Below are positions 1 to 64,000 of a stretch of 64,000 bases of DNA, in pieces (position 1 is the stretch's first letter; the number at the start of each line of letters is the position of its first letter). The position numbers and the translations under genes were made by a program. Source of the stretch: a candidate division WS6 bacterium OLB20 (GTDB taxonomy: Bacteria > Patescibacteriota > Dojkabacteria > B142 > OLB20). Under the pieces are notes generated by a model, which saw only the letters and a program-made list of their open reading frames with translations, searched no databases and had not been told where the DNA came from. The stretch is from assembly GCA_001567355.1 (NCBI GenBank), contig JYNZ01000003.1, positions 466,263 through 530,262 on the forward strand, in the 5' to 3' direction.

Positions 1-271
1 AGTGACGCATCATGTCGCCAGACCCTCCTCCTCCGTCAATAAATGGTATCCGTTTATTGGGATTATTAAGTGACACAAATCCGAAGTACGGGATCAGCCT
101 CAGAGCTGAAGCACGGTTAAACTCCTCATCGGTAAAGTGCCATGACTCAAAATTACCGTCAAGCCCTGCAGCTTTTTCGGCGTTTGTGACAGCAACATCA
201 GGTCTGGGAGCGCCCTTGTGGTGCCTTGCATTCGGATCCTGATTGTACTGTTGCTGTGGCATTACACTCAT
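1..271 (-). CDS. Hypothetical protein, N-terminal part only; the gene runs off the window start
   Basis: Reverse-complementing 1-271 gives ATG (269-271 on the minus strand) and an open frame MSVMPQQQYNQDPNARHHKGAPRPDVAVTNAEKAAGLDGNFESWHF... reaching the window edge. The provided plus-strand ORF 12..242 is antisense to it. Confidence 0.35.
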   Translation of the reverse strand, partial: MSVMPQQQYNQDPNARHHKGAPRPDVAVTNAEKAAGLDGNFESWHFTDEEFNRASALRLIPYFGFVSLNNPNKRIPFIDGGGGSGDMMRH

Positions 272-458
272 CTTATATCATTATTATATACCTACTCTTA
301 TAGTAGCAAGTAACGTTCATATCGTCAAGTCGTATATAATTATACTATCAATTGGCAAAATAGCCAAAACCATTGCATTTACAGCTATTATATATTTGAC
401 TGCGTTCTATAACTTTGATAGAATTAGTATATAAAATTACTTGTTAGTTGTTTCTTAT

Positions 459-1052
459 ATGAAGGCAGGCATAATCGGCGTCAAATATGACGATGAATTA
501 TATCCTACCTATAAGCTAATTAAAGAGCTTATAGAAAAAAGCGGCAACAAAGTTGACTTCACCTACTTTGAGACCAGTGCCGAAGAGGACTACAAGGATC
601 TTGAAGGTACACACAAGCGCAACCAGAGTCTCCTTAAAACCAATGACTTTATCATTGCGGAGACGACAAACTACGGTAGCGGCATCGGATACCTTATAGC
701 ACAGGCTCTCAACGAAAAAAAACCCGTCCTTGCACTCTACAACCCCGAAAAGGGCGAGAAACCGTCAGCAATTATCAAAGAGTCAGCCAACAAATCAAGG
801 CTGCTGCATTTCTCCGAATATACCGATTCAACACTCGAAGGTGTCATCAAGACATTTCTGAGCGACCTGAAGAAGGTTATGGACACCAAATTTATCCTTA
901 TCATCTCTCCAGAGATCGAACGTTACCTTGAGTGGGTCTCCGATGAGCGCCGTATGCATAAAGCTCAGGTAGTCCGCCAGGCAGTTGAAGAGACGATCGA
1001 AAAAGATAAAGAGTACCAGGAGTACCTCAAAGGAGAATACGGGGAAGCTTAG
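459..1052 (+). CDS. Nucleoside 2-deoxyribosyltransferase-like (SLOG/Rossmann-like) protein with a helical C-terminal region
   Basis: ATG at 459 (the provided ORF starts at an upstream TTG). The N-terminus MKAGIIGVKYDD...FIIAETTNYGSGIGYLIAQALNEKKPVLALY resembles the deoxyribosyltransferase/DNPH1 fold. It sits in an AT-rich divergent promoter region spanning 272-458. Confidence 0.4.
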   Translation: MKAGIIGVKYDDELYPTYKLIKELIEKSGNKVDFTYFETSAEEDYKDLEGTHKRNQSLLKTNDFIIAETTNYGSGIGYLIAQALNEKKPVLALYNPEKGEKPSAIIKESANKSRLLHFSEYTDSTLEGVIKTFLSDLKKVMDTKFILIISPEIERYLEWVSDERRMHKAQVVRQAVEETIEKDKEYQEYLKGEYGEA

Positions 1053-1076
1053 ACAGCGTTACGGATCAGCTTTAAG

Positions 1077-1103
1077 AAACGGACCGCCTCGGGCGGTCCG
1101 TTT
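1077..1103. terminator. Bidirectional intrinsic terminator hairpin between convergent genes
   Basis: Perfect inverted repeat aaacggaccgcc-tcg-ggcggtccgttt between the stop of 459..1052 (+) and the stop of 1107..2408 (-). Confidence 0.6.
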
Positions 1104-1106
1104 GAT

Positions 1107-2408
1107 TTAAGACATAACGCCGATATCCTCCGGTATGTATTGCCGGAAGTTTTCCGGTGTGATGTGGAACTTTTCACCCTGCCCCATCACAACCTGCTTT
1201 GCCACTTTTCTGACAAGCCTTGTCAAGGTGCGCTCAAGCTCACGGATACCCGCATCAAAGCCGAGCGGGCGGATAACCAGCGGCCATACCTGATCATCAA
1301 ATGTGATCTGGTCGTCGTCCAGTCCGGACGTACTGAGCACTTTGGGCAGCAGATAGTCCCGTGCAATATGCATTTTTTCGTCATCGCTGTAACTGATCAT
1401 ACGCACGACCTCAAGACGGTCAAGAAGCGCGGCGCTGATCCCTCCCAGATTATTGGCTGTCGCTACAAAGATGACATTGGACAAGTCTACGGGGTAATCA
1501 ATAAAATTATCACGAAATGTTGAATTCTGCTCGGGGTCAAGGATCTCAAGCAGTGCTGCCATGACATCCGCACGCGATGACTCGGAGATCTTGTCGATCT
1601 CATCCATCAGGATCATCGGATTCATGACCTCGGTACGTATCAGCGCCTTGATTACCTGACCCGGTTCTGCATCAGGCTCGCCGCGGGATCGGCCGCGCAG
1701 CTCTGTGACACCGGCAAGACCGCCAAGCGAGATACGTACAAATTTACGCCCCAGAGCAGTTGCGATAGACTTTGCAATCGAGGTTTTACCGATACCCTGG
1801 ATACCTACAAGCGCAAGGATGGGCGCATGTGACGAGCTTCCCTGCAGTCTCGCCATCTCCTCAGGGGTACCTGCACCCTGCTGTGCCTCCTCGGCGTCTT
1901 TTTTCAGGCGCAGATTAAGCATAGCGACGTACTCAAGCATGCGCTCCTTGATGTTCTCAACACCGAAGTGCGTCTTATCAAGCTGCGCCTTGACGTGTGT
2001 CAGGTCAAGATTGTCCTCTGTGTATTTACCCCAGGGGATTGAAGTGATTGTGGAAACGTACTTTTCGACAGATTCATACTCCTTTGAAAACGATCCGTAG
2101 CGCGCCATTTTCTGCAGTCGCTTGACCATACCCATTCCTTTTTCACGCAGCTCCTCCGGCAGCAGTGAGTTCTGCAGCTTGCCGGCAAGCATATTGACCT
2201 CTTCAATCTCACTGACAAATTCCTGCTCCTGGGGTTCTGGTACCAGTACAGGTGCTGACGCCGGCTGCTGCTGCACCTGAGCCGGCTGGACGACCTGTGA
2301 CTGCTGCACTGGCGCTGCAGGTGGGACCGGTTGCGAGGCAGTACTGTCCGGCAGCTCGCGCGGCGTGTCATATCCTGATTGGGGTGTTACTGGTTGAGCA
2401 GACTGCAT
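1107..2408 (-). CDS. Lon-like AAA+ ATPase lacking the protease domain, with a Pro/Gln-rich N-terminus
   Basis: Walker A GIQGIGKTS and the Lon-specific stretch GRKFVRISLGG...RGRSRGEPDAEPG...MILMDEIDK...LLEILDPEQNSTFRDNFIDYPVDLSNVIFVATANN...LLDRLEVV match Lon's AAA+ module. The ORF ends right after the alpha-helical lid, with no Ser-Lys protease domain. The first ~60 aa are low-complexity P/Q-rich. Confidence 0.7.
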   Translation of the reverse strand: MQSAQPVTPQSGYDTPRELPDSTASQPVPPAAPVQQSQVVQPAQVQQQPASAPVLVPEPQEQEFVSEIEEVNMLAGKLQNSLLPEELREKGMGMVKRLQKMARYGSFSKEYESVEKYVSTITSIPWGKYTEDNLDLTHVKAQLDKTHFGVENIKERMLEYVAMLNLRLKKDAEEAQQGAGTPEEMARLQGSSSHAPILALVGIQGIGKTSIAKSIATALGRKFVRISLGGLAGVTELRGRSRGEPDAEPGQVIKALIRTEVMNPMILMDEIDKISESSRADVMAALLEILDPEQNSTFRDNFIDYPVDLSNVIFVATANNLGGISAALLDRLEVVRMISYSDDEKMHIARDYLLPKVLSTSGLDDDQITFDDQVWPLVIRPLGFDAGIRELERTLTRLVRKVAKQVVMGQGEKFHITPENFRQYIPEDIGVMS

Positions 2409-2416
2409 CAGTGCAA

Positions 2417-2450
2417 CAAAAAAGCCATATACATCAGTATATGGCTTTTC
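2417..2450 (-). terminator. Intrinsic terminator downstream of rplY
   Basis: Minus-strand hairpin gaaaagccatata-ctgatg-tatatggcttttt followed by a T-run, directly 3' of rplY. Confidence 0.55.
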
Positions 2451-2468
2451 GTGTTATCTAACAAACTC

Positions 2469-3131
2469 TTACTCCTCTTCTTGTTTCGGCTTATCCTCTC
2501 CTTCTTCTCCCTCGGGCTTCTCTTCACCCTCGGCTGACTCGCCCTCTTCACCTTCGACCGGTTCATCCTCAAGCGCCTTCTGCGGAGCAGAGATATAAAC
2601 AACAGGGATGCTCAGATTTTCGTCATCCCACAGTTCAACGCGCTCCGGCAGTTTAATATCTGCAAGAGTTACCGAGTCACCGATGTTTGCAAGCTGCTCA
2701 ACAGAGACAACAATCTCTGAAGGCAGATCAGCAGGCAGACAGTGAACAGTGATTTCGTCAATCTCATTTACAAGCAGACCGACATTGTTTTTAACTGCAG
2801 GTGATGTGCCTGTCAGAACAACAGGAATATCTGCAGTAATCGGCTTGGTCATGTCGACCTGATACAGTGACACATTAAGGATCTCGCCTGACAGCGGATC
2901 ATACTGCATCTCTTTGACAAGCACTCTGCCGGCACCTTTGTCGTCGATGGTAAGGTCGATAAGGTTTGAAAAGCCGACCTTATCGAAGAGCTTTGTAAAG
3001 GCTTTGCGCTCAATGCTCACATTTACAGGCTCAATCTTGGGGCCGTATACGGAAGCCGGGATGCCGCCCTGTGCGCGGACCTCTCTGGCCTTTCTTCCCG
3101 TCTGCTGACGGGTTGTTACATTCAGTTTCAT
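2469..3131 (-). CDS. rplY: 50S ribosomal protein L25 / general stress protein Ctc
   Basis: N-terminus MKLNVTTRQQTGRKAREVRAQGGIPASVYG is typical of L25/Ctc, and a Ctc-type acidic C-terminal tail (EGEEGESAEGEE...) is present. Confidence 0.85.
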   Translation of the reverse strand: MKLNVTTRQQTGRKAREVRAQGGIPASVYGPKIEPVNVSIERKAFTKLFDKVGFSNLIDLTIDDKGAGRVLVKEMQYDPLSGEILNVSLYQVDMTKPITADIPVVLTGTSPAVKNNVGLLVNEIDEITVHCLPADLPSEIVVSVEQLANIGDSVTLADIKLPERVELWDDENLSIPVVYISAPQKALEDEPVEGEEGESAEGEEKPEGEEGEDKPKQEEE

Positions 3132-3157
3132 ACGATCTGACTAATGAAGTATAAAAA

Positions 3158-3650
3158 TCAAACAGCGTCTGCCACTCTGATCACAATCCGGCGGTCTTCA
3201 CCCTCACCGGTGCTCTCACTGACAATACCCTGTTCTTGTTTCAACGCCATGTGAACCACACGGCGTTCTGATGGTTTCATAGGCTGCAGTTCCATCTCCT
3301 GACCGCTCTCGCGGACCTGATCTGCTGCACGCAGTGCATAGGAGCGCAGGTATTTTTTCGCGGCTCTCGCGGTAGTCGTTGATCTCAACCAGTACACGAA
3401 GATTCTCTTCGGTATCCAGTTTTTTGACAAGCATCATTCCCAGAATGATCTGCAGTGACTCAAGATTGCGACCATGATGGCCGATCAGCTCGTTAAGATT
3501 ATCGCCCTCAAGCTTTACGCCAACATACCTGATGCCGCGCTCTGTATCAGAATCACTGAAGTCAACAGCAATATCAGCATCCAGTCCGAGCTGTGTGAGC
3601 AGCTCTTCGGTCAATTGTCTGGCAGTACTTAAAATATCACCGTCACTCAT
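3158..3650 (-). CDS. jag: Jag/KhpB RNA-binding protein (Jag_N + KH + R3H), frameshifted at an A6 run
   Basis: ORF 3216..3695 carries the Jag N-terminus and KH region (MSDGDILSTARQLTEELLTQLGLDADIAVDF...). ORF 3158..3430 in another frame carries the R3H domain (RRVVHMALKQEQGIVSESTGEGEDRRIVI). The junction is at the homopolymer 3352-3357. The start MSDGDIL at 3650 sits 7 nt after the yidC stop. Confidence 0.65.
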
Positions 3651-4932
3651 TATCTTTGGGTGTTGAAGATGTAAAACGCGCAAAAACTTTATCACGATTG
3701 GTGATAAGCTGCTCGATTATAACAAAAGCGCTCTGCCCAGTCCAGAAGAGGCTTACTCCTGCAGGAAAGATACTCCCCCCGCCCAGAAACCCAAGCGACA
3801 TGAGGGTTGTCAGTACCGGAAAGATAAACATCATTGATTGTGTTGAGCTCTGCATCATCTCAGCAAAATCTGGTTCTTCAGGCTCTTCCTTTTTATCTTT
3901 TTTGTCCTTTTTCTTTTTAGATTTAGAGTCCTCCTCTTTATCCGGCTGCTTATTGAGAGACGAAAAGCCCATCTGAATGCGCGAGGCAAAGAACTGTGTA
4001 ACGCCCACGCCGACTGCAATTACTACGTAGGGAGCAACAGCAGCCGGATTGGAAAAACCGATATCGGTTGCGACCAGTGACAGGTCGGCTCCGATAAATT
4101 CGAAGTTGAGCGATGTTCCCTGCGTGTAGGATACACGGTCTGCAGGTACTTCTTCGCCATCAAGCAGAACCTGCAGCGAACTGTAATCAATCGTCTCCTG
4201 CGATGGAGGACGGACAAATGCTTTGATCTGGGTTACATCACCTCCGACAACAGGATCAGGTGTAAACTCAGGAATGTACACGGCAATATTTGCCTGCCGC
4301 CAGGACGCCGTGAGGCGGTCAAGATTGGCCCGCTCTTCCTCGTTCAGATTTGCCTCCCGGTCGCGCAGTTCATTCAGCAGTGTTGACCGGGTGCCATCGT
4401 CAGATGCGCGGACAAAATCAATCACATACTCCACCCGGGCTCCGTCACTTGCCTGCAAAACATAGGTCAGGCTGTGCTGACCGTCCTCAAATCCCTCGGG
4501 CAGCGTGACCGATACCGAATCCTCCGGCAGCTTGAGCGATTCGGCATATGCTACCTGATTAAACGCATGCACACCCTGGTTTACAAGGTTGATGACCACG
4601 TTCCTGACCTGGATAAGCAGCACGATCACAATAATCAGATTAAGACAGCCCATAAGCTGTCCGGGCAGGTACTCTGCCTGCAGCTTGGCCATCTCCTTAG
4701 CCAGTGTCTCCTGATCGTTTTTGTACTTTTTGCGGACATCCTTTGTACGTTCCTGAAATTCACGGTTTTTTTCTGCCGAGTTGATCTGCCTGCGTGTAAG
4801 CGGATACGTGACCAGCTTTGCAACAAGAGCTACAGCCAGAATGGCCAGTCCGAGATTTTCGGACAACAGCTGATACAGCACCATCAGGATGTTGAATATC
4901 GGGACGTAGAAGAAGTTGTGAAAAATATCCAT
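3643..4932 (-). CDS. yidC: Membrane protein insertase YidC/Oxa1 family with a long Lys/Asp/Glu-rich insertion
   Basis: Typical YidC start MDIFHNFFYVPIFNILMVLYQ, multiple TM segments, and a position immediately upstream of jag. Confidence 0.85.
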   Translation of the reverse strand: MDIFHNFFYVPIFNILMVLYQLLSENLGLAILAVALVAKLVTYPLTRRQINSAEKNREFQERTKDVRKKYKNDQETLAKEMAKLQAEYLPGQLMGCLNLIIVIVLLIQVRNVVINLVNQGVHAFNQVAYAESLKLPEDSVSVTLPEGFEDGQHSLTYVLQASDGARVEYVIDFVRASDDGTRSTLLNELRDREANLNEEERANLDRLTASWRQANIAVYIPEFTPDPVVGGDVTQIKAFVRPPSQETIDYSSLQVLLDGEEVPADRVSYTQGTSLNFEFIGADLSLVATDIGFSNPAAVAPYVVIAVGVGVTQFFASRIQMGFSSLNKQPDKEEDSKSKKKKDKKDKKEEPEEPDFAEMMQSSTQSMMFIFPVLTTLMSLGFLGGGSIFPAGVSLFWTGQSAFVIIEQLITNRDKVFARFTSSTPKDNE

Positions 4933-4979
4933 GTGATTTCAGGGAAAATAACGTTAGATTCTACCAGAACGGGCGCTGC

Positions 4980-5348
4980 TTACGACAACCGTTTCTGCAT
5001 TTCCAGTGCTTTATTGGTTACATCAAGTAATGCGTCAAGATTACCCTGACTGAGTAACTCTCCGATCTTTTTGTCTACTGCAGCCTGAAGCTTGCGTTCA
5101 TACTCGATCATTATCGGCATGACTGCTGTGCTCAGCTCTTCAAAGTGGTCATCCAGAGTCGGCAGAACCTCGATCAGCTGCTGATAGTTTATTCCCTCAG
5201 GCAGTTTTTCCAGTACCAGCTCTGCAATCTGACGGGCACGCGCCTCACTCATCGATCCATCTTTAACCCGTGCGGTAATAATGCTCACAATCGACTGCTG
5301 TACGCGTGAGCGCAGTTCTTCCGCCTTGTTCTGCTGTGCTTCATCCAT
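4980..5348 (-). CDS. Hypothetical small alpha-helical protein
   Basis: ORF only; no recognised motif. Confidence 0.35.
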   Translation of the reverse strand: MDEAQQNKAEELRSRVQQSIVSIITARVKDGSMSEARARQIAELVLEKLPEGINYQQLIEVLPTLDDHFEELSTAVMPIMIEYERKLQAAVDKKIGELLSQGNLDALLDVTNKALEMQKRLS

Positions 5349-5350
5349 GA

Positions 5351-5698
5351 TCAGACTGACTCTCTGCCCGGAACAAGTGACTCCTCGAGCTCATCAACAT
5401 TTCTGTAAATTAATGCAAGTGCTTTCATGATCTCCTTGACGTTGACCTCGTTGTACTCGATCAGCTTCTGTGTGTGATCGACTGCCCGCTGCACACGTTC
5501 AAGACGCTCGTCACGCTGCTCAAGCGAGCGCTGCAGATGGTCCACCTGCTCGGCAAGAAGTTTACCCTGGTTAATACCAAGCTCGCGGCGCAACTCTTCC
5601 ATTGTCCTGCGGATATCCCTCATTGTCGGCCAGATCTCATCCCACTGACGCTTCAGCTCCTGAAACTCACTGACCATACGTTCTAGTTTTGGATCCAT
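5351..5698 (-). CDS. Hypothetical coiled-coil protein
   Basis: ORF only; heptad-like charged pattern; separated from the preceding gene by 2 nt. Confidence 0.35.
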   Translation of the reverse strand: MDPKLERMVSEFQELKRQWDEIWPTMRDIRRTMEELRRELGINQGKLLAEQVDHLQRSLEQRDERLERVQRAVDHTQKLIEYNEVNVKEIMKALALIYRNVDELEESLVPGRESV

Positions 5699-5718
5699 AT
5701 CTGATTGTACAGCACCGG

Positions 5719-6630
5719 TTAATTATTCTCCACGCTGCTTTGCCAGCAGAGCGAGCGCCTGATCAACACAACGGTTTTTGTCTGTCCCGGTCGTGGCACA
5801 AAACCGCAGGCGCCACGATGTCCCCCGCTCGATGCAGGATTCATCTCCTCTGCAACAGCGAGAAGGTTGTAATCAAATGCATCATCGTTAAAACTGTTAC
5901 TGTAGAACGTCACCTTAAAGCCTTCACGCTCGGGTTTAAATACCATCAGTGCATCCAGATCCGGATACAGTGAGGTGAATTCAAAACTGCTGGTGCGAAC
6001 ATCCTCTGCAAAGTTCTGCATGTCGATGACACCGATGCCGTCATGAATTTTCAGGTTTGAGTGGATATAATCCGCAATGCGGTCTGCCGCCTCCTGCGCC
6101 CGTACCAGTTTCTGCTGCACCAGTTCGTGCTGCCAGACAAAATCCCAGCTGCGGACAGCCAGCAGTTCGATCAGCAGATGGTTGAATGCACGGTCGTCAC
6201 GGCTGATTACGAGTCCAAGCCGCATTACCTCTGAGGGCTGTCTGTATTCCGCAAGGGTAAACAGAGCCGAATCGAGCTTGCTCACCTCGGGGATAAGGGG
6301 TGAAAACGCGGACAGATCAAAATCGTTCCGGAAGAAATTATAGACGACTTCTGCCGCGCTTGGTGCAGGCTGCCACGACCCGGCAAAATCCGAATGCTCC
6401 GGCCTGTTGCTTTCGTGGTGGTCAAAGTACATGCCGCAGCCTTCAACATATGCAAGATCAGCAATAACTGTCCCCCCGTTTACCGCGTCGTCATATCTGC
6501 CAAGCTGCATGCCAGTCGGGTCACCAATGATGATCTGCGCATCCGGAAAAACAATCCGCAACATTGCGCCACTTACAATCCCGTCGAGATCGCTGTCAGT
6601 AAGGATTTTTGTAATCTGTGGAAGCTGCAT
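5719..6630 (-). CDS. DHH/DHHA1 phosphoesterase (NrnA-like oligoribonuclease/pAp phosphatase family)
   Basis: DHH motif in AYVEGCGMYFDHHESN, the N-terminal DxD of ILTDSDLDG, and the DHHA1 GGGH motif in SSGGHRGACGF. The start is chosen at MQLPQITK (ATG at 6630). Confidence 0.65.
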   Translation of the reverse strand: MQLPQITKILTDSDLDGIVSGAMLRIVFPDAQIIIGDPTGMQLGRYDDAVNGGTVIADLAYVEGCGMYFDHHESNRPEHSDFAGSWQPAPSAAEVVYNFFRNDFDLSAFSPLIPEVSKLDSALFTLAEYRQPSEVMRLGLVISRDDRAFNHLLIELLAVRSWDFVWQHELVQQKLVRAQEAADRIADYIHSNLKIHDGIGVIDMQNFAEDVRTSSFEFTSLYPDLDALMVFKPEREGFKVTFYSNSFNDDAFDYNLLAVAEEMNPASSGGHRGACGFVPRPGQTKTVVLIRRSLCWQSSVENN

Positions 6631-6652
6631 CAGTGACTGATTATACCACTGC

Positions 6653-7192
6653 TTACGACCGGCCTGCCTGGAGTACTCGCGCTTTTTGCACGAGAGCATC
6701 CCATGCCTTTGCAATCTCGGTCTCTACCTGCTCATCGGCGAGGCCGCCTTTGCTGTCAAAGAGTTCAGGGGCAACAGCGAAATGAACATCCCGGGCACTG
6801 ATGTACATATCAAGCGTCCGCAGCACAGGCAGGAGAGCTTCGATTACACGGGTACCTCCCCAGCGTCCGTCAGAGACACCTGCAATTGCCACAGGTTTCA
6901 TTGCGTAAAGCTCTCGCCCTTCGCTGTCCAGCATGCGCTTGATCGAAGGAGGAAAGCTGTGGTTATACTCCGGCGTGACAATAAACAGACCGTCAGCACG
7001 AGCCAGGATGTCAGAATAGACAGGATCACGGAATGTCTTGCCGTCATCAGGCAGGTTTAGCTCACGCGGATCTACAAGCTGCGTCTCCAGCCCGGGCATA
7101 GTCTGACCGTGAGCCAGAACTGCGGCCGCCGCCCGTTCGGACAGTCTGCCATCGCGCGTTGTGCCAAGAAGTACGGGGATAAACAGACTCAT
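6653..7192 (-). CDS. NADPH-dependent FMN reductase family flavoprotein
   Basis: GTTRDGRLSE...FIVTPEYNHSFPPSIK matches the NADPH-dependent FMN reductase signature (TPEYN). Confidence 0.7.
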   Translation of the reverse strand: MSLFIPVLLGTTRDGRLSERAAAAVLAHGQTMPGLETQLVDPRELNLPDDGKTFRDPVYSDILARADGLFIVTPEYNHSFPPSIKRMLDSEGRELYAMKPVAIAGVSDGRWGGTRVIEALLPVLRTLDMYISARDVHFAVAPELFDSKGGLADEQVETEIAKAWDALVQKARVLQAGRS

Positions 7193-7959
7193 CGTCCCTG
7201 AATTGGTTCAATAAACTGAATACTGGCCAGCATCAGATCGATTGTTTCCTGATTCTCAGCCAGGGTTGTGCCACCGCTCATTATCACAAACTCTCTGCCA
7301 AACAGACCGTAGAAGATATGCTCTGACGTACCGGTGGCGACTCTGCGGATAGTTGCACGCTTGGTGGGTTTATCTATCAGCAGCGACTCCCGTACATCAC
7401 CGATCAGCAGATCCTTGCTGTCGCCTGCTTTAACGGGATCAGTCTCTACCCTGTCCAGATATGCATTATAGTCCTCCTGCGGGAACGCAAGTACAGACTC
7501 TGATTCACTGTCATCAAGAAACGGGGCGAAGATTACCAGCGTTCCCTCATAGTCATCAAATGTGTCAAAGCCGGTATTTGGTATTGTACGGAAGCTCCCG
7601 CATGCACCGAGATCGCCCCGCTTACCGGGGTACCAGTCGGACGGAACCTTTATCCTGATATTGCAGTCAGAGAGCACGTACGTTGACCAGCCATCGTAGG
7701 CATCGGGATCGGTTGTGGCTGTGGGAGTAACCGTGCCCGTCACAGTAGTCGTTACAAGCGGAGTCGGTGTCGGACTGGGTGTGGGAGTCGGAGTGACAGT
7801 ACCCTGAAGACTTGAGCGCAGACTGAAGCCGACCATAAAACCGCATGCCAGAAAAGCACATCCGAACAGAACAACCCCTCCCAGCATCAGCTTGAATCTG
7901 TCAGCTTTTCGTGAAGTTGTCACAGTTTGTCCTTCGCCAGCCATACTCAACGATACCAC
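7189..7959 (-). CDS. Membrane-anchored secreted protein with a Pro-Thr linker
   Basis: N-terminal TM helix, then a TPTPSPTPTP linker and a globular C-terminus. Confidence 0.45.
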   Translation of the reverse strand: MVSLSMAGEGQTVTTSRKADRFKLMLGGVVLFGCAFLACGFMVGFSLRSSLQGTVTPTPTPSPTPTPLVTTTVTGTVTPTATTDPDAYDGWSTYVLSDCNIRIKVPSDWYPGKRGDLGACGSFRTIPNTGFDTFDDYEGTLVIFAPFLDDSESESVLAFPQEDYNAYLDRVETDPVKAGDSKDLLIGDVRESLLIDKPTKRATIRRVATGTSEHIFYGLFGREFVIMSGGTTLAENQETIDLMLASIQFIEPIQGR

Positions 7960-8045
7960 AGGTGTATCTGCGTGTCAGCAGATGCATTCTTTATTGCAAA
8001 ACATGCCGGTAGTTGGCACAATGTGATAATTCAACCGTCAACGTT

Positions 8046-10406
8046 ATGACTGCCCAACCAGACTATGTCACAGTAGAGATGCTTGTTGCGCTGAGCAAGT
8101 ATCTGCGTCTGACCAACTATATCGGCGCCTCACAGCTGTATCTCAAGGACAACTTTCTGCTCGAAGAGGAGCTGCGCAAAGAACATATCAAGGAGCGCAT
8201 CCTCGGCCACTGGGGGACTGTCCCCGGACTGAACTTTATTTATGCATGTCTTAACATTGTCCTGCAGCATCACAGGCAGGAGATGATGTTTATTGCCGGA
8301 CCGGGACACGGTTACCCTGCCCTGCTTGCCAACCTGTTTGTCGAAGGCAGCCTTGGCGAGTACTATCCCGAATACAGACACTCGCGCAGCGGCTTTGAAA
8401 AGGTCATCCGCAACTTCAGCTGGCCTTCGGGCTTTCCCAGTCACTCCAATCCCGAGACACCGGGTGCGATCCACGAAGGCGGCGAGCTGGGATATGCACT
8501 CTCAACAGCTTTTGGCGCGGCATTTGATAACCACGGACTCATTGTTGCCTGCGTTGTCGGTGACGGCGAGGCAGAGACAGGTCCGACCGCAACCGCCTGG
8601 CACAGCACCAAGTTTCTTAATCCGGCCCGCGACGGAGCAGTTCTGCCGATAGTACATATCAACCAGTACAAGATCTCGGGTCCCACGATCTATGGCACGA
8701 TGACTGAAGAAGAACTTACCCTTCTGTTCAGAGGGTACGGCTACGACCCCGTTATCGTCTCAGGCGACATGCTGTATGAACCGATGCTCAAGGCACTTGA
8801 TGATGCGGTGCAGAAGATACACGCAATCCAGGAACGTGCCCGGATCGGTAATCTTGAGGACCGGCCGCGTTTCCCGGTTATCCTCCTGGTCAGCAAAAAG
8901 GGCTGGACTGGACCAAAGGAGTACAAGGGAATGCCGATTGAAGACTCATTCCGCTCGCATGGAATCCCTCTGGAACATGTTCATGACGATGATGTGCAGT
9001 TCAACATTCTCAAGGAGTGGCTCGAAAGCTACAACATCCGCGAACTGCTTGATGACAGCTTTGAACCTATTGCAGAAATTAAAGACCTGATACCTGACAG
9101 TGATCTGAGGATGGGAATGACAAAGCATGGCAATGGTGGCAGGATCAGGCGTCCGCTTGAACTTCCCGATCTCAAAACGCTTGAACTGGCAATCGAACAG
9201 CCGGGTAAGACCAAGGCAAGCAACATGGGCAAACTGGGTGAATATCTTCGCGATACACTGCGCGGCAACCCGCATACCTTCCGCGTCATGTCACCTGATG
9301 AGACAGAGTCCAACAAGATGCATGCGCTGTTTGAGGTTACAAAGCGCGGTTACATGTGGCCCGTTCCGCACGGATCAGAGAACATCGGACCTGACGGAAG
9401 AGTTATGGAAATTCTCTCTGAACACACTTTGCAGGGCTGGCTTCAGGGTTACCTGCTGACCGGCAGACACGGTATCTTTATCAGCTACGAGGCATTCATG
9501 ATGATCGTGGCCAGCATGGTTGACCAGTATGTAAAGTTTCTCACCCAGATGGACAACATCAGCTGGCGCGAACCGGTGCCGTCGATGAATATCGTTCTTA
9601 CCAGCACTGCATGGAGACAGGACCATAACGGATTTTCACATCAGAACCCCGGTTTTATCAGCTCGGTACTCGACGACCAGAGCAACAAGATCAATGTCCA
9701 CTTCCCTGCTGATGCAAATATGCTGATCGCTACAATGGAGGAATGTTTCAACTCTACAAACGTGGTCAACGTGATAGTTACAGGTAAACGCGATCTGCCG
9801 CAGTACATGACTGTAGCCGAAGCCCGGGAGCACATCTCGCGAGGCATTAACCGCTGGCAGTGGGCAGGCAACAGCGACACCGATCCTGATGTCGTTTTTG
9901 CGGCCAGCGGAGATTATGCAACGTTTGAGGCACTTGCTGCCATAAAACTGCTTAAGGAGCATGCACCCGAGCTGCATACCCGTTTTGTAAATGTCAGCGA
10001 ACTGACATGCTTCGGCATCGGCGATAACAACAATATGAGCAGGATCACTCTTGACGGATTCCGCGAGCTGTTCACTGCAGACCGCGAAATCATCTACACC
10101 TACCATGGCTACCCGGAGGACATCAAACACCTCATCTTCAACCACCCTGATGCCAGACGTTTTCATATCCGCGGCTATAGCGAGCATGGCACCACAACAA
10201 CACCGTTTGACATGCAGGTCGTAAACAAAACAGACCGTTACCATCTTGCGCTGGAGGCAATTGATTATGCCTGTGCTCACAACAACGAGCTGCTGGCCAG
10301 GCGCGGTGAGGCTGAAGAATACTTCAAGAGCATGCTGAAGAAACATGAGGAATACATTGTCCAGCATGGTGTAGACATTCCCGAAGTCCGTGAATTTAAG
10401 CTCTGA
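8046..10406 (+). CDS. xfp: Xylulose-5-phosphate/fructose-6-phosphate phosphoketolase
   Basis: Signatures GHWGTVPGLNFIY and GPGHGYPALLANLFVEGS, with a TPP-enzyme length of about 790 aa. ATG at 8046 is preferred over the TTG at 8013. Confidence 0.9.
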   Translation: MTAQPDYVTVEMLVALSKYLRLTNYIGASQLYLKDNFLLEEELRKEHIKERILGHWGTVPGLNFIYACLNIVLQHHRQEMMFIAGPGHGYPALLANLFVEGSLGEYYPEYRHSRSGFEKVIRNFSWPSGFPSHSNPETPGAIHEGGELGYALSTAFGAAFDNHGLIVACVVGDGEAETGPTATAWHSTKFLNPARDGAVLPIVHINQYKISGPTIYGTMTEEELTLLFRGYGYDPVIVSGDMLYEPMLKALDDAVQKIHAIQERARIGNLEDRPRFPVILLVSKKGWTGPKEYKGMPIEDSFRSHGIPLEHVHDDDVQFNILKEWLESYNIRELLDDSFEPIAEIKDLIPDSDLRMGMTKHGNGGRIRRPLELPDLKTLELAIEQPGKTKASNMGKLGEYLRDTLRGNPHTFRVMSPDETESNKMHALFEVTKRGYMWPVPHGSENIGPDGRVMEILSEHTLQGWLQGYLLTGRHGIFISYEAFMMIVASMVDQYVKFLTQMDNISWREPVPSMNIVLTSTAWRQDHNGFSHQNPGFISSVLDDQSNKINVHFPADANMLIATMEECFNSTNVVNVIVTGKRDLPQYMTVAEAREHISRGINRWQWAGNSDTDPDVVFAASGDYATFEALAAIKLLKEHAPELHTRFVNVSELTCFGIGDNNNMSRITLDGFRELFTADREIIYTYHGYPEDIKHLIFNHPDARRFHIRGYSEHGTTTTPFDMQVVNKTDRYHLALEAIDYACAHNNELLARRGEAEEYFKSMLKKHEEYIVQHGVDIPEVREFKL

Positions 10407-11569
10407 TGGCAACGCTTGTTATCAATGCCGGCAGCACAACGATCAAGTACAAGCTGTTTGACAGCTCGCTGCTCGAAATCCTGTCCGGTGTAATCGACAA
10501 TACGTCTCACGGTGTGACAAGCGAGCTGAAGAAGCATGGAAAGACCTATGAATGGGAACTTAGCGCAGATGAGTTTCAGCATCCTGCACAGGTTCTCATG
10601 AAGGAGCTGACCGATTACCATGTCGATCTAATTGGTTTTCGGGTCGTTCACGGCGGCGAAGAGTTTATTCATCCGACACGGATCACTGATGACGTTCTTA
10701 AAAGCCTGGACGGGTTAAGCGACCTGGCTCCGCTGCATAACCCGCCCGCGGTTCGTGTCATCAGCGATTTCAGGCAGGTCATGCCTGATGTTCCCATGTA
10801 TGCGGTTTTTGATACAGCATTTCACGCCAGTATGCCACCTGAGTCATATATTTACTCAATCCCCTATCATTACTATCAGGAAGACAAGATCCGAAAGTAT
10901 GGCTTTCACGGTACTTCACATAAATATGTATACAACCGCATCCGCCAGCTTGAAGAACGTACAGGAAAAGTAATCACCTGCCATCTGGGCGGTGGTGCCA
11001 GTATAACCGCAATCCGCGACGGCTCTGTGCTTGATACCTCAATGGGCTTTACTCCCCTTGAAGGACTTACGATGGCGACCCGCAGCGGTGATATTGATGC
11101 GGGTGTGGTACTGCATATGGCACGCACACTAGGCATGTCACCTGACCGGATCAACTCGGTCCTCAACCGGGAAAGCGGGCTGCTTGGTCTATCCGGCACA
11201 ACGTCAGATATGCGCACACTGCTCGAGCAGGAACAGGATGGTGACCAGCGGGCCGGACTGGCAATAGAAACGTACATCTACGACATCAAGCGCTACATCG
11301 GCAGCTACACAGCCGTGCTTGAAGGCCTTGATGCACTAGTGTTTACGGCTGGTGTCGGTCAGGGATCCGACGTCATCCGCAAACGTATCTGCGCAGGACT
11401 TGATATCTTCGGCATCAGGATCGATGACGCTGCCAACGACGGCGCCCACAATGTCAAAACCGAGCTGAAGATAAGCTCTAAAGACTCTATCCCTGTCTGG
11501 GTCATACCCACTAATGAAGAATGGCAGATAGCCGAGGAGGTGACTGCCGCACACGCTGAGTATTCCTGA
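10406..11569 (+). CDS. ackA: Acetate kinase
   Basis: MATLVINAGSTTIKYKLF is the acetate/propionate kinase N-terminal motif. The start overlaps the xfp stop by 1 nt, forming a phosphoketolase-acetate kinase operon. Confidence 0.9.
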   Translation: MATLVINAGSTTIKYKLFDSSLLEILSGVIDNTSHGVTSELKKHGKTYEWELSADEFQHPAQVLMKELTDYHVDLIGFRVVHGGEEFIHPTRITDDVLKSLDGLSDLAPLHNPPAVRVISDFRQVMPDVPMYAVFDTAFHASMPPESYIYSIPYHYYQEDKIRKYGFHGTSHKYVYNRIRQLEERTGKVITCHLGGGASITAIRDGSVLDTSMGFTPLEGLTMATRSGDIDAGVVLHMARTLGMSPDRINSVLNRESGLLGLSGTTSDMRTLLEQEQDGDQRAGLAIETYIYDIKRYIGSYTAVLEGLDALVFTAGVGQGSDVIRKRICAGLDIFGIRIDDAANDGAHNVKTELKISSKDSIPVWVIPTNEEWQIAEEVTAAHAEYS

Positions 11570-11930
11570 CTGTCTTTACTGCTGAGGCTGCTGCGGAGTG
11601 GCAGGGCCTTGTCCCTGAGGATGCGGTGCCGGCGGAAGATGCTGCCAGCCCTGCGTATGTTCGGGCAGCAGGTGTGACGGGTCCCGGCTGAGATCCGGTG
11701 TCTGACCAGAATCGGTTGCCACCTGAGACGTCTGCTGTTCGCCGGGTTGCTGCTGCGGAGTGCCAGCAACAGGTACCTGCGGAGCAATCAGATGCGGCGC
11801 GCGTACCGGGCTGACCGGCTACCGGTGCCGGCATTGGCGCAGCTACCGCCGGCTGAGCAGGGGTCTTCTTTCTTTTCACCGCGATAAACAGCGCTATCCG
11901 CAGAATAAAGACCAGCATGACAAACACCAG
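11570..11930 (-). other. Pro/Gln/Ala-rich low-complexity coding tract with ambiguous reading frame, likely a C-terminal tail of the membrane protein 11894..12571
   Basis: Several overlapping minus-strand ORFs (11359..11787, 11511..11936) cover this GC-rich repetitive segment. A TM-like LLVFVMLVFILRIALFIAVKRKK appears in a frame different from the upstream membrane gene. Confidence 0.3.
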
Positions 11931-12571
11931 CAGCACAAGGCTTTGCGGCGGCAGCCCGTTAGGTTGCCAAGCCAGTTGCTCCAGCCAGCATAGCGCTTAA
12001 GTCCGAAGTGAATGACTATTACAGCATAGGCAAAGTAGCCGACATAACGCAATGTGTTGCGCCAGCGCACCCCGCCGAGTTCCACCATCGAATACCTGTT
12101 GGAGATCATTGCCATAAAGGCAAAGCTGCCAAGCGATACAACACCTGCCAGGAATGCAAGAGTATTAGGGACACGCACCCCGCCGATAACCCAGGCGAAA
12201 TCAAAATCAAAGCTGGGAAGCGGTGCTGTCGGAATGAAAAAGTAGTTGAGAAACGAGAACAGCGCGTGGCTGAGAATGTAGTAAAAACCGACAAGTCCCA
12301 GGTATTTACGGTACACGACGCGTGTATCAACAAAATCCCAGAAAAAGCTTAATCCCGAGAGAGCAAATGAGAGACCGATAAGATACATTCCGGTCAGTGC
12401 AAATACAATGTTGAGCTGGTACACGTCAAAGCGGACACCCTTTGCCACCTGATAAAGGGAGACGGCAAACACGACTGCGAATGAAAACAGCAATGTATTG
12501 ACCCAGTAATAGTTTGGATCTGTTTTAGTTACCTTTGCGGTGATCTTTTCGTGTCTGGTTTTAAACGGCAT
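11894..12571 (-). CDS. Polytopic membrane protein, possibly MsrQ/ferric-reductase-like
   Basis: About 6 predicted TM helices; weak resemblance only. Confidence 0.4.
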   Translation of the reverse strand: MPFKTRHEKITAKVTKTDPNYYWVNTLLFSFAVVFAVSLYQVAKGVRFDVYQLNIVFALTGMYLIGLSFALSGLSFFWDFVDTRVVYRKYLGLVGFYYILSHALFSFLNYFFIPTAPLPSFDFDFAWVIGGVRVPNTLAFLAGVVSLGSFAFMAMISNRYSMVELGGVRWRNTLRYVGYFAYAVIVIHFGLKRYAGWSNWLGNLTGCRRKALCCWCLSCWSLFCG

Positions 12572-12579
12572 ACCACATA

Positions 12580-13293
12580 CTAATACAGAAGTATTGCCGC
12601 GACAACAATTCCGGCAGTCTGCGTGCGCATCACCGGCAGGTTGAGATGAACAGGCTCGGCACCGTTTTCAAGAGCCAGCTGCTTTTCTGCAGGAGAAAAT
12701 CCACCTTCGGGACCGACACAGACGAGTACTTTATCACCACTGCCGAGAGACTCCTTGACCGATGAGATATCGACAGCTCCCTGCTCTTCACGTGCTGACA
12801 GAAACAGTTTTCTTGTGTACTCGCCAGAGACCGCAGCAGCAAAATCCTTTCTGACAGCCAGTTCCGGCAGCCAGGCCCGTTCGCTCTGACGTGCAGCTTC
12901 ACGCACAATACGTTCCAGCCGCTCTTCTTTGCCGTCGCGCAGCCTGCCCTGCCCGAATTCTGACTCAAACAGGATAAAGCCGTCGACGCCGACCTCGGTA
13001 TTCATGCGCAGGATATCGGTGATTTTGCCCGCCTGAGGTGCCGCCTGGGCAAGAATCACCAGGGGCCTTTCAGGCCGTTGCTCAAAGCGGTGTTCTGTTA
13101 CCTCTGCTGAGACAGATGTGCTGCTGACAAATGTCAGTTCGGCGGTGTAGATGTTCCCCTCCCCATCAAAAAATTCGACGGTGTCACCGGGTTTAAGCCG
13201 CAGGGTTTTGCGGATGTGTGCAACAGTATCGCGGTCGTCAATTGTAAGCCCGGCAGCATCAGCCTGCCCGGCAGGAACGAAAAACCGGTGCAT
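12580..13293 (-). CDS. rsmE: 16S rRNA (uracil1498-N3)-methyltransferase RsmE
   Basis: MHRFFVPAG start, the GDTVEFFDGEGNIYTAELT PUA-like N-domain, and a C-terminal SPOUT knot region (RTQTAGIVVAAIL). Confidence 0.75.
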   Translation of the reverse strand: MHRFFVPAGQADAAGLTIDDRDTVAHIRKTLRLKPGDTVEFFDGEGNIYTAELTFVSSTSVSAEVTEHRFEQRPERPLVILAQAAPQAGKITDILRMNTEVGVDGFILFESEFGQGRLRDGKEERLERIVREAARQSERAWLPELAVRKDFAAAVSGEYTRKLFLSAREEQGAVDISSVKESLGSGDKVLVCVGPEGGFSPAEKQLALENGAEPVHLNLPVMRTQTAGIVVAAILLY

Positions 13294-13296
13294 CTA

Positions 13297-13713
13297 TCAG
13301 TTGAACAGGAATGATCCGAACATACCGCCGATGAGCGTCAGGTAGACCACCTGGTACATCGAGTCAATGAGAAAGTGGCGCATCGTCCGCTTCTCAAATG
13401 CAAAGCTCATCATCATTCCGGTTAAGAACACAAGACCGAACATAAGACCGACAAGAGCGCCGTTGACGATGGTGTTTGCGTTTACCAGCAGGATAACGTT
13501 TGCAAGAATAAACGAGGTCAGCAGAGCACCAAGAAACGTAAACAGATAGATTACCGGATTCGGGTTAAGGTCAGACTTTTTAAAGCCAAGCTCCTTCATC
13601 CATGCTTTTCCGAAGACCGGCTCTGCATACCAGATAAAGCCCAGTATCATCGAAAATACCGCTGCTCCGATAACAGCTACCCAGTTCAACTGGAATGTAA
13701 TAAGACTCTCCAT
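13297..13713 (-). CDS. DUF1761-like small membrane protein
   Basis: Four TM helices; the pattern WYAEPVFGKAWMKELGF is typical of DUF1761. Confidence 0.45.
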   Translation of the reverse strand: MESLITFQLNWVAVIGAAVFSMILGFIWYAEPVFGKAWMKELGFKKSDLNPNPVIYLFTFLGALLTSFILANVILLVNANTIVNGALVGLMFGLVFLTGMMMSFAFEKRTMRHFLIDSMYQVVYLTLIGGMFGSFLFN

Positions 13714-13759
13714 ACCTGTTTACAGTAATATGTACAAAGTATTACATCTATAGTACAGT

Positions 13760-14899
13760 GTGCGCGGTATTTGTCAACGACAGACAATGAGCCATGAACC
13801 CCTGCGAGAAGATTACCCTGATGATGACTCGTACTATGAAGCGATGGATGCTTTTACCCAGCAGGATGATCCCTTTGACAGCATCTACCCGTACTACTTC
13901 ACAGATGTCAACTTCTCTCCCGACCCTGACCGGGTGAGTTCGCTGAACAGCAGCACGACGATCTGGAAAAAGAACAACCTCGGAAACATTATCAGTGCTC
14001 TGAGGCTGCTTGCCAGCAACGAGGACGGACAGCGTGCCGATTTTCTCAGACATCATATTGACCGTTCGGCCGCAGCAAAGCTTCTGCCGAAGGATTTGCA
14101 TGTCAATGACCTTGTTGAACGGATGGCAGAAGGCGTAAGTCACACACAAAGCACCGGACTCGGACGCTGGGAGGCGCCACCTCTGACACCCTGGCAGGAT
14201 GTTGCCCGATGCTGGCTGATTCTTAATGCAATAGATATACCCGAGAGAACAGAGCGCCCGCAGTTTGAAGTCAGCGAGGTTTACTACGACTTTAATGCAC
14301 AGGCTTCGCAGGATGCAATCCGCAGTGCGGTGATACAGGAGCACCTCCATATCCGCAGAAATGATGACATCGGCAATATCGCAGTGGCACGGATTGTCGG
14401 CAGCCCGGGCAGAAACAGGGGCGCTGTCTATACAGAGGCCTTACGCAAGAGCGGAGAACGTATTAAGCGGCTTAGAAAAGAGATCGAGGAGATGGACCCG
14501 GAAGACATCTATTTCCGGTCCCTGAAACAGAAGGATCTGGAAGTGGAGATCGCGATTGACGAAAGGATAGCGGAGATCGGTCAGCGCTTCTCCGAACTCG
14601 ATACACGTGCGGTTGATCACCAGGTCAAAGAAGCAACACTTGAGTTCAACCGGGCGCAGGATGCAGCGATTGCTGCAGCTGCAGAGTTTAAACAGTACGC
14701 TGACAGATTTATTCAGACCGGAACTGCCATTCCATCGCATGCCATTGAGCATATCTGGAATGAGGATCCAGACGATCCCCAGATATGGCAACGGGACCGG
14801 TTTGCGCGCAGGGTGTTTCGCCACCTCCCCAGACCGGGTCATTTCTACATGTTCGACAGCTCACACAACAGAGTACCGGTCGAAGAGGAGGCCGGTTAG
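13760..14899 (+). CDS. Hypothetical acidic protein
   Basis: Long ORF; no recognised motif; the start may instead be the ATG at 13787. Confidence 0.4.
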   Translation: MRGICQRQTMSHEPLREDYPDDDSYYEAMDAFTQQDDPFDSIYPYYFTDVNFSPDPDRVSSLNSSTTIWKKNNLGNIISALRLLASNEDGQRADFLRHHIDRSAAAKLLPKDLHVNDLVERMAEGVSHTQSTGLGRWEAPPLTPWQDVARCWLILNAIDIPERTERPQFEVSEVYYDFNAQASQDAIRSAVIQEHLHIRRNDDIGNIAVARIVGSPGRNRGAVYTEALRKSGERIKRLRKEIEEMDPEDIYFRSLKQKDLEVEIAIDERIAEIGQRFSELDTRAVDHQVKEATLEFNRAQDAAIAAAAEFKQYADRFIQTGTAIPSHAIEHIWNEDPDDPQIWQRDRFARRVFRHLPRPGHFYMFDSSHNRVPVEEEAG

Positions 14900-14906
14900 T
14901 GCTGTA

Positions 14907-15140
14907 TCAGGAACCGGCAGATGCCTTTCGCCCAAACGGAATTGCAATCCAGATACGTTCGTGGAGGTAGTACCAGAAGACCTTGATAATAAATTCCAGC
15001 GCTCCGATGCTAAGTGCGACAGTGATCTCACCTGTCAGTGCATACGAGATGACAGTAGTTATGAATGTGGCGTTAAAGCGCCAGCTGATGCCTTTGGCAA
15101 TACTTCGCAAATGGGTATCCTGCATGAGGTTTACATTCAA
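14907..15140 (-). CDS. DUF2061-like small membrane protein
   Basis: SWRFNATFITTVISYALTG matches the DUF2061 signature. Confidence 0.45.
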   Translation of the reverse strand: MNVNLMQDTHLRSIAKGISWRFNATFITTVISYALTGEITVALSIGALEFIIKVFWYYLHERIWIAIPFGRKASAGS

Positions 15141-15538
15141 ATGAAATCTGCAATCGTGCGTGACTCCATCCTGTCTGAGATGTAGTCACGAATTGTTCGA
15201 AACTCCTTGACGAGTTTCTTTTCACCCTCGATCGGGGTGTTGGCAAAGAAGAACTCGGAGACAGATTCGACGGGTGCAAGCGCACCGTCCATCAGTCGGA
15301 CAATCTCAGCCAGTGTTATCTTATCGGCTGGCATGGCAAGCTCATGACCGCCACTGTAACCGCGTCTTGATCTGATGTACCCTCCCCGCTTGAGCGCAAG
15401 CAGTATCTGCTCCAGATATTTTTTGGACAGATCGTACTGCGTGCAGATCTCCTGCGTCTGGACCGGTCCGTCCTTCTGTTCGCGTGCTATCATAACCAGT
15501 GCCAGCAAGGCGTATTCGCTGCGGGTGGTCAGTCGCAT
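15137..15538 (-). CDS. Rrf2 family transcriptional regulator (no Fe-S Cys triad)
   Basis: MRLTTRSEYALLALVMIA...YLEQILLALKRGGYIRSRRGYSGG is a classic Rrf2 wHTH. Confidence 0.75.
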   Translation of the reverse strand: MRLTTRSEYALLALVMIAREQKDGPVQTQEICTQYDLSKKYLEQILLALKRGGYIRSRRGYSGGHELAMPADKITLAEIVRLMDGALAPVESVSEFFFANTPIEGEKKLVKEFRTIRDYISDRMESRTIADFI

Positions 15539-15586
15539 AAGTCCAGTAAATCTATGTGGTGAATATACAAGAGCAGGATATGCCTG

Positions 15587-16879
15587 TCAATGATGATGGT
15601 GCGAATGTTCTCCGGCGGGATCCGGCTCAACACGCGAGAAGACCCAGGCGGCAATCAGGGTTGTAATCGGCACGGCAAAAATAAGCACACTGCTGCCGAT
15701 CAGAGACCTGATCACCTCTTCGATTACAAATTCGCTGTTAAACGTAAGCCACAGCGGCACACCGTTGTTGAGTGTAAACAGCAGCAGCAGCGGAAAGGAC
15801 GAACCGATATAGGCAAGAACAAGTGTGTTGACCAGTGATACGATGTGCTCGCGACCGATTGAAGAAGCCCTCGTATAGAGCTCGCGCATTGATAATTTGG
15901 GATTTGCACGCTTAAGCTCCTCGACCGCAGCCGCCTGCGCGGTAGTCACGTCATCCAGTACACCGAGCGTACCGAAGATAATCCCACCAAGCAGCAATCC
16001 CTTAAGGTTAATGGTGGCCTGGTTGCTGATCGTGAGCAAAACAGCCTCTTCAGATCCTGTCCCGAACAGCCGCGCCACGTCCACAAAGATCAGTGAAAGA
16101 AAAGCGGCGATAGCAATTGCGACCATCGTACCGGCGAGTGCCACGATAATCCGCTTACCAGCGCCATGCGCAAGGAAGTACGTCACCGAGGCTATCACAA
16201 CAGCACCGATAAGACTGACAACCATCGGATCGTCACCGATGACAATACTCGGTACGACATAGCTGGCAAGCACGTAGATGGTAAAACCAAGCCCTGCGAG
16301 TGAGGTCACACCTTTCCAGCCGGCAAACAGTACGGTGAGGCCGAAGAACACTACAAACAGCAGAAGTACAGACGGAAAACGGTATTTATCAGAGACAAAG
16401 AACATCTCCTGATCGCCGTCCCCCGTACTGGTGACTACAATCTCCTCACCAGCAAACACACGCTGTGCCTCCTCGGAGCCGAACTGGATCTCGTTTCTGA
16501 TCGGCACGATCTCACCCTTGCGTTCGCTGCTTGTCAGCTCAACGCTGAGTTCCTGATACGGATAGGCGATGCCCCCCAGGTCAACGGTACCTTCATCGGT
16601 AATCTCAAGCACCCGCGCTGTTGCGAATCTGCTCTCAGACCCTTCTGCAATCGGATCCAGAAGCCCCGACGCCTGTCGCTGCTCTGCAAGTCTCGTCTGA
16701 CCGAGCAGCAGCAGGACAAATGCGGCAACAATGGTAAGCGCGACAATGACCCTGGGTTTGCCCAGTTTGCGCCTGAGTACGTTCATAAGCATCTCCTGAT
16801 CGGTGTTGTGTGGTTTGCTGTCATCTGACATGGTATCTGTATAGTAGCAGATCGGCAGGCTGTTTGTTGCATCGGGCAT
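15587..16879 (-). CDS. YibE/F-like polytopic membrane protein with a His-rich C-terminus
   Basis: N-terminal TM, an extracytoplasmic domain, then about 8 TM helices. Ends in EHSHHHH. Confidence 0.45.
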   Translation of the reverse strand: MPDATNSLPICYYTDTMSDDSKPHNTDQEMLMNVLRRKLGKPRVIVALTIVAAFVLLLLGQTRLAEQRQASGLLDPIAEGSESRFATARVLEITDEGTVDLGGIAYPYQELSVELTSSERKGEIVPIRNEIQFGSEEAQRVFAGEEIVVTSTGDGDQEMFFVSDKYRFPSVLLLFVVFFGLTVLFAGWKGVTSLAGLGFTIYVLASYVVPSIVIGDDPMVVSLIGAVVIASVTYFLAHGAGKRIIVALAGTMVAIAIAAFLSLIFVDVARLFGTGSEEAVLLTISNQATINLKGLLLGGIIFGTLGVLDDVTTAQAAAVEELKRANPKLSMRELYTRASSIGREHIVSLVNTLVLAYIGSSFPLLLLFTLNNGVPLWLTFNSEFVIEEVIRSLIGSSVLIFAVPITTLIAAWVFSRVEPDPAGEHSHHHH

Positions 16880-16896
16880 TGCTGTATAATCAGACC

Positions 16897-17583
16897 ATGA
16901 ATGCAGCCGTACATGTAAAAGATATGTCTGTCAGCGCCTTCGGGCAGACTATCCTGCGCGATGTCAATCTGGACGTTGCAGCAGGATCTTTTACCTGGGT
17001 TGTCGGCGCAAACGGATCCGGCAAGACCACACTCATCCGTACTATTCTCGGTCTGATTGAACAGACAGCCGGTACAGTTATGATCGGGGGTAAACTGCGT
17101 ACCCAGCAGGTCATCGCTCAGCAGGTCGGGTACGTTCCCCAATACAACAGCATCGACAGGCGCTTTCCGATTACAGTCAAAGAGATGATCGAGCTTGCCT
17201 GCACACAGGGACCTGCCTGCCCTACAGATCCGGTGGGACATCTGAGAACATTTGACGCGGAACAACTGGTGGATCGTTCACTTGAGAAGCTTTCAGGCGG
17301 AGAGTTTCAGAAGGTACTGATTGCACGCGCCCTGGTTAACGATCCGGGCATTGTAATCCTCGATGAACCCGTCAACAACCTGGATCAGGAGTCACAGGAT
17401 ACTCTGCTGGCAAAGCTCAAGCAGCTTAACAGCATGTCCGGCAAAACCGTCATCATTATTTCGCATGATCATCATCTGATCGGAAAGCAGGATTCGGTGC
17501 TGCTGGTTGCAGAAAAGACTGTTACCGCTTCGAGCCCCGAAAAAGTCTTACATATGGAGGAGCTGCATCATCGAGATCACTGA
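16897..17583 (+). CDS. Metal (Zn/Mn-type) ABC transporter ATP-binding protein
   Basis: Walker A GANGSGKTT, ABC signature LSGGEFQKV, Walker B ILDEP. Confidence 0.8.
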   Translation: MNAAVHVKDMSVSAFGQTILRDVNLDVAAGSFTWVVGANGSGKTTLIRTILGLIEQTAGTVMIGGKLRTQQVIAQQVGYVPQYNSIDRRFPITVKEMIELACTQGPACPTDPVGHLRTFDAEQLVDRSLEKLSGGEFQKVLIARALVNDPGIVILDEPVNNLDQESQDTLLAKLKQLNSMSGKTVIIISHDHHLIGKQDSVLLVAEKTVTASSPEKVLHMEELHHRDH

Positions 17584-17602
17584 GATACTGACAACCCCGT
17601 TT

Positions 17603-18379
17603 ATGCAGCGTGCGATCACCGGCGGCCTGATCATTGCCGTCCTGTGCGCGTGCATGGGGGTCTTTGTCACATTGCGGCGCGAATCGTTTCTGGCTGATGC
17701 CGTTGCCCATGCATCACTGTCAGGTGTTGCGGTGGCATTTGTGCTTGGCTGGCAGCCAACCCTGCCGGCAATGGCTGTCGGAACGCTTATGTCAGTGGCG
17801 ATTGTCTACATCAAAAAGCGGACAACCATATCCAGTGACGCCCTTATCGGCATCTTCTACTCGGCACTGTTTGCACTTGGTGTAATCATTATCAACCTGT
17901 CACCGGTCTATCAGCCCGAACTCAGCACGTATCTGTTCGGTTCGCTGCTTGGCATCAGCCGCACGGACCTGCTGGTTTCGATCGTGGTTTTTGCTGTGAT
18001 CATGATACTGATACAGCGTCTCTACCAGAAGCTTGTCTTTGTCACCTTTGACTCCGAATCAGCATGGCTGCACGGGATCAAAACCGAGCTGCTTGAGTAC
18101 CTGCTTGCAATCATGGCCAGTGTTACGGTCATCATTGCTATCAAAATTGTCGGGATTATTCTGGTCACTGCACTGCTGCTTGTACCCGCATCCACGGCGC
18201 GTCTTATGGCAGGATCGTTTCGTGCCATGCTGCCGCTCGCAATAGCGCAAAGCATTATCGCAATGCTCGGCGGTATCATCTGTGCCTATCTGCTTGATCT
18301 TCCGATCGGTGCAACCATCGTCCTCATCTCAACGATTATTTTCATGGCGGTGTTCGTACTGCGATCGCTGCGCAGATAA
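17603..18379 (+). CDS. Metal ABC transporter permease (ABC-3 family)
   Basis: FMQRAITGGLIIAVLCACMGVFVTLRRESFLADAVAHASLSGVA is the ABC-3 (ZnuB/MntB-like) N-terminus. No substrate-binding protein gene is adjacent. Confidence 0.75.
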   Translation: MQRAITGGLIIAVLCACMGVFVTLRRESFLADAVAHASLSGVAVAFVLGWQPTLPAMAVGTLMSVAIVYIKKRTTISSDALIGIFYSALFALGVIIINLSPVYQPELSTYLFGSLLGISRTDLLVSIVVFAVIMILIQRLYQKLVFVTFDSESAWLHGIKTELLEYLLAIMASVTVIIAIKIVGIILVTALLLVPASTARLMAGSFRAMLPLAIAQSIIAMLGGIICAYLLDLPIGATIVLISTIIFMAVFVLRSLRR

Positions 18380-18397
18380 CTTATTAAACGAATCATT

Positions 18398-18817
18398 ATG
18401 CAAGAGAATTCAGATCAGGGACAAACAGAGACGATGGCCTCGCAGCAGCAGACACAACGGGCAAGAAAAGGGATTCCGGTTGTACGCTATAGCGTCATCG
18501 CTGTGCTGCTCATTTTTGTACTGGTGATCATTGCAGGTATTGTCAGCGGGCTCAGTAACACTGTCCGACTCGAAGACAGTGACGGAAGCTGTCGCACAGA
18601 TCAGTGCATCATATTTGATGCGTTTCAGGAAGACGACTTTGCTACCTGGGAGGTCCAGCCCGGTTGGCCGCTGTTTCTGAGTGTGAGCGGATCTGCTGGT
18701 AACAAGGGTGAAGGCGTGACAATCCGCTGCCCGGTAAGCCCTTCGGGACCGGAGCTTATGACAAAACTGCTGATGCTGCTCGATCGCGAAGCAGTGCAGG
18801 ACTGCCGCGTTGAGTGA
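18398..18817 (+). CDS. Hypothetical single-TM protein
   Basis: ORF with one TM helix (VIAVLLIFVLVIIAGIV). Confidence 0.35.
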   Translation: MQENSDQGQTETMASQQQTQRARKGIPVVRYSVIAVLLIFVLVIIAGIVSGLSNTVRLEDSDGSCRTDQCIIFDAFQEDDFATWEVQPGWPLFLSVSGSAGNKGEGVTIRCPVSPSGPELMTKLLMLLDREAVQDCRVE

Positions 18818-19033
18818 TCAGCCGTTCTCTCTGATAAATTCATCCAGCAGGGCACGCGCCTCTTCCAGTGACAGCGACCTGTCGTAGAGCCTGATACGCT
18901 GCTCCATTGTCAGTCCGGGTATCCCATCCACATACGCCCCGAACTCCCAGCGTTCCTGCTCCTCGAGAATCGCCCGTGCCCGCTCCTCGGGTATACCTTC
19001 TCCCTTGTTGTCGTGCGGCGCTAGATCATTCAT
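18818..19033 (-). CDS. Hypothetical small protein
   Basis: 71-aa ORF directly abutting 18398..18817; no recognised motif. Confidence 0.3.
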   Translation of the reverse strand: MNDLAPHDNKGEGIPEERARAILEEQERWEFGAYVDGIPGLTMEQRIRLYDRSLSLEEARALLDEFIRENG

Positions 19034-19077
19034 GCCATAATCCTACCACACCGCTCGTGTTTTTCTGTGCTATAGTG

Positions 19078-20378
19078 ATGCAGACTTATTTTGGAAATTT
19101 CAACATGCCTGTCAATTTTCCCCTACCCCGCAAAGATGAGCTGGCTCCTGAGGAGCAGCAGGCCTCTAACGGCAGACTGATCAAGCGTATTACGTTTTTC
19201 GGTGATTCTGCCATACCTGAGGACGATCCGATCTATAAATCAGTCTGGGAGGCAGCACGGATTCTGGCGGAACGCGGATTTGCGATCGTAAACGGTGGCG
19301 GTCCCGGCATTATGAAGGCAGCCACAGACGGAGCCGAGTCTGTCAACGGTGATACTGTCGCAGTGTACTGGCAGCCGAAGCTGGCGTCTTTTTTTGAAGG
19401 AAAAAACCTGGCAAATGTAACTGACGAGTCGGAAACGTTCTCAAACTATCTGATCAGAACCCTTGGTCTGATCGAACATGGTGATGCATATGTAGTCTGC
19501 AAAGGCGGTACCGGAACTGTGTCCGAGTTCGGGATGGTGTGGGCACTGGCCAAGCTGTACTACGGCTGCCACAAACCGGTTATCCTCTACGGCGAGTTCT
19601 GGGACGGACTGATCGAAGCGTTTCAGCGTGATATGTACATTGACGACATCGAACGTGGTGTACTGTATCAGGCAACTACTCCTGAGGAGATCGTAAACAT
19701 TATCGATAAGCATGAACTGCAGATCCAGCATTGCGGCAAGCGCAGATTTTCCGGTGATGAGGCAGGTTTTGTGCTGGGCGCCGAGGTCAAACTGACCCAG
19801 GAGACACATGATGCCATCGCATCAAGTTATCATGGAGAGTATGCCGGACGTCTTGTTGCTCAGGAGCAGATGGAGGAGTTTATGTCGCTTGTTCATCCGC
19901 CTGCAAAGGTGCTCGACGTTGGCACCGGCCCTGGTCATGATGCCAGGTTTCTGTCAGAAAAATACTCTGTGACCGGCATCGAGATTTCGCAAAAGTTTGC
20001 CGAGATCGCCAAATTTGAAACCCCGAGATGGAAATCATCAACGCCGATGTAGTCACCTACGATCTCGGCAGTAATATCTACAAGGGCATCTGGGCACGTA
20101 ATTCCATTCATCACATCCCCGAACGTGACCTGGACCCGGTATTTAAAAAGCTTGCTGACGCTCTGGTGGAAGGCGGGTATCTGTTTGTTATTGTCCGCGA
20201 AGGCGAAGGCGAATTTGTCGAGGAGGATGTTAAAAACTATCTGCGTATTCAGAAGTTCTACCACCTTTTTACGGAAGACGAGCTGCGCAGCAGAGGTGAG
20301 AAAGCCGGACTCACGCTCGAACGTATCGACCATAACAAACGCAGCCATAAATGGCTGGTTGGCATCTTCCGGAAGTAA
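19078..20378 (+). CDS. LOG-family (TIGR00730 Rossmann nucleotide-binding) domain fused to a class I SAM-dependent methyltransferase; frameshifted near 20030-20050
   Basis: LOG motifs GGGPGIMKAA and KGGTGTVSEFGMVWALAKL. The MTase motif I VLDVGTGPGHD lies in ORF 18907..20052. Motifs II and III (INADVVTYDL, LVEGGYLFVIVRE) continue in ORF 20028..20378 in another frame. Confidence 0.6.
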
Positions 20379-20636
20379 TCAGCGTTTGATATAGAGTACA
20401 AACAGAATAGCAAGACTCATGGTGATCTGCACCAGCGCTGATGTTTTGACCCACCAGTAAAAGCGTTTTGACGGTTTTCCGCCGGTTATGCCTTTAAACT
20501 TCAGCGAACGCTTCGTTATCTTCCAGTAGGCCTCCGGATTAAAGTACAGCCAGCCGCTTGTGATCCCGAGCAGCAGTGCAAACGCGATCAGGAAGTAACG
20601 GATAAACTGTACAAACAGAAATGTGCTGTAATCCAT
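20379..20636 (-). CDS. Hypothetical small membrane protein
   Basis: Two predicted TM helices. Confidence 0.3.
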   Translation of the reverse strand: MDYSTFLFVQFIRYFLIAFALLLGITSGWLYFNPEAYWKITKRSLKFKGITGGKPSKRFYWWVKTSALVQITMSLAILFVLYIKR

Positions 20637-20661
20637 ACCTAAGACTAGCAGAAAATATCTT

Positions 20662-21621
20662 TCAGGTCATCGCCAGCAGCTCGCGGGCAGTTTCATACAT
20701 CAGAGGGCGTTCGTTCTGCTTCTGCTGATACCACCACTCTGCTCCCCACAGCCATATCTCAGTTACAGGCAGGGTCCTGACCGCCTGTATGTTTTCACGC
20801 AGACGCATCGGTGACATGGATCTGATCTGCTCTTCGATGCTGTCAGGAGGCAGATGCGAACGTTCTGAGGGTCCCCAGGGTTCCGCCTGCAGTTCGGTGA
20901 CAAGCACCGGCTTTGCCGCAGCAGCAATCTTTTCTTTGAGGTTTGCCGGGTCGATACCCGGATACTGATAGCGCCGCAACTGCCGGGCATACGAAGCCGG
21001 GTAGATATTGATCCCGACTTCATCACCATACAGCGCAGCCTTGCGCCATCGACTGTGCTCTGCAGTATCTGTCATCAGCACCGGCCTGTCATCAAGTCTG
21101 CGCACCGCAGCAACTGCCTGGTTGACGTACTCCTCTGTCAGCGGAAATTCACTGTGGCCGAACTGCCAGAAAGGTTCGTTTTCGATCTGCCAGCGTACGA
21201 CAGCGGAATTGTCGCGGTAATGGTTGACCACATTTTCTATGAAATAGATTGAACGTTCTGCCAGGTAGTGTTCGCCCTTATCCAGCGCCCAGGCCGGCTC
21301 ATGATACTCGGGCCAGCGCGGAACCTTGCGTCCGGCTGCGACAGTTACAGCACACTCCGCCTCTGCTGCAGTTTTGATGATGCTGTCCAGCTCTGTAAAA
21401 TCGAACAGATGCGGTTCCTGTTCGATTTCGTCCCAGTAGGCACACACACGCAATGCGCTAAACGGAAAGTCGGCAAGCAGGTCATGCAAAACCCGACCGG
21501 GATCAAGCCCGAGCTCGCGGCAGTATTTCTGACTGAATGTTATACCCCATCTTGTTGCCATACTAAAGACTAGCACATCAGGTCTGTATGACTGCAACGC
21601 GGTGCGGGTGTAATAGCCCAA
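20662..21621 (-). CDS. Glycoside hydrolase, clan GH-A (GH5/cellulase-like)
   Basis: Acid/base motif VRWQIENEP and a nucleophile-like VLVTELQAEPWG. Confidence 0.5.
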   Translation of the reverse strand: MGYYTRTALQSYRPDVLVFSMATRWGITFSQKYCRELGLDPGRVLHDLLADFPFSALRVCAYWDEIEQEPHLFDFTELDSIIKTAAEAECAVTVAAGRKVPRWPEYHEPAWALDKGEHYLAERSIYFIENVVNHYRDNSAVVRWQIENEPFWQFGHSEFPLTEEYVNQAVAAVRRLDDRPVLMTDTAEHSRWRKAALYGDEVGINIYPASYARQLRRYQYPGIDPANLKEKIAAAAKPVLVTELQAEPWGPSERSHLPPDSIEEQIRSMSPMRLRENIQAVRTLPVTEIWLWGAEWWYQQKQNERPLMYETARELLAMT

Positions 21622-21661
21622 AGCAACCTCACCTACCCCCGGATACTGTTGTGAGACAGGT

Positions 21662-21693
21662 ACTTATTAAGCACCTGCCGGCTGCACTAAGTC
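21662..21693. repeat. 32-bp direct repeat copy 1 (acttattaagcacctgccggctgcactaagtc)
   Basis: Identical 32-mer also at 23859..23890. Each copy lies about 40-130 bp upstream (minus-strand sense) of a secreted-hydrolase transcription unit. Confidence 0.7.
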
Positions 21694-21720
21694 ATGGGGG
21701 GTCCCATGCCCCGGGGATTT

Positions 21721-22389
21721 TTAATAGATCTTTGCGCCATTCTTAATGGTCAGTGAATAACCGCTTTTGACAAGGATATGGTAATTCTGAAAGTCAAAGT
21801 CAATGTTCCCCTCAACTACACAGTTCTGTTCGATGATCCAATTGCTGCTTTGTACAGGAGTACATCTTGGAGCAAATTTGTACGCAGCGTAGCCAAGATA
21901 ACTTCCTGACTGTCTAACAAAATAGTGTATGTGCTTAAAGCCATTTGCGCATCCTTTATCACTTATCGTTCCAATGACTTGCCCCTCAATAACATATTCG
22001 CCATCTTCTGCAGCGTTTGGGGCATTAGCATCGATATGAACATAGTTGACATCAACACCATTTTCTCCAACTATTCTCAGGTATTGTGCGGAGCATCCAT
22101 CGTTTAAATAGTCTACAGTTCCGGAGATACTTGCTAATGCATCATAGCCATAGCAGGATTGATAATCATTACCATAATATGGATTCCCTTCATTACCAGC
22201 TATGTCTAGTTCATTATTCGATCCAGCATGTGCCCTGCCAATATTTACATTGTATTCCTCTCCCGTTTTCACAAACGCACCATCCACAAAATTGCAGGGC
22301 TGTCCCACATATACCAATGCATGAGAAGAAGACGATGTCTGACTAAAAATAATGACCGCAAGGATAAAAACTACGCTTCTAGATCTCAT
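21721..22389 (-). CDS. Secreted M23 family peptidase (LytM domain)
   Basis: Signal peptide MRSRSVVFILAVIIFSQTSSSSHA, then VNYVHIDANAP...GQVIGTISDKG...FKHIHYFV, matching M23 HxxxD ... HxH. Confidence 0.55.
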   Translation of the reverse strand: MRSRSVVFILAVIIFSQTSSSSHALVYVGQPCNFVDGAFVKTGEEYNVNIGRAHAGSNNELDIAGNEGNPYYGNDYQSCYGYDALASISGTVDYLNDGCSAQYLRIVGENGVDVNYVHIDANAPNAAEDGEYVIEGQVIGTISDKGCANGFKHIHYFVRQSGSYLGYAAYKFAPRCTPVQSSNWIIEQNCVVEGNIDFDFQNYHILVKSGYSLTIKNGAKIY

Positions 22390-23051
22390 GATTGACGAAT
22401 TGATGAAAGAATTGTTTCAACTTCTGACATAAGTTGTGGATCCTGTTTAAGTGAATCAATGCTATCTTCAAGCTCTAACGTAATATAACCGACAACAGTT
22501 AGCGTGCTGAGTGCTATTGCTTTGTTCTTAGATGGACCACATACCTGTAGTCCCCACCGCTCTGTCTCAACTATGTAATATTCACCGGTTCCATTTGTTA
22601 CTTTGATTGCATCTTCTGTAATGATGACCGCCAGATCGCTTTCACTAGAGAAATGGCATCCCTTTCCACCAATATTTCCGTTAAGTATTCTTAATACTGC
22701 GCGATCATTTCTAAGAGTAATCTCTTCACTTTCTTCATCCTTCGGTGTATTCACCTCAAGTTCCCAGTCTGAAGGAAAATCCAATGAGAAGGGTTTCGCG
22801 AAAGGATAAATTGAAGTATATGTTTGATTAGCATTTACCGTAGGATTCGGCGTCTCACTCACTACCAGATAAGAATCAGGCTGGTCTTCTGCAAGCGTGA
22901 CTGTCGGTGTAGGATAGTCCGCTGTCCGCATCTCATTCTGAACCATCGTCGTAACTGCATATCCTCCAGCAAGAGCGAAAAGACAGCCTGTGGCAAACGA
23001 TGCAGCCAGCAGTACAGAACGATGTCCAGGATTATTCATGTCTATCTTCAT
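22386..23051 (-). CDS. Secreted hypothetical protein
   Basis: N-terminal signal/TM; overlaps the next gene by 4 nt (operon). Confidence 0.4.
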   Translation of the reverse strand: MKIDMNNPGHRSVLLAASFATGCLFALAGGYAVTTMVQNEMRTADYPTPTVTLAEDQPDSYLVVSETPNPTVNANQTYTSIYPFAKPFSLDFPSDWELEVNTPKDEESEEITLRNDRAVLRILNGNIGGKGCHFSSESDLAVIITEDAIKVTNGTGEYYIVETERWGLQVCGPSKNKAIALSTLTVVGYITLELEDSIDSLKQDPQLMSEVETILSSIRQS

Positions 23052-23090
23052 GGTTTGCTTTTTCTAAGATATATTTTCCAGTGTAGCCGA

Positions 23091-23732
23091 TTAACAGTTA
23101 CCAATACATACATCCCCGTTGTAATACAATCGCATTGGCGTCTTCTGCCAGGCTCCACTATCGTAGAGTGAATGAAAATTCAGAGCACCGCTTGTAATTC
23201 CTATCCTGAAAAGCTTCTGATTGGTAAGCGCGTCCTCATCTTCAAAGGTGAGCGCAGGTGAACCACCCTCTTTGATGTGAACTCTACCAAGGGGTGTAGT
23301 GCTGCCTGAAGCTGTGCCGGTAAATCTGCCCAGACCCGTAAACCCTGTGGCTCCGTCAAACAGAAAGCCGTTAACCTCGGATCCATATGGACCCCCATAC
23401 ATCTCAAGATCGGCGTAGTCATTGGCACCACGGATCATAAGCCGTGTCGTCTGGTCTCCATTGACATCCTCTGTCAGGAACTCCAAGGTTGCATCACCGC
23501 CAAGGATGCCCTGGTCAATCGCAAAACCCCCACTTGTACCGTTGTTACCCTCAAGCAGGTACCCGGGATCAGTCAGTCCGATACCTACATTTCCACCGGT
23601 ATAGAAGATGTCGTTTCCGCTTGCAACCCAGTTACCGATTGCACGCACAACCGGCGCAAACACCGGCACCGTCAAAATAAGGATGAGACACGCTGCTGTT
23701 GCCAGCAGATATGATGAGATACGCTTCTTCAT
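23091..23732 (-). CDS. Secreted hypothetical protein (Gly/Thr-rich)
   Basis: Signal peptide MKKRISSYLLATAACLILILTVPVFA; first gene of a three-gene secreted operon. Confidence 0.4.
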   Translation of the reverse strand: MKKRISSYLLATAACLILILTVPVFAPVVRAIGNWVASGNDIFYTGGNVGIGLTDPGYLLEGNNGTSGGFAIDQGILGGDATLEFLTEDVNGDQTTRLMIRGANDYADLEMYGGPYGSEVNGFLFDGATGFTGLGRFTGTASGSTTPLGRVHIKEGGSPALTFEDEDALTNQKLFRIGITSGALNFHSLYDSGAWQKTPMRLYYNGDVCIGNC

Positions 23733-23769
23733 AGCGCGAATAAAAGAAGTAATTATTTCAGTGAATCAC

Positions 23770-23779
23770 GGGGGGGGGG
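23770..23779. promoter_or_regulatory. G10 homopolymer in the promoter region of 23091..23732; candidate slipped-strand phase-variation tract
   Basis: cacg-G10-taacacc lies about 40 bp upstream of the start codon at 23732. Confidence 0.4.
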
Positions 23780-23858
23780 TAACACCGCATTGTACCGCAA
23801 CGCAAATTTGCGGACTTTGTCAGGAAAAATTGCAGCGGGAACCAGTCGGGACGCAGAG

Positions 23859-23890
23859 ACTTATTAAGCACCTGCCGGCTGCACTAAGTC
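23859..23890. repeat. 32-bp direct repeat copy 2
   Basis: Identical to 21662..21693. Confidence 0.7.
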
Positions 23891-23942
23891 CTAGGGTCGG
23901 ACCGAATCAGACTGCAGATAGATTTTCAGCAAGAAATCATCA

Positions 23943-25322
23943 TCAGGCATGCGGCAGCGGCAGACGCCACACCTCTTCCGAAACGTGATCGTCAACACCT
24001 TCTCCAAACAGCAGTTTTGTCCGTGTCTGCAACGCTCTTGCAACGACCTTGACTGTAAACTTCATGTGGTGTTCACCTGATGCTCCGTTCTGCCTCTGTT
24101 TATCAGACCTGGCAGCAACATAATCCAGTCCGAGCGCATCCTCGTCCACCACTTCTCCGTCCGGGGTCTCGATCTGTTCGGACAAATACGGGTCGCCAGG
24201 CTCCTCAGCCTGTTCGCTGGTGTCTGCCTGCAGTTCGGCAGTCGATCCCTGCATCTCAGTCTGGTTATGATAGTAGAACGCTGTATCCCAGAATCTGTCC
24301 AGACAGGATATATCCCCTGTCCCTGCCTCAAACGCAATCCTGCTCGTCGGGAGATAATTATGTCCGTCACCGTCTGAAACCCGCATATAGTCAAGTGCTG
24401 CAGCATAGCGGTCCTTAAGGTTGAAGATCTCTGCCGTCCCGAATCCCAGATAGCCTGCCAGCCGGCTCAGCCTGAGCAATCCGATCTGCGCATAGCCACC
24501 CGTCACCCCGAAGATACGTGTATCAATGTAACTGCGCCGGTTCGTACGGTTAAAGTCGCGCAACGGCAACTCCAGTGCCAGAATTCTTTCCGTCAGCGCA
24601 TTGCGTTCCGTCTCATCTTCGCTCCACACAAGATGCCGCAACGTATCTGTCATAAACTCCCCGCTGCTGACCGGTTGCAATGCATCGAAATGCGCATGGT
24701 ATCCGCTGTTAATCCGCAGCGGGACAGACGTCAGCGGTACACCGCCTTCACTGATGTCAGCAAGCAGATACCTGGCACCTCCTGTCGTTCTTGCTTCGCT
24801 GGCAAGCCTGTGCATATCATGGTCAAGATGAAAACCAAGCACCGAGGCAAACTGTGAATCATAGCTGTTACGGCTCTGAACTGCTTCCATCAGTATCCCC
24901 TGCTTGCTTCTCGGTGAGCGGGGTATTGAATATATAAACCCGTGACCGTCCATTCTGACAAAGCCACCCTGACTGATCTCAAATGCGTTTTTCCGCATAC
25001 GGTACTCATCCTTGTGACGCTTATCCATAATCTGGTTGCCAGTACCCAGGATGAGGTCGGACAGCGTTCTGTCGCCGTTTTTTCCGAACCGCGGAAGATT
25101 GATTGTTATTCTGCCGAACGGATCATCCTCGTGAACAGTGATTGTGCTTGAGGGCAGAAAGTACTCTGCGATCTCTGTGTAGGAGGCGGAGCCGTTAGTG
25201 ACAATTGCACTCAGTACCCGCCGGTGCTGCTCGGGTGCGGTTGATGACTCAAAATATGCGAGTTGTGATGTATTGCGGATTTCTGTGTGCATAGTCAGAT
25301 TCTGATCTATATAACACACCAT
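23943..25322 (-). CDS. Hypothetical protein (459 aa)
   Basis: Long ORF; no recognised motif. Confidence 0.4.
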   Translation of the reverse strand: MVCYIDQNLTMHTEIRNTSQLAYFESSTAPEQHRRVLSAIVTNGSASYTEIAEYFLPSSTITVHEDDPFGRITINLPRFGKNGDRTLSDLILGTGNQIMDKRHKDEYRMRKNAFEISQGGFVRMDGHGFIYSIPRSPRSKQGILMEAVQSRNSYDSQFASVLGFHLDHDMHRLASEARTTGGARYLLADISEGGVPLTSVPLRINSGYHAHFDALQPVSSGEFMTDTLRHLVWSEDETERNALTERILALELPLRDFNRTNRRSYIDTRIFGVTGGYAQIGLLRLSRLAGYLGFGTAEIFNLKDRYAAALDYMRVSDGDGHNYLPTSRIAFEAGTGDISCLDRFWDTAFYYHNQTEMQGSTAELQADTSEQAEEPGDPYLSEQIETPDGEVVDEDALGLDYVAARSDKQRQNGASGEHHMKFTVKVVARALQTRTKLLFGEGVDDHVSEEVWRLPLPHA

Positions 25323-25419
25323 CCGGATACGGCAAAATCCTGCAAGCAGAACTTCTGATCACCCGCCGCGGTTGTTCTGTCTGTTGTCAGCCGGGCGCAT
25401 TGTATCTGCGATACAGCAG

Positions 25420-26133
25420 CTAATCAGTATCTGTCGGGAGAATGAGCCGGGGGATTGGCTTCCGGACCAATCCCTGCAGGAGGACTCTTTTTAGGGGGTA
25501 CCTTCTGTTGAAATCTGCCATCGAGTATCTGTTAGGGTCATGTTCCCGTATCAAAGGTACACAGATCCCTACTCTGCGTTTTCGTGATCCCATCAACGTA
25601 CCGGGGACGACAGCGCCAGACCCGAGCAGTCCCTCCTGTCCAAGCTGGTCAACAAGCAGATCAGTCATTGCGTCAATACCTGCGGCAACCGGGATATCAA
25701 GAGTCACCATATTCGCGTGCGGAATGCTGGAGATTGCCGGTAATATGTGTTCGGAGAGAATCGAAAGCAGGAGTCGCTTTTTCAGCGCAAAGACGTCGAT
25801 CGCGCCACCAGAGTCCAGGAGCTCAAGCGCAACATCAGGCCTGGGTATTGTGTCTTCAACAAGGATGGTTGTGTCATCAGTTATTTCTGCGGGGTTCGTT
25901 GAGACAGTAAGATGCTGGTGCAGACTGTCGTAGCTTACACGGGGCGCAATCGGGCTCCGGTATGGCTCCTGATCGATGATGATTCCGGTTGCAGCGCCAA
26001 GCGTCAGTCCCGAGACCTTCACGTTCCAGGTGCCAGCGTAGAGATATCTGCCTGCGTTCAAAGAGTCAATCACAATACCTTGATCATATTTGCTGTCAGG
26101 TGTACTGGACATACTACAGTGTATCAATACCAC
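25420..26133 (-). CDS. Hypothetical protein
   Basis: ORF only; start possibly at 26112. Confidence 0.35.
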   Translation of the reverse strand: MVLIHCSMSSTPDSKYDQGIVIDSLNAGRYLYAGTWNVKVSGLTLGAATGIIIDQEPYRSPIAPRVSYDSLHQHLTVSTNPAEITDDTTILVEDTIPRPDVALELLDSGGAIDVFALKKRLLLSILSEHILPAISSIPHANMVTLDIPVAAGIDAMTDLLVDQLGQEGLLGSGAVVPGTLMGSRKRRVGICVPLIREHDPNRYSMADFNRRYPLKRVLLQGLVRKPIPRLILPTDTD

Positions 26134-26187
26134 CCATTATATCATTGTGATATATTTATACAAAATCCTGTTGCCATAGATGATAAA

Positions 26188-26742
26188 ATGTCGGCAGATA
26201 ATTACACAGGCATGACAGTAAAGCGACAGCTCAGTGATCTGTTCGACAGTAAATTTGATGGCATCTACCGATACTTTCTGATTAAAACTCTTGATCAGTC
26301 TGTAGCCGAGGACCTTTCGTCAGAGACGTTTACAAGACTTGGAGAGCAGCTGCATATTAACCAGTCCATCGATAATGCAGAATCCTACCTCTACGGGATT
26401 GCACGCAACGTTCTTAATGAACATCTGCGTGAAAAGTACCTGCTGGCAGATATCTCACTTGATGAAAACAGAATAGAAGACGCTGTTGAAGAAGCGGGCA
26501 CAAGGACAATGACCATGCTTGAGGATGCTCTGCGGCGCTGTCTAGAACGCCTTCCGGAGAAGCAGGCTCTGGTGCTGCGTCTGCGCTTTGTGGAGCGGCT
26601 CAGCTTTCAGGAGATTATTACCGAACTCGGAAAAACCGCCGACTACGTAAAAACGACGCAGCGCAGAGCAATTGCCAGTATGCGCAAACTTGTGGCAGGA
26701 GGAGAATGTATACCCGCTCTAACATATAAGAAGCATGAGTAA
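26188..26742 (+). CDS. ECF (sigma-70 family, group 4) RNA polymerase sigma factor
   Basis: Region 2 (YRYFLIKTLDQSVAEDLSSETFTRL) and region 4.2 HTH (LPEKQALVLRLRFVERLSFQEIITELGKTADYVKTTQRRAI). Confidence 0.75.
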   Translation: MSADNYTGMTVKRQLSDLFDSKFDGIYRYFLIKTLDQSVAEDLSSETFTRLGEQLHINQSIDNAESYLYGIARNVLNEHLREKYLLADISLDENRIEDAVEEAGTRTMTMLEDALRRCLERLPEKQALVLRLRFVERLSFQEIITELGKTADYVKTTQRRAIASMRKLVAGGECIPALTYKKHE

Positions 26743-27442
26743 ACACCCGCTGCTGAGTGCATTCGGCATAACAACCCTGGCACCTGATCCCGCATTCCGT
26801 GCAAAACAGCGTAAGCGTTTTGTCCGGTCGGTCAGCACCAGCTATATTCTGCTAATAAGGTCAATGCTGCTCCGGCGCTCTGTAGCCGGTGCGCTGGCGC
26901 TTGTTCTGATCTTTATGCTGACATTCTCATTCGCGGCACCCCGAATTACGTATGCCCGGTCACTTTCGTATCTTGCCTTGTCCAATACATTCTTCCACCA
27001 GCACTCTGACTATGATCCGTTTGCGGTGCATGACGGAATTATTCTGATCTTTGACCCGAGAATCGTGCCCGCAGCCGGAGCACAGAATGTTGAGATAATG
27101 TACGAATACGGCGATCCGAAGTCGTGTCCCAACTATGTCCTGACTCCTGATGTCCAGCGGATTGAAGCAAGTGTCAGCGAAAACGGCACCTACCAGACAG
27201 CTGCGTTTTCAAGTTCAGGAGAACAGCAGTTCTCGCTCACACTCCCGTCATCTGCCGATGTACCTGTCCTGATTGATCCGGTATCCGTCAACGAAGAGTC
27301 ACAGTATACATTCAAATGCACTGATGACAGAGAGGATATCATCATCAACAGCCTGACACGGGATGGCCGTGCACTTGAGACGCTGGAGGTCAGTCTTCGC
27401 GATGGAACACTTCTCTACCGCGCTCACGTGCGGGTATTCTGA
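26735..27442 (+). CDS. Putative anti-sigma factor (single-TM, extracytoplasmic domain)
   Basis: Overlaps the sigma gene stop by 8 nt; short cytoplasmic N-terminus, one TM helix, exported C-terminal domain. Confidence 0.4.
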   Translation: MSKHPLLSAFGITTLAPDPAFRAKQRKRFVRSVSTSYILLIRSMLLRRSVAGALALVLIFMLTFSFAAPRITYARSLSYLALSNTFFHQHSDYDPFAVHDGIILIFDPRIVPAAGAQNVEIMYEYGDPKSCPNYVLTPDVQRIEASVSENGTYQTAAFSSSGEQQFSLTLPSSADVPVLIDPVSVNEESQYTFKCTDDREDIIINSLTRDGRALETLEVSLRDGTLLYRAHVRVF

Positions 27443-27557
27443 CCAGACTCTTTCTGCAGGCAACAGATACACGGGCAGATCCTCTATTTAGCGTGTTGAC
27501 TTTACCCGGGCATCGTAATTCTCTACACTGAATGTAACACGCCCCGACTTATAGTTA

Positions 27558-28382
27558 TTGGTTATATATCAGACAATGACTGCAGAAGGTAAAACACTTA
27601 CTCAGACAAGAGAAACAGCAAGCATCCTTGAACAGAGGGCGCGCGAATTCATAACAGAACGTGAGCGGATGTTTGAAGGCCTCGCTACAATCAGCTGGTC
27701 ATACGACGAGGATCCGCAGACACAGCTACCCCGAATTGACCGTTCTTCAAAGCGGGTTCTGCTGCCCGTACTTTCAGGAGTACTGAAGGAGGGTTTTGAC
27801 GCTGTTGAACGCGGCGAAGACAGGTACGACTATGAGGTGATGCATGCGTATCTGTCACACGTGCGTGACAACATTATGACTGCGGACAGAATGAGAAGAC
27901 GTCTTCCTGAGCAGGGTAAAATCAGTGACGAGGATTATGCTGAGTTTATGGACAGCAAGTATTCTAAATATGCGCTGAAGTATACTGCAGTCTCACTTGG
28001 CAATATAGTCGACACTCTTTTCAGGGACGATGATACAAGCTTAGTAATGACCCCTGGGGCGCTTGATGCCATCCTCGACTTCTCCCGTGAAGCCGGTATG
28101 GAGATTGATGATTTTGCAGATGACCTGAATACTATTCCCCTTCCCAATGCAGGAGACGGGCAAAACGTTACCAGACCTGATGTGTTTTCGACCCAGAATA
28201 TTCAGCAACTTGACCTGAAAACAATAGACCGGGCACTCGAAGAGCGGACTATCACTCCCGAGGAGCACGACAGGCTGACTAAACAGATTAAGGGCCACTA
28301 CGCCAGAAAGCTCATCGAGCATCTCAAGAAGGACGAGAAAGAAGAGGAGAACAAGCCTACTGCTGAACCAGCTGCTGTCTGA
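27558..28382 (+). CDS. Hypothetical protein
   Basis: ORF only. Confidence 0.35.
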   Translation: MVIYQTMTAEGKTLTQTRETASILEQRAREFITERERMFEGLATISWSYDEDPQTQLPRIDRSSKRVLLPVLSGVLKEGFDAVERGEDRYDYEVMHAYLSHVRDNIMTADRMRRRLPEQGKISDEDYAEFMDSKYSKYALKYTAVSLGNIVDTLFRDDDTSLVMTPGALDAILDFSREAGMEIDDFADDLNTIPLPNAGDGQNVTRPDVFSTQNIQQLDLKTIDRALEERTITPEEHDRLTKQIKGHYARKLIEHLKKDEKEEENKPTAEPAAV

Positions 28383-28617
28383 CGAGCTCAAGCTTCTGCT
28401 GACGCGACAGTTTTTTGATTGCAGCTTCACGGACCAGTGCCGATGAGCGGTCAGCACATTCCTCTGAATAGACGAGTTTTACCGGCAAACGGGATCTGAG
28501 ATATTTTGCTCCCCTGCCGTCAGAATGGACCTCGATTCGTTTCTGGAGGTCATTTGTGCAACCCGTGTAGAGCGTACCATCAGCACAGAGGAGAATGTAT
28601 ACATTCCATAAAGTCAT
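28357..28617 (-). CDS. GIY-YIG nuclease superfamily protein (UPF0213-like)
   Basis: WNVYILLCADGTLYTGCTNDLQKRIEVH is the GIY-YIG core. Confidence 0.7.
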   Translation of the reverse strand: MTLWNVYILLCADGTLYTGCTNDLQKRIEVHSDGRGAKYLRSRLPVKLVYSEECADRSSALVREAAIKKLSRQQKLELVRQQLVQQ

Positions 28618-28632
28618 AGTGTATTTTATGCC

Positions 28633-29001
28633 TTACGGCTCTTCAGGGAAACTCCCGGTGTTAGCGGCCAGCTGCGACAGATAACCGGGATACAGCTTAT
28701 CTGCTCTGCTGAATGCTCGAACAGCCCGGACAAACATACCCGGCGATAATTTGCAGTCCAGATGCTCTGTCCTCTCAACATGAAAAGAATCCATAATCAT
28801 CTGCGCTTCAGCAGCAAATTCAGGTCGGTGTAACGATTCACCATACCGCGAGATCAGATAGAGAATAGTATCAAGAAACGCCTTATCATGATGAGGCGTG
28901 CTGTCAGTTACATCAAACATTTCTGCAAGACCGTCGACTGTAGCGGGTCCGATTCCCCTGACCTCGCTTGTCAGTGTCTGAGTGAGATACCTGGTGACCA
29001 T
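28633..29001 (-). CDS. Hypothetical HhH-motif protein
   Basis: GIGPATVDGLAEMF helix-hairpin-helix-like segment. Confidence 0.3.
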   Translation of the reverse strand: MVTRYLTQTLTSEVRGIGPATVDGLAEMFDVTDSTPHHDKAFLDTILYLISRYGESLHRPEFAAEAQMIMDSFHVERTEHLDCKLSPGMFVRAVRAFSRADKLYPGYLSQLAANTGSFPEEP

Positions 29002-29070
29002 AGACCATGACTAAATATAGACCTATTATATCAAAATCACTCTTCGGTTCTGACATAGTATACTGTCTCT

Positions 29071-30606
29071 ATGAAAACACCACCCTCCGGTCGAGCCAGA
29101 TTTGTCGTCCGTCACAGGCTGTTTTTTGCCGCAGCCGCTGTTCTTGTCCTGCTGCGCATACCGTCGCTGTTTGAGCCGCACTGGTATCTTGACGAGGGCA
29201 TGTACGCAACGATCGGAGCACATATCAGGGACGGGCATGTTCTCTACCGTGACATCTACGACCACAAGCCGCAGCTGATCTTTTATCTGTACGCACTGCT
29301 CTCCTTGACCGGCAATACGCTCGTTGCGGCAAAGGTGCTGAACATTCTTGCCGGGATAGTCACGCTTGGGGGCATTTACGCACTCAGCCGCCGCAGATTT
29401 CTTTTCGGCAGACGTGCGACTGCTGTTGCACTCGTTGCCGCGACTATTCTGCTTGGCACGCCAGTGCTTGAAGGTAACATCGCCAATGCCGAAAACTTTT
29501 TTCTGCCGCTGACTGTCTGGGGGCTGTACCTCGGACTAACACGTTCATCCCGCGGACTCCTGCTGGCAGGATTACTGTTCGGGATTGCATTTCATATCAA
29601 GCTGCACCCGTTGTTTGATCTTGGCGCTCTTGCTGTTTATCTTCTGATTACCGCAGATTCAAATAAAGAGCGTATCCGTCAGACAGGTCTGCTTGCCCTG
29701 GGGTTTGTCGCTCCGGCAGTAGCATTTATTCTGTTTGAACTGTCACGCGGGACATTTGATCTGTACATTGCAGCAGCATACCTGGATGCATATGCATACT
29801 CCGGTGAATCTGCCGAGTCCTATATTCAGCAGACCCTGACCAAAATCGTTGTCCTTCTGACCGGACTTACGGCAGCTGTTACAGTCTGGCGCAAAACGCA
29901 TAACCGTACTGTCACATTTATCCTGATACTGCTTATGTTTGAGGTGTTTGCAGCTGTTCTGTCAGGGCGGGTGTTTTACCATTACCTGCTGCAACTTGTG
30001 CCAGGTGTAAGTCTTGGCGCCGCCTGGGTCTACCGGAATCTCTTCAGAGACCGTTCACCCGCTGACAAGGTTACTGCGGCAGCAGTTGCTGCCGGACTGA
30101 TGTTTGTGTTTGCGGCATACTTTAACAGCAGTTACGCTCTGCCCTATCAGAACCCAAACCGGCGCCTGCCGGACAGCTGGTTTGCTGCCGAGTATTACAA
30201 TAACTTCGCCAGGCATCTGCCATCCGGATTTGCAGATGACAGCTATCTGCTGTTTTTCAGTGACCGTCCGCTCAAGCTGCGCAGCATCAGAAACGTTCTC
30301 CCCGAGGACACTAGTTCGGTCTACATCTATTCTGACCTTGGGTGGGCGTATGACTATGTTGATCAGCATTCACCGACACGAATCTTTGTCGCATTTCAGC
30401 TTTACTACCGCAACGATGATCGTGACAGACTGGCGACAATGGACGAACTGTATCAGGATCCTCCTCAGTACCTGATGATTGACGAGACCAGGGACACCTT
30501 TGATCAGCTTGATACATTCCTTGCAGAAAACTACCGCCAGTCAGGGAGAGAAAATGAATTTGTGCTGTATACATACACAGCGCGTGCAACTGCTCGTGCG
30601 AGGTAG
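29071..30606 (+). CDS. ArnT/PMT-like membrane glycosyltransferase (GT39/GT83)
   Basis: HWYLDEGMYATIGAH...YRDIYDHKPQLIFYL matches the DE...DHKPPL loop-1 signature; more than 10 TM helices. Confidence 0.65.
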   Translation: MKTPPSGRARFVVRHRLFFAAAAVLVLLRIPSLFEPHWYLDEGMYATIGAHIRDGHVLYRDIYDHKPQLIFYLYALLSLTGNTLVAAKVLNILAGIVTLGGIYALSRRRFLFGRRATAVALVAATILLGTPVLEGNIANAENFFLPLTVWGLYLGLTRSSRGLLLAGLLFGIAFHIKLHPLFDLGALAVYLLITADSNKERIRQTGLLALGFVAPAVAFILFELSRGTFDLYIAAAYLDAYAYSGESAESYIQQTLTKIVVLLTGLTAAVTVWRKTHNRTVTFILILLMFEVFAAVLSGRVFYHYLLQLVPGVSLGAAWVYRNLFRDRSPADKVTAAAVAAGLMFVFAAYFNSSYALPYQNPNRRLPDSWFAAEYYNNFARHLPSGFADDSYLLFFSDRPLKLRSIRNVLPEDTSSVYIYSDLGWAYDYVDQHSPTRIFVAFQLYYRNDDRDRLATMDELYQDPPQYLMIDETRDTFDQLDTFLAENYRQSGRENEFVLYTYTARATARAR

Positions 30607-30624
30607 AGTGGAAAAACAACACAC

Positions 30625-30655
30625 AAAAAAAGCGTCCGGCAGGACGCTTTTTTCT
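30625..30655. terminator. Bidirectional intrinsic terminator
   Basis: aaaaaagcgtccggcaggacgcttttttc is a perfect hairpin flanked by A and T runs, between convergent genes. Confidence 0.7.
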
Positions 30656-30670
30656 TAAAGAGCCTGCGTG

Positions 30671-30868
30671 TTATTTCTTGCGGCTGCTCTTTTTTGCAGG
30701 TTTCTTGGCAGCCTTCTTGACTGTCTTTTTGACAGTCTTCTTCACGCTTTTCTTAGCAGCCGGCTTTTTCTTGGCTGTCTTTTTTACAGCTTTTTTGACA
30801 GTCTTCTTGACTGTCTTCTTAGCCTTGGCAGTGCTTTTTTTTGCGCTCGATTTTGCCTTAGTTGGCAT
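30671..30868 (-). CDS. Lys/Ala-rich histone H1-like (Hc1-like) DNA-binding protein
   Basis: MPTKAKSSAKKSTAKAKKTVKKTVKKAVKKTAKKKPAAKK..., with tandem codon repeats in the DNA. Confidence 0.6.
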   Translation of the reverse strand: MPTKAKSSAKKSTAKAKKTVKKTVKKAVKKTAKKKPAAKKSVKKTVKKTVKKAAKKPAKKSSRKK

Positions 30869-31039
30869 GGGCGGTAGCACATAAATTAATACTTTCAGTA
30901 TAGTCATGCCCACAGAAGAACACAACATATTAAGAATGCCGGAATCAACTGCAGTTCAGATCGATTCGCGCTCCACAAATATTTTTTGTTTTACCTGAGC
31001 GCTGTATGATGTTGTATACTGCCACAAACCGGACTACAT

Positions 31040-31465
31040 ATGAGCCAGAAAAACATTCCAGACATCATCAAAACAGGAGCAATCATTTTGCGGGACAAGC
31101 GTTTACTGATTGCAAAACCAGCAGACAAACCGTACTGGATTCATGTCGGAGGCAAAGTAGAACCGGGCGAAACACATGAGCAGTCACTGGAACGCGAGAT
31201 CAAAGAAGAACTTGGTGTGGCTACAACAGGTGTGTATACGCATGTCTTTACCAGTCCGGCGGAGCAGGCTGCAGGAAAACCTGACGGTATCACTGTGCAG
31301 ATTCATGCGTTTCTGGTGGAGCTTACCGGCGAACCACGACCCTCTTCTGAGATTGAACAGCTGCACTGGCTCAGCCGGCAGGAATATGAAGCGAACACAT
31401 TTGCGCTCGCAAGCATACTGGCAAAGTATACGATCCCCCATCTGATCGGATCCGGACTGATGTGA
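31040..31465 (+). CDS. Nudix hydrolase (MutT-like)
   Basis: Nudix box GGKVEPGETHEQSLEREIKEELG. Confidence 0.75.
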   Translation: MSQKNIPDIIKTGAIILRDKRLLIAKPADKPYWIHVGGKVEPGETHEQSLEREIKEELGVATTGVYTHVFTSPAEQAAGKPDGITVQIHAFLVELTGEPRPSSEIEQLHWLSRQEYEANTFALASILAKYTIPHLIGSGLM

Positions 31466-33297
31466 TCAGAGTGTATACGAACGTACACGCAGCGCATTCA
31501 GTATTACAATCACGTCAATCACTTCCTGTGCAAATGCTCCGAATACAGGGACAAACAGGCCTAACGCACCCGCAATCATCAGCACGAGACTCAAACCGAT
31601 ACCGATCAGAATACTCTGTGTCGCGATGTAGAGCACCCGCTGCGACAGGGCGACACTGTATGCCACCCTGCTGATATCAGGCACTGTGATCACAACAGAC
31701 CCGGCTTCTGTGCTGGCGGATGTACCCAGTATCCCCATGGCAATACCTACATCGGCAGCAGCAAGTGATGGCGCGTCGTTAATTCCGTCGCCGACCATCA
31801 CAACGGGCTGCTTCAGTTCATCTTTCAGAGAATGTACAACCGCCAGTTTATCCTCGGGAAGACAGTCGGCTTTATACTCCGTCAGACCAAATGCCTCAGC
31901 ATGCCGTGCTGCTACATCCTTTGTGTCTCCGGTCAGCATAAGCTGACGCGATACACCCAGCTCTCTAAGCCTGTCGAGTGTTGAACGTACTTCACTACGG
32001 GCGCTGTCCTCAAATACAAAGGCTGCAAGCAGTCTGTCATCCATACCGAGTAATGCCACACTTGCCCCGGGGCGTTTTAAGTCTGCTGTACTGATCCTGT
32101 GCACGATCGCTACTAAACAGAGACGGTTTTCCAAGAACATACATGCTTCCGTCGAGACTGAAGCGTACACCCTGTCCAAACTCCTCCGAAAAAGTCTTCC
32201 GGGTACGAAAGCTCCGCTCCATGTTTCTGCGCGTACCTGACAAGGGACCGGGCCACTACATGCTGAGAGAGCTGCTCGGCTGATGCAGCAATGCGCAGCA
32301 CCTCAGCTTTGTCTTTACTGTCAAGCAGGACAACCTCGGTTACGGCCGGTACGCCCATGGTCAGTGTCCCTGTTTTATCAAAGATGACAGCAGTCGCACG
32401 CGCGAGATGTTCCATCGCCTCACCGGATTTAAACACAACTCCTTTGCCTGCCGCCTTGCTGATACCGGATGCAAACGCAATCGGTGTAGCAAGTATCAGC
32501 GGACACGGTGTTGCAACGACCAGCACGCTCAGGGCACGGACGGGGTCGCCTGACAACACCCAGGCAGCCGCGGCCAGGGTAAACGCTACTGCAGTAAATC
32601 CAACACTGTAACGGTCTGCCAGACGGACAAATGGTGCTCTGTTTTCTTCAGCCTCTTTAACAAGTTCGACAATCAGCTGATACTTGCTTTCTGATGCGGT
32701 CCTGTCGGCACGGATTACAAGCGGACTGCCCGAGACTACCGATCCGCTCATCACCTGCATGCCTGCACGCTTCTGCACAGGCAGCGACTCACCCGTGATT
32801 GAAGACTGATCAACCTCACTCTGCCCCTCTGTAACTGTACCATCAACCGGGACGACCTCACCGGGTCTGATCACCAGTTCATCGCCTGCTTTGACCCTGT
32901 CCACTGGCACATCAGTGATGGTTTCACCGGAACGGATGTGCGCACGTGTCGGAACGAGAGACAAAAGCCTGTTCAGTTCGTTGCGGGACCGCTTTAAGGC
33001 AAATTCCTCCAGCAGTTCACCGCCGGAGAGCATCAGCACAATAATGGCACCGGCAAGGACTTCGCCGAGCAGCAGACTGCCAAGAATTCCTGCAAGAGCG
33101 ATATAGTCAACTCCAAACCTTTTCTGCAGCAGCATTTTTGCAGTATCAATCACCAGCGGGACAAGACCAAGGGTTACCGCAGCCTGCAGAATAATCAGCG
33201 CTGCATTTGCGTTACCGGTCAGATGCAGGAGCAGATGGATGATAATTGCAGCCAGTGTAGCTGCAGGCAGGAATGCTTTGAAAATGATTTTGTTCAT
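31466..33297 (-). pseudogene. P1B-type heavy-metal-translocating P-type ATPase without an N-terminal metal-binding domain, disrupted by at least two frameshifts
   Basis: TGES, CPC (VVATPCPLILATP) and DKTGTLT motifs in ORF 32113..33297. The middle segment SEEFGQGVRFSLDGSMYVLG is in ORF 32037..32243. The hinge MLTGD...VGDGINDAP and last TMs are in ORF 31466..32179. The three pieces are in three different frames. Confidence 0.65.
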
Positions 33298-33369
33298 ACT
33301 GATATGATACGCCTGCCTGCAGATCTGTACAAACCAAGTATGCCCTCACCTCGTGTATAATCACCATCG

Positions 33370-34743
33370 ATGGAAACCCGTCCGTATAACCCTGATGAAA
33401 ACGAACTGCAGCTCAGAGCACAGCTACTGGAAGCACTATCGCTGCCTCGGACCCTCCCTGTCCGCAGCGATGACCGAAACATGATCACACCGGGCATCCG
33501 CTCTCTGGTAACAGAGCTTGGTCTGCATCACGAGATCTGGGATAACATCTCGGATCTGTTGCGCAGAAAGTCCGTCCATGTTCAGGATTACTCCGTCGAA
33601 TACCGCGACAGGATCCGGCTCACTGCAGCTGCAGCGTTCTGCACAACGCGAAGTGTGGCCGAGACAATGGAGGTTGAACTGACAACTGCACACAAGATCA
33701 TGCAGGAGGTAGCTGCTGCAGCTGTGTTTGTAATGCCCGAATCCCCCCTCCGTTATGAACATCTTGGCTCAGAAGGACGGCACTCGCACGAGACATTCCG
33801 CTATGTGAAGGACCGCCAGGATGAGGCGCTCGCTATCCTGTGCGACCCGTCATTCGGAAGGGAACTCAGGCAGGTGCCTCCGTTCGGTCAACTGACACAG
33901 GCAGTGGCTGAAGAAGGCACGATACTGTTTATGCTGAACGATCTCGGAATCCGATACGGTAATATCGACAATCTGTCGAGAACGTTCAGTAAATTTCTGT
34001 CCGAGGGGTCTGTCGAAGGTGGCAACCTTATGTTGCTGCGGCGTGTGCTTTATGCAAAGTGGCTGAAGAACCCTCCGCTGCATAACTTCGCCGGCATAGA
34101 CGTCAGGAGGCTGACCGAAAACATGGCCGGCTGGGTGTTTAGCGTCGCACCCGAGAAAGACCGGCAGACCGGGACAGCAAAACGCAACATCCGCAATTTT
34201 CTACGCTATGCAGCCGCCTGCAGTCTGCAACGCAATATCAATAACCACGATATGCATGCGCTTGATCTGTCATCAGTTTTTCCGGTGATAAGCGTAGATG
34301 GAGACGCACCGTTTGGATACACCGACCTGTATTTTGACAGGGAGCAACTGACGGACGACTCATCCAGACAGCTGAGCAGTTTCAGACTTTCAAATGGTCG
34401 CTACGGCATCAGACTTGATACGCAACAGTTTTACCACGGTGCTGCGTACTATTATGCAAATATTCCGATAGAAGATTTCATGTATGAGTATCTGCATGAT
34501 TACAACCGCAGACGGATAGTCGGTGATATTGCTTCGACGCTGGTGATGTCGGAAGATTCAACCCGTAAAACATATGACGCCGGTCTGCAGTTCTGTGACT
34601 GGCTGGTAATGACCGACCGCGATGTGTTTCAGCCTGCAAGTCTGCTGCGTGATTTCAGACACTATTCGATCCCTGCCTCATACGAACGCATTAAGCGGCT
34701 GCTGCAGGATCGCGCTGCAGCAAACGGTCATCGGGAGCCATAG
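33370..34743 (+). CDS. Hypothetical protein (457 aa)
   Basis: ORF only. Confidence 0.4.
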   Translation: METRPYNPDENELQLRAQLLEALSLPRTLPVRSDDRNMITPGIRSLVTELGLHHEIWDNISDLLRRKSVHVQDYSVEYRDRIRLTAAAAFCTTRSVAETMEVELTTAHKIMQEVAAAAVFVMPESPLRYEHLGSEGRHSHETFRYVKDRQDEALAILCDPSFGRELRQVPPFGQLTQAVAEEGTILFMLNDLGIRYGNIDNLSRTFSKFLSEGSVEGGNLMLLRRVLYAKWLKNPPLHNFAGIDVRRLTENMAGWVFSVAPEKDRQTGTAKRNIRNFLRYAAACSLQRNINNHDMHALDLSSVFPVISVDGDAPFGYTDLYFDREQLTDDSSRQLSSFRLSNGRYGIRLDTQQFYHGAAYYYANIPIEDFMYEYLHDYNRRRIVGDIASTLVMSEDSTRKTYDAGLQFCDWLVMTDRDVFQPASLLRDFRHYSIPASYERIKRLLQDRAAANGHREP

Positions 34744-34750
34744 ACAGACG

Positions 34751-35488
34751 TCAGTTTCTGCTAAGCGAGAGAGTACGCAGCAGCTCGCGACCCATATCGC
34801 GGTCACGCTTTGTGGGCTGACTTACCGGATACCCCTCTCCCTCGATATTGCCCCATTCTGTCTTTTCGTTGATTGTTACATAGACATCGTCTGCCAGTTC
34901 AATAAACAGCAAATCCCACTGTGTCTTAAAGTCAGGTCCTCCCTCAGCTGACCGGTATTGTGTGGCAGTATAATCACGATCGCCGACACGCACTGTCTCT
35001 GTATCCTGCTGGGTGTACTGGCCAAGAATGCCTGTCCGGGCAGAATCAACATCACCGGCATGGAGCTGGACATTATATGCATCAGTGTAAAACGGATCTC
35101 CCTGGTTTTCACCGCGGATCGTGATGGTATTTGGCTGCGCGTCAAAGGACTGCAGTTTATTCATTTTGAAATTGAAGGAAATTCCTGCGCTTGTGCCGAA
35201 ACTTGCATCAACCGGCTCGGGTCTGTCCGGATCCATCGGCCGGTCAGAAACCGGTGACGGCGAAGCATCTTCACTGTCACCCTGGTCAGTGCCTGTATCG
35301 CTGTTGTCAGCACCGCGTGGTTTGTCGGGTGGTGTTGCTGTATCGCCCGGAGTACTTACAGGCTGTGTATCTACAGATGACCTGCCGCCTACATACCCTG
35401 CAGAGACTCCGCAGGCAAATCCGATCAGAAGTACAAGCACAAGTATTGCAGTCTTTGTATGCTTTGCAGCTGTATGTTCTGTTTCCAT
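34751..35488 (-). CDS. Membrane-anchored secreted hypothetical protein
   Basis: N-terminal TM, acidic Pro-rich linker, then a globular domain. Confidence 0.4.
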   Translation of the reverse strand: METEHTAAKHTKTAILVLVLLIGFACGVSAGYVGGRSSVDTQPVSTPGDTATPPDKPRGADNSDTGTDQGDSEDASPSPVSDRPMDPDRPEPVDASFGTSAGISFNFKMNKLQSFDAQPNTITIRGENQGDPFYTDAYNVQLHAGDVDSARTGILGQYTQQDTETVRVGDRDYTATQYRSAEGGPDFKTQWDLLFIELADDVYVTINEKTEWGNIEGEGYPVSQPTKRDRDMGRELLRTLSLSRN

Positions 35489-35826
35489 TATGTTTCCTTT
35501 CTGAACTCCATAAAATAATACAGTCCTGCACCGATGATGCCGGTAAAGACAATGATCAGAATCCAGAGCAGTTTACCGTTGCTGTCAGAAAACGTTGCCT
35601 CGTCGCGCTGGATAACAACGATCAGCATCCAGACCCAGAAAGTAAACATTACGAGAGCTGCAAACAGCGGGACTATGTATACACAACAGATCAGCACAAA
35701 GCTGAGACCGATAAGCCCGGTTCCGGCGACCGACTGGACGTGACTTAACTCGACGGAACTTTGAAACAGCGGCGTGAATGCTTCTAACAGTGAGAATAAC
35801 TGCATATTTGTGCTGAAACAATACAT
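35488..35826 (-). CDS. PLDc_N-like (cardiolipin synthase N-terminal-like) small membrane protein
   Basis: Three TM helices; NGKLLWILIIVFTGIIGAGLYYF pattern. Confidence 0.45.
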   Translation of the reverse strand: MYCFSTNMQLFSLLEAFTPLFQSSVELSHVQSVAGTGLIGLSFVLICCVYIVPLFAALVMFTFWVWMLIVVIQRDEATFSDSNGKLLWILIIVFTGIIGAGLYYFMEFRKET

Positions 35827-36144
35827 TTATTTTTGCAGACACGGGCAGGGATGGCAAATTTTACTCGGCGCTGCTGCAGCAGGTATGGTAACTTAAGGTA
35901 CCTGATGCTACCGGGCGCTATATCGCAGCGGAAACATACACCAAAGAGGATCTGCTGGACTTCTCATCTCAGAGGGACACAGGAATATCTACAAAACCTC
36001 TTCGCGGCTATATTGCTGTCTACGACTACAATATAGGCAATTTTGCTGATAATGATCTGCGCGGCCGAGATATCAGCTGGGACTGAAAAGTACTATATTC
36101 AGTGAAGTCTGATTTAACGAACCTGTTTCTGGTACAATTTGACT

Positions 36145-36315
36145 ATGGATTTACTGAAAAGATTGCTGCACAACAAGAAACCGCAAAGAACGAAGACAAA
36201 TACTCCTGCCAGAGGAGATGTTCCGGTATACCCCTCAAATGACGAGATGAAACACGTTATCTCAGAGTCAATCAGACAGATAGGCCCGGTATTAAAAAAG
36301 CTCTCCAATGGCTGA
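36145..36315 (+). CDS. 56-aa ORF overlapping the doc start by 8 nt; candidate cognate antitoxin (not Phd/YefM-like)
   Basis: ATG at 36145, stop TGA at 36313-36315 inside the doc codons (ATGGCTGA overlap). Below the ORF-track size cutoff. Basic N-terminus MDLLKRLLHNKKPQRTKT. Confidence 0.35.
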   Translation: MDLLKRLLHNKKPQRTKTNTPARGDVPVYPSNDEMKHVISESIRQIGPVLKKLSNG

Positions 36316-36826
36316 CCCTGTCCGCTATATCCCACCTGAAAGCCTGCCCCAGATTTTCACGGCAATAGAAGAGTACCTGCATCAGGAGAATGATCCTGTC
36401 GCCCATTACGCAAATGAACGCGATGGTTGCAGGCAGCTGGAGTCGGTATTAGAAAGAATTCAGGAAGATTATTATCCAGATTTCAATAGTAAAGCCACAT
36501 ATCTTTTTCTGTCCGTTAATCGCGGGCATTTCTTTTCCAATGGCAACAAGCGTCTTGCGGCAACACTTCTAAAGGTGTTTTATACATTGAACGATTATCA
36601 CGTTGATCCTGACTCCCTCCCTGAATTGATAATCAGAACAGATCACCACACGATTGATCTTACTAAAGGCGACTGGGATGCTACTTTCTTTAACGGCGAC
36701 GCTCAGATGATCTTCTTGTATGCAATCGCGGTTACTGTTGCAGACGAGCAGTTTCAAAACATCCAGTTTGATGACTGGAAGCTACTGGTGGAGAGGCTTT
36801 TGCAAGTGGTGCTCAAAAAGACATAG
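36308..36826 (+). CDS. doc: Doc (death-on-curing) family Fic-fold toxin
   Basis: HFFSNGNKRLA matches the Doc motif H-x-F-x-(D/N)-(A/G)-N-K-R. Confidence 0.7.
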   Translation: MADPVRYIPPESLPQIFTAIEEYLHQENDPVAHYANERDGCRQLESVLERIQEDYYPDFNSKATYLFLSVNRGHFFSNGNKRLAATLLKVFYTLNDYHVDPDSLPELIIRTDHHTIDLTKGDWDATFFNGDAQMIFLYAIAVTVADEQFQNIQFDDWKLLVERLLQVVLKKT

Positions 36827-37291
36827 CTACAACCTGTAGATGTATGCAACCGACGGTTCCGTTTCTGACGGACTGAGACCGGCATACAGTGCATTTGCAG
36901 CATCGTTGTCTGTTTCTGTGGCAACCCAGAGTTCTGAGCAAACATGTTCTCTCGCGATTTCCATTATATGTTGCATCATCGACCGGGCAACACCCTGTCT
37001 GCGGAAGGCTGCCTTCGTCTCTACCTCATCAACATACATTTCCTGCCCCCGTTCGTCAGTCTTTTTATGCAAGTAAGCTGTCAGCATGCCGGCGACCTCG
37101 CCATTGACATAGGCAAGCAGCAGAAAACAGTCGGGATCCTCGATGTACCTCTTCAGGTTTGCAGGGTCTTCTGTATGACCTTCGTCCTCCCAGCCATCTG
37201 CTGACAGATGCTTCATAACCTCATCGAGGGAATGTGTGTCAGGACGGATAAGCTGAATGCTGATTAGCGGTTTGCTTTGTAGATTGTCCAT
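36827..37291 (-). CDS. GNAT family N-acetyltransferase
   Basis: Acetyl-CoA binding motif RRQGVARSMMQHIMEIA (Q/RxxGxG/A). Confidence 0.7.
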   Translation of the reverse strand: MDNLQSKPLISIQLIRPDTHSLDEVMKHLSADGWEDEGHTEDPANLKRYIEDPDCFLLLAYVNGEVAGMLTAYLHKKTDERGQEMYVDEVETKAAFRRQGVARSMMQHIMEIAREHVCSELWVATETDNDAANALYAGLSPSETEPSVAYIYRL

Positions 37292-37797
37292 ATTGCCAGT
37301 GTATCTGAAGCAGTGATTTCCTCTTCTTTAATCATAGTATCGATCTCGTTCTCACTGAACCAGTGTGCTGTCATTCCTGATTCAGACTGCTCATGGCTGG
37401 TCTGAACTGGTTTGAGCTCTGTAGCTAAAAAGACATGAGAAATCTCTGCGATTCTGCGACGGTAAATGTGATGACCGCCAAGACGCCTGAGTGTGGCTGC
37501 CTCATAACCACCCTCTTCGATCAATTCCCTGCGTGCGGCTTGCTCTGGTGTCTCTCCAGCATCAATAAATCCACCGGGGAATTGCCACATCTCGACACCT
37601 ACAGGGTGATTATATTCCTTAACAAGCAGGATCTTTCCATCACTGTTTACCGCAACGGCATCTGCGCCGTCTGCTTTATTGAAAAACTTGAGATAGTGTG
37701 TGCGTTCGCCTGAAGGAAGCTCTACTTCATCCTCAAGCAGAGTGATCCTGGGGTGTTTGAACAGTTCTTTTGTGCTCAGTATCTTCCACATAATCAA
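37264..37797 (-). CDS. Nudix hydrolase (ADP-ribose pyrophosphatase-like)
   Basis: Nudix box FPGGFIDAGETPEQAARRELIEEGG. Confidence 0.75.
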   Translation of the reverse strand: MIMWKILSTKELFKHPRITLLEDEVELPSGERTHYLKFFNKADGADAVAVNSDGKILLVKEYNHPVGVEMWQFPGGFIDAGETPEQAARRELIEEGGYEAATLRRLGGHHIYRRRIAEISHVFLATELKPVQTSHEQSESGMTAHWFSENEIDTMIKEEEITASDTLAIWTIYKANR

Positions 37798-37830
37798 ATA
37801 CTTACAAGCTGAAATAGTATCACAACAATG

Positions 37831-38106
37831 TCATGGTTTTGCGCAGATTCCATCTGCACAGGTAAACCCCTCTTTGCAGTCACCTATATCCGGTCTGCAT
37901 GTTCCGCCCACTTCCACAGTATGGAACGCGGGGTTCTGCTCGCGCAGCTCCGAGCGCTGATTTTGTCCCTGGGCACTAAGAAATGCTAAAAGAATGACGG
38001 CACAGGCGACAAGCACAACTATCAAGGCAAGAGCGGGTAGCAGGAATTTTTGCATGGCATGTGAAAACTGATACCTGACTGTAGCAGATAGCAGCGACGA
38101 CCGCAC
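37831..38106 (-). CDS. Small secreted Cys-containing protein
   Basis: Signal/TM segment then a C-x6-C-x5-C tail. Confidence 0.3.
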   Translation of the reverse strand: MRSSLLSATVRYQFSHAMQKFLLPALALIVVLVACAVILLAFLSAQGQNQRSELREQNPAFHTVEVGGTCRPDIGDCKEGFTCADGICAKP

Positions 38107-38172
38107 CAGTCAATACTGGACAGGTATCACGGTCGGGTTTACTATGCAGATATAAGCTGTTGCTGAATTACC

Positions 38173-38445
38173 ATGGAGGAGAAGTTTGAAAACCAATGCC
38201 AGTCTTGCGGTATGCCGCTTCGTGGCGGCGCGGTTTCTGGTACTGAAGCAGACGGCAGCAAGAGCAGGATGTACTGCGAGATGTGTTACAAGGACGGTGC
38301 ATTCATTGATCCCGATATGACACTTGATGAGATGCGCCGTATGCTTGATGAGACTGTAGGCAGGGAAGGTCTTAAGGGTAAGTTTCTGGCATTTATGGGC
38401 AAGATGCAGCTGCCAGGTCTGAAACGCTGGAAAAGCTCAAAGTAA
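38173..38445 (+). CDS. Zinc-ribbon small protein
   Basis: CQSCGMPL...CEMC pairs of Cys. Confidence 0.4.
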   Translation: MEEKFENQCQSCGMPLRGGAVSGTEADGSKSRMYCEMCYKDGAFIDPDMTLDEMRRMLDETVGREGLKGKFLAFMGKMQLPGLKRWKSSK

Positions 38446-38453
38446 CGCGGGGA

Positions 38454-39113
38454 TCATCCGCTGCTGCCGTCACCCACTAGCGCTGTACAGGCTGTATACG
38501 GGATCAGGTCAAGATCCAGTGAGATACCATAGTCCGCCAGACATGATGGCAGCACTTCAAGATCAGTTGTTGCACCTGCAAAGCATGACTCGATCTGCTG
38601 CATCGTCTCGTCCATCATCAGCGTATAGTTGTACATGGCTTCAGGGTTGAACTTGCGGGCGTTAACGACCCGGTCAATTATCAGTTCGTTGTCATCACCC
38701 GAACGCACGACAAACAGTGCTGGTATCTCAGAGCTCATAGCCAGACCGGTATTGTTTGTGCCGATCCCCTCCTTAATGACAGTAAAGGCTACACCTTTAA
38801 GAAACGGCAGTCTGCGCTGCTGCATGATATCGTGTACATCGGGGATGGTGAGTACAATATCAGGATTGCTTCCTGATACAGAGCAGTTAAACAGTGAGGC
38901 ATAGTCATCTCCGGCATACCTGCGTGTCAGCATAGCAATCTCAGTCAGCTGCAGCGTATTGGCGCAGAGCATGTTCTGCGGTTTGAAAAAGATACTGTCA
39001 AGCCGGTGAAGGTAATCAAGCGCATCCTGATCGTAGCCCTGCGGAACATACAGACCCCTCGTATGGTCTTTAAATGGCGCCACATCAATCAGAGTTCTGT
39101 ATTCACAAGACAT
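38454..39113 (-). CDS. Hypothetical protein
   Basis: ORF only. Confidence 0.35.
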   Translation of the reverse strand: MSCEYRTLIDVAPFKDHTRGLYVPQGYDQDALDYLHRLDSIFFKPQNMLCANTLQLTEIAMLTRRYAGDDYASLFNCSVSGSNPDIVLTIPDVHDIMQQRRLPFLKGVAFTVIKEGIGTNNTGLAMSSEIPALFVVRSGDDNELIIDRVVNARKFNPEAMYNYTLMMDETMQQIESCFAGATTDLEVLPSCLADYGISLDLDLIPYTACTALVGDGSSG

Positions 39114-39341
39114 CGCTGATTATTTCAGTAGCACATATACGACAGTGACCGGGATGCAACCGAGCAGCAGCAGTATGCGACCGTATTGAAATTGCGTATG
39201 AAAATTGAACTATTATAGCTGGAGGTAACAGGGAGACAAGAGCCTGCGGATCCGAAGATCGTGCTTAGGATCCAGACATTCCATCAGACATGTCTCTCAC
39301 GAAGTGACGAAACCGCATGGAGCCGGTGCCCCACACTGACA

Positions 39342-40238
39342 CTAGGTATCTTCGGCCTCGTTGCTTGAACGCCCCTTAAGAAACTCCATCAATGCAAGAC
39401 GCGCAAAATCTTCAGCCTCCTCCTTCTTTCCATACTTGATCTTGCGCAGGTACGTCATGATGTCATTCATCTGTGATACCAGGATGTACTCCTCGTAATC
39501 ATCATCGGAGTCGCTGTAGCTGCTGCAGGCAACCATCAGCATGTCAAAGAATGTTTCCGAAAATGCCTTCTGCAGCTTGTCTCTAAACGCATTAAAACCC
39601 TCATTTGTCTGCCGCGCCGCAAGAAACACCTGCATAAACTCCCCTTCTTCATGTAACTGATCATACACTTCTGTCAGATACGCGAACGACCTGGCAAACT
39701 GTGTAAACGATGCTCCCCCGATAGCTGACTCTGAATGTACGCGGCGCAGGAGATACTCATACTGGAGAAACTTAACATACCCCTCCTCCAGAAACACTCC
39801 TGTCGTGTTTTCAAACGGCAGTGTATGCCTGACCATGATCCCTGTTGACTCCTCGCTGACTGTGTATCTGGGATTTGCATCTTTCTCGTCAGTGAGTCTT
39901 TTTACCCAGATATCCTGCCTGCCGGATTTATGACCTGCTTCATGCACGACATTCCCCTCATCATTCAGGGGTGAATCCGATGGTACCAGAAAGATCATTC
40001 CCGTCAGAGGATGAAAAAACGCAGGCGCTTTGACTCCGTACAGTCTGTCCCGGTCCTCTTCTGATATCACGATAAGCATATCCTGCGAATACTCTATGTC
40101 ACGCTCATGCAGAAAGTCAGCGACAGCAGCATGATCAAAATCCTTGTGCAGCAGTTCAGGTCTATGAAACTTGCGCAACTCCGCGATCTGGTCACTGGCA
40201 TCCACTCTGGCTAATATGTCTGGTGAGTCTGTGGTCAT
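39342..40238 (-). CDS. Hypothetical protein with an HExxH motif (possible minimal zincin)
   Basis: VVHEAGH is the only recognisable motif. Confidence 0.3.
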   Translation of the reverse strand: MTTDSPDILARVDASDQIAELRKFHRPELLHKDFDHAAVADFLHERDIEYSQDMLIVISEEDRDRLYGVKAPAFFHPLTGMIFLVPSDSPLNDEGNVVHEAGHKSGRQDIWVKRLTDEKDANPRYTVSEESTGIMVRHTLPFENTTGVFLEEGYVKFLQYEYLLRRVHSESAIGGASFTQFARSFAYLTEVYDQLHEEGEFMQVFLAARQTNEGFNAFRDKLQKAFSETFFDMLMVACSSYSDSDDDYEEYILVSQMNDIMTYLRKIKYGKKEEAEDFARLALMEFLKGRSSNEAEDT

Positions 40239-40361
40239 GATTAAAGCTAACAGATGGGTCCATTATACGGGATTCCTGAGATCGGGGTTTGCTGCTCATG
40301 CCGGTCAGAACGACCGGGCAGCTGCCGTGCACTGATACACCTGATCTGTGGCAGACGCCGG

Positions 40362-40994
40362 TTACACCCCGAGCACAACATGCCTGACACGCCCCATACC
40401 TGAGAGCTGTGACCTGGTAAGATGCGCGGAGCCTGCATAGACAAATGCCGTGCCGCCGTCTTTAAGGCGGTTACCCAGCACACTCATGACAGAACGTTTC
40501 ATTGCCCTGGAGCGCTCATTCAGCACAACCGAGTCAAAGTCCCGCTCATGCTGCTCTATTCTCCGTTTCAGTCCTGCAATAAACGGAGCGGCAATGCTGC
40601 CCAGTCCAAGTGAGACTGCTGCGTTGTACATCCCGATATCCTGCGACATTCTGTCAACCAGCCCTGCTGCCTGTCTGTACAAACCGGCATTCTCCCAGCC
40701 TGACAGTGTGACTGTACTTGTATCAACTTCGGCCATCTCGGGTACCCATGACCCCGACATACCGCCGCCAAACGGTTCGCCTTCTGTCAGGACAACGTCT
40801 CCCGCCTGCGGCAGAATGCCTAACGTGTTTGCGATTGCGCGCTGGTAGCCTTTGTCGTAGTGGTTGTCTGTACCCACAAACACCACATCCGCATCTTCAA
40901 GCGAACTGTTACCTCCTACGACATGCATCGGGACAGACTGTCTGGGGCGCTTAGCCTCGGGGACCTGATTGTGTGGACTGCTGTGAGCTTCCAT
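40362..40994 (-). CDS. Hypothetical protein, weak TraB/GumN(Tiki)-like pattern
   Basis: FVGTDNH near the N-terminus and FVYAGSAHL near the C-terminus resemble the GTxH / GxGHL motifs of that family. Tentative. Confidence 0.25.
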   Translation of the reverse strand: MEAHSSPHNQVPEAKRPRQSVPMHVVGGNSSLEDADVVFVGTDNHYDKGYQRAIANTLGILPQAGDVVLTEGEPFGGGMSGSWVPEMAEVDTSTVTLSGWENAGLYRQAAGLVDRMSQDIGMYNAAVSLGLGSIAAPFIAGLKRRIEQHERDFDSVVLNERSRAMKRSVMSVLGNRLKDGGTAFVYAGSAHLTRSQLSGMGRVRHVVLGV

Positions 40995-41234
40995 ACAGGT
41001 AACAGGTTTATATGTATCCGGGCAGGTGTTAGGGGTTAAAACGTTTGATGGGCGTCTGTATTACAAGGGAGAACATAGACTGGTGAGACTCTTGCGAAGG
41101 TGGTGGACAGTCTGATGTCGAATGCGAACCGGATCGTTAAAAGACTAAATCTGGTCATCCCCTTACTTAAAGCAGTACAATTGTAGTATAATCCAAAAGT
41201 TTACCCATCAGGTTAATTTTTTGTTACTATATAG

Positions 41235-41531
41235 ATGCAGGTTGAGTACGCAAGCAGAAAAGCCGAGAAGACGTTCAATAAGTACCTCAACGGTACTGAG
41301 TTTTCCAGCAAGATCGAACGGCGTATCCTTGAGTTAGAGGCAGCTCAAGACCTTTCACAAATAGATGCAATCAAGTCTCTACAATTGCATAAGCTTTCCG
41401 GCAAGAGGAAGGGACAAATGTCCATCGCCTGCAAAGGGAGTTGGAAAATAGTTTTTATTGCAAAAGTGGATTTTACTCAATATTCAGAAGTTACAGAGAT
41501 AGAGCTACTGGACTTCGTAGACTACCATTAA
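41235..41531 (+). CDS. higB: HigB-like (RelE/ParE superfamily) toxin
   Basis: LHKLSGKRKGQMSIACKGSWKIVFIAKV...ELLDFVDYH parallels HigB LHPLKGDREGYWSI..NWRITF...YEDYH. Confidence 0.65.
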   Translation: MQVEYASRKAEKTFNKYLNGTEFSSKIERRILELEAAQDLSQIDAIKSLQLHKLSGKRKGQMSIACKGSWKIVFIAKVDFTQYSEVTEIELLDFVDYH

Positions 41532-41534
41532 AAA

Positions 41535-42638
41535 ATGGGCATTAAGTTAGATACAACACAATTTATCATTCCCCCGGGCGAGACCATCAAAGAACAACTC
41601 GCTTATCTTGGCATGTCTCAAAAAGAACTAGCCACAAGAATGAACTACTCAGAGAAGGCTATTAGCAAGCTGATAAACGGAAAAGTTTCATTAACGACTG
41701 ACACGGCACTTGAACTAGAGAATATTTTTGGAATACCTGCAGTTTTTTGGATTAACCTTGATGCGAACTATCAACTACGTAAGAAAAGACAAGAGGATAT
41801 CACTGTATCTAAGAGCGAGATAGACATTGCGAGAAGATATAAGTGTTACGCGGAGATTTCCAATCGCGGGTATGTAAAGAAAACTAGCGACTGGCATCTT
41901 CGTGTTAAAGAACTCTGTCGCTTCTTTGGGGTTTCGAACTTAGGTCAAATTATGAAGCTCGATTATGGAGTAGCATTTAAACAAGCAAGTTCACGCTCAA
42001 TTGACTCATATTCAGTGCAATGTCTTCTAAGAATTGGAGAATTGGAAGCACAAGACATAAGTGTTCCCGATTTTAACAAAGAGGGATTAAAGGAACTTAT
42101 CCCCCAAATTAGGAGTCTAATCACCTTACCTATAGAAGAAGCAATTCAGAATTTACGAGTATTACTAAATTCTGTTGGTGTTAGACTCGTTTTGACTCCA
42201 TCGATCAGCAAAACGATGATTAATGGAGCAGTGAAGTGGTCAGATGACAGGCCAACAATACAAGTGACAGATTACAAGAAAGCTGTTGATATCTTTTGGT
42301 TTACAATTTTCCATGAGCTAGGACATGTTTTGCTTCATGGTAGAGGAAAAGGGAAAAGGTTCGTAGATACATACTCAAATTTATCAAGTAAAGAGAATAT
42401 TGAACTGGAAGCGAACCAATTCGCGCAGAATACGCTTATACCAGAAGATGCATTTAATGATTTCATTGAGAATGGTAGCTTCTATGAAGCTGATATTATA
42501 GGATTCTCAGCTGTTGTAGGTATTCCTGCATCCATCATCGCTGGGAGACTGGCTCACGACAAGAGTATTACTCAGTACGGATACAACTTTGCTCAAAAAT
42601 TCCGAACGAGTATCGATCTAACAGAGATAAATATCTAG
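41535..42638 (+). CDS. HigA-like HTH-XRE antitoxin fused to an ImmA/IrrE family zinc metallopeptidase domain
   Basis: N-terminal HTH (LGMSQKELATRMNYSEKAISKLINGK) and a C-terminal HEXXH motif FTIFHELGHVLLHG. Begins 4 nt after higB. Confidence 0.7.
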   Translation: MGIKLDTTQFIIPPGETIKEQLAYLGMSQKELATRMNYSEKAISKLINGKVSLTTDTALELENIFGIPAVFWINLDANYQLRKKRQEDITVSKSEIDIARRYKCYAEISNRGYVKKTSDWHLRVKELCRFFGVSNLGQIMKLDYGVAFKQASSRSIDSYSVQCLLRIGELEAQDISVPDFNKEGLKELIPQIRSLITLPIEEAIQNLRVLLNSVGVRLVLTPSISKTMINGAVKWSDDRPTIQVTDYKKAVDIFWFTIFHELGHVLLHGRGKGKRFVDTYSNLSSKENIELEANQFAQNTLIPEDAFNDFIENGSFYEADIIGFSAVVGIPASIIAGRLAHDKSITQYGYNFAQKFRTSIDLTEINI

Positions 42639-43372
42639 CAGATCGGATCATATCCCTCACAAGCGTCATACACATAGACATCATCGTATCTTTTCATTCC
42701 TACATACCCCTGAACCAACACTAAATATAGAACATCCTTATTTATCAACGGATTATTCCGAAATTGTCCAGATACATAATCATAAACATCTTCGTCCTCA
42801 GTAAACGGTCTCCAATGACTAATATAGATGATTCCTTTATCACCTTTCTTTCTCTTGCGATATTTCAATATTTGATTTTGAGCATCCTCAATACGGTCTT
42901 TCAGCCAACGTATACTTACAGCAGTCTCCTCTACTGAGGATTTTACCTCAGTGTAGAAAGTTACCCCGTTACACTCACTCTTTAGATCGGGTGTTTTTCC
43001 ATTTTCTTCAGGGATAAACTCAATAAATTCATGCCCCATCTCCAGCAGCCTATGCAAGGCTTCGAATTCAGAGGTGGCCAACCTAAAATCCTTTTGTGAC
43101 ATCCTCCTAGCTTTATCAAGCCACGGCGAGATATCAATATCATTATCGAGAATGTTTCTCACCCTTTCTTCATTTACCTCCACTTCATGACGTCCTGTTA
43201 GAGCTATTAGGTCTTGCAACTTCAGCCAATTATCAGCCTTGCGTCTTATTAACTGCACTTCGTCATAATATGGGATAAGAGATGTTTCTTTCCCAATATG
43301 AGTGAATATGAAAGTATTAGGATCAAAGTTTGAGAGTGTAAACACTTGACCCTTTATTGAATTCTTCGGCAT
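42635..43372 (-). CDS. Hypothetical protein with a PD-(D/E)xK-like motif (possible nuclease)
   Basis: TPDLKSECNGVTFYTEVKS matches PD-x(n)-E-V-K; no other support. Confidence 0.3.
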   Translation of the reverse strand: MPKNSIKGQVFTLSNFDPNTFIFTHIGKETSLIPYYDEVQLIRRKADNWLKLQDLIALTGRHEVEVNEERVRNILDNDIDISPWLDKARRMSQKDFRLATSEFEALHRLLEMGHEFIEFIPEENGKTPDLKSECNGVTFYTEVKSSVEETAVSIRWLKDRIEDAQNQILKYRKRKKGDKGIIYISHWRPFTEDEDVYDYVSGQFRNNPLINKDVLYLVLVQGYVGMKRYDDVYVYDACEGYDPIC

Positions 43373-43410
43373 AACATTATACGAAGCTATAACTCCTCCC
43401 TTGTAACTAC

Positions 43411-43737
43411 CTACCCATTCTGAACATGCTCGTCATAATGCTCAAGCCTATTTCGAGCTGAACGCTTGTGAATCGAACTAGACTCTTTGACCCCAATAAG
43501 TGAGGCCACTGTTTCTTCATATGGTGCACTCTTGCTATTCTGGGGATTTGCTTTTAGCAACTTCGAGACCATAGCGCAATGCGTCAAAAAAGAATGAATC
43601 GACGAAAAAACTAAATCTGTATTTCTAGCCACCTTAGGCTCGAGGCTCTCAAAAGAACGTATTGCAAATGTACATTGTGTGGAAATCTCCCTAACTAGGA
43701 ATTCTTTCCATAAGGCTTCTTTCTGTTTGTTACTCAT
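43411..43737 (-). CDS. Hypothetical small protein, upstream partner of 42635..43372
   Basis: ORF only. Confidence 0.3.
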   Translation of the reverse strand: MSNKQKEALWKEFLVREISTQCTFAIRSFESLEPKVARNTDLVFSSIHSFLTHCAMVSKLLKANPQNSKSAPYEETVASLIGVKESSSIHKRSARNRLEHYDEHVQNG

Positions 43738-43957
43738 ATGTTAAGATTAATAATTCCAAGGGGTTAATATCCCAAGAAGTCCCTCAGTACTCTTTTATGA
43801 GGTTGTAACAAAAATCGCACCAACTCTTCGAGGTCACAACAGGAACAGCTCAATCTCTGTATTTACAGTTTTACCATACCCTTGCACGTGACCCAATGCT
43901 CACAGGGTTACCCTAGATCGTGCTATTGTGTAAGATGTACACATATTATAACCCACC

Positions 43958-44793
43958 ATGAACATACTTAACGCACTAATCAACCTTAGCAAGAGAGACA
44001 CATACAAGATAGACGAGCTATACGAAGGTAATAACCGGATTAATAATGTTGGAGATGCACTGGAGTATTTCATCAAGGATGGGTTCATTAACGAGGAAGT
44101 TTCAAGTAATGAACAAAGAGACAAGAAGTATAGTGAGGCATTCTCTTACCTTGGAAATAGTTCTAATCCACCCGATTTTATGCTTAGAGGTGGTGATGCA
44201 TTTGAAGTAAAAAAAGGTAAAACTCATTACCTCTAACCTAGCTCTAAATAGTTCGCATCCAAAGGACGTACTTTACAAAGATGACCCAAAGATTTCATCA
44301 AGCTGTCGAGAGGCCGAAGGTGGGCAATGGGATAAAAAAAGACTTGGTATATGCTGTTGGAATAGTTAACGAAACAGTTGAAAAAGTATTGTTTGTATAT
44401 GGCGATTGCTATTCTGCGAACAAGGATACCTATGTAAGAGTTAGTAATATGATAAGAAGTGGAATTATATCAATAGAGGGGGTTGAGTTCGCAGAAACTT
44501 CAGAGTTAGGAAGGGTAAATAAGGTTGATCCCCTAGGAATTACTTACTTAAGAATGAGGGGGATGTGGCACATAGAGACTCCATATAAACTGTTCAAAGA
44601 TCAACTAATAGAGCTAGATGCACTCGATAAAAGAATAATCTCGATAATGAAAAAGACTAAGTTTGATGAACTTATAACTGATGAATTAAGGCAGAGTTTA
44701 GAGAAGAATAATACAATCAAAACATGCAGGTTAAGAGACCCCAATAACCCTGCTATACTATTTGACTCAATTATCATTCACTCAAACACATGA
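43958..44793 (+). pseudogene. Type II restriction endonuclease (partner of the HaeIII-like methyltransferase), split into two ORFs
   Basis: PD-(D/E)xK motif PDFMLRGGDAFEVKK in ORF 43958..44236. The C-terminal part is in ORF 44281..44793 in another frame, with stops in both frames between them. Its stop overlaps the MTase start (ATGA). Confidence 0.45.
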
Positions 44794-45782
44794 AAATAGC
44801 ATCATTATTTGCAGGCGCAGGGGGTTTAGACAAAGGTTTTGAAAACGCAGGGTTCACTGTTGAGTGGGCGAATGAATACGACAAAACTATTTGGGAAACA
44901 TTTCGTAAGAATTTTCCTAAAACTCGTCTAGATGAAAGATCAATTCGTGATGTAGATAGTCAGGAAATAAAATCCTTTGGACACTTCGATGGTTTAGTAG
45001 GTGGTCCACCATGCCAAAGCTGGAGTCTTGCCGGGTCAATGAAAGGTATTGAAGATCAACGAGGGTCTCTTTTCTACGAATACCTCAGAGTACTTAGTGA
45101 TATTGAACCCAAGTTTTTTTTAGCTGAGAACGTCCCGGGGTTGATAAGTAAAAGACACATTGGTGAATATAAAAAAATTGTTGCAGAGTTTGAAAAACGA
45201 GGATACCAAGTTACAGAAGGTAAGGTAAATGCTTCAGATTATGGAGTTCCCGAAGATAGAGAGAGGGTAATTATTGTTGGTTTTCATAAAGACTTAAATA
45301 GAAAATTCATTTTTCCGGAGAGGACTCACAATAAGTTAAAGAAAGTCACATTAAAACAGGCAATAGGTGATCTTCCTGAGCCTGTTGCAGCTCTCCCAGG
45401 TAACAATGCGAACTCTAACCTCAAGATACCAAACCATGAATACTTCACTGGAGCATTCTCATCTAGATTCATGTCACGAAATAGAATTAGAGGTTGGGAT
45501 GAGCAGGCATATACAATCGAAGCAAGTGGAAGACATGCAAAACTACACCCTTCTGCACCGCCAATGAAGAAGATCAATAAAGATGAATGGATATTTGAGA
45601 AAGGAAGCGAACATAAATATCGAAGGTTAAGCATCAGGGAGAGTGCTAGGATTCAGACCTTTCCAGACAATTTTATATTTCACTACAGCAAAGTAAATGA
45701 TGGTTATAAAATGGTCGGGAATGCAGTGCCTGTAAAATTAGCAGAAGCGTTCGCAAATGAGATTTTAAAGCAGATTGCTTAA
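44790..45782 (+). CDS. DNA (cytosine-5)-methyltransferase, M.HaeIII-like (probable GGCC specificity)
   Basis: Motif I FAGAGGLDKGF, motif IV GGPPCQSWSLAG, motif VI FLAENVPGL. Length 330 aa with extended similarity to M.HaeIII as recalled (ANEYDKTIW..., PNHEYF..FMSRNR.., FIFHY...DGYKM.GNAVPV). Confidence 0.85.
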   Translation: MKIASLFAGAGGLDKGFENAGFTVEWANEYDKTIWETFRKNFPKTRLDERSIRDVDSQEIKSFGHFDGLVGGPPCQSWSLAGSMKGIEDQRGSLFYEYLRVLSDIEPKFFLAENVPGLISKRHIGEYKKIVAEFEKRGYQVTEGKVNASDYGVPEDRERVIIVGFHKDLNRKFIFPERTHNKLKKVTLKQAIGDLPEPVAALPGNNANSNLKIPNHEYFTGAFSSRFMSRNRIRGWDEQAYTIEASGRHAKLHPSAPPMKKINKDEWIFEKGSEHKYRRLSIRESARIQTFPDNFIFHYSKVNDGYKMVGNAVPVKLAEAFANEILKQIA

Positions 45783-45846
45783 GATTATTGGGTAACTTGT
45801 TGTCCCAAGTAGCTACCACGTTCTACAGCAGACTTTTGTTCAACGA

Positions 45847-45945
45847 TCAATTTGCCTGCCCCTCCCCCTTTTCGTAGGTTTCATCTTCATACTCCTTAGA
45901 AAACTCTATTGCTCTTTTTCTTATTTCATTCCAACTAAGGGCCAT
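45847..45945 (-). pseudogene. 32-aa N-terminal remnant of an MmeI-family (type IIL) restriction-modification enzyme
   Basis: Minus-strand translation MALSWNEIRKRAIEFSKEYEDETYEKGEGQAN then stop. MmeI-family proteins begin MALSWNEIRRKAIEFSKRWEDA.... Confidence 0.55.
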
Positions 45946-46305
45946 TGTACTTTTTTTGCTTTAATTAATTCTTAAGTCAACGGAAAGGCGAATGCCTTAT
46001 TCTACAGCATTTTACCCGAAAGAACATGCCACAAAACTATGAAGATCGACACGTTGCAACAACATACAAGATTTCCGCTGGTATTTCATACCACCTAATA
46101 GACGGCCCTAGTTAGTACATAAAAAAAACAAACTCTCAGACAACAGCGCCTCGTATTCAGAAGCACACCAAGCCCTACCAAAAATAAAGACGTCCGCCTA
46201 TCAAGAAATAAATGTCAACCAACTAGACCATTTTAGTCTACCTGGTAGACACATACATTCTATCCCCACTATAAGTTATACTCATACATATCAGCCATCA
46301 AATAC

Positions 46306-47178
46306 ATGCCAGACCTCCATACGAAATCAATTTCTTTAGACAACCTTTTGGACTCAATCAAGGAATTGATGAACCTACGAGAATCAGAGTATGCTGATTC
46401 GATTGATTCCTTCTTGGGTCTACCCCTTGAGACGAAAGAGGTAATCATTATCAGCCCCCAAAAACACTTTGTCGATAAACTTTATAGATACTACGGATCA
46501 CTTCAAGAGTACCCTACACGCGTCCAAGACAAGTTGGCTCTAAGAGGTGCTCAAGCACAAATTGAAGAGCCACTATTTGTTCACCACTCACCAGTGCTAG
46601 TTACTGACTCAGTATTCACACAACGAGTAATTAATAAATTGAAGGATTTAGAGTTTGTGATAAATGCAGGCCAACGAATACTTGACTACATCGACATTGC
46701 GGGTAAACAAGTCCTGAAAGATAACCTAGCAGAATTCGCTATCCCCGGTTCAACAATTGACTCCGTTGCGGTGACACAGATCACATTTAATTACGAAAGG
46801 TTTCTTATACAGCGATCCACAACCTCACTGCTCTACCCTATGATCAAGAGTCATCAGTTTAAGCTGCTAGCTAATGGCACATTTTATCTTCGAGTACGTG
46901 ACGATTGGAGACTAGGTATAAATACTTCAATCACAGATAAATATGGAAACCAATCCAATAGCAGTAAACTCTTGATTCATCTTCTTCAAGAAAAGAACAG
47001 AATGCCTCAGGTCAATAGATTCCCCATCAAACTACTGCAACGTGAGCTAGGAATTGCTCCAAAACAGATACTCTCGGCGATGGCATCAATAAACAGGAGT
47101 GTCAGTGAATACAAAGCCAAAGAGTTGATAGTCCTGAAGCGTGACAAAGAAGATATAGTGTTTATTTTGCGAAATTGA
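46306..47178 (+). CDS. Hypothetical protein (island cargo)
   Basis: ORF only; AT-rich. Confidence 0.35.
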   Translation: MPDLHTKSISLDNLLDSIKELMNLRESEYADSIDSFLGLPLETKEVIIISPQKHFVDKLYRYYGSLQEYPTRVQDKLALRGAQAQIEEPLFVHHSPVLVTDSVFTQRVINKLKDLEFVINAGQRILDYIDIAGKQVLKDNLAEFAIPGSTIDSVAVTQITFNYERFLIQRSTTSLLYPMIKSHQFKLLANGTFYLRVRDDWRLGINTSITDKYGNQSNSSKLLIHLLQEKNRMPQVNRFPIKLLQRELGIAPKQILSAMASINRSVSEYKAKELIVLKRDKEDIVFILRN

Positions 47179-47222
47179 ATCAGCTGCCTAGCTGATCAGA
47201 GCTGAAGTAATAGTCTCTGGGT

Positions 47223-47387
47223 ATGAAAGTACCCAAAGAAGAGAAACAAATAATTACAGTAAAGGAAGCTAGGAAACTTCTCGGTATTGACGCTAAGCAC
47301 CTAGACGATGAAACAATTGAAGCAATTGTCGACTCTTTAACTCAACTTGCTCATATACAAGTTAATATCAGACAGGAGGGACAGTAA
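47223..47387 (+). CDS. 54-aa putative HTH DNA-binding protein upstream of the recombinase (possible Xis/RDF or regulator)
   Basis: MKVPKEEKQIITVKEARKLLGIDAKHLDDETIEAIVDSLTQLAHIQVNIRQEGQ. Below the ORF-track cutoff. Confidence 0.3.
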   Translation: MKVPKEEKQIITVKEARKLLGIDAKHLDDETIEAIVDSLTQLAHIQVNIRQEGQ

Positions 47388-47437
47388 TTTTTCGATGGCT
47401 GAAGATACTGTTCTTCCTGTTTGTTATTGCAGCCATC

Positions 47438-49040
47438 ATGAATAAGAAAGTAATCGGTGTTGGATACATAAGAGTATCAACGACCAAGCAGGCCGACGAA
47501 GGCGTCAGCCTTGATGTCCAACGCCAAAAAGTAATATCCCTCCTTAAAGAGCAAGGGTGTCAAACGATCAAAATTTATGCAGACGAAGGCAAGAGTGCTC
47601 GTGACGAAAAGGTCGAGACCAATTTCTTGAGGCAATTGATTACTCAACGACTAATAGTGTCCCTTATTTCGCCTGCTACGACCCAACAAGGTTTGCCCGC
47701 AACTCCGTCCAATCACTTGAGTATTTTCAAACACTTCGTGAAGCTGGCACAAAATTGATCTTTGTTGAACAAAAATTTGATGATAGTCCATTAGGTAGGT
47801 TTCTCTTTAACCTTTACTCTGGCCTTGCACAACTACAGAGTGAGGAGCAGGGGCAGAAAATACAGAACTCCATAATTGAGAAGCATAGAAGAGGGGAATT
47901 TCCGCATATGTCACCACCGGGTTATCGGAACATCCGCAGACCTGATGGTCGTGCTGATATTATCATCGAGAAAAAGAATGCCGATCTCTAAAACATGCGT
48001 TTAGAGGATATCTGTCTGACGAGTTCTATCATTTGAGTGACGTTGTGGATTTTTTGAGACGCAATAAATTCAAACCTTATTATTCACGAAAGAGAAAATT
48101 TGAGAGCATAACCGACTCTTCGATAAGTAGAATCTTCAGACAACCGTTCTATGCTGGGTACTTTTACAGCAAAGCGTTAAAGAAAGAGATACCACATGTA
48201 TATCCAACCATAATTACAAGAGAAGAGTTTAAGTTGATTCAGGATAAAATGAGAGGCAAACGCAAACAAACCAATCACTATAAAAAACGTAATCCTGATT
48301 TCCCACTAAGAGCTTCAGCAAGATGCTCAGTATGCGGCAACAAAGTTAGGGGACATAACTCAAAAGGTAGAACTGAGACCTATCCATACTATGCATGCCA
48401 CAAAACACCAGACTGTATAAAGTCTATTCCTACCGAAGATGTACATACCCAGTTTATCGAAAGTCTATCAGCAATCTCGCAGAGTACTGGTAAGCTTCGA
48501 CTATTCACAGAGATACTAAGACGCGTAATTGAACAGGAAAAACAAAATGACAATCGACGGGAGATACTTAGTGTGAGGCAAAGAAGCCTCGAAAAGAAGC
48601 TAAATAACATTACTGACAAAATACTAAACCTAACAAATCAGTCCGTGCTAAAGCGATTAGAGGAAGATTTTGAAGCAAGAACAAATGAGCTTAGCGAAGT
48701 AAAGAGGCAACTTGAGACAATCTCAAAGGAGAATTGCGAACCACCCAGACTTGAAGACGTCACCCTTCTTTCTAATCCAAGTGCGATATGGAAATCGGCA
48801 GGTATTAAAGAAAAAATCGATTTCACAAAGTGGTTATTCCCTGATGGTTTTGAAATAACCCCGAAAAAACAATTGCGAACCGGTGAGATCAATATAGTTT
48901 ACAAGGCTTTAGGGGCTGTTGAGTCTAATGATTCTCAACTGGTGGAGATGGCGGGAGTTGAACCCGCGTCCAGAGAAGCCAAACACATGCAGTATACAGA
49001 TATAGCCATCCTGTTTCAGACGGATCGCGATAAAGGATAG
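47438..49040 (+). pseudogene. Large serine recombinase (resolvase/invertase N-domain + recombinase domain + zinc ribbon + coiled coil), broken into three ORFs
   Basis: The catalytic Ser context GVGYIRVSTTKQADEG is in 47438..47758. The end of the resolvase domain and PPGYRN are in 47755..47991. The recombinase domain, C-x2-C...C-x5-C zinc ribbon and coiled coil are in 48033..49040. Frame changes fall near 47750 and 47985 (A5 run). The last ~100 nt are antisense to the tmRNA 3' end. Confidence 0.7.
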
Positions 49041-49392
49041 CGTAAACCGCGAAACGACTGTACGCTTTTACTTTGCTCTAACAGGCGTACAAGCCACTAG
49101 AGTCTGCACTTTAGCTTGTTTTTCTCCCACGGGACCCCGCTAAAGGAGAGTTTCCATGAAAGGCTTAAATCGCGAGCCGAAGCTCAAGCGAATTTAGGCA
49201 GCGATGTTGAGGGCAAAGTTGCCGCTAAGGGCGAGCTTTACGTTCTCAACAAAGCTTGATACTTTGTTTTTGACGCTTATTTAGTCATTCCGGTTTGATC
49301 CGGAAGGAATCTGCTTACTTACGGCGAAACAGACTAAACAACACCGATCTGCCACACGTATCTGGTATTTCCTGTCGAATCCGGTCATCCCC
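48940..49392 (-). ncRNA. ssrA: tmRNA (SsrA)
   Basis: Minus-strand 5' end GGGGATGACCGGATTCGACAGG matches the canonical tmRNA 5' end (GGGGcuGAuucuGGAUUCGACgGG). The 3' end GGACGCGGGTTCAACTCCCGCCATCTCCACCA has a T-arm near-identical to E. coli tmRNA. The acceptor stem has a G3:U70 wobble. An internal tag-like frame ends ...GNFALNIAA then TAA. Confidence 0.8.
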
Positions 49393-49638
49393 GAAAACAC
49401 CTCCTCCACCTGGCTCGTCGGGCTTGCCTCCAGAATGAGGCACTAGACCCTGCCGTAAGAGAAGATGTTTGCGGGAATATCGACAGATTGTAAATGAGCT
49501 GGACATACAGTATAGCATATTTCTGCAGGATTTTAAGGGAATGTATATGCAGGGCAAGGCGATGACCTCAAACACAGACCGGTTGTATGGACGTTACGCG
49601 TAAATACCGCTAAAATTCTGACATATCTCACACCAACC

Positions 49639-50286
49639 ATGGAAAATCAGTCAAAGCCCGAATCGGGTAATTCCCGTAAAGTTTTAATTATTGCCGGCAT
49701 CGGCTGTATTCTGCTTGCTGTCTGCTGTGCAGCTGTCGTGCTTGGTGCAGCAGCTATCTCTACGCAGATTGCGCGCGACCTGAGCGACACTGATGTTGAG
49801 GTGACAGGCCCTGACGGGACAGACGGCTCACCGACACCATCCCCCACCCCCGAAGCAGGATCGGTTAAAAACCCTTACAAAAGTACACAGCAGGTGAAGA
49901 TAGACAACGTCACCTGGAAGATTGAGTCGGCAGCTGACCTTGGCGGCCGGATCAAGGCTGATGCGCAGTATCTTGATGACTGCGTTTCGGAAGGGTCAAA
50001 GTTTATCAAGGTGGTGTTTTCTGTGACAAATGGTACTGACAGCAGTGTCAATCTTTTCAACATCGAGCTCGCAGACCTTGAGGATAGACGATTTTCGGAA
50101 TACAACCGCATTTACAGCTGCGTCCAGGAGTACACCATCTTTGACGAGCTTAATCCTCAGCTGTCAAAGACATATACAGCGTATTTTGAAGTGCCCGGTG
50201 ACAAGCCGGTGCAAAACCTGATGCTGGTTGTGTCTGACCTCAGCTTCTTTTCGCCTGAAGAACGCTACATCAACCTGGGGCTCTGA
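49639..50286 (+). CDS. Membrane-anchored DUF4352-like protein
   Basis: N-terminal TM, a PT linker, then KIDNVTWKIE...KFIKVVFSVTNGTDSSVNLF, typical of DUF4352. Confidence 0.5.
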   Translation: MENQSKPESGNSRKVLIIAGIGCILLAVCCAAVVLGAAAISTQIARDLSDTDVEVTGPDGTDGSPTPSPTPEAGSVKNPYKSTQQVKIDNVTWKIESAADLGGRIKADAQYLDDCVSEGSKFIKVVFSVTNGTDSSVNLFNIELADLEDRRFSEYNRIYSCVQEYTIFDELNPQLSKTYTAYFEVPGDKPVQNLMLVVSDLSFFSPEERYINLGL

Positions 50287-50342
50287 CCAGACAAACAGCA
50301 ACTCAACCTTTCTTTCTTTATTCGGTTTGAGTAGACTGAACT

Positions 50343-52154
50343 ATGCAACGCAGAATTCTGATCGGCATATTGTTTGCACTGACCGTCGTAGTCGGTGCGG
50401 GTGCCGTTTACATTGGGATAACCCTACAGCAGCAGCCAGATACAACCCCGGAGGATACATCAGCCGCGCCGGGAGACCTGCGCTGGGAGGATGGTGTCTG
50501 TAATATCGGCATTGTCACAACCCATACTGATGTAATTGCAAACAATTATGCAGGCTACGGTGTCTCGCGCGAGGCACTGCAGCCCTATCTTGATGCAGGG
50601 TATGTCGACAACGTCCGCACCATCGACGGCCGTTCTGCTGCCGCAACAGACTTCTCGGACCTTGACATCCTGTTTGCAGTTGACGGTAATCTGACCAATC
50701 TGCCTGCAAACCTTTCGCCATCTGACCCGGGTCAGTTTGCTGACCAGTACACATATCCCCCCAACCATTACATCCGTTCTACTGCGCCATCACAGGAACT
50801 CTCAACAAACATTATCAATAACTGGGCTGACGGAATGAGCCTTGTCATTACTGGTGACAACGGCGTCTTTACATCACCGGGCACACGCGGTCGCGGTCCG
50901 GGAGATTTTGCCAACGGTTTTTCGGGTCCGCTTGCCAACACCGTATCATCGCTGATCGGCAACCCCTATGAGTATATTGTTGAAAGCCAGACACAGGCAT
51001 GGCTGCACGTATACAGCGGCACGTTCGGTCTGGCGGACAATAATGCGATCAACAACTCAAACATCCGCTTTGCAGCAAACGTAACCGGCAATCCTGTACT
51101 TGAGGGTGCACAGCACTGGTTTGACGACCCCTGGATCCTGCGGTCAGAACTTGGTCCAGCAGAGCCTGTCGGTCCCGAACCGTTCCGCGGGCTTGGCACA
51201 CCGGGTAACATCCAGTTTAACGGCGCGGGGACAATCGGCGCATCATGCGTGACATCAAGGCCTTTGTATGATTTCTGCCAGGTGCCCAATCCAGACGGGA
51301 GCGGCGAGATGTGTCAGGTGATCAATCACTGTCTCCTGGTGTTTGCACCAGGCAGCGAGACTGTAGGCATCCCCAATGTCGGCGGAACGTCACGCGGCTT
51401 TCTTGTTGTAGACCCCAACGGAGGCATCCCGACACAGACCTCACTGCCGAACATGATCACGGCCCTGCCCGACTGCAATCCGTCTGACACACCGACCCCG
51501 ACACCAACCAGTACACCTAGCAGTACTCCGGTAAACACGCCGTCACCCACAACCACACCTAGCCCGACGCCGACATTCACACTGGCGCAATGCGGTGCAG
51601 AATGTTCAACATCAGATGACTGCGAGGGAGCACTCGCCTGCAACGACCATGACGGTGACGGCACAAGCACCTGCGTAAATGCGAGCTGTACTGCAGGATC
51701 AACAGCCATCTGCAGTGCGGACGGATGCGTTGTCGGTGATCCGCCGCCGAGTACGACACCTACAGCAACGCCCACTCCGACACCCACTCCATCAGTGACT
51801 GTTGTCATCACCGATACACTTGAGTGCTACGAGACCGGATGCGATACACCTGGCAACACCTGCGTTACAGGACTCACCTGTATCAGCAACCGCTGCGTCA
51901 GTGCCGCCTACCCTGACAGCCCCGACTGCAAACCGGGTACTGTCACCACACTGCCCCCGACAGCACTGATCAGCGACGAGGCCGACCGCGTACTGATCGC
52001 AATGATACTGATCTCCGGAGGATTTGCAGTGTATGTGTCAGGCATCGGACGCTATGCAGGCCAGTACCTGTGGAAAACAGCCCGCGGCTCAGTTCTGCGC
52101 ACTCAGCGCGACTATGAACAGGATGCTGCAGAAAGCATCCACCAGGAGGAATAA
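50343..52154 (+). CDS. Large modular surface protein: signal/TM, globular domain, Pro-Thr linkers, Cys-rich modules, C-terminal TM anchor
   Basis: TPTPTPTSTPSSTP and TPTATPTPTPTPS linkers flank CGAECSTSDDCEGALACNDHDGDGTSTCVNASC... and CYETGCDTPGNTCVTGLTCISNRC modules. Final TM VLIAMILISGGFAVYVSGIG. Confidence 0.5.
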   Translation: MQRRILIGILFALTVVVGAGAVYIGITLQQQPDTTPEDTSAAPGDLRWEDGVCNIGIVTTHTDVIANNYAGYGVSREALQPYLDAGYVDNVRTIDGRSAAATDFSDLDILFAVDGNLTNLPANLSPSDPGQFADQYTYPPNHYIRSTAPSQELSTNIINNWADGMSLVITGDNGVFTSPGTRGRGPGDFANGFSGPLANTVSSLIGNPYEYIVESQTQAWLHVYSGTFGLADNNAINNSNIRFAANVTGNPVLEGAQHWFDDPWILRSELGPAEPVGPEPFRGLGTPGNIQFNGAGTIGASCVTSRPLYDFCQVPNPDGSGEMCQVINHCLLVFAPGSETVGIPNVGGTSRGFLVVDPNGGIPTQTSLPNMITALPDCNPSDTPTPTPTSTPSSTPVNTPSPTTTPSPTPTFTLAQCGAECSTSDDCEGALACNDHDGDGTSTCVNASCTAGSTAICSADGCVVGDPPPSTTPTATPTPTPTPSVTVVITDTLECYETGCDTPGNTCVTGLTCISNRCVSAAYPDSPDCKPGTVTTLPPTALISDEADRVLIAMILISGGFAVYVSGIGRYAGQYLWKTARGSVLRTQRDYEQDAAESIHQEE

Positions 52155-52175
52155 CTTACCCGGAGTAACAGTACA

Positions 52176-53165
52176 TCAGACGCGGACGATCTTCATGGCG
52201 TCCTTGACTCTGCCTATGACATCAGCTGCGGTGTTCCTGCCCTTTTCGGTGCCGGCGCGCAGGATCTGCATCAGTGTGTCTTCGTTATCATATTTTGAGC
52301 GGCGCTCTCTGATCGGTGCAAGGAATGTCTCAAGCGCAGCAAGCAGCTTCTGCTTCACTTCAACATCTCCGACTGTTCCCTTGCGATAGCGTTCCTTCAG
52401 ATCATTGACCTCGTCAGTATCGGGATTGAACGCGTCATGGTAGATAAAAACAGGGTTGCCCTCGACGGTTCCGGGATCTGTAGCCCGGATCCGGGACGGA
52501 TCCGTGTACATGCTCATGATCTTCTGCTTCAGATCTTCAGATGACTCACTCAGGTAGATTGCATTATTGAGCGATTTGCTCATCTTGGCGTTATTGTCTG
52601 TTCCGACAAGCCTGCCAAACTGACTGACCTTGGCCTCGGGCTCTACAAGCGTGTCTCCGTAGATACCGTTAAATTTCCTGACAAGCTGACGTGTCACTTC
52701 GATATGCGGCACCTGGTCTTCTCCGACCGGAACAAGGTTGGCGTCATATACAGAAATGTCAGCAGCCTGAGATACCGGATACATGAAAAACCCGAGCGGA
52801 ACGCTTTCGTCCATGCCCTTCTGCTGCATCTCTGTTTTGACAGTAGGATTGTGTCCGAGTTTATTGACCGAGATCAGATTTGCCAGGAACACCGTCAGTT
52901 CAGCCGTCTGCGGTACAGCAGACTGCAGAATAAACGTTACTTTTTCGGGGTCGAGTCCTGCAGCAATATTGTCCAGCAGCACCTGCAAAACGTTTGTCCG
53001 CACCTTGTCGGGATTATCAAAGTTATCAGTCAGCGCCTGCACATCCGCGATCAGAATGTATGTATCGTAATCGTTTTGAAGCTCAACACGTTGTGACAGC
53101 GAGCCAACCCAGTGCCCGAGATGTAGCGGTCCGGTTGGTCTGTCTCCTGTGAGAATGCGTTGCAT
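52176..53165 (-). CDS. trpS: Tryptophan--tRNA ligase
   Basis: HIGH-class motif TGPLHLGH and KMSKS; about 330 aa from ATG at 53165. Confidence 0.8.
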   Translation of the reverse strand: MQRILTGDRPTGPLHLGHWVGSLSQRVELQNDYDTYILIADVQALTDNFDNPDKVRTNVLQVLLDNIAAGLDPEKVTFILQSAVPQTAELTVFLANLISVNKLGHNPTVKTEMQQKGMDESVPLGFFMYPVSQAADISVYDANLVPVGEDQVPHIEVTRQLVRKFNGIYGDTLVEPEAKVSQFGRLVGTDNNAKMSKSLNNAIYLSESSEDLKQKIMSMYTDPSRIRATDPGTVEGNPVFIYHDAFNPDTDEVNDLKERYRKGTVGDVEVKQKLLAALETFLAPIRERRSKYDNEDTLMQILRAGTEKGRNTAADVIGRVKDAMKIVRV

Positions 53166-53229
53166 AGTCTGTTTGTAACTGCCAGCATTGTACCACTTTT
53201 CTTGAGGACTAATTCGGGTACAATGGGTC

Positions 53230-55191
53230 ATGTACCAGTGGCAGAAACAACTGACAGCCAAAGCTGTTAAACCGATCGGTAAGTTTACACCGTCGACCGG
53301 TCCGCGTATCGACAGACGAACAAAGGACGGTCGTGTCGACCAGATCACGTTTACCATATATGCTGCTCAGAAATACGCACGTATCAAATTGATCGGTCCG
53401 TTTAATGACTGGGGACGTGCGCAGGGAGACTGGCTGCTTGCACAGGATGAGGACAGCGGATTCTACTCCATCACAGTAAAAAAAGGAGTTATTCAGCATA
53501 AGACACCGTATCTCTATCTTGTCAACGGACAGCATCTGCGCGATCCGGCGGCCAGATATTTTGACCGGGACGGCAATGCGGTCTTCTGGGACTTTGGCGA
53601 CCCCAGGGCCTATCAGATGAAATACGACAAGCCGCTTGCGCCTGGCTCGTCCGTCAGGATCATGCAGACCGACCTGCCGGGGATGATCATGCACTACCGT
53701 GGCAAGGACGGCAGACTGGGATGGCAGGTCGAGCCTGACCAGTATTACAGCTTTATCCGCACAAGCGGGGTAATCCGAAAGATCCGTGACCTCGGCTTCA
53801 ATGCTGTGCAGTTTCTGCCGGTGGCGCAGTCGATTGATGGCTCCAAGTGGAGTCTGCGCTATCTTGTGCCATTTTTATACTCAGTCAACAGCTACTGGGG
53901 ATCGCCTGACGAGTTTGCCCGCATGGTTGATGCGTTCCACAAAGAAGGCATTGCAGTCATCCTAGACCTGGTGATCTCACATGCTCCGTTTAAAAAGTTC
54001 AACCTGTTCGGCAAGCCGTCCGAGGATGTCGGCATTCATCTCTGGAAGCGTGCAGGCAATGACGATGTGTTTCTGGGAGAAGAGACATCCTGGGGTACAA
54101 AGCGCTACCGGATAGAAGATGAACATGTGCGCAGATTTGTGGTTGAGTCAGCGCTCAGTTTTATCCAGCAGTATCGGGTCGACGGATTCAGGATTGATAA
54201 CGTCGACGGGATTGTGCGATACGGTGACAATGGAGATGGCGCCGAACGGCCCCACGGCCGCGAGTATATCCGCGAACTTACCGGTACGGTCTACGACTAC
54301 GCACCCGACACCCTGTTTCACTTTGAAGCTCATTACTTTTACAGAAACAATGCCAAATGGCTGGTGCAGGCGCTTGATGAGCACAAAAAAGCACTCGGCG
54401 CGACCGCATACACAAGCTCTCGCCTCACCTACCATTTTCATGCCGAGTACATGCCCTACAGCGGTGACAAGATTTCACCATGGACGTACAAACACATTAT
54501 TGATGAAAAGGAATGGGGCGAATCAAACAGCACTGTTGCCGACTTTCACAATCATGATGCCGCAGCAGGTCTGATGCCGATGCGCGCGACAGGATCATAT
54601 GCCTATGACGCACTGATCCTGAAAAACCCGGAACTGCACACCCATGCCATCGGAAAAATCAAAGCCATGGAGGCCCTGATCAGCTTTGTCTGTGAAGGAC
54701 GTACACTTGACCTGCTGCAGACGTTTCTGTTGCAGACAGAGAGCTTTGAGCACGATTCAAGCATACACTGGTACCGTGACGCGACAGATGCGGTGCAGGG
54801 AATGCTTGCCTTCAAATCTGCTGTGAACTCGCTGCTTGACGACCCCGCATTCTGGCCGGTCAGTATTGGCGAACGTCGGGTCATTAATGTGGACGAGGTC
54901 ACAAAGACACTGACCGTTGTACGTTCGACGCAAAAAGACAGCGGCAGACACGGATATCTTGTCATCATCCACCTGACAAGCAGCATGCTGACTGACCTGA
55001 TCGTTCCCGCACCCGTCAGCGGTGAATACGAAGTGGTGTTTGACTCGGACCGTTTTACCTATAGCGGTACAGGCAGAACAGCACTACCCGCAGCAATCAG
55101 TTCAGAGAAGACATCACTGTTCGAACTGTTTCCCGAAGGCGTCCGTCTGCCCTCAGTGGGCCCCTACCACGTGCTTGTGCTGAAGTTCTGA
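53230..55191 (+). CDS. GH13 alpha-amylase family enzyme, 1,4-alpha-glucan branching-enzyme-like
   Basis: CBM48-like N-terminus (FTIYAAQKYARIKLIGPFNDWG) and catalytic regions GIAVILDLVISHA, VDGFRIDNVDGI, FLGEETSWG. Confidence 0.7.
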   Translation: MYQWQKQLTAKAVKPIGKFTPSTGPRIDRRTKDGRVDQITFTIYAAQKYARIKLIGPFNDWGRAQGDWLLAQDEDSGFYSITVKKGVIQHKTPYLYLVNGQHLRDPAARYFDRDGNAVFWDFGDPRAYQMKYDKPLAPGSSVRIMQTDLPGMIMHYRGKDGRLGWQVEPDQYYSFIRTSGVIRKIRDLGFNAVQFLPVAQSIDGSKWSLRYLVPFLYSVNSYWGSPDEFARMVDAFHKEGIAVILDLVISHAPFKKFNLFGKPSEDVGIHLWKRAGNDDVFLGEETSWGTKRYRIEDEHVRRFVVESALSFIQQYRVDGFRIDNVDGIVRYGDNGDGAERPHGREYIRELTGTVYDYAPDTLFHFEAHYFYRNNAKWLVQALDEHKKALGATAYTSSRLTYHFHAEYMPYSGDKISPWTYKHIIDEKEWGESNSTVADFHNHDAAAGLMPMRATGSYAYDALILKNPELHTHAIGKIKAMEALISFVCEGRTLDLLQTFLLQTESFEHDSSIHWYRDATDAVQGMLAFKSAVNSLLDDPAFWPVSIGERRVINVDEVTKTLTVVRSTQKDSGRHGYLVIIHLTSSMLTDLIVPAPVSGEYEVVFDSDRFTYSGTGRTALPAAISSEKTSLFELFPEGVRLPSVGPYHVLVLKF

Positions 55192-55251
55192 GACGCTTGT
55201 GCCGAGGTCCCCTGTGCAGCTGCAGGAAGGCCATCCACCATTTAGGTATTA

Positions 55252-55440
55252 TTAAGGACTGCGTTGCAGGCTCTATGCTACAGTAAGCTCACGGGGCGGG
55301 GCTGGTAAGCCCCCCGAGATTGCAAAGCCACGCAACAGCTCCAATATTCAGATGATTCTCGTATTAATCATCCGTTAAGGACTTCTGTCCTGCGTGCACG
55401 CTACAATAAAGTAAGGGGAACGGGGTGGCAACCCCTGGCA
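55252..55440. other. Two tandem related ~67-nt units (TTAAGGACT-N16-GCTACA-RTAA-...-GGGGn-hairpin) in a convergent intergenic region; candidate structured small RNA(s)
   Basis: Unit A 55252-55318 and unit B 55375-55440 share TTAAGGACT and GCTACA, and each ends in a GC hairpin: ggggc-tggtaa-gcccc and gggg-tggcaa-cccc. No U-tract follows either hairpin. Confidence 0.3.
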
Positions 55441-55459
55441 GCAGTAGCACGTATCGATA

Positions 55460-55906
55460 TCAGACCTCAAGCTCAAATGTCTGCTCCTCACCCAGCAGCT
55501 CGTCATCCCAGTACTTGATGTACGAAGGAGTGATCCGGTAGAGACTGACCTCTGCAGATCCGTCAAGAAGTGCATCCGCACTTACGTGTTCCCAGCCAAG
55601 CTGGTTCTTCAGTGCGGCAAGGCCTGCCTCAATATCAGAACGCTCCGTCAGCATGGTACATTCTCCTCTGCCCTGCACGGATTTACGGTCCTTCATATTG
55701 TCAGGGTCAAACCACGCGGTGGAAAAAGCCACATTGCCCGAATTTTTTATATGAACGCTGTGGCGTGCTTCAGGCATGGAGAGAAAATACAGTGTCAGAT
55801 CATCAGATGCAAAGTAGACATTGCAGATCCAGGGACCGTCTTCATCAGCTGTAGCTATAGTGAGCAGCTGCTGCGAAGCCAGAAAGGTGACAATCTGTTC
55901 ACTCAT
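55460..55906 (-). CDS. Pyridoxamine 5'-phosphate oxidase-like FMN-binding split-barrel protein
   Basis: LTIATADEDGPWICNVYFA pattern of PNPOx-like/general stress protein 26. Confidence 0.65.
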   Translation of the reverse strand: MSEQIVTFLASQQLLTIATADEDGPWICNVYFASDDLTLYFLSMPEARHSVHIKNSGNVAFSTAWFDPDNMKDRKSVQGRGECTMLTERSDIEAGLAALKNQLGWEHVSADALLDGSAEVSLYRITPSYIKYWDDELLGEEQTFELEV

Positions 55907-56196
55907 GCTGTCTCAACACTCTTTGGCTGTCCGGGCTTTGCAGTTACCGGCGGCATCTCTTTGCCGTAGGCAGCTTTTACAACATCACGCAGTGACACTG
56001 CAGCCCAGACAAGATTAAGCAGGACAAACGCCCAGCCCTGGATCAGAAAAGCTGACAATGCCAGCAGCACGCTTCCGATCACATTGGCGCTGTCATAGCG
56101 GATGTGCTTATCGCTCCATGTACCGTTCTGGTTCAATACAAATGCAAGCAGGATGATGGCGGCACCTGCGATTCCGAGGATGTTGGCAATGTCCAT
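55903..56196 (-). CDS. Small membrane protein
   Basis: Two or three TM helices; start overlaps the next gene by 4 nt. Confidence 0.35.
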   Translation of the reverse strand: MDIANILGIAGAAIILLAFVLNQNGTWSDKHIRYDSANVIGSVLLALSAFLIQGWAFVLLNLVWAAVSLRDVVKAAYGKEMPPVTAKPGQPKSVETA

Positions 56197-56879
56197 CAGG
56201 GGTTAGGTTCAACAGTTAAAGATTCGCCGGCGGCGAGAGTAATAAATTCGATGCCGTTTTTCTGAAGCATCATCTGTGGAATGCGATGAAACGGTCCCGG
56301 GTCGGCAAGCATACCGTCGTGCACAGGAAAGGCACGCTCGGGTTTTACCTTGAGGGCAAAATCTATCACCTGGTGCATATGCAGCCAGGGGGCACAAACC
56401 GGCAATGCCAGTACCCGGACAGACGCATCCGGCACAAAAAAGTTATCACCGGGCAGGTAGAGAGTATCGTTGATCAGAAACGATGTATTATCAACCGGCT
56501 GAATATCCTTGATGATCTCTGCATGTTTGCGCTGCCATGTTTCGATCCTGACACCACCCAGCTCGGATACACTGTCCTCAACAGCATCGTACTTCCAGCC
56601 GTAATCACCGCTGAACTTTGCAGCCGTGGTTGCGTTGGTGATGATCACCGCCTCAGGTGAATGCTGCAGGACACGGTCAAGTGTCGCGATATCAAGATGG
56701 TCCCCGTGTTCGTGGGTGATAAGAATGCAGTCAATCTTCGGGAGGTCAGCCGGAACCTGCGACCACTCGCCGGGATCCGTCAAAATATTAGTCCCGTCAA
56801 CCGAGACCAGAAGGCAACAGTGTCCGTACTTTGTTATCTTCATGCAATCATCATACCATGCCTGTTTGACCGCGGTCAT
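56196..56879 (-). CDS. MBL-fold metallo-hydrolase
   Basis: HxHxDH in ILITHEHGDHLD. Confidence 0.75.
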   Translation of the reverse strand: MTAVKQAWYDDCMKITKYGHCCLLVSVDGTNILTDPGEWSQVPADLPKIDCILITHEHGDHLDIATLDRVLQHSPEAVIITNATTAAKFSGDYGWKYDAVEDSVSELGGVRIETWQRKHAEIIKDIQPVDNTSFLINDTLYLPGDNFFVPDASVRVLALPVCAPWLHMHQVIDFALKVKPERAFPVHDGMLADPGPFHRIPQMMLQKNGIEFITLAAGESLTVEPNP

Positions 56880-57289
56880 TTTCCGGCGGGCAGCACACCG
56901 CCAAGCTGTGTGATCATCGTGGCATGATCAAATGCCAGTTTTTCAGGCAGCTTATCAAGAGGAAAGAACATGGTTTCGAGGGCATCGTCTGCCGGGGACA
57001 GCCTACCTGTAGCCGTTCCGTAGTAAGCAACAGACACGCGCTGCTGCGGATGCCGGGCTGGATCATCAAACACACCAAGCAGGGTTAACCGATCAGCACT
57101 CAAACCCGTCTCTTCCTGCAGCTCCCGCCTGGCAGCCTGCTCTGAAGTCTCATCATATTCCATATAGCCTCCGGGCAGTGCCCAGTGATCCTTATACGGA
57201 TCAGCACCACGCCTGATCAGCAGAATGTGTCTGTCTGAATTGAGTATGAGAACATCGACAGTAAGTACTCTGTTTTTGTATTCCGGCAT
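56876..57289 (-). CDS. Nudix hydrolase
   Basis: Nudix box LPGGYMEYDETSEQAARRELQEETG. Confidence 0.75.
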   Translation of the reverse strand: MPEYKNRVLTVDVLILNSDRHILLIRRGADPYKDHWALPGGYMEYDETSEQAARRELQEETGLSADRLTLLGVFDDPARHPQQRVSVAYYGTATGRLSPADDALETMFFPLDKLPEKLAFDHATMITQLGGVLPAGK

Positions 57290-57321
57290 ATCAGCTGATG
57301 ATGTTGTTTGAGTCCAGTATA

Positions 57322-57879
57322 TCAGTCTTCTTCACCGTTGCTGCGTAATTTGTCGGCAAGTCTGCGTGCCAGAAACGTCAGCATACTCCGCCGTGTCTCA
57401 TCAAGCCGGAATCCGGCATACATTTCGCGGAACCGGGCGACACCCTCCCGCGTTGAGGTCAGGTAGTGGTAGTTCTGCAACGCTTCATCCCAGAGCCTGA
57501 TTACGCGGCGCATATTCTCAATCTGCTCCGCTGTGACGATAATCCGCCCCGAGGTGTCCGGTTCGAGAACAGTGCACAGATCCTTGGAGATAAGGTCATG
57601 CAGATGCCGTTCTGATCCTGTAAGTCCGAGTGCAAGATAACGTCCTGTGAGATCGTCCACGTCTGCTGCCGTCATCTCGCTGTATCCTGCAAGATCCATT
57701 ACAAAGCGGGAGTTGAGGCTGAGCGTTCCATCATCATTGACAACATCAGCGCGACAGAAGTCCGTGCCCAGCTGTCCGGTCATTATGCGTTTATGAAAGC
57801 TGCGGACACCGCGCGATGTTGTCTCGATCCCGACATCGTTGCGGATCACGTTGTCCATGGTGTAGACCAGCGTGTACAT
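57322..57879 (-). CDS. Hypothetical protein, possibly the C-terminal part of 57846..58985
   Basis: Overlaps the upstream ORF by 34 nt on the same strand. Confidence 0.3.
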   Translation of the reverse strand: MYTLVYTMDNVIRNDVGIETTSRGVRSFHKRIMTGQLGTDFCRADVVNDDGTLSLNSRFVMDLAGYSEMTAADVDDLTGRYLALGLTGSERHLHDLISKDLCTVLEPDTSGRIIVTAEQIENMRRVIRLWDEALQNYHYLTSTREGVARFREMYAGFRLDETRRSMLTFLARRLADKLRSNGEED

Positions 57880-58985
57880 ATCAAAATACTCACGCTGCTC
57901 CTCCGGCAGCCTGTCTCTGACGAGCTGTAGCAGAGCTCCATACTGATCTCCTCATCCAGATGTTCTGCTGTCCAGTCCGCAAGCACACGGTACAGCGTTA
58001 CCGTTTCGGGTTTATAGTCCCTGCCTGCTACAAGCACAGCTACATGTTCAGTGCCTCCCTGCTCCTCACATACCTGTTCATAATTCCTGCAGAACGCTGC
58101 GTGGTTTCGCACAGTCTGGTCGGGAATGTAGCGCTGCTCCAGGTCAGTGCTGTATGTGATCAGATCGTTTTCGTGCCATCTTTGCAGGATCGGATACGCA
58201 ATTCTGTTCAGGTACAGCTCGCGTTCGGGGGCAAGGTACGGTCCGTTCTGCGTGATGTGCTTCAACAGTATGGAGTTGGTGATGACGTGATTGCCGCTGC
58301 TGTCCTTCTCTGACTGCCCTGCTGCAATACTGGCATCGATTGCCTGCATCATACTGACGATCATTCCTGCAGAATTCTTTGCGCCCCGCCGCACTCCAAA
58401 CCATGAGTTAACATCTGCAGACTCCTGTTCAGCTGACTGCAGAAATCCGGTGACGACATGACCGAGCACGACAGAGTTTGCCTCAATCCCGTTCTCCGGC
58501 ACAATCAGCGTGCGCTCACGCTGCAACCTGATGCCGCTGCCGTTAACAGCAGGCATGTTTTCTATTCTGATGGTATTAAGAAAGCCGTTGTTGCGCGCAA
58601 CAGGCTTGTAAAAGTGCCGCGAATGAAAATCACCTGCATGACGGGGCTTCAGTTTGTTGAGTGTTTCCGCGACTGCTCCTGAAGCAACCGGGATTCCGGC
58701 CGCACGCAGGAGTACAATGCACAACTGCTCGCGTGAACCGGTTGCCAGCATACCTTCGATATCACGGACGGCATCATACTGACGGTCAGGTCCCCACTGC
58801 AGCGAGCTGACAGCTCCGCTTTTGTTGTAGTGCATCAGCGCAGGGTACGGGAGATTGGAGGGCAGCGGCAGAGGCGCAACCTGATCAGGATCAAAACCGC
58901 CGGAAAAACCGGCATCATATTCGAGCCATTCCGCAATATCTGCTGGACTCATTGTGTGGCGCACAGGCCGATCAGACATTTCCAT
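57846..58985 (-). CDS. Hypothetical protein
   Basis: Long ORF; no recognised motif. Confidence 0.35.
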   Translation of the reverse strand: MEMSDRPVRHTMSPADIAEWLEYDAGFSGGFDPDQVAPLPLPSNLPYPALMHYNKSGAVSSLQWGPDRQYDAVRDIEGMLATGSREQLCIVLLRAAGIPVASGAVAETLNKLKPRHAGDFHSRHFYKPVARNNGFLNTIRIENMPAVNGSGIRLQRERTLIVPENGIEANSVVLGHVVTGFLQSAEQESADVNSWFGVRRGAKNSAGMIVSMMQAIDASIAAGQSEKDSSGNHVITNSILLKHITQNGPYLAPERELYLNRIAYPILQRWHENDLITYSTDLEQRYIPDQTVRNHAAFCRNYEQVCEEQGGTEHVAVLVAGRDYKPETVTLYRVLADWTAEHLDEEISMELCYSSSETGCRRSSVSILICTRWSTPWTT

Positions 58986-59053
58986 GGCGAATTATATCAA
59001 AGTGATATCACAGCTCCTAATTGCCGTCGTGCGCACGGCAGGTATAATGAGGC

Positions 59054-59794
59054 ATGGATTTTGAAATCAAACTGCACAATCAGAGACTGCGCGGGATAGT
59101 CGGGAATGAACATGCAACTGATGCTGTCATTCTTGCACATGGCTTTTCGGGAAACATGCACGGTCCCGACGGTATTTTTGATCTGCTCTCGGAGTCACTT
59201 CAGAAAGAAGACTTTGCAGTCATCCGGTTTGCATTCAGAGGAACCGAGCCCAGCGACGGTGAGCAGAAGGATACTAGCCTGCACACAGAGACCGAAGACC
59301 TTAAAGCAGTTATCGACTGGGCCGAAAACAAACGGGGTTACAGCAGAATCGCTGTCCTCGGTGAAAGCTTTGCAGGAGGCGTTGTTGCAAATGCATACCG
59401 CGACATCGTTGATGCAGTAGTCTTCTGGTATCCCCTGTTTGACTTTAAGGATTGCAGCTTTCGCGAGTTTCTCAACGACTTCAATCTCGACCAGATTGAA
59501 AAGAACGGTGCAATCACGATCGACGGCTTTGCCGTGGGCAGACAGATGTATGAGGATATCAGTACAACCGTTCTGTACGACAGGCTGACGGACATCAAGG
59601 CACCGGCACTGTTTCTGCACGGCGATGCCGATACGGATGTACCTGTACAGCAATCAGAAAAAGGATACGACCGGGCCGGCGGTATCAAGGAGCTGGGCAT
59701 ACTTGAAGGGGCTGATCACTGCTTCCGGTTTGAACAGGATGCGGCAGTTGAGCTGACAACAGAGTTCCTCATCACCACACTCAAGGAAGCCTGA
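59054..59794 (+). CDS. Alpha/beta hydrolase fold protein
   Basis: VILAHGFSG, nucleophile elbow GESFAG, and a downstream D/H. Confidence 0.65.
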   Translation: MDFEIKLHNQRLRGIVGNEHATDAVILAHGFSGNMHGPDGIFDLLSESLQKEDFAVIRFAFRGTEPSDGEQKDTSLHTETEDLKAVIDWAENKRGYSRIAVLGESFAGGVVANAYRDIVDAVVFWYPLFDFKDCSFREFLNDFNLDQIEKNGAITIDGFAVGRQMYEDISTTVLYDRLTDIKAPALFLHGDADTDVPVQQSEKGYDRAGGIKELGILEGADHCFRFEQDAAVELTTEFLITTLKEA

Positions 59795-59833
59795 ACGTTG
59801 GTTGCAGACCCATAGTAATGATATAATGGTTAT

Positions 59834-60067
59834 ATGGAACCAGCAAATCATACGCTACCAAAGCTGATAACACAGCTGCTTAATACCTCAACAGGACCTG
59901 CGGAGGACAGGCAGCGGGAGATTCATTCGAGAGTGACAGAACTGATCGGACAGGGGTACTCTATCCGTCCACAGGGAGATCGCACTGCCAGCATACTGAT
60001 TGATCCCGTTACTGCCTCAGGGCCGATCCCCGAGGTCGAAGCACTGATTACAAAAACTGCGGGATGA
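59834..60067 (+). CDS. Hypothetical small protein
   Basis: ORF only. Confidence 0.25.
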   Translation: MEPANHTLPKLITQLLNTSTGPAEDRQREIHSRVTELIGQGYSIRPQGDRTASILIDPVTASGPIPEVEALITKTAG

Positions 60068-60068
60068 A

Positions 60069-60449
60069 TTGCGGATACCCCTTGGTATTCTCATGGGTGC
60101 CCTGTTACAAAGCGGTAATATTGTTTCAGTAGAAATCCCTGCAAGCAATGTCACTGCAGAGCAGATGCCTGAACAAAGCCATACCCGGGATAGTATTGAG
60201 GCACTGTTAATGAGATATGTGAGTGGAATAATTATTGATGACTACAGTCATTTTGCCAGACCATCCTGTAACAATGACTGGACAGAAGGTAATAAGCCAG
60301 TGCTTCTGGAAGACGAGGAGGCCGATTCGACACAGGAATTTGATCGTTATGCAACACAACCCTCAGAGACATCGTCACTGCTGAGAATCATCGCACAGGA
60401 CGACACGCTTCCGTTAGACAGTAGTCCCCACTACCCCGACAGCGATTAG
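60069..60449 (+). CDS. Hypothetical acidic protein
   Basis: ORF only. Confidence 0.25.
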   Translation: MRIPLGILMGALLQSGNIVSVEIPASNVTAEQMPEQSHTRDSIEALLMRYVSGIIIDDYSHFARPSCNNDWTEGNKPVLLEDEEADSTQEFDRYATQPSETSSLLRIIAQDDTLPLDSSPHYPDSD

Positions 60450-60820
60450 GCTTTCGCAAGACCTGCCAGATATACTCCAAGCTTTTCAGCGAGGTTGCTG
60501 CCGTCTGTATAGACAAGCACCGTCTTTGTAATTGCTGCAATCACCCCGCTTGGTTTAGCATCCTCGCGCACAACAGCAACGACCGGAATACCGATACTGT
60601 CGGCCCAGCCAAGCTCGATACCCATGCCGGTAGAAGGGTAACTGACTTCAGCAATCACCAGATCAAAGCTGCGCATCTCGCTGCGTGAGTCATACTGTTC
60701 TGAGGAATGTTCATGCGGAAACACCACTTCATGCTCTTTGCTCCATGCTGCATCATGCAGAGGACGGTAAAGCTCGTTCTTAAAATCAAATCCTGAGGAA
60801 TGTGCAACATATATTTTCAT
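60446..60820 (-). CDS. Nucleoside 2-deoxyribosyltransferase-like / DNPH1-like protein (paralog 2)
   Basis: MKIYVAHSS...FDLVIAEVSYPSTGMGIELGWADSIGIPVVAV parallels the DNPH1 core AEVTxPSLGVGYELG. Confidence 0.5.
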   Translation of the reverse strand: MKIYVAHSSGFDFKNELYRPLHDAAWSKEHEVVFPHEHSSEQYDSRSEMRSFDLVIAEVSYPSTGMGIELGWADSIGIPVVAVVREDAKPSGVIAAITKTVLVYTDGSNLAEKLGVYLAGLAKA

Positions 60821-61227
60821 GGGGCAAGGCGTGATGGAATAAACTGTTCAAGATCTTCTATTGTTGAGTACTCAAATACCTCAAAGTAATCATTCCCCCG
60901 GATAATCGCAGACAGCAGTTTTTCTCCGGGACGGAACAGACACAGCACCGGGATGTTGCGTGCCTCCGCATAGCAGAGTTCGTAACCTACACCAAGACTG
61001 GGTCTGGTTACTTCGGCTACGACAAGATCTGAGCTTTCCAGCCATTCAAGGTCACGTCTGCGGATAAACGAGTCCTTTTTCTCAACTTCACCCTGTTCTG
61101 ACAAAGAAGCCGAACCGATATGCTCGGTGACAACCTCGGCATGATTCTGCAGAAGAGTGATTATCTTTGCATACAGCTCAGCATCTTCGCGCCCTGCCCT
61201 GATTGAACCCGCAAAGTAGATCTTCAT
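60817..61227 (-). CDS. 2'-deoxynucleoside 5'-phosphate N-hydrolase (DNPH1/Rcl)-like protein (paralog 1)
   Basis: MKIYFAGSIRAGRED...DLEWLESSDLVVAEVTRPSLGVGYELCYAEARNIPVLCLFRPGEKLLSAIIRGN closely follows the DNPH1 pattern. 4-nt overlap with paralog 2 and 2 nt from pgi. Confidence 0.65.
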   Translation of the reverse strand: MKIYFAGSIRAGREDAELYAKIITLLQNHAEVVTEHIGSASLSEQGEVEKKDSFIRRRDLEWLESSDLVVAEVTRPSLGVGYELCYAEARNIPVLCLFRPGEKLLSAIIRGNDYFEVFEYSTIEDLEQFIPSRLAP

Positions 61228-61228
61228 A

Positions 61229-62554
61229 TTATTGTTCTAATAGTTTCTTAGTTTCCACCTTGTAGTCCTCAACGTTCGGCTGATCGAATGCATTCACATT
61301 CATAAGTTTTGCCAGATACATCATCTCCAGCATTTTAAACTGCAGATACTCACCGACATGGTACGGGCTGACCCGTGGAAGATGAACCTCAGCAAACGGA
61401 AGACTTCCTGCCTTGTATGATGCGGCAACGCCACCGTAAATAGCATCCATCACGTCGGCAAAGGACTTGCCAGCTATCCCGTCCACCAGCGGAAACATGG
61501 GTTCTGCAGGTATCCTCACAAGGTCCTTTGATTCAGGCGCGTACACAAGCGTGGTAAATTTATCGTCAGGTCCACCGTAAAACAGCTGCGCCATCGAGTG
61601 CAGGTCAGTTGAACCAATCGCCACTATCGGTGTGATTCCGGTACGGACCTCGTTGCCATCCAGATCAAACTGCTTGCCGACACTTTCGCCCATCAGCTGC
61701 CGGTACCACTTGCCTACCGCTTCAAACTCGGGATTAAAGAAAAAGCTGTTTGAGATAGATCTGCCGGCTTTCAGATGCAGATACGTCAGCGCAGCCGAAG
61801 CAAGCGCCGGATTTTGTGCAATGTCTGATCCCAGTGCGCGATTGCGCATTGCCAGCGCTCCGTCGCGCAGATCCTCGGTAAAGATTCCTGCCAGCATTAG
61901 CGGAAACAGCCCTACGGCAGACAGGACCGAGTAGCGTCCGCCCACCTTGTCAGGTATCGGCAGCAGTTGCATGCCCAGCTTCTTCCCATGGTTCCAGAAC
62001 TTTGAGTCCTTGCCGGTTGTAAGCACAACCCGGTCCTTCACCTCTTTACCAAACTTTGCAGTCAGCTCAGCCATCACGGCCTCAAGCGCGGCGATTGTTT
62101 CTGTTGTTCCCCCTGATTTACTGATAGCATTTACAACTATCTGTTCGGGAGCCTCGATCTCTTCCGCGATAATGCTGCGCAGCAGCTCAAATCTTTTTGA
62201 CGACGTTGTATCCAGAAAAAACATCTTTGGTGCGGCTTCGGCACGCATGTTGTATTCCTTACCGCGCAACGCTTCGTATACTGCCATCGTTCCCAGGTTT
62301 GACCCGCCGATTCCTATCACAACGATCCAGCGCAGATCCTCACTGACAAGGGCATCAACAGCCACTCCGATTGTGCTCATCAGGTCATCATCCGCAGGGA
62401 GCACAACGGATGCCTCATCAGCACCGTAGTCACCTGTCTTTGCAACGTCGGCAATATGATCAATGTAGGGTCTGATCCGGTCGGCCTCGGACTGCATGTC
62501 ACTCTGGCCGAATCCGGCAGCATCATAACTGAATGTTAGTTTGTCACTGCTCAT
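61229..62554 (-). CDS. pgi: Glucose-6-phosphate isomerase
   Basis: GIGGSNLG and SKSGGTTET motifs. Confidence 0.85.
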   Translation of the reverse strand: MSSDKLTFSYDAAGFGQSDMQSEADRIRPYIDHIADVAKTGDYGADEASVVLPADDDLMSTIGVAVDALVSEDLRWIVVIGIGGSNLGTMAVYEALRGKEYNMRAEAAPKMFFLDTTSSKRFELLRSIIAEEIEAPEQIVVNAISKSGGTTETIAALEAVMAELTAKFGKEVKDRVVLTTGKDSKFWNHGKKLGMQLLPIPDKVGGRYSVLSAVGLFPLMLAGIFTEDLRDGALAMRNRALGSDIAQNPALASAALTYLHLKAGRSISNSFFFNPEFEAVGKWYRQLMGESVGKQFDLDGNEVRTGITPIVAIGSTDLHSMAQLFYGGPDDKFTTLVYAPESKDLVRIPAEPMFPLVDGIAGKSFADVMDAIYGGVAASYKAGSLPFAEVHLPRVSPYHVGEYLQFKMLEMMYLAKLMNVNAFDQPNVEDYKVETKKLLEQ

Positions 62555-62612
62555 TTAGTGCGGGTAAGAGATACCCTACTGTATATGATAGAGCGGCTGT
62601 TTGCCAAGATGC

Positions 62613-63218
62613 TCATGCCGCAGCAGTGTATGCCCACACCAGCACCCTGCACGAGCGACACCCTGCGGCAATCAGTGTATCGCAGCACTCACGGGCGGTT
62701 GCACCGGTCGTATAGACATCGTCAACCACAATGATATCCATGCCCCGGACATCGCGGTTTACAGCAAACGCACCCGTCAGATTGACTGACCTGGCGGCGG
62801 CATCAAGCTCTGCCTGCGGTGGTGTGTGCCTGTTGCGCACAAGCGCTTCGCGATACCTGGCGGCATCTATCTGACGTGCTATAACACCGGCCTGATTAAA
62901 ACCGCGCCACTTCAGCCGCTTCGCTGACAGCGGCACCGGTACCAGCAGATCATACTGCCAGCCCCTGTCGTCAAGCGCCAGATGCATCATCTGAGCCATC
63001 TCTGCGCACAGTGTATGATACAGTCCAAACTTGATCTGATGCACATAACGCTGCACGCCAGGTCCATATCCTACTGCAGCGCAGACCGTATCGTACAGAT
63101 CTTCGGGCAGTTCCGCGCGCGGCAACTTGCGTCTGCAGGCCTGACAAAGGTTGCTCCCCTGTGAGGAGCACAGTGCGCACGCCTGAGGAAAAAGTATGTC
63201 CAGCAGATACGCCAGCAT
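62613..63218 (-). CDS. comFC: ComF family protein (ComFC-like phosphoribosyltransferase)
   Basis: N-terminal 4-Cys zinc finger (CALCSS...CQAC) plus the PRTase motif IIVVDDVYTTGATAREC. Confidence 0.7.
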   Translation of the reverse strand: MLAYLLDILFPQACALCSSQGSNLCQACRRKLPRAELPEDLYDTVCAAVGYGPGVQRYVHQIKFGLYHTLCAEMAQMMHLALDDRGWQYDLLVPVPLSAKRLKWRGFNQAGVIARQIDAARYREALVRNRHTPPQAELDAAARSVNLTGAFAVNRDVRGMDIIVVDDVYTTGATARECCDTLIAAGCRSCRVLVWAYTAAA

Positions 63219-63345
63219 GGATTTTGTTGTTCATTTTGTATACATACCTTATACAAAACACCCGGTAAAATTATCCTTAATTCTCCACAATCTGATACCC
63301 TGCCTGATACTTTCCGTAACATTGCCGGTGCGCTAGAATGACTGC

Positions 63346-64000
63346 ATGCATTCCACCTACAGAGCAGATATACCGGCCATCACCGTCCACCAGATGCGAG
63401 AGCTTGACCGCCTGACCACGAAGACGGGAATCGATCCGATGCTGATGCTCGAAAACGCCGGGGCACTGACCGCATCTGTCGCAAAAGAACTTGCCGGCGG
63501 AGCAGCAGGTAAAAAAAATTACTGTACTGGCAGGCAAGGGAGGCAACGGCGGCAGCGCACTCGCTGCTGCACGGCACCTGCACAACAGCGGTGCTGATAT
63601 CAGTCTTGTTCTGAGCGCACCGGCACAGGAGTTAACCATAGCTTCTGCACGGCAGCTTGATATCCTGCAGCGTATCGGACTGACAGCGGATGTAACAGAC
63701 AGTGTGACCGATTCGGACATCATTATTGACGGTCTGATCGGATACTCGCTGCAGGGGGATGTCAGAGGCCGCAGCCTGGCGCTCATCGAAAGCGCCAACT
63801 CTTCCGATGCACTTATGATCAGCTGTGATATCCCTTCTGGTCTTGACCCGGACACCGGCACGGTAAAAGGGACAGCAATTGAATCCGATGCTACAGTCAC
63901 TGTCGCCCTCCCTTACCATGGGCTGTTTACCGCAAAAGCACGCGAGTACACAGGCAGGATATTTGTGGCAGACGTAAGCGTACCACAATCCGTCTGGCGG
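63346..64000 (+). CDS. nnrE: NAD(P)H-hydrate epimerase (YjeF N-terminal domain), frameshifted at an A8 run; 3' end runs off the window
   Basis: ITVHQMRELDRLTTKTGIDPMLMLENAG is the YjeF-N start. After aaaaaaaa (63511-63518) the motif continues in another frame as KKITVLAGKGGNGGSALAAARHL...DIIIDGLIGYSL. Confidence 0.65.

Follow-up and report, generated by a model that had tools for sequence, protein, structure and literature searches.

The 64-kb window analysed here, taken from the uncultured candidate division WS6 (Dojkabacteria) bacterium OLB20, contains what is probably a degenerate integrative genomic island that directly adjoins the tmRNA gene on its 3′ side. The island spans about 7.83 kb (41108–48939), with the sequence TGGTGGA on both flanks. 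GC content drops from 0.49–0.56 to 0.36–0.42 across approximately 41.1–48.9 kb, the sole sustained low-GC block in the window, giving an overall value of 39.3% versus 51.1% for the remainder. GC3 is 0.29–0.49 in island ORFs versus 0.546 ± 0.056 in long host ORFs (n = 48). In dinucleotide signature the island lies at a distance of 130 from the host, whereas equal-sized host chunks average 26 and never exceed 41. GC, GC3 and dinucleotide signature agree that the block at 41.1–48.94 kb is compositionally foreign. The original prediction, in which an AT-richer island was placed next to tmRNA and GC and codon usage were proposed as a check, is borne out; neither GC nor GC3 is uniform across the boundaries of the block.

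The right edge of the block falls exactly on the 3′ end of a complete tmRNA gene (ssrA; 48940–49392, minus strand), the presumed integration target, which was identified by ARAGORN and by Rfam model RF00023 (113.1 bits, model positions 1–374 of 374). The terminus of this gene, TGGTGGA at 48940–48946 (UCCACCA in the tmRNA itself, on the opposite strand), forms the right island boundary. An identical copy at 41101–41107, at a position that matches the GC step, forms the left. This 7-bp direct repeat was located by direct sequence reading, is assigned no strand, and is a candidate recombination core. Past the core, the inner-left arm is not significantly similar to the 3′ arm of the tmRNA (p about 0.05), and a repeat search of the block found no internal att-like repeats. 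The shortness of the 7-bp repeat was counted against the integration reading.

A three-frame read of positions 47438–49040 (plus strand) identified a large serine recombinase pseudogene that retains all of its domains. As predicted, it is spread over three ORFs (47438–47758, 47755–47991 and 48033–49040); its lesions are exactly two 1-nt frameshifts, in the A-runs at 47607–47610 and 47971–47975. The repaired 501-aa protein matches Resolvase (2–144 of 145, 85 bits), Recombinase (3–101 of 102) and Zn_ribbon_recom profiles, and the catalytic motif YIRVSTTKQ is retained. There is also a match to the PHROG 95 integrase, alignment with phage serine integrases gives ~25% identity over 86–94% of the protein's length, and no close relatives were found in IMG/VR or JGI metagenomes. 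The gene is tmRNA-proximal and encodes the only recombinase in the island. It lies exactly at the island/tmRNA junction, which its ORF crosses, and over the final 33 codons (48940–49040) the frame reads through into the antisense strand of tmRNA. In its Resolvase catalytic domain with YxRVSTxxQ, Recombinase domain, zinc ribbon, coiled-coil-length C-terminus and size of ~500 aa, the protein resembles phage and ICE large serine integrases of the A118, TP901-1, Bxb1 and phiC31 type (PHROG 95). In contrast to these, it is only ~25% identical to any GenBank phage integrase, and its gene carries two frameshifts and an ORF that spans the att junction.

These features suggest a pathway in which an element in circular form, acquired from a donor of lower GC, would have recombined with the chromosome at, or within a few bases of, the ...TCCACCA terminus of ssrA. 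The large serine recombinase, whose gene lies at the tmRNA-proximal end, would have catalyzed this exchange, and the tmRNA would have stayed intact. The reconstructed attP would read …TTCTCAAC-TGGTGGA-CAGTCTGATG… and the reconstructed attB …TTGCGAAGG-TGGTGGA-GATGGCGGG…. Two single-base indels in A-runs would later have disabled the recombinase, locking the element in place with a cargo of stacked defence/addiction modules: the putative HigB-like/Xre-M78 pair, fusion nuclease, GGCC restriction-modification (R-M) system and MmeI-type remnant. The empty-site comparison proposed with the original prediction failed to provide a precursor. Searches yielded neither an allele lacking the island nor an attP circle nor a related element, and the island is present with the same sequence in 3 of 3 independent observations of the locus. 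What the sequence shows directly is the foreign composition, the gene identities, the lesions and the junctions; the integration event, the enzyme behind it, the succession of decay steps and every activity considered below are inferred. With regard to the predicted tmRNA-targeting island fixed by recombinase decay, the foreign block at the tmRNA 3′ end and the decayed recombinase are both present, while tmRNA targeting is suggested by position, the 7-bp repeat and the adjacent recombinase.

The island is similar to the tRNA/tmRNA-gene islands of the Islander/TIGER class, of which CP4-57 at E. coli ssrA is an example. It shares with them a block of foreign composition abutting an intact tmRNA 3′ end, a tmRNA-proximal integrase gene, a far end marked by a short copy of the tmRNA gene's 3′ terminus, and accessory and defence cargo. 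It differs in carrying a large serine recombinase instead of a tyrosine integrase, in having a repeat of just 7 bp where a displaced piece of the gene's 3′ end would run to tens of bases, and in being a fossilised element in a candidate-phyla-radiation bacterium. In PMC7192596, t(m)RNA genes are seldom the target of serine integrases (14 of 297), and 4.9% of serine-integrase elements lie at such genes, a rarity that also counts against the integration reading. We view the element as an ordinary genomic island turning fossil, with one mildly interesting broken gene.

A repeat search also identified a tmRNA-like scrap within the left end (41108–41162, minus strand) that runs into the TCCACCA repeat. 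Its start (41148–41162) is a 14/15 match to the tmRNA 5′ end, GGGGATGACCAGATT, a copy for which simple 3′-end integration does not account. The scrap has no Rfam match and is no folded RNA (z = 0.5). An alternative built on this scrap is that the incoming element brought the tmRNA at 48940–49392 to, or into, a resident tmRNA that subsequently decayed to 62 nt (41101–41162), implying that the island reaches to the right of 49392 and that the working tmRNA is foreign. The 5′ 15-mer copy sits precisely where the composition changes and has the same orientation as the tmRNA, and TCCACCA terminates the scrap. In gapped alignment with tmRNA, 1 of 500 shuffles and none of 412 island windows scored as high as the scrap; there is also precedent, cited in PMC7192596, in a tmRNA-encoding element inside a tmRNA gene of Rhodobacter. 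The central part of the scrap is nonetheless unaligned and gives no tmRNA signal or fold, the tmRNA (48% GC) and the 49.4–49.6 kb spacer are host-like or ambiguous in composition, and no right-hand junction is visible past 49392. Replacement would further need a clean internal deletion of ~390 nt that spared both termini, and we consider it unlikely.

Sites flanking tRNA and tmRNA genes are familiar hotspots, and the block could instead be a variable 'defence islet' downstream of ssrA, assembled by separate gains and deletions, in which the recombinase is a passenger or belongs to only part of the block. The mixed gene orientations, the mosaic of unrelated modules, the large deletion in the MmeI-type gene and the failure to find relatives of the whole element would fit such a history. 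GC and GC3, however, are uniform throughout the block, there is one pair of boundary repeats with no att-like repeats between them, and the lone recombinase sits exactly at the junction. A composite origin is thus distinctly improbable, and we favor integration of an island at the tmRNA 3′ end.

The recombinase has decayed as proposed, but decay is not confined to it: five frameshifts and one large deletion are distributed across the island. Each frameshift is 1 nt and falls in an A-run, three of these tracts being just 2–5 nt long. The frameshift lesions are real. A Logan assembly from another sequencing run is 100% identical over 36306–48969, A7–T8 runs within the methylase and host genes stay in frame, and long ORFs cover 68% of the island versus 84–85% of host DNA. 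A7-type tracts phase-vary in R-M genes of other bacteria, and two of the five lesions lie in A7 tracts. Even so, with an independent assembly giving the same sequence, other A7–T8 runs in frame, three tracts of no more than 2–5 nt and two corrections required at once in both endonuclease and recombinase, it is very improbable that these single-base A-run lesions are artefacts or reversible phase switches and that some or all cells of the population have a working endonuclease, recombinase and fusion nuclease.

Nearly all of the gene calls in the original prediction were correct. At the left end, an intact 98-aa HigB/RelE-like toxin-type gene (41235–41531, plus strand) precedes an intact gene (41535–42638, plus strand) for a 367-aa fusion of an Xre-type HTH with an M78 (ImmA/IrrE) metallopeptidase. 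The HigB-like call is weak; PHROG 3066, 'toxin of TA system', agrees with it (6.4e-10), but the Pfam HigB-like_toxin score of 24.8 bits is under the 27-bit cut-off. The predicted HTH-XRE/ImmA fusion is clear, with matches to HTH_3 (3.8e-10) and Peptidase_M78 (3.2e-15) in Pfam, PADLOC PD-Lambda-2_B (6.1e-34, profile 60–378 of 402) and the NCBIfam HigA antidote (2.4e-16), and it keeps the peptidase motif HELGH. A HigB-like gene followed by an Xre-HTH with a C-terminally fused peptidase is also the arrangement in PD-lambda-2 (PMC9519451). The island pair differs in that it lacks the P4-antitoxin-like component C, a component needed for PD-lambda-2 defence in E. coli (Vassallo et al. 2022, PMC9519451), and its A component does not match the PADLOC PD-Lambda-2_A model. 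The two genes probably act as a toxin-antitoxin/abortive-infection pair, with stabilisation of the island as a further role.

The HaeIII-like R-M system was likewise correctly read as a split endonuclease with an intact C5-methyltransferase. The NgoPII/HaeIII-type endonuclease pseudogene (43958–44793, plus strand) is interrupted by two 1-nt frameshifts in A7 tracts (44209–44215 and 44334–44340). In a three-frame read its fragments match the RE_NgoPII profile at 2–88 and 125–248, and after repair they give one match to 2–248 of 262 (298 bits). The 330-aa methyltransferase (44790–45782, plus strand) matches Pfam DNA_methylase over its full profile (1–324 of 324, 3.5e-91) and PADLOC MTase_II (5.7e-111), with readable FAGAGG, PPCQ, ENV and GNAVP motifs. 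The gene order, with overlapping stop and start codons, is that of NgoPII/HaeIII (GGCC) type II systems, and membership in this family suggests GGCC as the recognition site. The island endonuclease differs in being inactivated by two frameshifts, and therefore only the methylase can be active, as an orphan. Downstream, a six-frame read and phmmer confirmed the predicted MmeI-type (type IIL) remnant, 32 N-terminal codons (45847–45945, minus strand) matching residues 1–28 of MmeI (PDB 5HR4; E = 5.9e-6); the remainder of the gene was lost by a large deletion.

The prediction of two unknown minus-strand genes (42635–43372 and 43411–43737) did not hold, as these are halves of a single frameshifted gene (42635–43737, minus strand) that ancestrally encoded ~368 aa and is broken by a 1-nt frameshift near 43417–43420. 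The product joins a helical domain of ~175 aa, uncharacterised and bearing the motifs SSIHSFLTHC and RNRLEH, to a C-terminal PD-(D/E)xK nuclease domain. Fold and conservation both back the PD-(D/E)xK motif suspected earlier (D129, E142 and K144 in the 245-aa ORF), and the nuclease domain is of a rare family with two known members. Elsewhere, the ~175-aa family adjoins GajA/GajB of Gabija (E = 1e-205 and 1e-216) as well as a CBASS cyclase whose effector is NucC, with Mrr, NERD and TaqI R-M genes nearby. The fusion is a candidate single-polypeptide defence effector, now frameshifted. Its alpha-beta-beta-beta-alpha-beta core, which places D...ExK on strands 2 and 3, is common to the PD-(D/E)xK effectors HamA of Hachiman, NucC, Shedu SduA and Cap4, and also to XisH and CdiA-CT. 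The location among defence genes is shared as well. Differences are the lack of sequence-level relation to any of these proteins, a nuclease joined to an uncharacterised helical domain rather than a known sensor, and the frameshift.

The unknown genes had been singled out as the most promising location of an undescribed defence module. The Gabija and CBASS neighborhoods of the 43411–43737 family lend this some weight, but the copy here is broken and the remaining candidate, an intact 290-aa ORF (46306–47178, plus strand), is without relatives. True to its designation as unknown, its product matched only itself among 5.8 billion proteins, and nothing in Pfam, PADLOC, NCBIfam, PHROG or PDB, or by tblastn against phages and plasmids. 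A 54-aa ORF directly upstream of the recombinase (47223–47387, plus strand) had been read as HTH; it has no significant match to any family, HTH included, in Pfam, PADLOC, NCBIfam or PHROG. As a guess, both may be element-maintenance or directionality genes. The GC3 of the 290-aa ORF, 0.40, is island-like.

GC content falls from 0.49–0.56 to 0.36–0.42 across ~41.1–48.9 kb and rises again at the tmRNA gene, and the island is the only place within the 64-kb window where eight successive 1-kb bins have GC ≤0.42. Between its flanking repeats the island (41108–48939) has a GC content of 39.3%, compared with 51.1% for the remainder of the window. GC3 is 0.29–0.49 in its ORFs versus 0.546 ± 0.056 in 48 long host ORFs, and its dinucleotide signature lies at a distance of 130 from the host, where equal-size host chunks have a mean of 26 and a maximum of 41. 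The abrupt compositional drop claimed in the original prediction is fully confirmed by all three measures. On the right, the low-GC block ends at the 3′ terminus of the tmRNA gene (ssrA; 48940–49392, minus strand), and the tmRNA at the island edge, also predicted, is upheld as a complete gene by the agreement of ARAGORN and Rfam. The Rfam RF00023 match (113.1 bits; gathering score 47) extends over model positions 1–374 of 374, and the tag found by ARAGORN ends ...ALNIAA followed by a stop codon. We defined a tmRNA by a full-length model match above the gathering score, a tRNA-like acceptor and T-arm, a CCA end and a tag reading frame, and all of these are present. At 453 nt the gene is long, with a ~50-nt insertion relative to the Rfam consensus near 49010–49065, and the 26-residue tag predicted by ARAGORN is unusually long.

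The sequence TGGTGGA, the reverse complement of the tmRNA terminus ...UCCACCA, occupies 48940–48946, and a second copy is found at 41101–41107, at the GC drop; 7,832 bp separate the two. The tmRNA is intact, and the repeat at the distal end is limited to these 7 bp. Beyond this core, the left inner arm shows no significant similarity to the tmRNA 3′ arm, and an attP arm mimicking the tmRNA arm at a 5-bp offset was rejected for the same lack of significance. Enrichment of an AGACTG motif near the junctions was also rejected, as not distinctive.

The sole recombinase in the island is of the serine type, and no Phage_integrase match was found there. It is encoded on the plus strand by three ORFs (47438–47758, 47755–47991 and 48033–49040) with Resolvase, Recombinase and zinc-ribbon matches, and these matches, together with a three-frame read, verify the earlier description of a large serine recombinase broken into three. 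The read shows a gene that is complete save for two single-base frameshifts in A-runs, at 47607–47610 and 47971–47975, and both interruptions of the frame are the same in an independent assembly. The repaired 501-aa protein has single continuous matches to PF00239 (Resolvase; positions 2–144 of 145, 85 bits), PF07508 (Recombinase; 3–101 of 102) and PF13408 (Zn_ribbon_recom), and with the catalytic motif YIRVSTTKQ it has the domains of a serine integrase. It is ~25% identical to phage serine integrases over 86–94% of its length. Close relatives were absent from IMG/VR, and the one match in JGI metagenomes (27% identity) has no tRNA or tmRNA nearby; the serine recombinase at L098, an external locus with a homologue of another island gene, was rejected as a relative at 22% identity. 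The recombinase frame crosses the junction, with 33 codons antisense to the tmRNA 3′ domain (48940–49040). In a circularized element, 29 other codons from the left end of the island would take the place of this C-terminal tail.

We conclude that the block is probably a fossil serine-recombinase island at the 3′ end of ssrA. Its excision would leave an empty site of the form …CTCTTGCGAAGG-TGGTGGA-GATGGCGGGAGTTG… and a circle with the junction …GATTCTCAAC-TGGTGGA-CAGTCTGATGTCG…. The reconstructed attP junction has zero matches in IMG/VR, and the flanking 215-aa protein retrieves nothing from JGI metagenomes. In a GTDB scan the best matches to the neighboring TrpS are just 62–65% identical and belong to Patescibacteria (WWE3, Dojkabacteria, Collierbacteria and others), which places the host in the candidate phyla radiation, without a closely related sequenced genome among the species representatives. 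The comparison with sister genomes suggested in the original prediction yielded no empty site: tmRNA synteny is absent from the nearest GTDB genomes (those with TrpS 62–65% identical), exact-protein matches fall on island-bearing contigs only, and every observed copy of the locus has the island. Because neither the empty site nor the circle was found, integration is something we infer.

Integrative islands in t(m)RNA genes usually rely on a tyrosine integrase, whereas the island described here has a serine recombinase instead. In the TIGER survey serine integrases were at t(m)RNA genes in 14 of 297 cases (4.9%), whereas tyrosine integrases were there in 44.5%. The authors term this use of t(m)RNA genes by serine integrases previously unreported and needing proof (PMC7192596). 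With this island there is one more candidate for a serine, not tyrosine, recombinase using a tmRNA gene, a usage that is rare and still putative. That the element represents a serine integrase naturally targeting the tmRNA 3′ end in a candidate-phyla-radiation bacterium is conceivable, though we hold it doubtful.

Just inside the left repeat, a 55-nt stretch (41108–41162, minus strand) starts with GGGGATGACCAGATT on the tmRNA strand, which copies the tmRNA 5′ end at 14 of 15 positions and which simple 3′-end integration does not explain. In gap-tolerant alignment to the tmRNA the stretch lies 3.3 SD above shuffles, a score matched by 1 of 500 shuffles and by 0 of 412 other island windows. The idea that it is a structured RNA or a piece of tmRNA was rejected, as it has neither an Rfam match nor a stable fold. 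The 5′-end copy is the main support for gene replacement, in which an element-borne tmRNA supplanted the resident copy; a precedent involving a tmRNA-bearing element is cited in PMC7192596, and we judge such a replacement improbable for this locus. That the region is a composite hotspot is about equally improbable.

The lesions of the favored fossil island recur in the Logan assembly of a separate run, SRR29904086, whose contigs match the window at 100% identity across 36306–48969 and 48942–60286; the run is much later than the window's source. A7–T8 runs in host genes and in the island methylase remain in frame, and the share of sequence covered by ORFs of ≥150 codons is 68% in the island versus 84–85% in the host. 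Taken together, the identical independent assembly, the in-frame runs and the lower ORF coverage of the island indicate that decay is island-specific and not an assembly artifact. That genes frameshifted in A-runs in both assemblies are functional and phase-variable is very unlikely. The nucleases and the integrase, knocked out by single-base slips plus one deletion, would have been the first to decay, and the methylase and the toxin-antitoxin-like pair are still intact, a pattern expected if toxic functions go first and protective or addictive ones stay. The locus offers a clean example of a defense-laden island decaying in a very small (candidate-phyla-radiation) genome. Two SRR29904086 contigs end ≤28 nt apart inside the tmRNA 3′ end, at 48942 on the host side and at 48969 for the contig carrying the island and left flank. 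This break was rejected as an insertion polymorphism, as the partner contig spans the left junction unbroken, and it is best explained by conserved tmRNA 3′ k-mers common to other species.

Profile and alignment matches bear out the restriction-modification genes of the original prediction, a HaeIII-like system with a split endonuclease and intact C5-methyltransferase, and an MmeI N-terminal remnant. The endonuclease (43958–44793) is an NgoPII-family pseudogene with two frameshifts, one in the A7 tract at 44209 and one in that at 44334; once repaired, it gives one RE_NgoPII match over profile positions 2–248 of 262 (298 bits). The intact C5 cytosine methyltransferase (44790–45782) matches PF00145 over positions 1–324 of 324 (306 bits) and has the catalytic motifs I, IV (PCQ), VI (ENV) and X. 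MmeI-type (type IIL) enzymes are ~900-aa fusions of endonuclease, methylase and TRD, whereas the minus-strand remnant in the island (45847–45945), encoding MALSWNEIRKRAIEFSKEYED..., aligns to MmeI (5HR4) residues 1–28 only (E = 6e-6). The matched residues run into a stop, the remainder of the gene is missing, and the flanks have no further ORF. In the host part of the window (1–41099 and 49393–64000) GGCC, the NgoPII/HaeIII site, is rarer than expected: it occurs 93 times, where a maximal-order Markov model predicts 158 occurrences and base composition alone 237. CCGG, GCGC and CGCG show no depletion there. Within the island GGCC is at expectation (9 observed, 8.5 expected). The scarcity in the host part suggests that the host may have been long exposed to GGCC restriction.

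At the left end of the island, a HigB/RelE-like gene (41235–41531) scores 24.8 bits against the Pfam HigB-like toxin profile (cut-off 27) and matches a PHROG toxin family at 6.4e-10; it has no match at E ≤ 0.1 to the PADLOC PD-Lambda-2_A model. The adjacent gene (41535–42638) encodes an Xre HTH–M78 peptidase fusion, with Pfam HTH_3 and Peptidase_M78 matches and an HELGH motif, and it aligns to PADLOC PD-Lambda-2_B over profile positions 60–378 of 402 (6.1e-34), which identifies it as component B. For the P4-antitoxin-like component C no third co-oriented gene was found, the next gene being convergent and unrelated. In the E. coli PD-lambda-2 system, B is toxic by itself, A neutralizes it, and defense also requires C (PMC9519451). 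The island pair shares B with that system, but its A-type gene is sub-threshold and C is missing; because of this absence we describe an A/B-like pair and not a full PD-lambda-2 member.

What had been listed as two unknown minus-strand genes turns out, from a frame read and a two-frame profile match, to be one frameshifted gene. The 108-aa ORF (43411–43737) has 33 homologues, mostly of 170–185 aa, and aligns to their first ~100 residues only, and the frame of the 245-aa ORF (42635–43372) carries on the family sequence upstream of its ATG (...EWVGSYKGGVIASYNVMPKNSIKGQVFTLSNFDPNTFIFTH...RRKADNWL). With a homologue-only profile, one minus-strand frame matches positions 2–101 (125 bits) and the adjacent frame positions 101–169 (35 bits). 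Since the two matches are contiguous in both profile and DNA coordinates, a single base lost near 43417–43420 splits an ancestral gene of ~368 codons. For residues 68–224 of the 245-aa ORF, a search of 1.84 billion cluster representatives gave a single homologue, P0003, which is 37% identical and retains GHE, KTPD and TEVKSS; D129, E142 and K144 are invariant between the two. An AlphaFold model from these two sequences (medium confidence, pLDDT 66; pTM 0.67; core 75–88) has the order α-β-β-β-α-β (H93–111, E115–119, E130–134, E137–146, H154–172, E179–186); D129 lies at strand 2, and strand 3 carries E142-x-K144. The modeled fold, a check that the original prediction had proposed, and the conservation in P0003 support its reading of a PD-(D/E)xK motif and a putative assignment of the C-terminal half to that superfamily. 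P0003 (217 aa) is encoded in short low-GC contigs (L083, 972–1625; L084, 1975–2628). Its neighbors there are a zinc-ribbon-like ORF of 105 aa with four cysteines, a 213-aa ORF and an Xre-type HTH gene in convergent orientation. A conserved partner for the nuclease was rejected, the 105-aa gene upstream of P0003 being unrelated to the 108-aa ORF.

The N-terminal half belongs to an uncharacterized family of ~175 aa that is absent from the domain and defense databases searched. Its model is a helical bundle with a small sheet (pLDDT 90), and neither structure nor profile comparisons gave a specific match in Pfam, PADLOC or the PDB. The family's invariant motifs are SSIHSFLxHC and RNxLEHYD, and R89-N-x-L-E-H94 is invariant in 34 sequences. 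HEPN membership, which calls for a four-helix bundle with an invariant Rx4-6H motif, was considered; RNxLEH fits the motif, and the family may be HEPN-like. Members were found in six independent contexts, all defense-island-like: directly 3′ of GajA/GajB (Gabija; E = 1e-205 and 1e-216); following the cyclase and NucC effector of a CBASS system, beside a serine recombinase; adjoining Mrr_cat and a PDC-S39-like protein; adjoining a NERD protein; near ParB-methylase/S24 genes; and near TaqI restriction-modification genes. The external loci (L096/L097, 4001–4552; L098, 4001–4522; L088, 5001–5558; L091, 5001–5534; L095, 4001–4558; L085, 6001–6528) are in genomes of low GC (32–45%). From its gene neighborhoods the family is a candidate undescribed defense-island family, and the fusion in the island suggests that it may work with a nuclease. 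A fuller reading, in which the family is an undescribed anti-phage component and the fusion reveals its nuclease partner, as a sensor or regulator joined to a DNA- or RNA-cutting effector, is tentative and on balance unlikely. The useful lead is the family, which recurs beside known defense systems, and not the broken copy in the window.

Among the remaining island genes, the 290-aa ORF (46306–47178) has zero matches, whether in 5.8 billion proteins, in four HMM libraries, in the PDB, or in phage and plasmid DNA. The 54-aa ORF had been called an HTH protein, a claim that fails in a family profile search, where no HTH match was found. Exact-sequence matches identify proteins of this region as TR69_WS6001000888, TR69_WS6001000889 and TR69_WS6001000894, annotated as hypothetical in candidate division WS6 bacterium OLB20.

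Several observations concern other parts of the window. Three successive minus-strand genes in the left flank (38454–40994; 219, 298 and 210 aa) have no Pfam match and are host-like in GC and GC3. An isolated 1-kb GC dip (0.418) at 22001–23000 covers a 221-aa ORF (22386–23051, minus strand), also lacking a Pfam match, beside an M23 peptidase gene. The 603-aa protein encoded at 50343–52154 combines an N-terminal membrane segment with Cys-rich modules and long linkers rich in Pro, Thr and Ser (…TPTPTPTSTPSSTP…), and the neighboring 215-aa protein has a similar PT-rich linker; neither has a Pfam match on record. Finally, a 172-aa Fic/DOC-family ORF (36308–36826) lies in a local GC dip of 0.44–0.45; GNAT and NUDIX genes come next, on the opposite strand, and this region may be a small separate acquisition.

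Follow-up and report, generated by a model that had tools for sequence, protein, structure and literature searches.

The spacer between the GH13 and PNPOx genes

The window, that is the whole 64-kb stretch of DNA analysed here, belongs to the candidate division WS6 (Dojkabacteria, candidate phyla radiation) bacterium OLB20, an uncultivated organism, and is compactly organized, intergenic DNA making up 8.6% of its length. A GH13 / GlgB-like gene (53230-55191, +) and a PNPOx gene (55460-55906, -) converge in it, and the spacer between them (Table 1) is bounded on the ORF map by their two stop codons, as the first-pass annotation had stated. It is the longest convergent gap of the window without a known RNA gene inside; the other convergent gaps mostly measure 0-166 nt, the majority of them no more than 64 nt, and the one longer gap on the ORF map (49041-49314, 274 nt) holds the tmRNA gene. 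PNPOx is the final gene of a six-gene minus-strand operon starting at 58985, and 3' of the spacer the next plus-strand gene lies 3.6 kb off, with six minus-strand genes between. Comparison of the spacer with itself also revealed two perfect palindromes of 10 nt, namely TGCAGCTGCA at 55215-55224, made by two adjacent CTGCAG sites, and GCGTGCACGC at 55392-55401, within the 16-nt gap of the second repeat unit described below.

The closest relatives of the GH13 protein are only 59-61% identical to it, so the collections searched hold no close relative. At the closest of these, a syntenic locus (L006, 3762-4076), the GH13 gene directly overlaps a gene of the CBU_0592 family, and neither PNPOx nor the spacer is present; a second relative (L003) has an unrelated spacer of 211 nt, and three more distant ones (L010-L012) have gaps of 40-57 nt and other neighbour genes. 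Just two homologues of PNPOx were found in a collection of 5.8 billion proteins. This scarcity, together with the absence of PNPOx and spacer from L006, indicates a lineage-specific acquisition or insertion, and points to the PNPOx gene and the spacer having been acquired recently and in this lineage alone. Below a few matches from Dojkabacteria, the named GH13 homologues at 46-49% identity came mostly from DPANN archaea (Woesearchaeota, Nanoarchaeota/Nanobdellota), which suggests that the GH13 gene is common to small-genome DPANN/CPR-type lineages across domains. Two further sequences of the locus (L001 and L009), from other samples, were found to be of the same strain and to differ from the window in homopolymer lengths only; the strain is present in assemblies of SRR29904086, SRR29904083 and SRR1797700. 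Over 55130-55960, L009 (SRR1797700) has one A fewer in an A-run, which splits PNPOx into two called ORFs, and 7 C instead of 6 at 55310-55315, adjoining hairpin 1; these differences are probably sequencing errors.

The tmRNA gene (48940-49392, -) adjoins an island of low GC content (41235-49392; GC 0.38-0.41 vs about 0.51 elsewhere). The island carries a HigB-like toxin with an HTH/M78 partner and a C5 DNA methylase, as well as two genes that are each broken into two ORFs, one for an NgoPII-type restriction enzyme (43958-44236 and 44281-44793), the other for a serine recombinase (47438-47758 and 48033-49040). The second recombinase ORF overlaps the 3' end of the tmRNA gene. The island has the appearance of an element that integrated at tmRNA and is now decaying. 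At 453 nt the tmRNA gene is long, and the tag predicted by ARAGORN is unusually long at 26 residues and ends in ALNIAA.

Two related non-coding units in the spacer

The spacer contains two related units in head-to-tail order, with a start-to-start period of 123 nt (Table 1). Both units have the same order of elements: TTAAGGACT (block A), 16 nt, GCTACAGTAA in unit 1 or GCTACAATAA in unit 2 (block B), a GGGG run and a GC hairpin. The two-block pattern TTAAGGACT-N16-GCTACARTAA occurs exactly twice in the 64 kb, where none is expected, and each occurrence is followed by a GGGG..CCCC hairpin. When three mismatches were allowed, these two matches were still the only ones in the window; the pattern of the unit hairpins likewise gave two matches, both in the units. 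Of 20,000 shuffled versions of the spacer, one produced a comparable two-block repeat. The first-pass annotation was thus right to see here a non-random pair of related non-coding modules with a hairpin kept in both copies.

Table 1. Features of the spacer; positions are those of the window
Feature	Position	Strand	Remarks
Spacer	55192..55459	.	268 nt, between the convergent GH13 and PNPOx genes; ORF map and Pfam
Unit 1, 62-nt repeat core	55252..55313	+	79.8 bits with covariance model R1
Block A1, TTAAGGACT	55252..55260	+	AGGACT part may be an element of the -35 region; 18 nt separate it from the -10 hexamer
Block B1, GCTACAGTAA	55277..55286	+	-10-like hexamer TACAGT at 55279-55284; predicted start A55291
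Promoter-like site TTACCA-17-TACTGT, unit 1	55280-55308	-	Alternative site; 7/12 matches, read by hand
Hairpin 1, GGGGCU-GGUA-AGCCCC	55298..55313	.	6 bp, -15.7 kcal/mol in context; a second GGGG run stands before it, 55293-55296
AU-rich hairpin, GAUGAUU-N8-AAUCAUC	55351..55372	+	Between the units; -5.5 kcal/mol, z = -2.4; no counterpart after unit 2
Unit 2, 62-nt repeat core	55375..55436	+	80.1 bits with covariance model R1
Block A2, TTAAGGACT	55375..55383	+	Pattern match
Block B2, GCTACAATAA	55400..55409	+	-10-like hexamer TACAAT at 55402-55407; predicted start A55414
Promoter-like site TTGCCA-17-TATTGT, unit 2	55403..55431	-	Alternative site; 9/12 matches, promoter scan
Hairpin 2, GGGGU-GGCA-ACCCC	55422..55435	.	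5 bp, -9.4 kcal/mol; a GGGG run stands before it, 55415-55418

Aligned without gaps, the two units are identical at 40 of 62 positions (65%). In the same 123-nt register, the flanks agree at 13/60 positions before the units and 17/61 after them, together 30/121 and at chance level, and the difference between core and flanks is pronounced (Fisher p = 3.7e-7). The pair is therefore a discrete module and not a decaying tandem duplication, and either this half of a longer copy alone may have been kept or a 62-nt module may have been copied on its own. The length of about 67 nt first given for the units had to be shortened to a similar core of 62 nt, and the relatedness of the pair was borne out. 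Block A is identical at 9/9 and GCTACARTAA at 9/10 positions, and the 16 nt between them agree at 6/16 with their length kept; the 12 nt before the units show no similarity between the copies. A permutation analysis could not distinguish this clustering of identities into blocks from 65% identity spread randomly (P = 0.17-0.30). The conserved single-stranded blocks named in the first-pass annotation are accordingly not significant as blocks, and block conservation as a proof of selection was dropped on this ground.

The hairpin lies at the same offset in both units. The hexaloops described for the two hairpins fold as tetraloops, GGUA and GGCA, closed by a U-A pair, and the hexaloop reading is the same pair left open. 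The stems differ by one compensatory pair (C-G vs G-C), a covariation that comes from two sequences and was equalled in 259 of 500 shuffles. On the minus strand hairpins 1 and 2 fold at -13.8 and -8.0 kcal/mol, respectively. Given their composition of G-runs and C-runs the hairpin energies are not unusual (z = -1.5 and -0.1), and for whole units the folds do not surpass those of shuffled sequence (z about -0.6). A modest advantage over shuffles was seen for the segment 55287-55374 (z = -2.2). Folding revealed no structure common to both units beyond the one short hairpin. Read on the minus strand, the PNPOx stop codon is followed by hairpin 2 after 25 nt; hairpin 1 and the GH13 stop codon are 106 nt apart. 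The absence of U-tracts was confirmed: no terminator-like site was listed in 54800-55900 on either strand, because U-tracts are lacking. Both hairpins provide the GC-rich stem-loop of an intrinsic terminator (6 bp and 5 bp); what follows the stems is not a U-tract but CCGAGAUU and UGGCAGCA (plus strand) or GCCCCGUG and GUUCCCCU (minus strand). These results support the view that the units are not canonical terminators.

The 4227 covariance models of Rfam 15 were searched for known RNA families. No match was obtained in the spacer at E values up to 10, either in a 3-kb context or with 371 nt alone, and a scan of the whole window at gathering thresholds returned the tmRNA only. ARAGORN found no tRNA-like gene in the spacer. 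A known RNA family was ruled out by these three Rfam scans together with ARAGORN, in agreement with the novelty proposed at first. A covariance model (R1) was then built from the two units and run with filters off. Over the window and about 17 kb of additional flanking genome (L013 and L014), about 81 kb in total, it recovered the two units and nothing else, and short-word blastn of the spacer against the window detected no further copy. A many-copy dispersed repeat family of the REP, MITE or PATE kind was therefore not seen in these ~81 kb of genome. The element was absent at five loci with GH13 relatives (L003, L006 and L010-L012), where R1 returned nothing below E = 0.06.

Searches with the exact pattern gave one match among 185,579 species genomes, on a Sphingobacteriaceae contig and without a hairpin; one match in the viral contigs of IMG/VR, with a 17-nt gap and again without a hairpin; and no match in the JGI metagenomes. 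By our estimate these outside matches are at or below chance expectation. The expectation of conservation in the genome and its relatives was thus not borne out, R1 having found the two units and none in relatives, and a conserved non-coding element of Dojkabacteria was not recovered in the loci and collections searched. The repeat pair is a real pair of orphan non-coding modules in one strain, belonging to no known family.

Several other identities were considered for the units. The two copies lie in the same frame as GH13, the period being 41 codons, and their translations in that frame are alike (..LRT......Y[SN]K[LV].G.GW). By hand count in this frame, the differences at codon positions 1, 2 and 3 number 9, 6 and 6; a start codon is present in unit 1 only (TTG at 55264, 14 codons), unit 2 having GTC there, and the other small ORFs lie in different frames in the two units. 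A small peptide or protein-coding gene was rejected for want of a third-position bias and of a start codon in unit 2. A degraded C-terminal extension of GH13 was rejected because its homologues, of equal length, align over 100% of the protein. Promoters of the sigma-54, sigma-28 and ECF types, an integron attC site, a DNA uptake sequence, a tRNA anticodon arm and nut-like boxA/boxB all misfit in spacing or core bases, as judged by eye against their consensus sequences.

The suggestion of a riboswitch-like element did not hold, because the units are placed 3' of both genes and a single hairpin is all the structure they have in common. The next plus-strand gene is more than 3.6 kb away, whole-unit folds have z of about -0.6, and neither a 5' leader position nor a multi-helix aptamer with covariation was found. 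A riboswitch is effectively excluded by position and lack of shared structure.

Promoter-type features and competing explanations

The -10 hexamers of this genome provide the context in which the blocks can be read. Among 71 long ORFs, 8 have a TAnAnT hexamer 5-6 nt ahead of the start codon, where 0.43 would be expected, and the arrangement TACAAT, 5 nt, ATG precedes the GH13 gene; TACAAT is also found before other genes. TAYART hexamers are enriched 3.6-fold in intergenic DNA (37 vs 10.4 expected), and about 26 of these 37 are aimed at a gene start within ~300 nt. Only six of the 37 have no same-strand gene start within ~300 nt, and both unit sites are among them. Hexamers of the TAnAnT type clearly serve as -10 elements in this genome. 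Throughout the window many genes have a -10-like hexamer (TATAAT, TACAAT or TATACT) 5-8 nt before the start codon, examples being 53219-53232 (+), 53187-53192 (-), 58991-58996 (-), 59043-59048 (+), 33356-33361 (+) and 5704-5709 (-). The hexamer-to-start distances have a second peak at 23 nt, and -35 elements or Shine-Dalgarno sequences are scarcely evident near the start-proximal hexamers. A -10 hexamer this close to the start codon implies that the mRNAs would be leaderless.

The best reading of the units, and a tentative one, is that they may be two diverged paralogous promoter-type modules on the plus strand. Both units have a hexamer of the form TAnnnT, as expected of a sigma-70-type promoter; no -35 element with at least 4/6 matches lies 16-18 nt upstream, AGGACT agreeing with TTGACA at 3/6 positions (hand count) across an 18-nt spacer. 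Column +39 of the units, 7 nt past the hexamer, is A in both (55291 and 55414). TACAGT or TACAAT inside the block GCTACARTAA of each copy would then be the -10 hexamer, and TTAAGGACT, at its fixed distance upstream, would be either a weak -35 element (AGGACT, 18-nt spacer) or a regulator site lying over the -35 region. We infer promoter activity, with likely transcription starts at A55291 and A55414, and each transcript would carry a G-run and a stable GC hairpin at its 5' end.

No plus-strand gene follows, so the products would be non-coding. The first RNA would be ~85 nt long and end near the AU-rich hairpin, and transcription of the second would continue into the PNPOx operon from its 3' end, in antisense direction. 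RNAs of this kind might work by transcriptional interference or by forming an RNA duplex. It is also conceivable that the modules are inactive relics which arrived with the lineage-specific PNPOx insertion. A more specific proposal appears unlikely, in which the units would actively produce a pair of lineage-specific regulatory RNAs, as their genes or promoters; these RNAs would be controlled through the TTAAGGACT box, of which the GH13 promoter has a near-identical version (TTGAGGACT), and would act antisense on the PNPOx operon or in trans.

What speaks for the promoter-type modules is the discreteness of the units (core 40/62 vs flanks 30/121) and the combination of two kept blocks (9/9 and 9/10) with 16 nt of fixed length between them, which is a two-box promoter geometry. 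The use of TAnAnT as -10 element in this genome, TACAAT before GH13 and the intergenic enrichment of TAYART argue in the same direction, as do the A placed 7 nt past the hexamer in both units and the hairpin at the same offset with one compensatory pair. A further hint at a common protein site is given by TTGAGGACT at 53202-53210 (+), which matches block A at 8/9 positions and lies 8 nt upstream of the GH13 -10 hexamer (TACAAT, 53219-53224). The gap from TTGAGGACT to the hexamer is thus 10 nt, about one helical turn, shorter than the 18 nt in the units. Sites with one mismatch to block A numbered 14 in all vs 10 expected, so that TTGAGGACT near the GH13 -10 may mark a common regulator or protein site or may equally be a chance match.

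The same reading is opposed by a -35 element of 3/6 and by the sigma-70 scan, which listed neither plus-strand site, and the minus strand is about equally promoter-like (9/12 in unit 2). The clustering of the blocks is non-significant (P = 0.17-0.30), the plus strand offers nothing to transcribe for 3.6 kb, no terminator follows either unit, and no homologue was found in the collections searched. Similarity between the units also ends ~22 nt past the predicted start, where paralogous sRNAs should share a seed or a terminator. The initial view of the units as a functional RNA or protein-binding module can be kept in its second half, since protein binding fits the promoter-type reading, and is weakened by the lack of significant clustering of the blocks.

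If the hairpins rather than the boxes were the functional part, they could be non-canonical terminators or 3'-end protective structures of the GH13 mRNA and of the six-gene PNPOx operon that converges on it, one hairpin serving each direction or both being bidirectional, with the upstream sequence merely duplicated along. This is somewhat unlikely. It would agree with the convergent stop codons that flank the spacer, with hairpins that are symmetric and stable on both strands, with a stem kept through one compensatory change, and with the place of hairpin 2 just 25 nt past the PNPOx stop, where the minus-strand tail GUUCCCCUUACUUUAUUGU is partly U-rich. Moreover, canonical terminators hardly exceed chance numbers in this genome (24 vs 16.4; 22 vs 17.3), so other types of 3' end must exist. 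However, neither hairpin is immediately followed by a U-tract on either strand, 106 nt separate hairpin 1 from the GH13 stop, and the energies are usual for the base composition (z = -1.5 and -0.1). Hairpins of the GGGG..CCCC kind have a single further intergenic occurrence in the 64 kb and are thus not the general 3'-end signal of this genome, and the hairpin region is less conserved (11/16 identical) than the two upstream blocks (18/19).

Both boxes and hairpins would be leftovers or coincidences if a short segment had been copied once, for example by template switching or with the PNPOx insertion, and both copies had since drifted as neutral relics. We regard this, too, as somewhat unlikely. 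The block pattern is compatible with a uniform 65% identity, the folds are no better than shuffles, the sequence searched holds no copy elsewhere, and PNPOx with its spacer is missing at the L006 syntenic locus and has two homologues in all. Against drift stand the sharp boundaries between core and flanks and the retention of the 16-nt spacing, the hairpin position and one stem pair; moreover, in a compact genome two useless copies would not be expected to last to 35% divergence under deletion bias.

A mobile origin, with the units as hairpin ends of an IS200/IS605-type or PATE-like element or as a REP-like pair, is highly improbable. Such a remnant would account for two GC hairpins that are alike, face the same way and lie 124 nt apart, and for a spacer that adjoins a lineage-specific gene insertion, in a genome that does carry mobile DNA (the island at 41-49 kb with its serine recombinase), but no transposase is nearby, no inverted terminal repeats are present, and no further copy was found in ~81 kb of genome or in the collections. 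The similarity furthermore reaches 46 nt upstream of each hairpin, and the left and right ends of IS200/IS605 elements are not known to be alike in that upstream-extended way.

It is very unlikely, finally, that each 62-nt unit is itself a cis-regulatory RNA or trans-acting sRNA, with single-stranded UUAAGGACU and GCUACARUAA boxes and the GC hairpin as its 3' end. The box-box-hairpin order on the plus strand does resemble a seed followed by a terminal stem, UUAAGGA is Shine-Dalgarno-like and its complement anti-Shine-Dalgarno-like, and 55287-55374 folds with z = -2.2. Yet no promoter is conserved upstream, where the preceding 12 nt are dissimilar; a U-tract is lacking, the hairpin is the only secondary structure in common, and the spacer alone gave no Rfam match at E = 10. 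A riboswitch in this position would have no downstream gene to control, and with no homologues there is no covariation to support a fold.

Relation to known systems and significance

Tandem paralogous sRNA genes with their own promoters are known from PrrF1/PrrF2 of Pseudomonas aeruginosa and OmrA/OmrB of E. coli. The units resemble these as two diverged head-to-tail copies in one intergenic spacer, with conservation concentrated in promoter-like boxes, their fixed spacing and a stem-loop. They differ from them in that the similarity ends ~22 nt past the predicted start, with no shared seed or intrinsic terminator and no homologues in the genomes searched.

Several features recall the sigma-70-type, -10-proximal (leaderless-type) promoters of this genome: the hexamers TACAAT/TACAGT, whose second letter is A and sixth T, a box upstream whose distance does not vary, and the purine that follows 7 nt later. 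TACAAT also stands directly before GH13. Unlike such promoters, the units have a -35 of 3/6 with an 18-nt spacer and no gene downstream, and they point towards a convergent operon at its 3' end. With intrinsic terminators and REP-type 3' hairpins they have in common a stable, GC-rich hairpin that can fold on either strand in a convergent spacer, whereas the missing U-tract, the presence of only two of the kind in ~81 kb and the 46 nt of related sequence upstream set them apart. Riboswitches and cis-regulatory leaders are similar in being non-coding with a conserved stem-loop and in nothing more; the units, in contrast, lie 3' of both neighbours and lack an aptamer-like fold of several helices, a match in Rfam and phylogenetic conservation.

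Candidate-phyla-radiation bacteria have tiny genomes with few recognisable regulators, and to our knowledge almost nothing has been learned of their promoters, terminators and regulatory RNAs. Should the modules be inactive, they would be an orphan repeat of one strain without wider consequence. If they are active, they would provide defined boxes, predicted starts and a possible operator in common with the GH13 promoter, and thereby a handle on transcriptional or antisense control in an uncultivated episymbiont. If the reading as a pair of regulatory RNAs were true, this would be, as far as we know, the first combination of a promoter and regulator box with an sRNA pair to be defined in Dojkabacteria.
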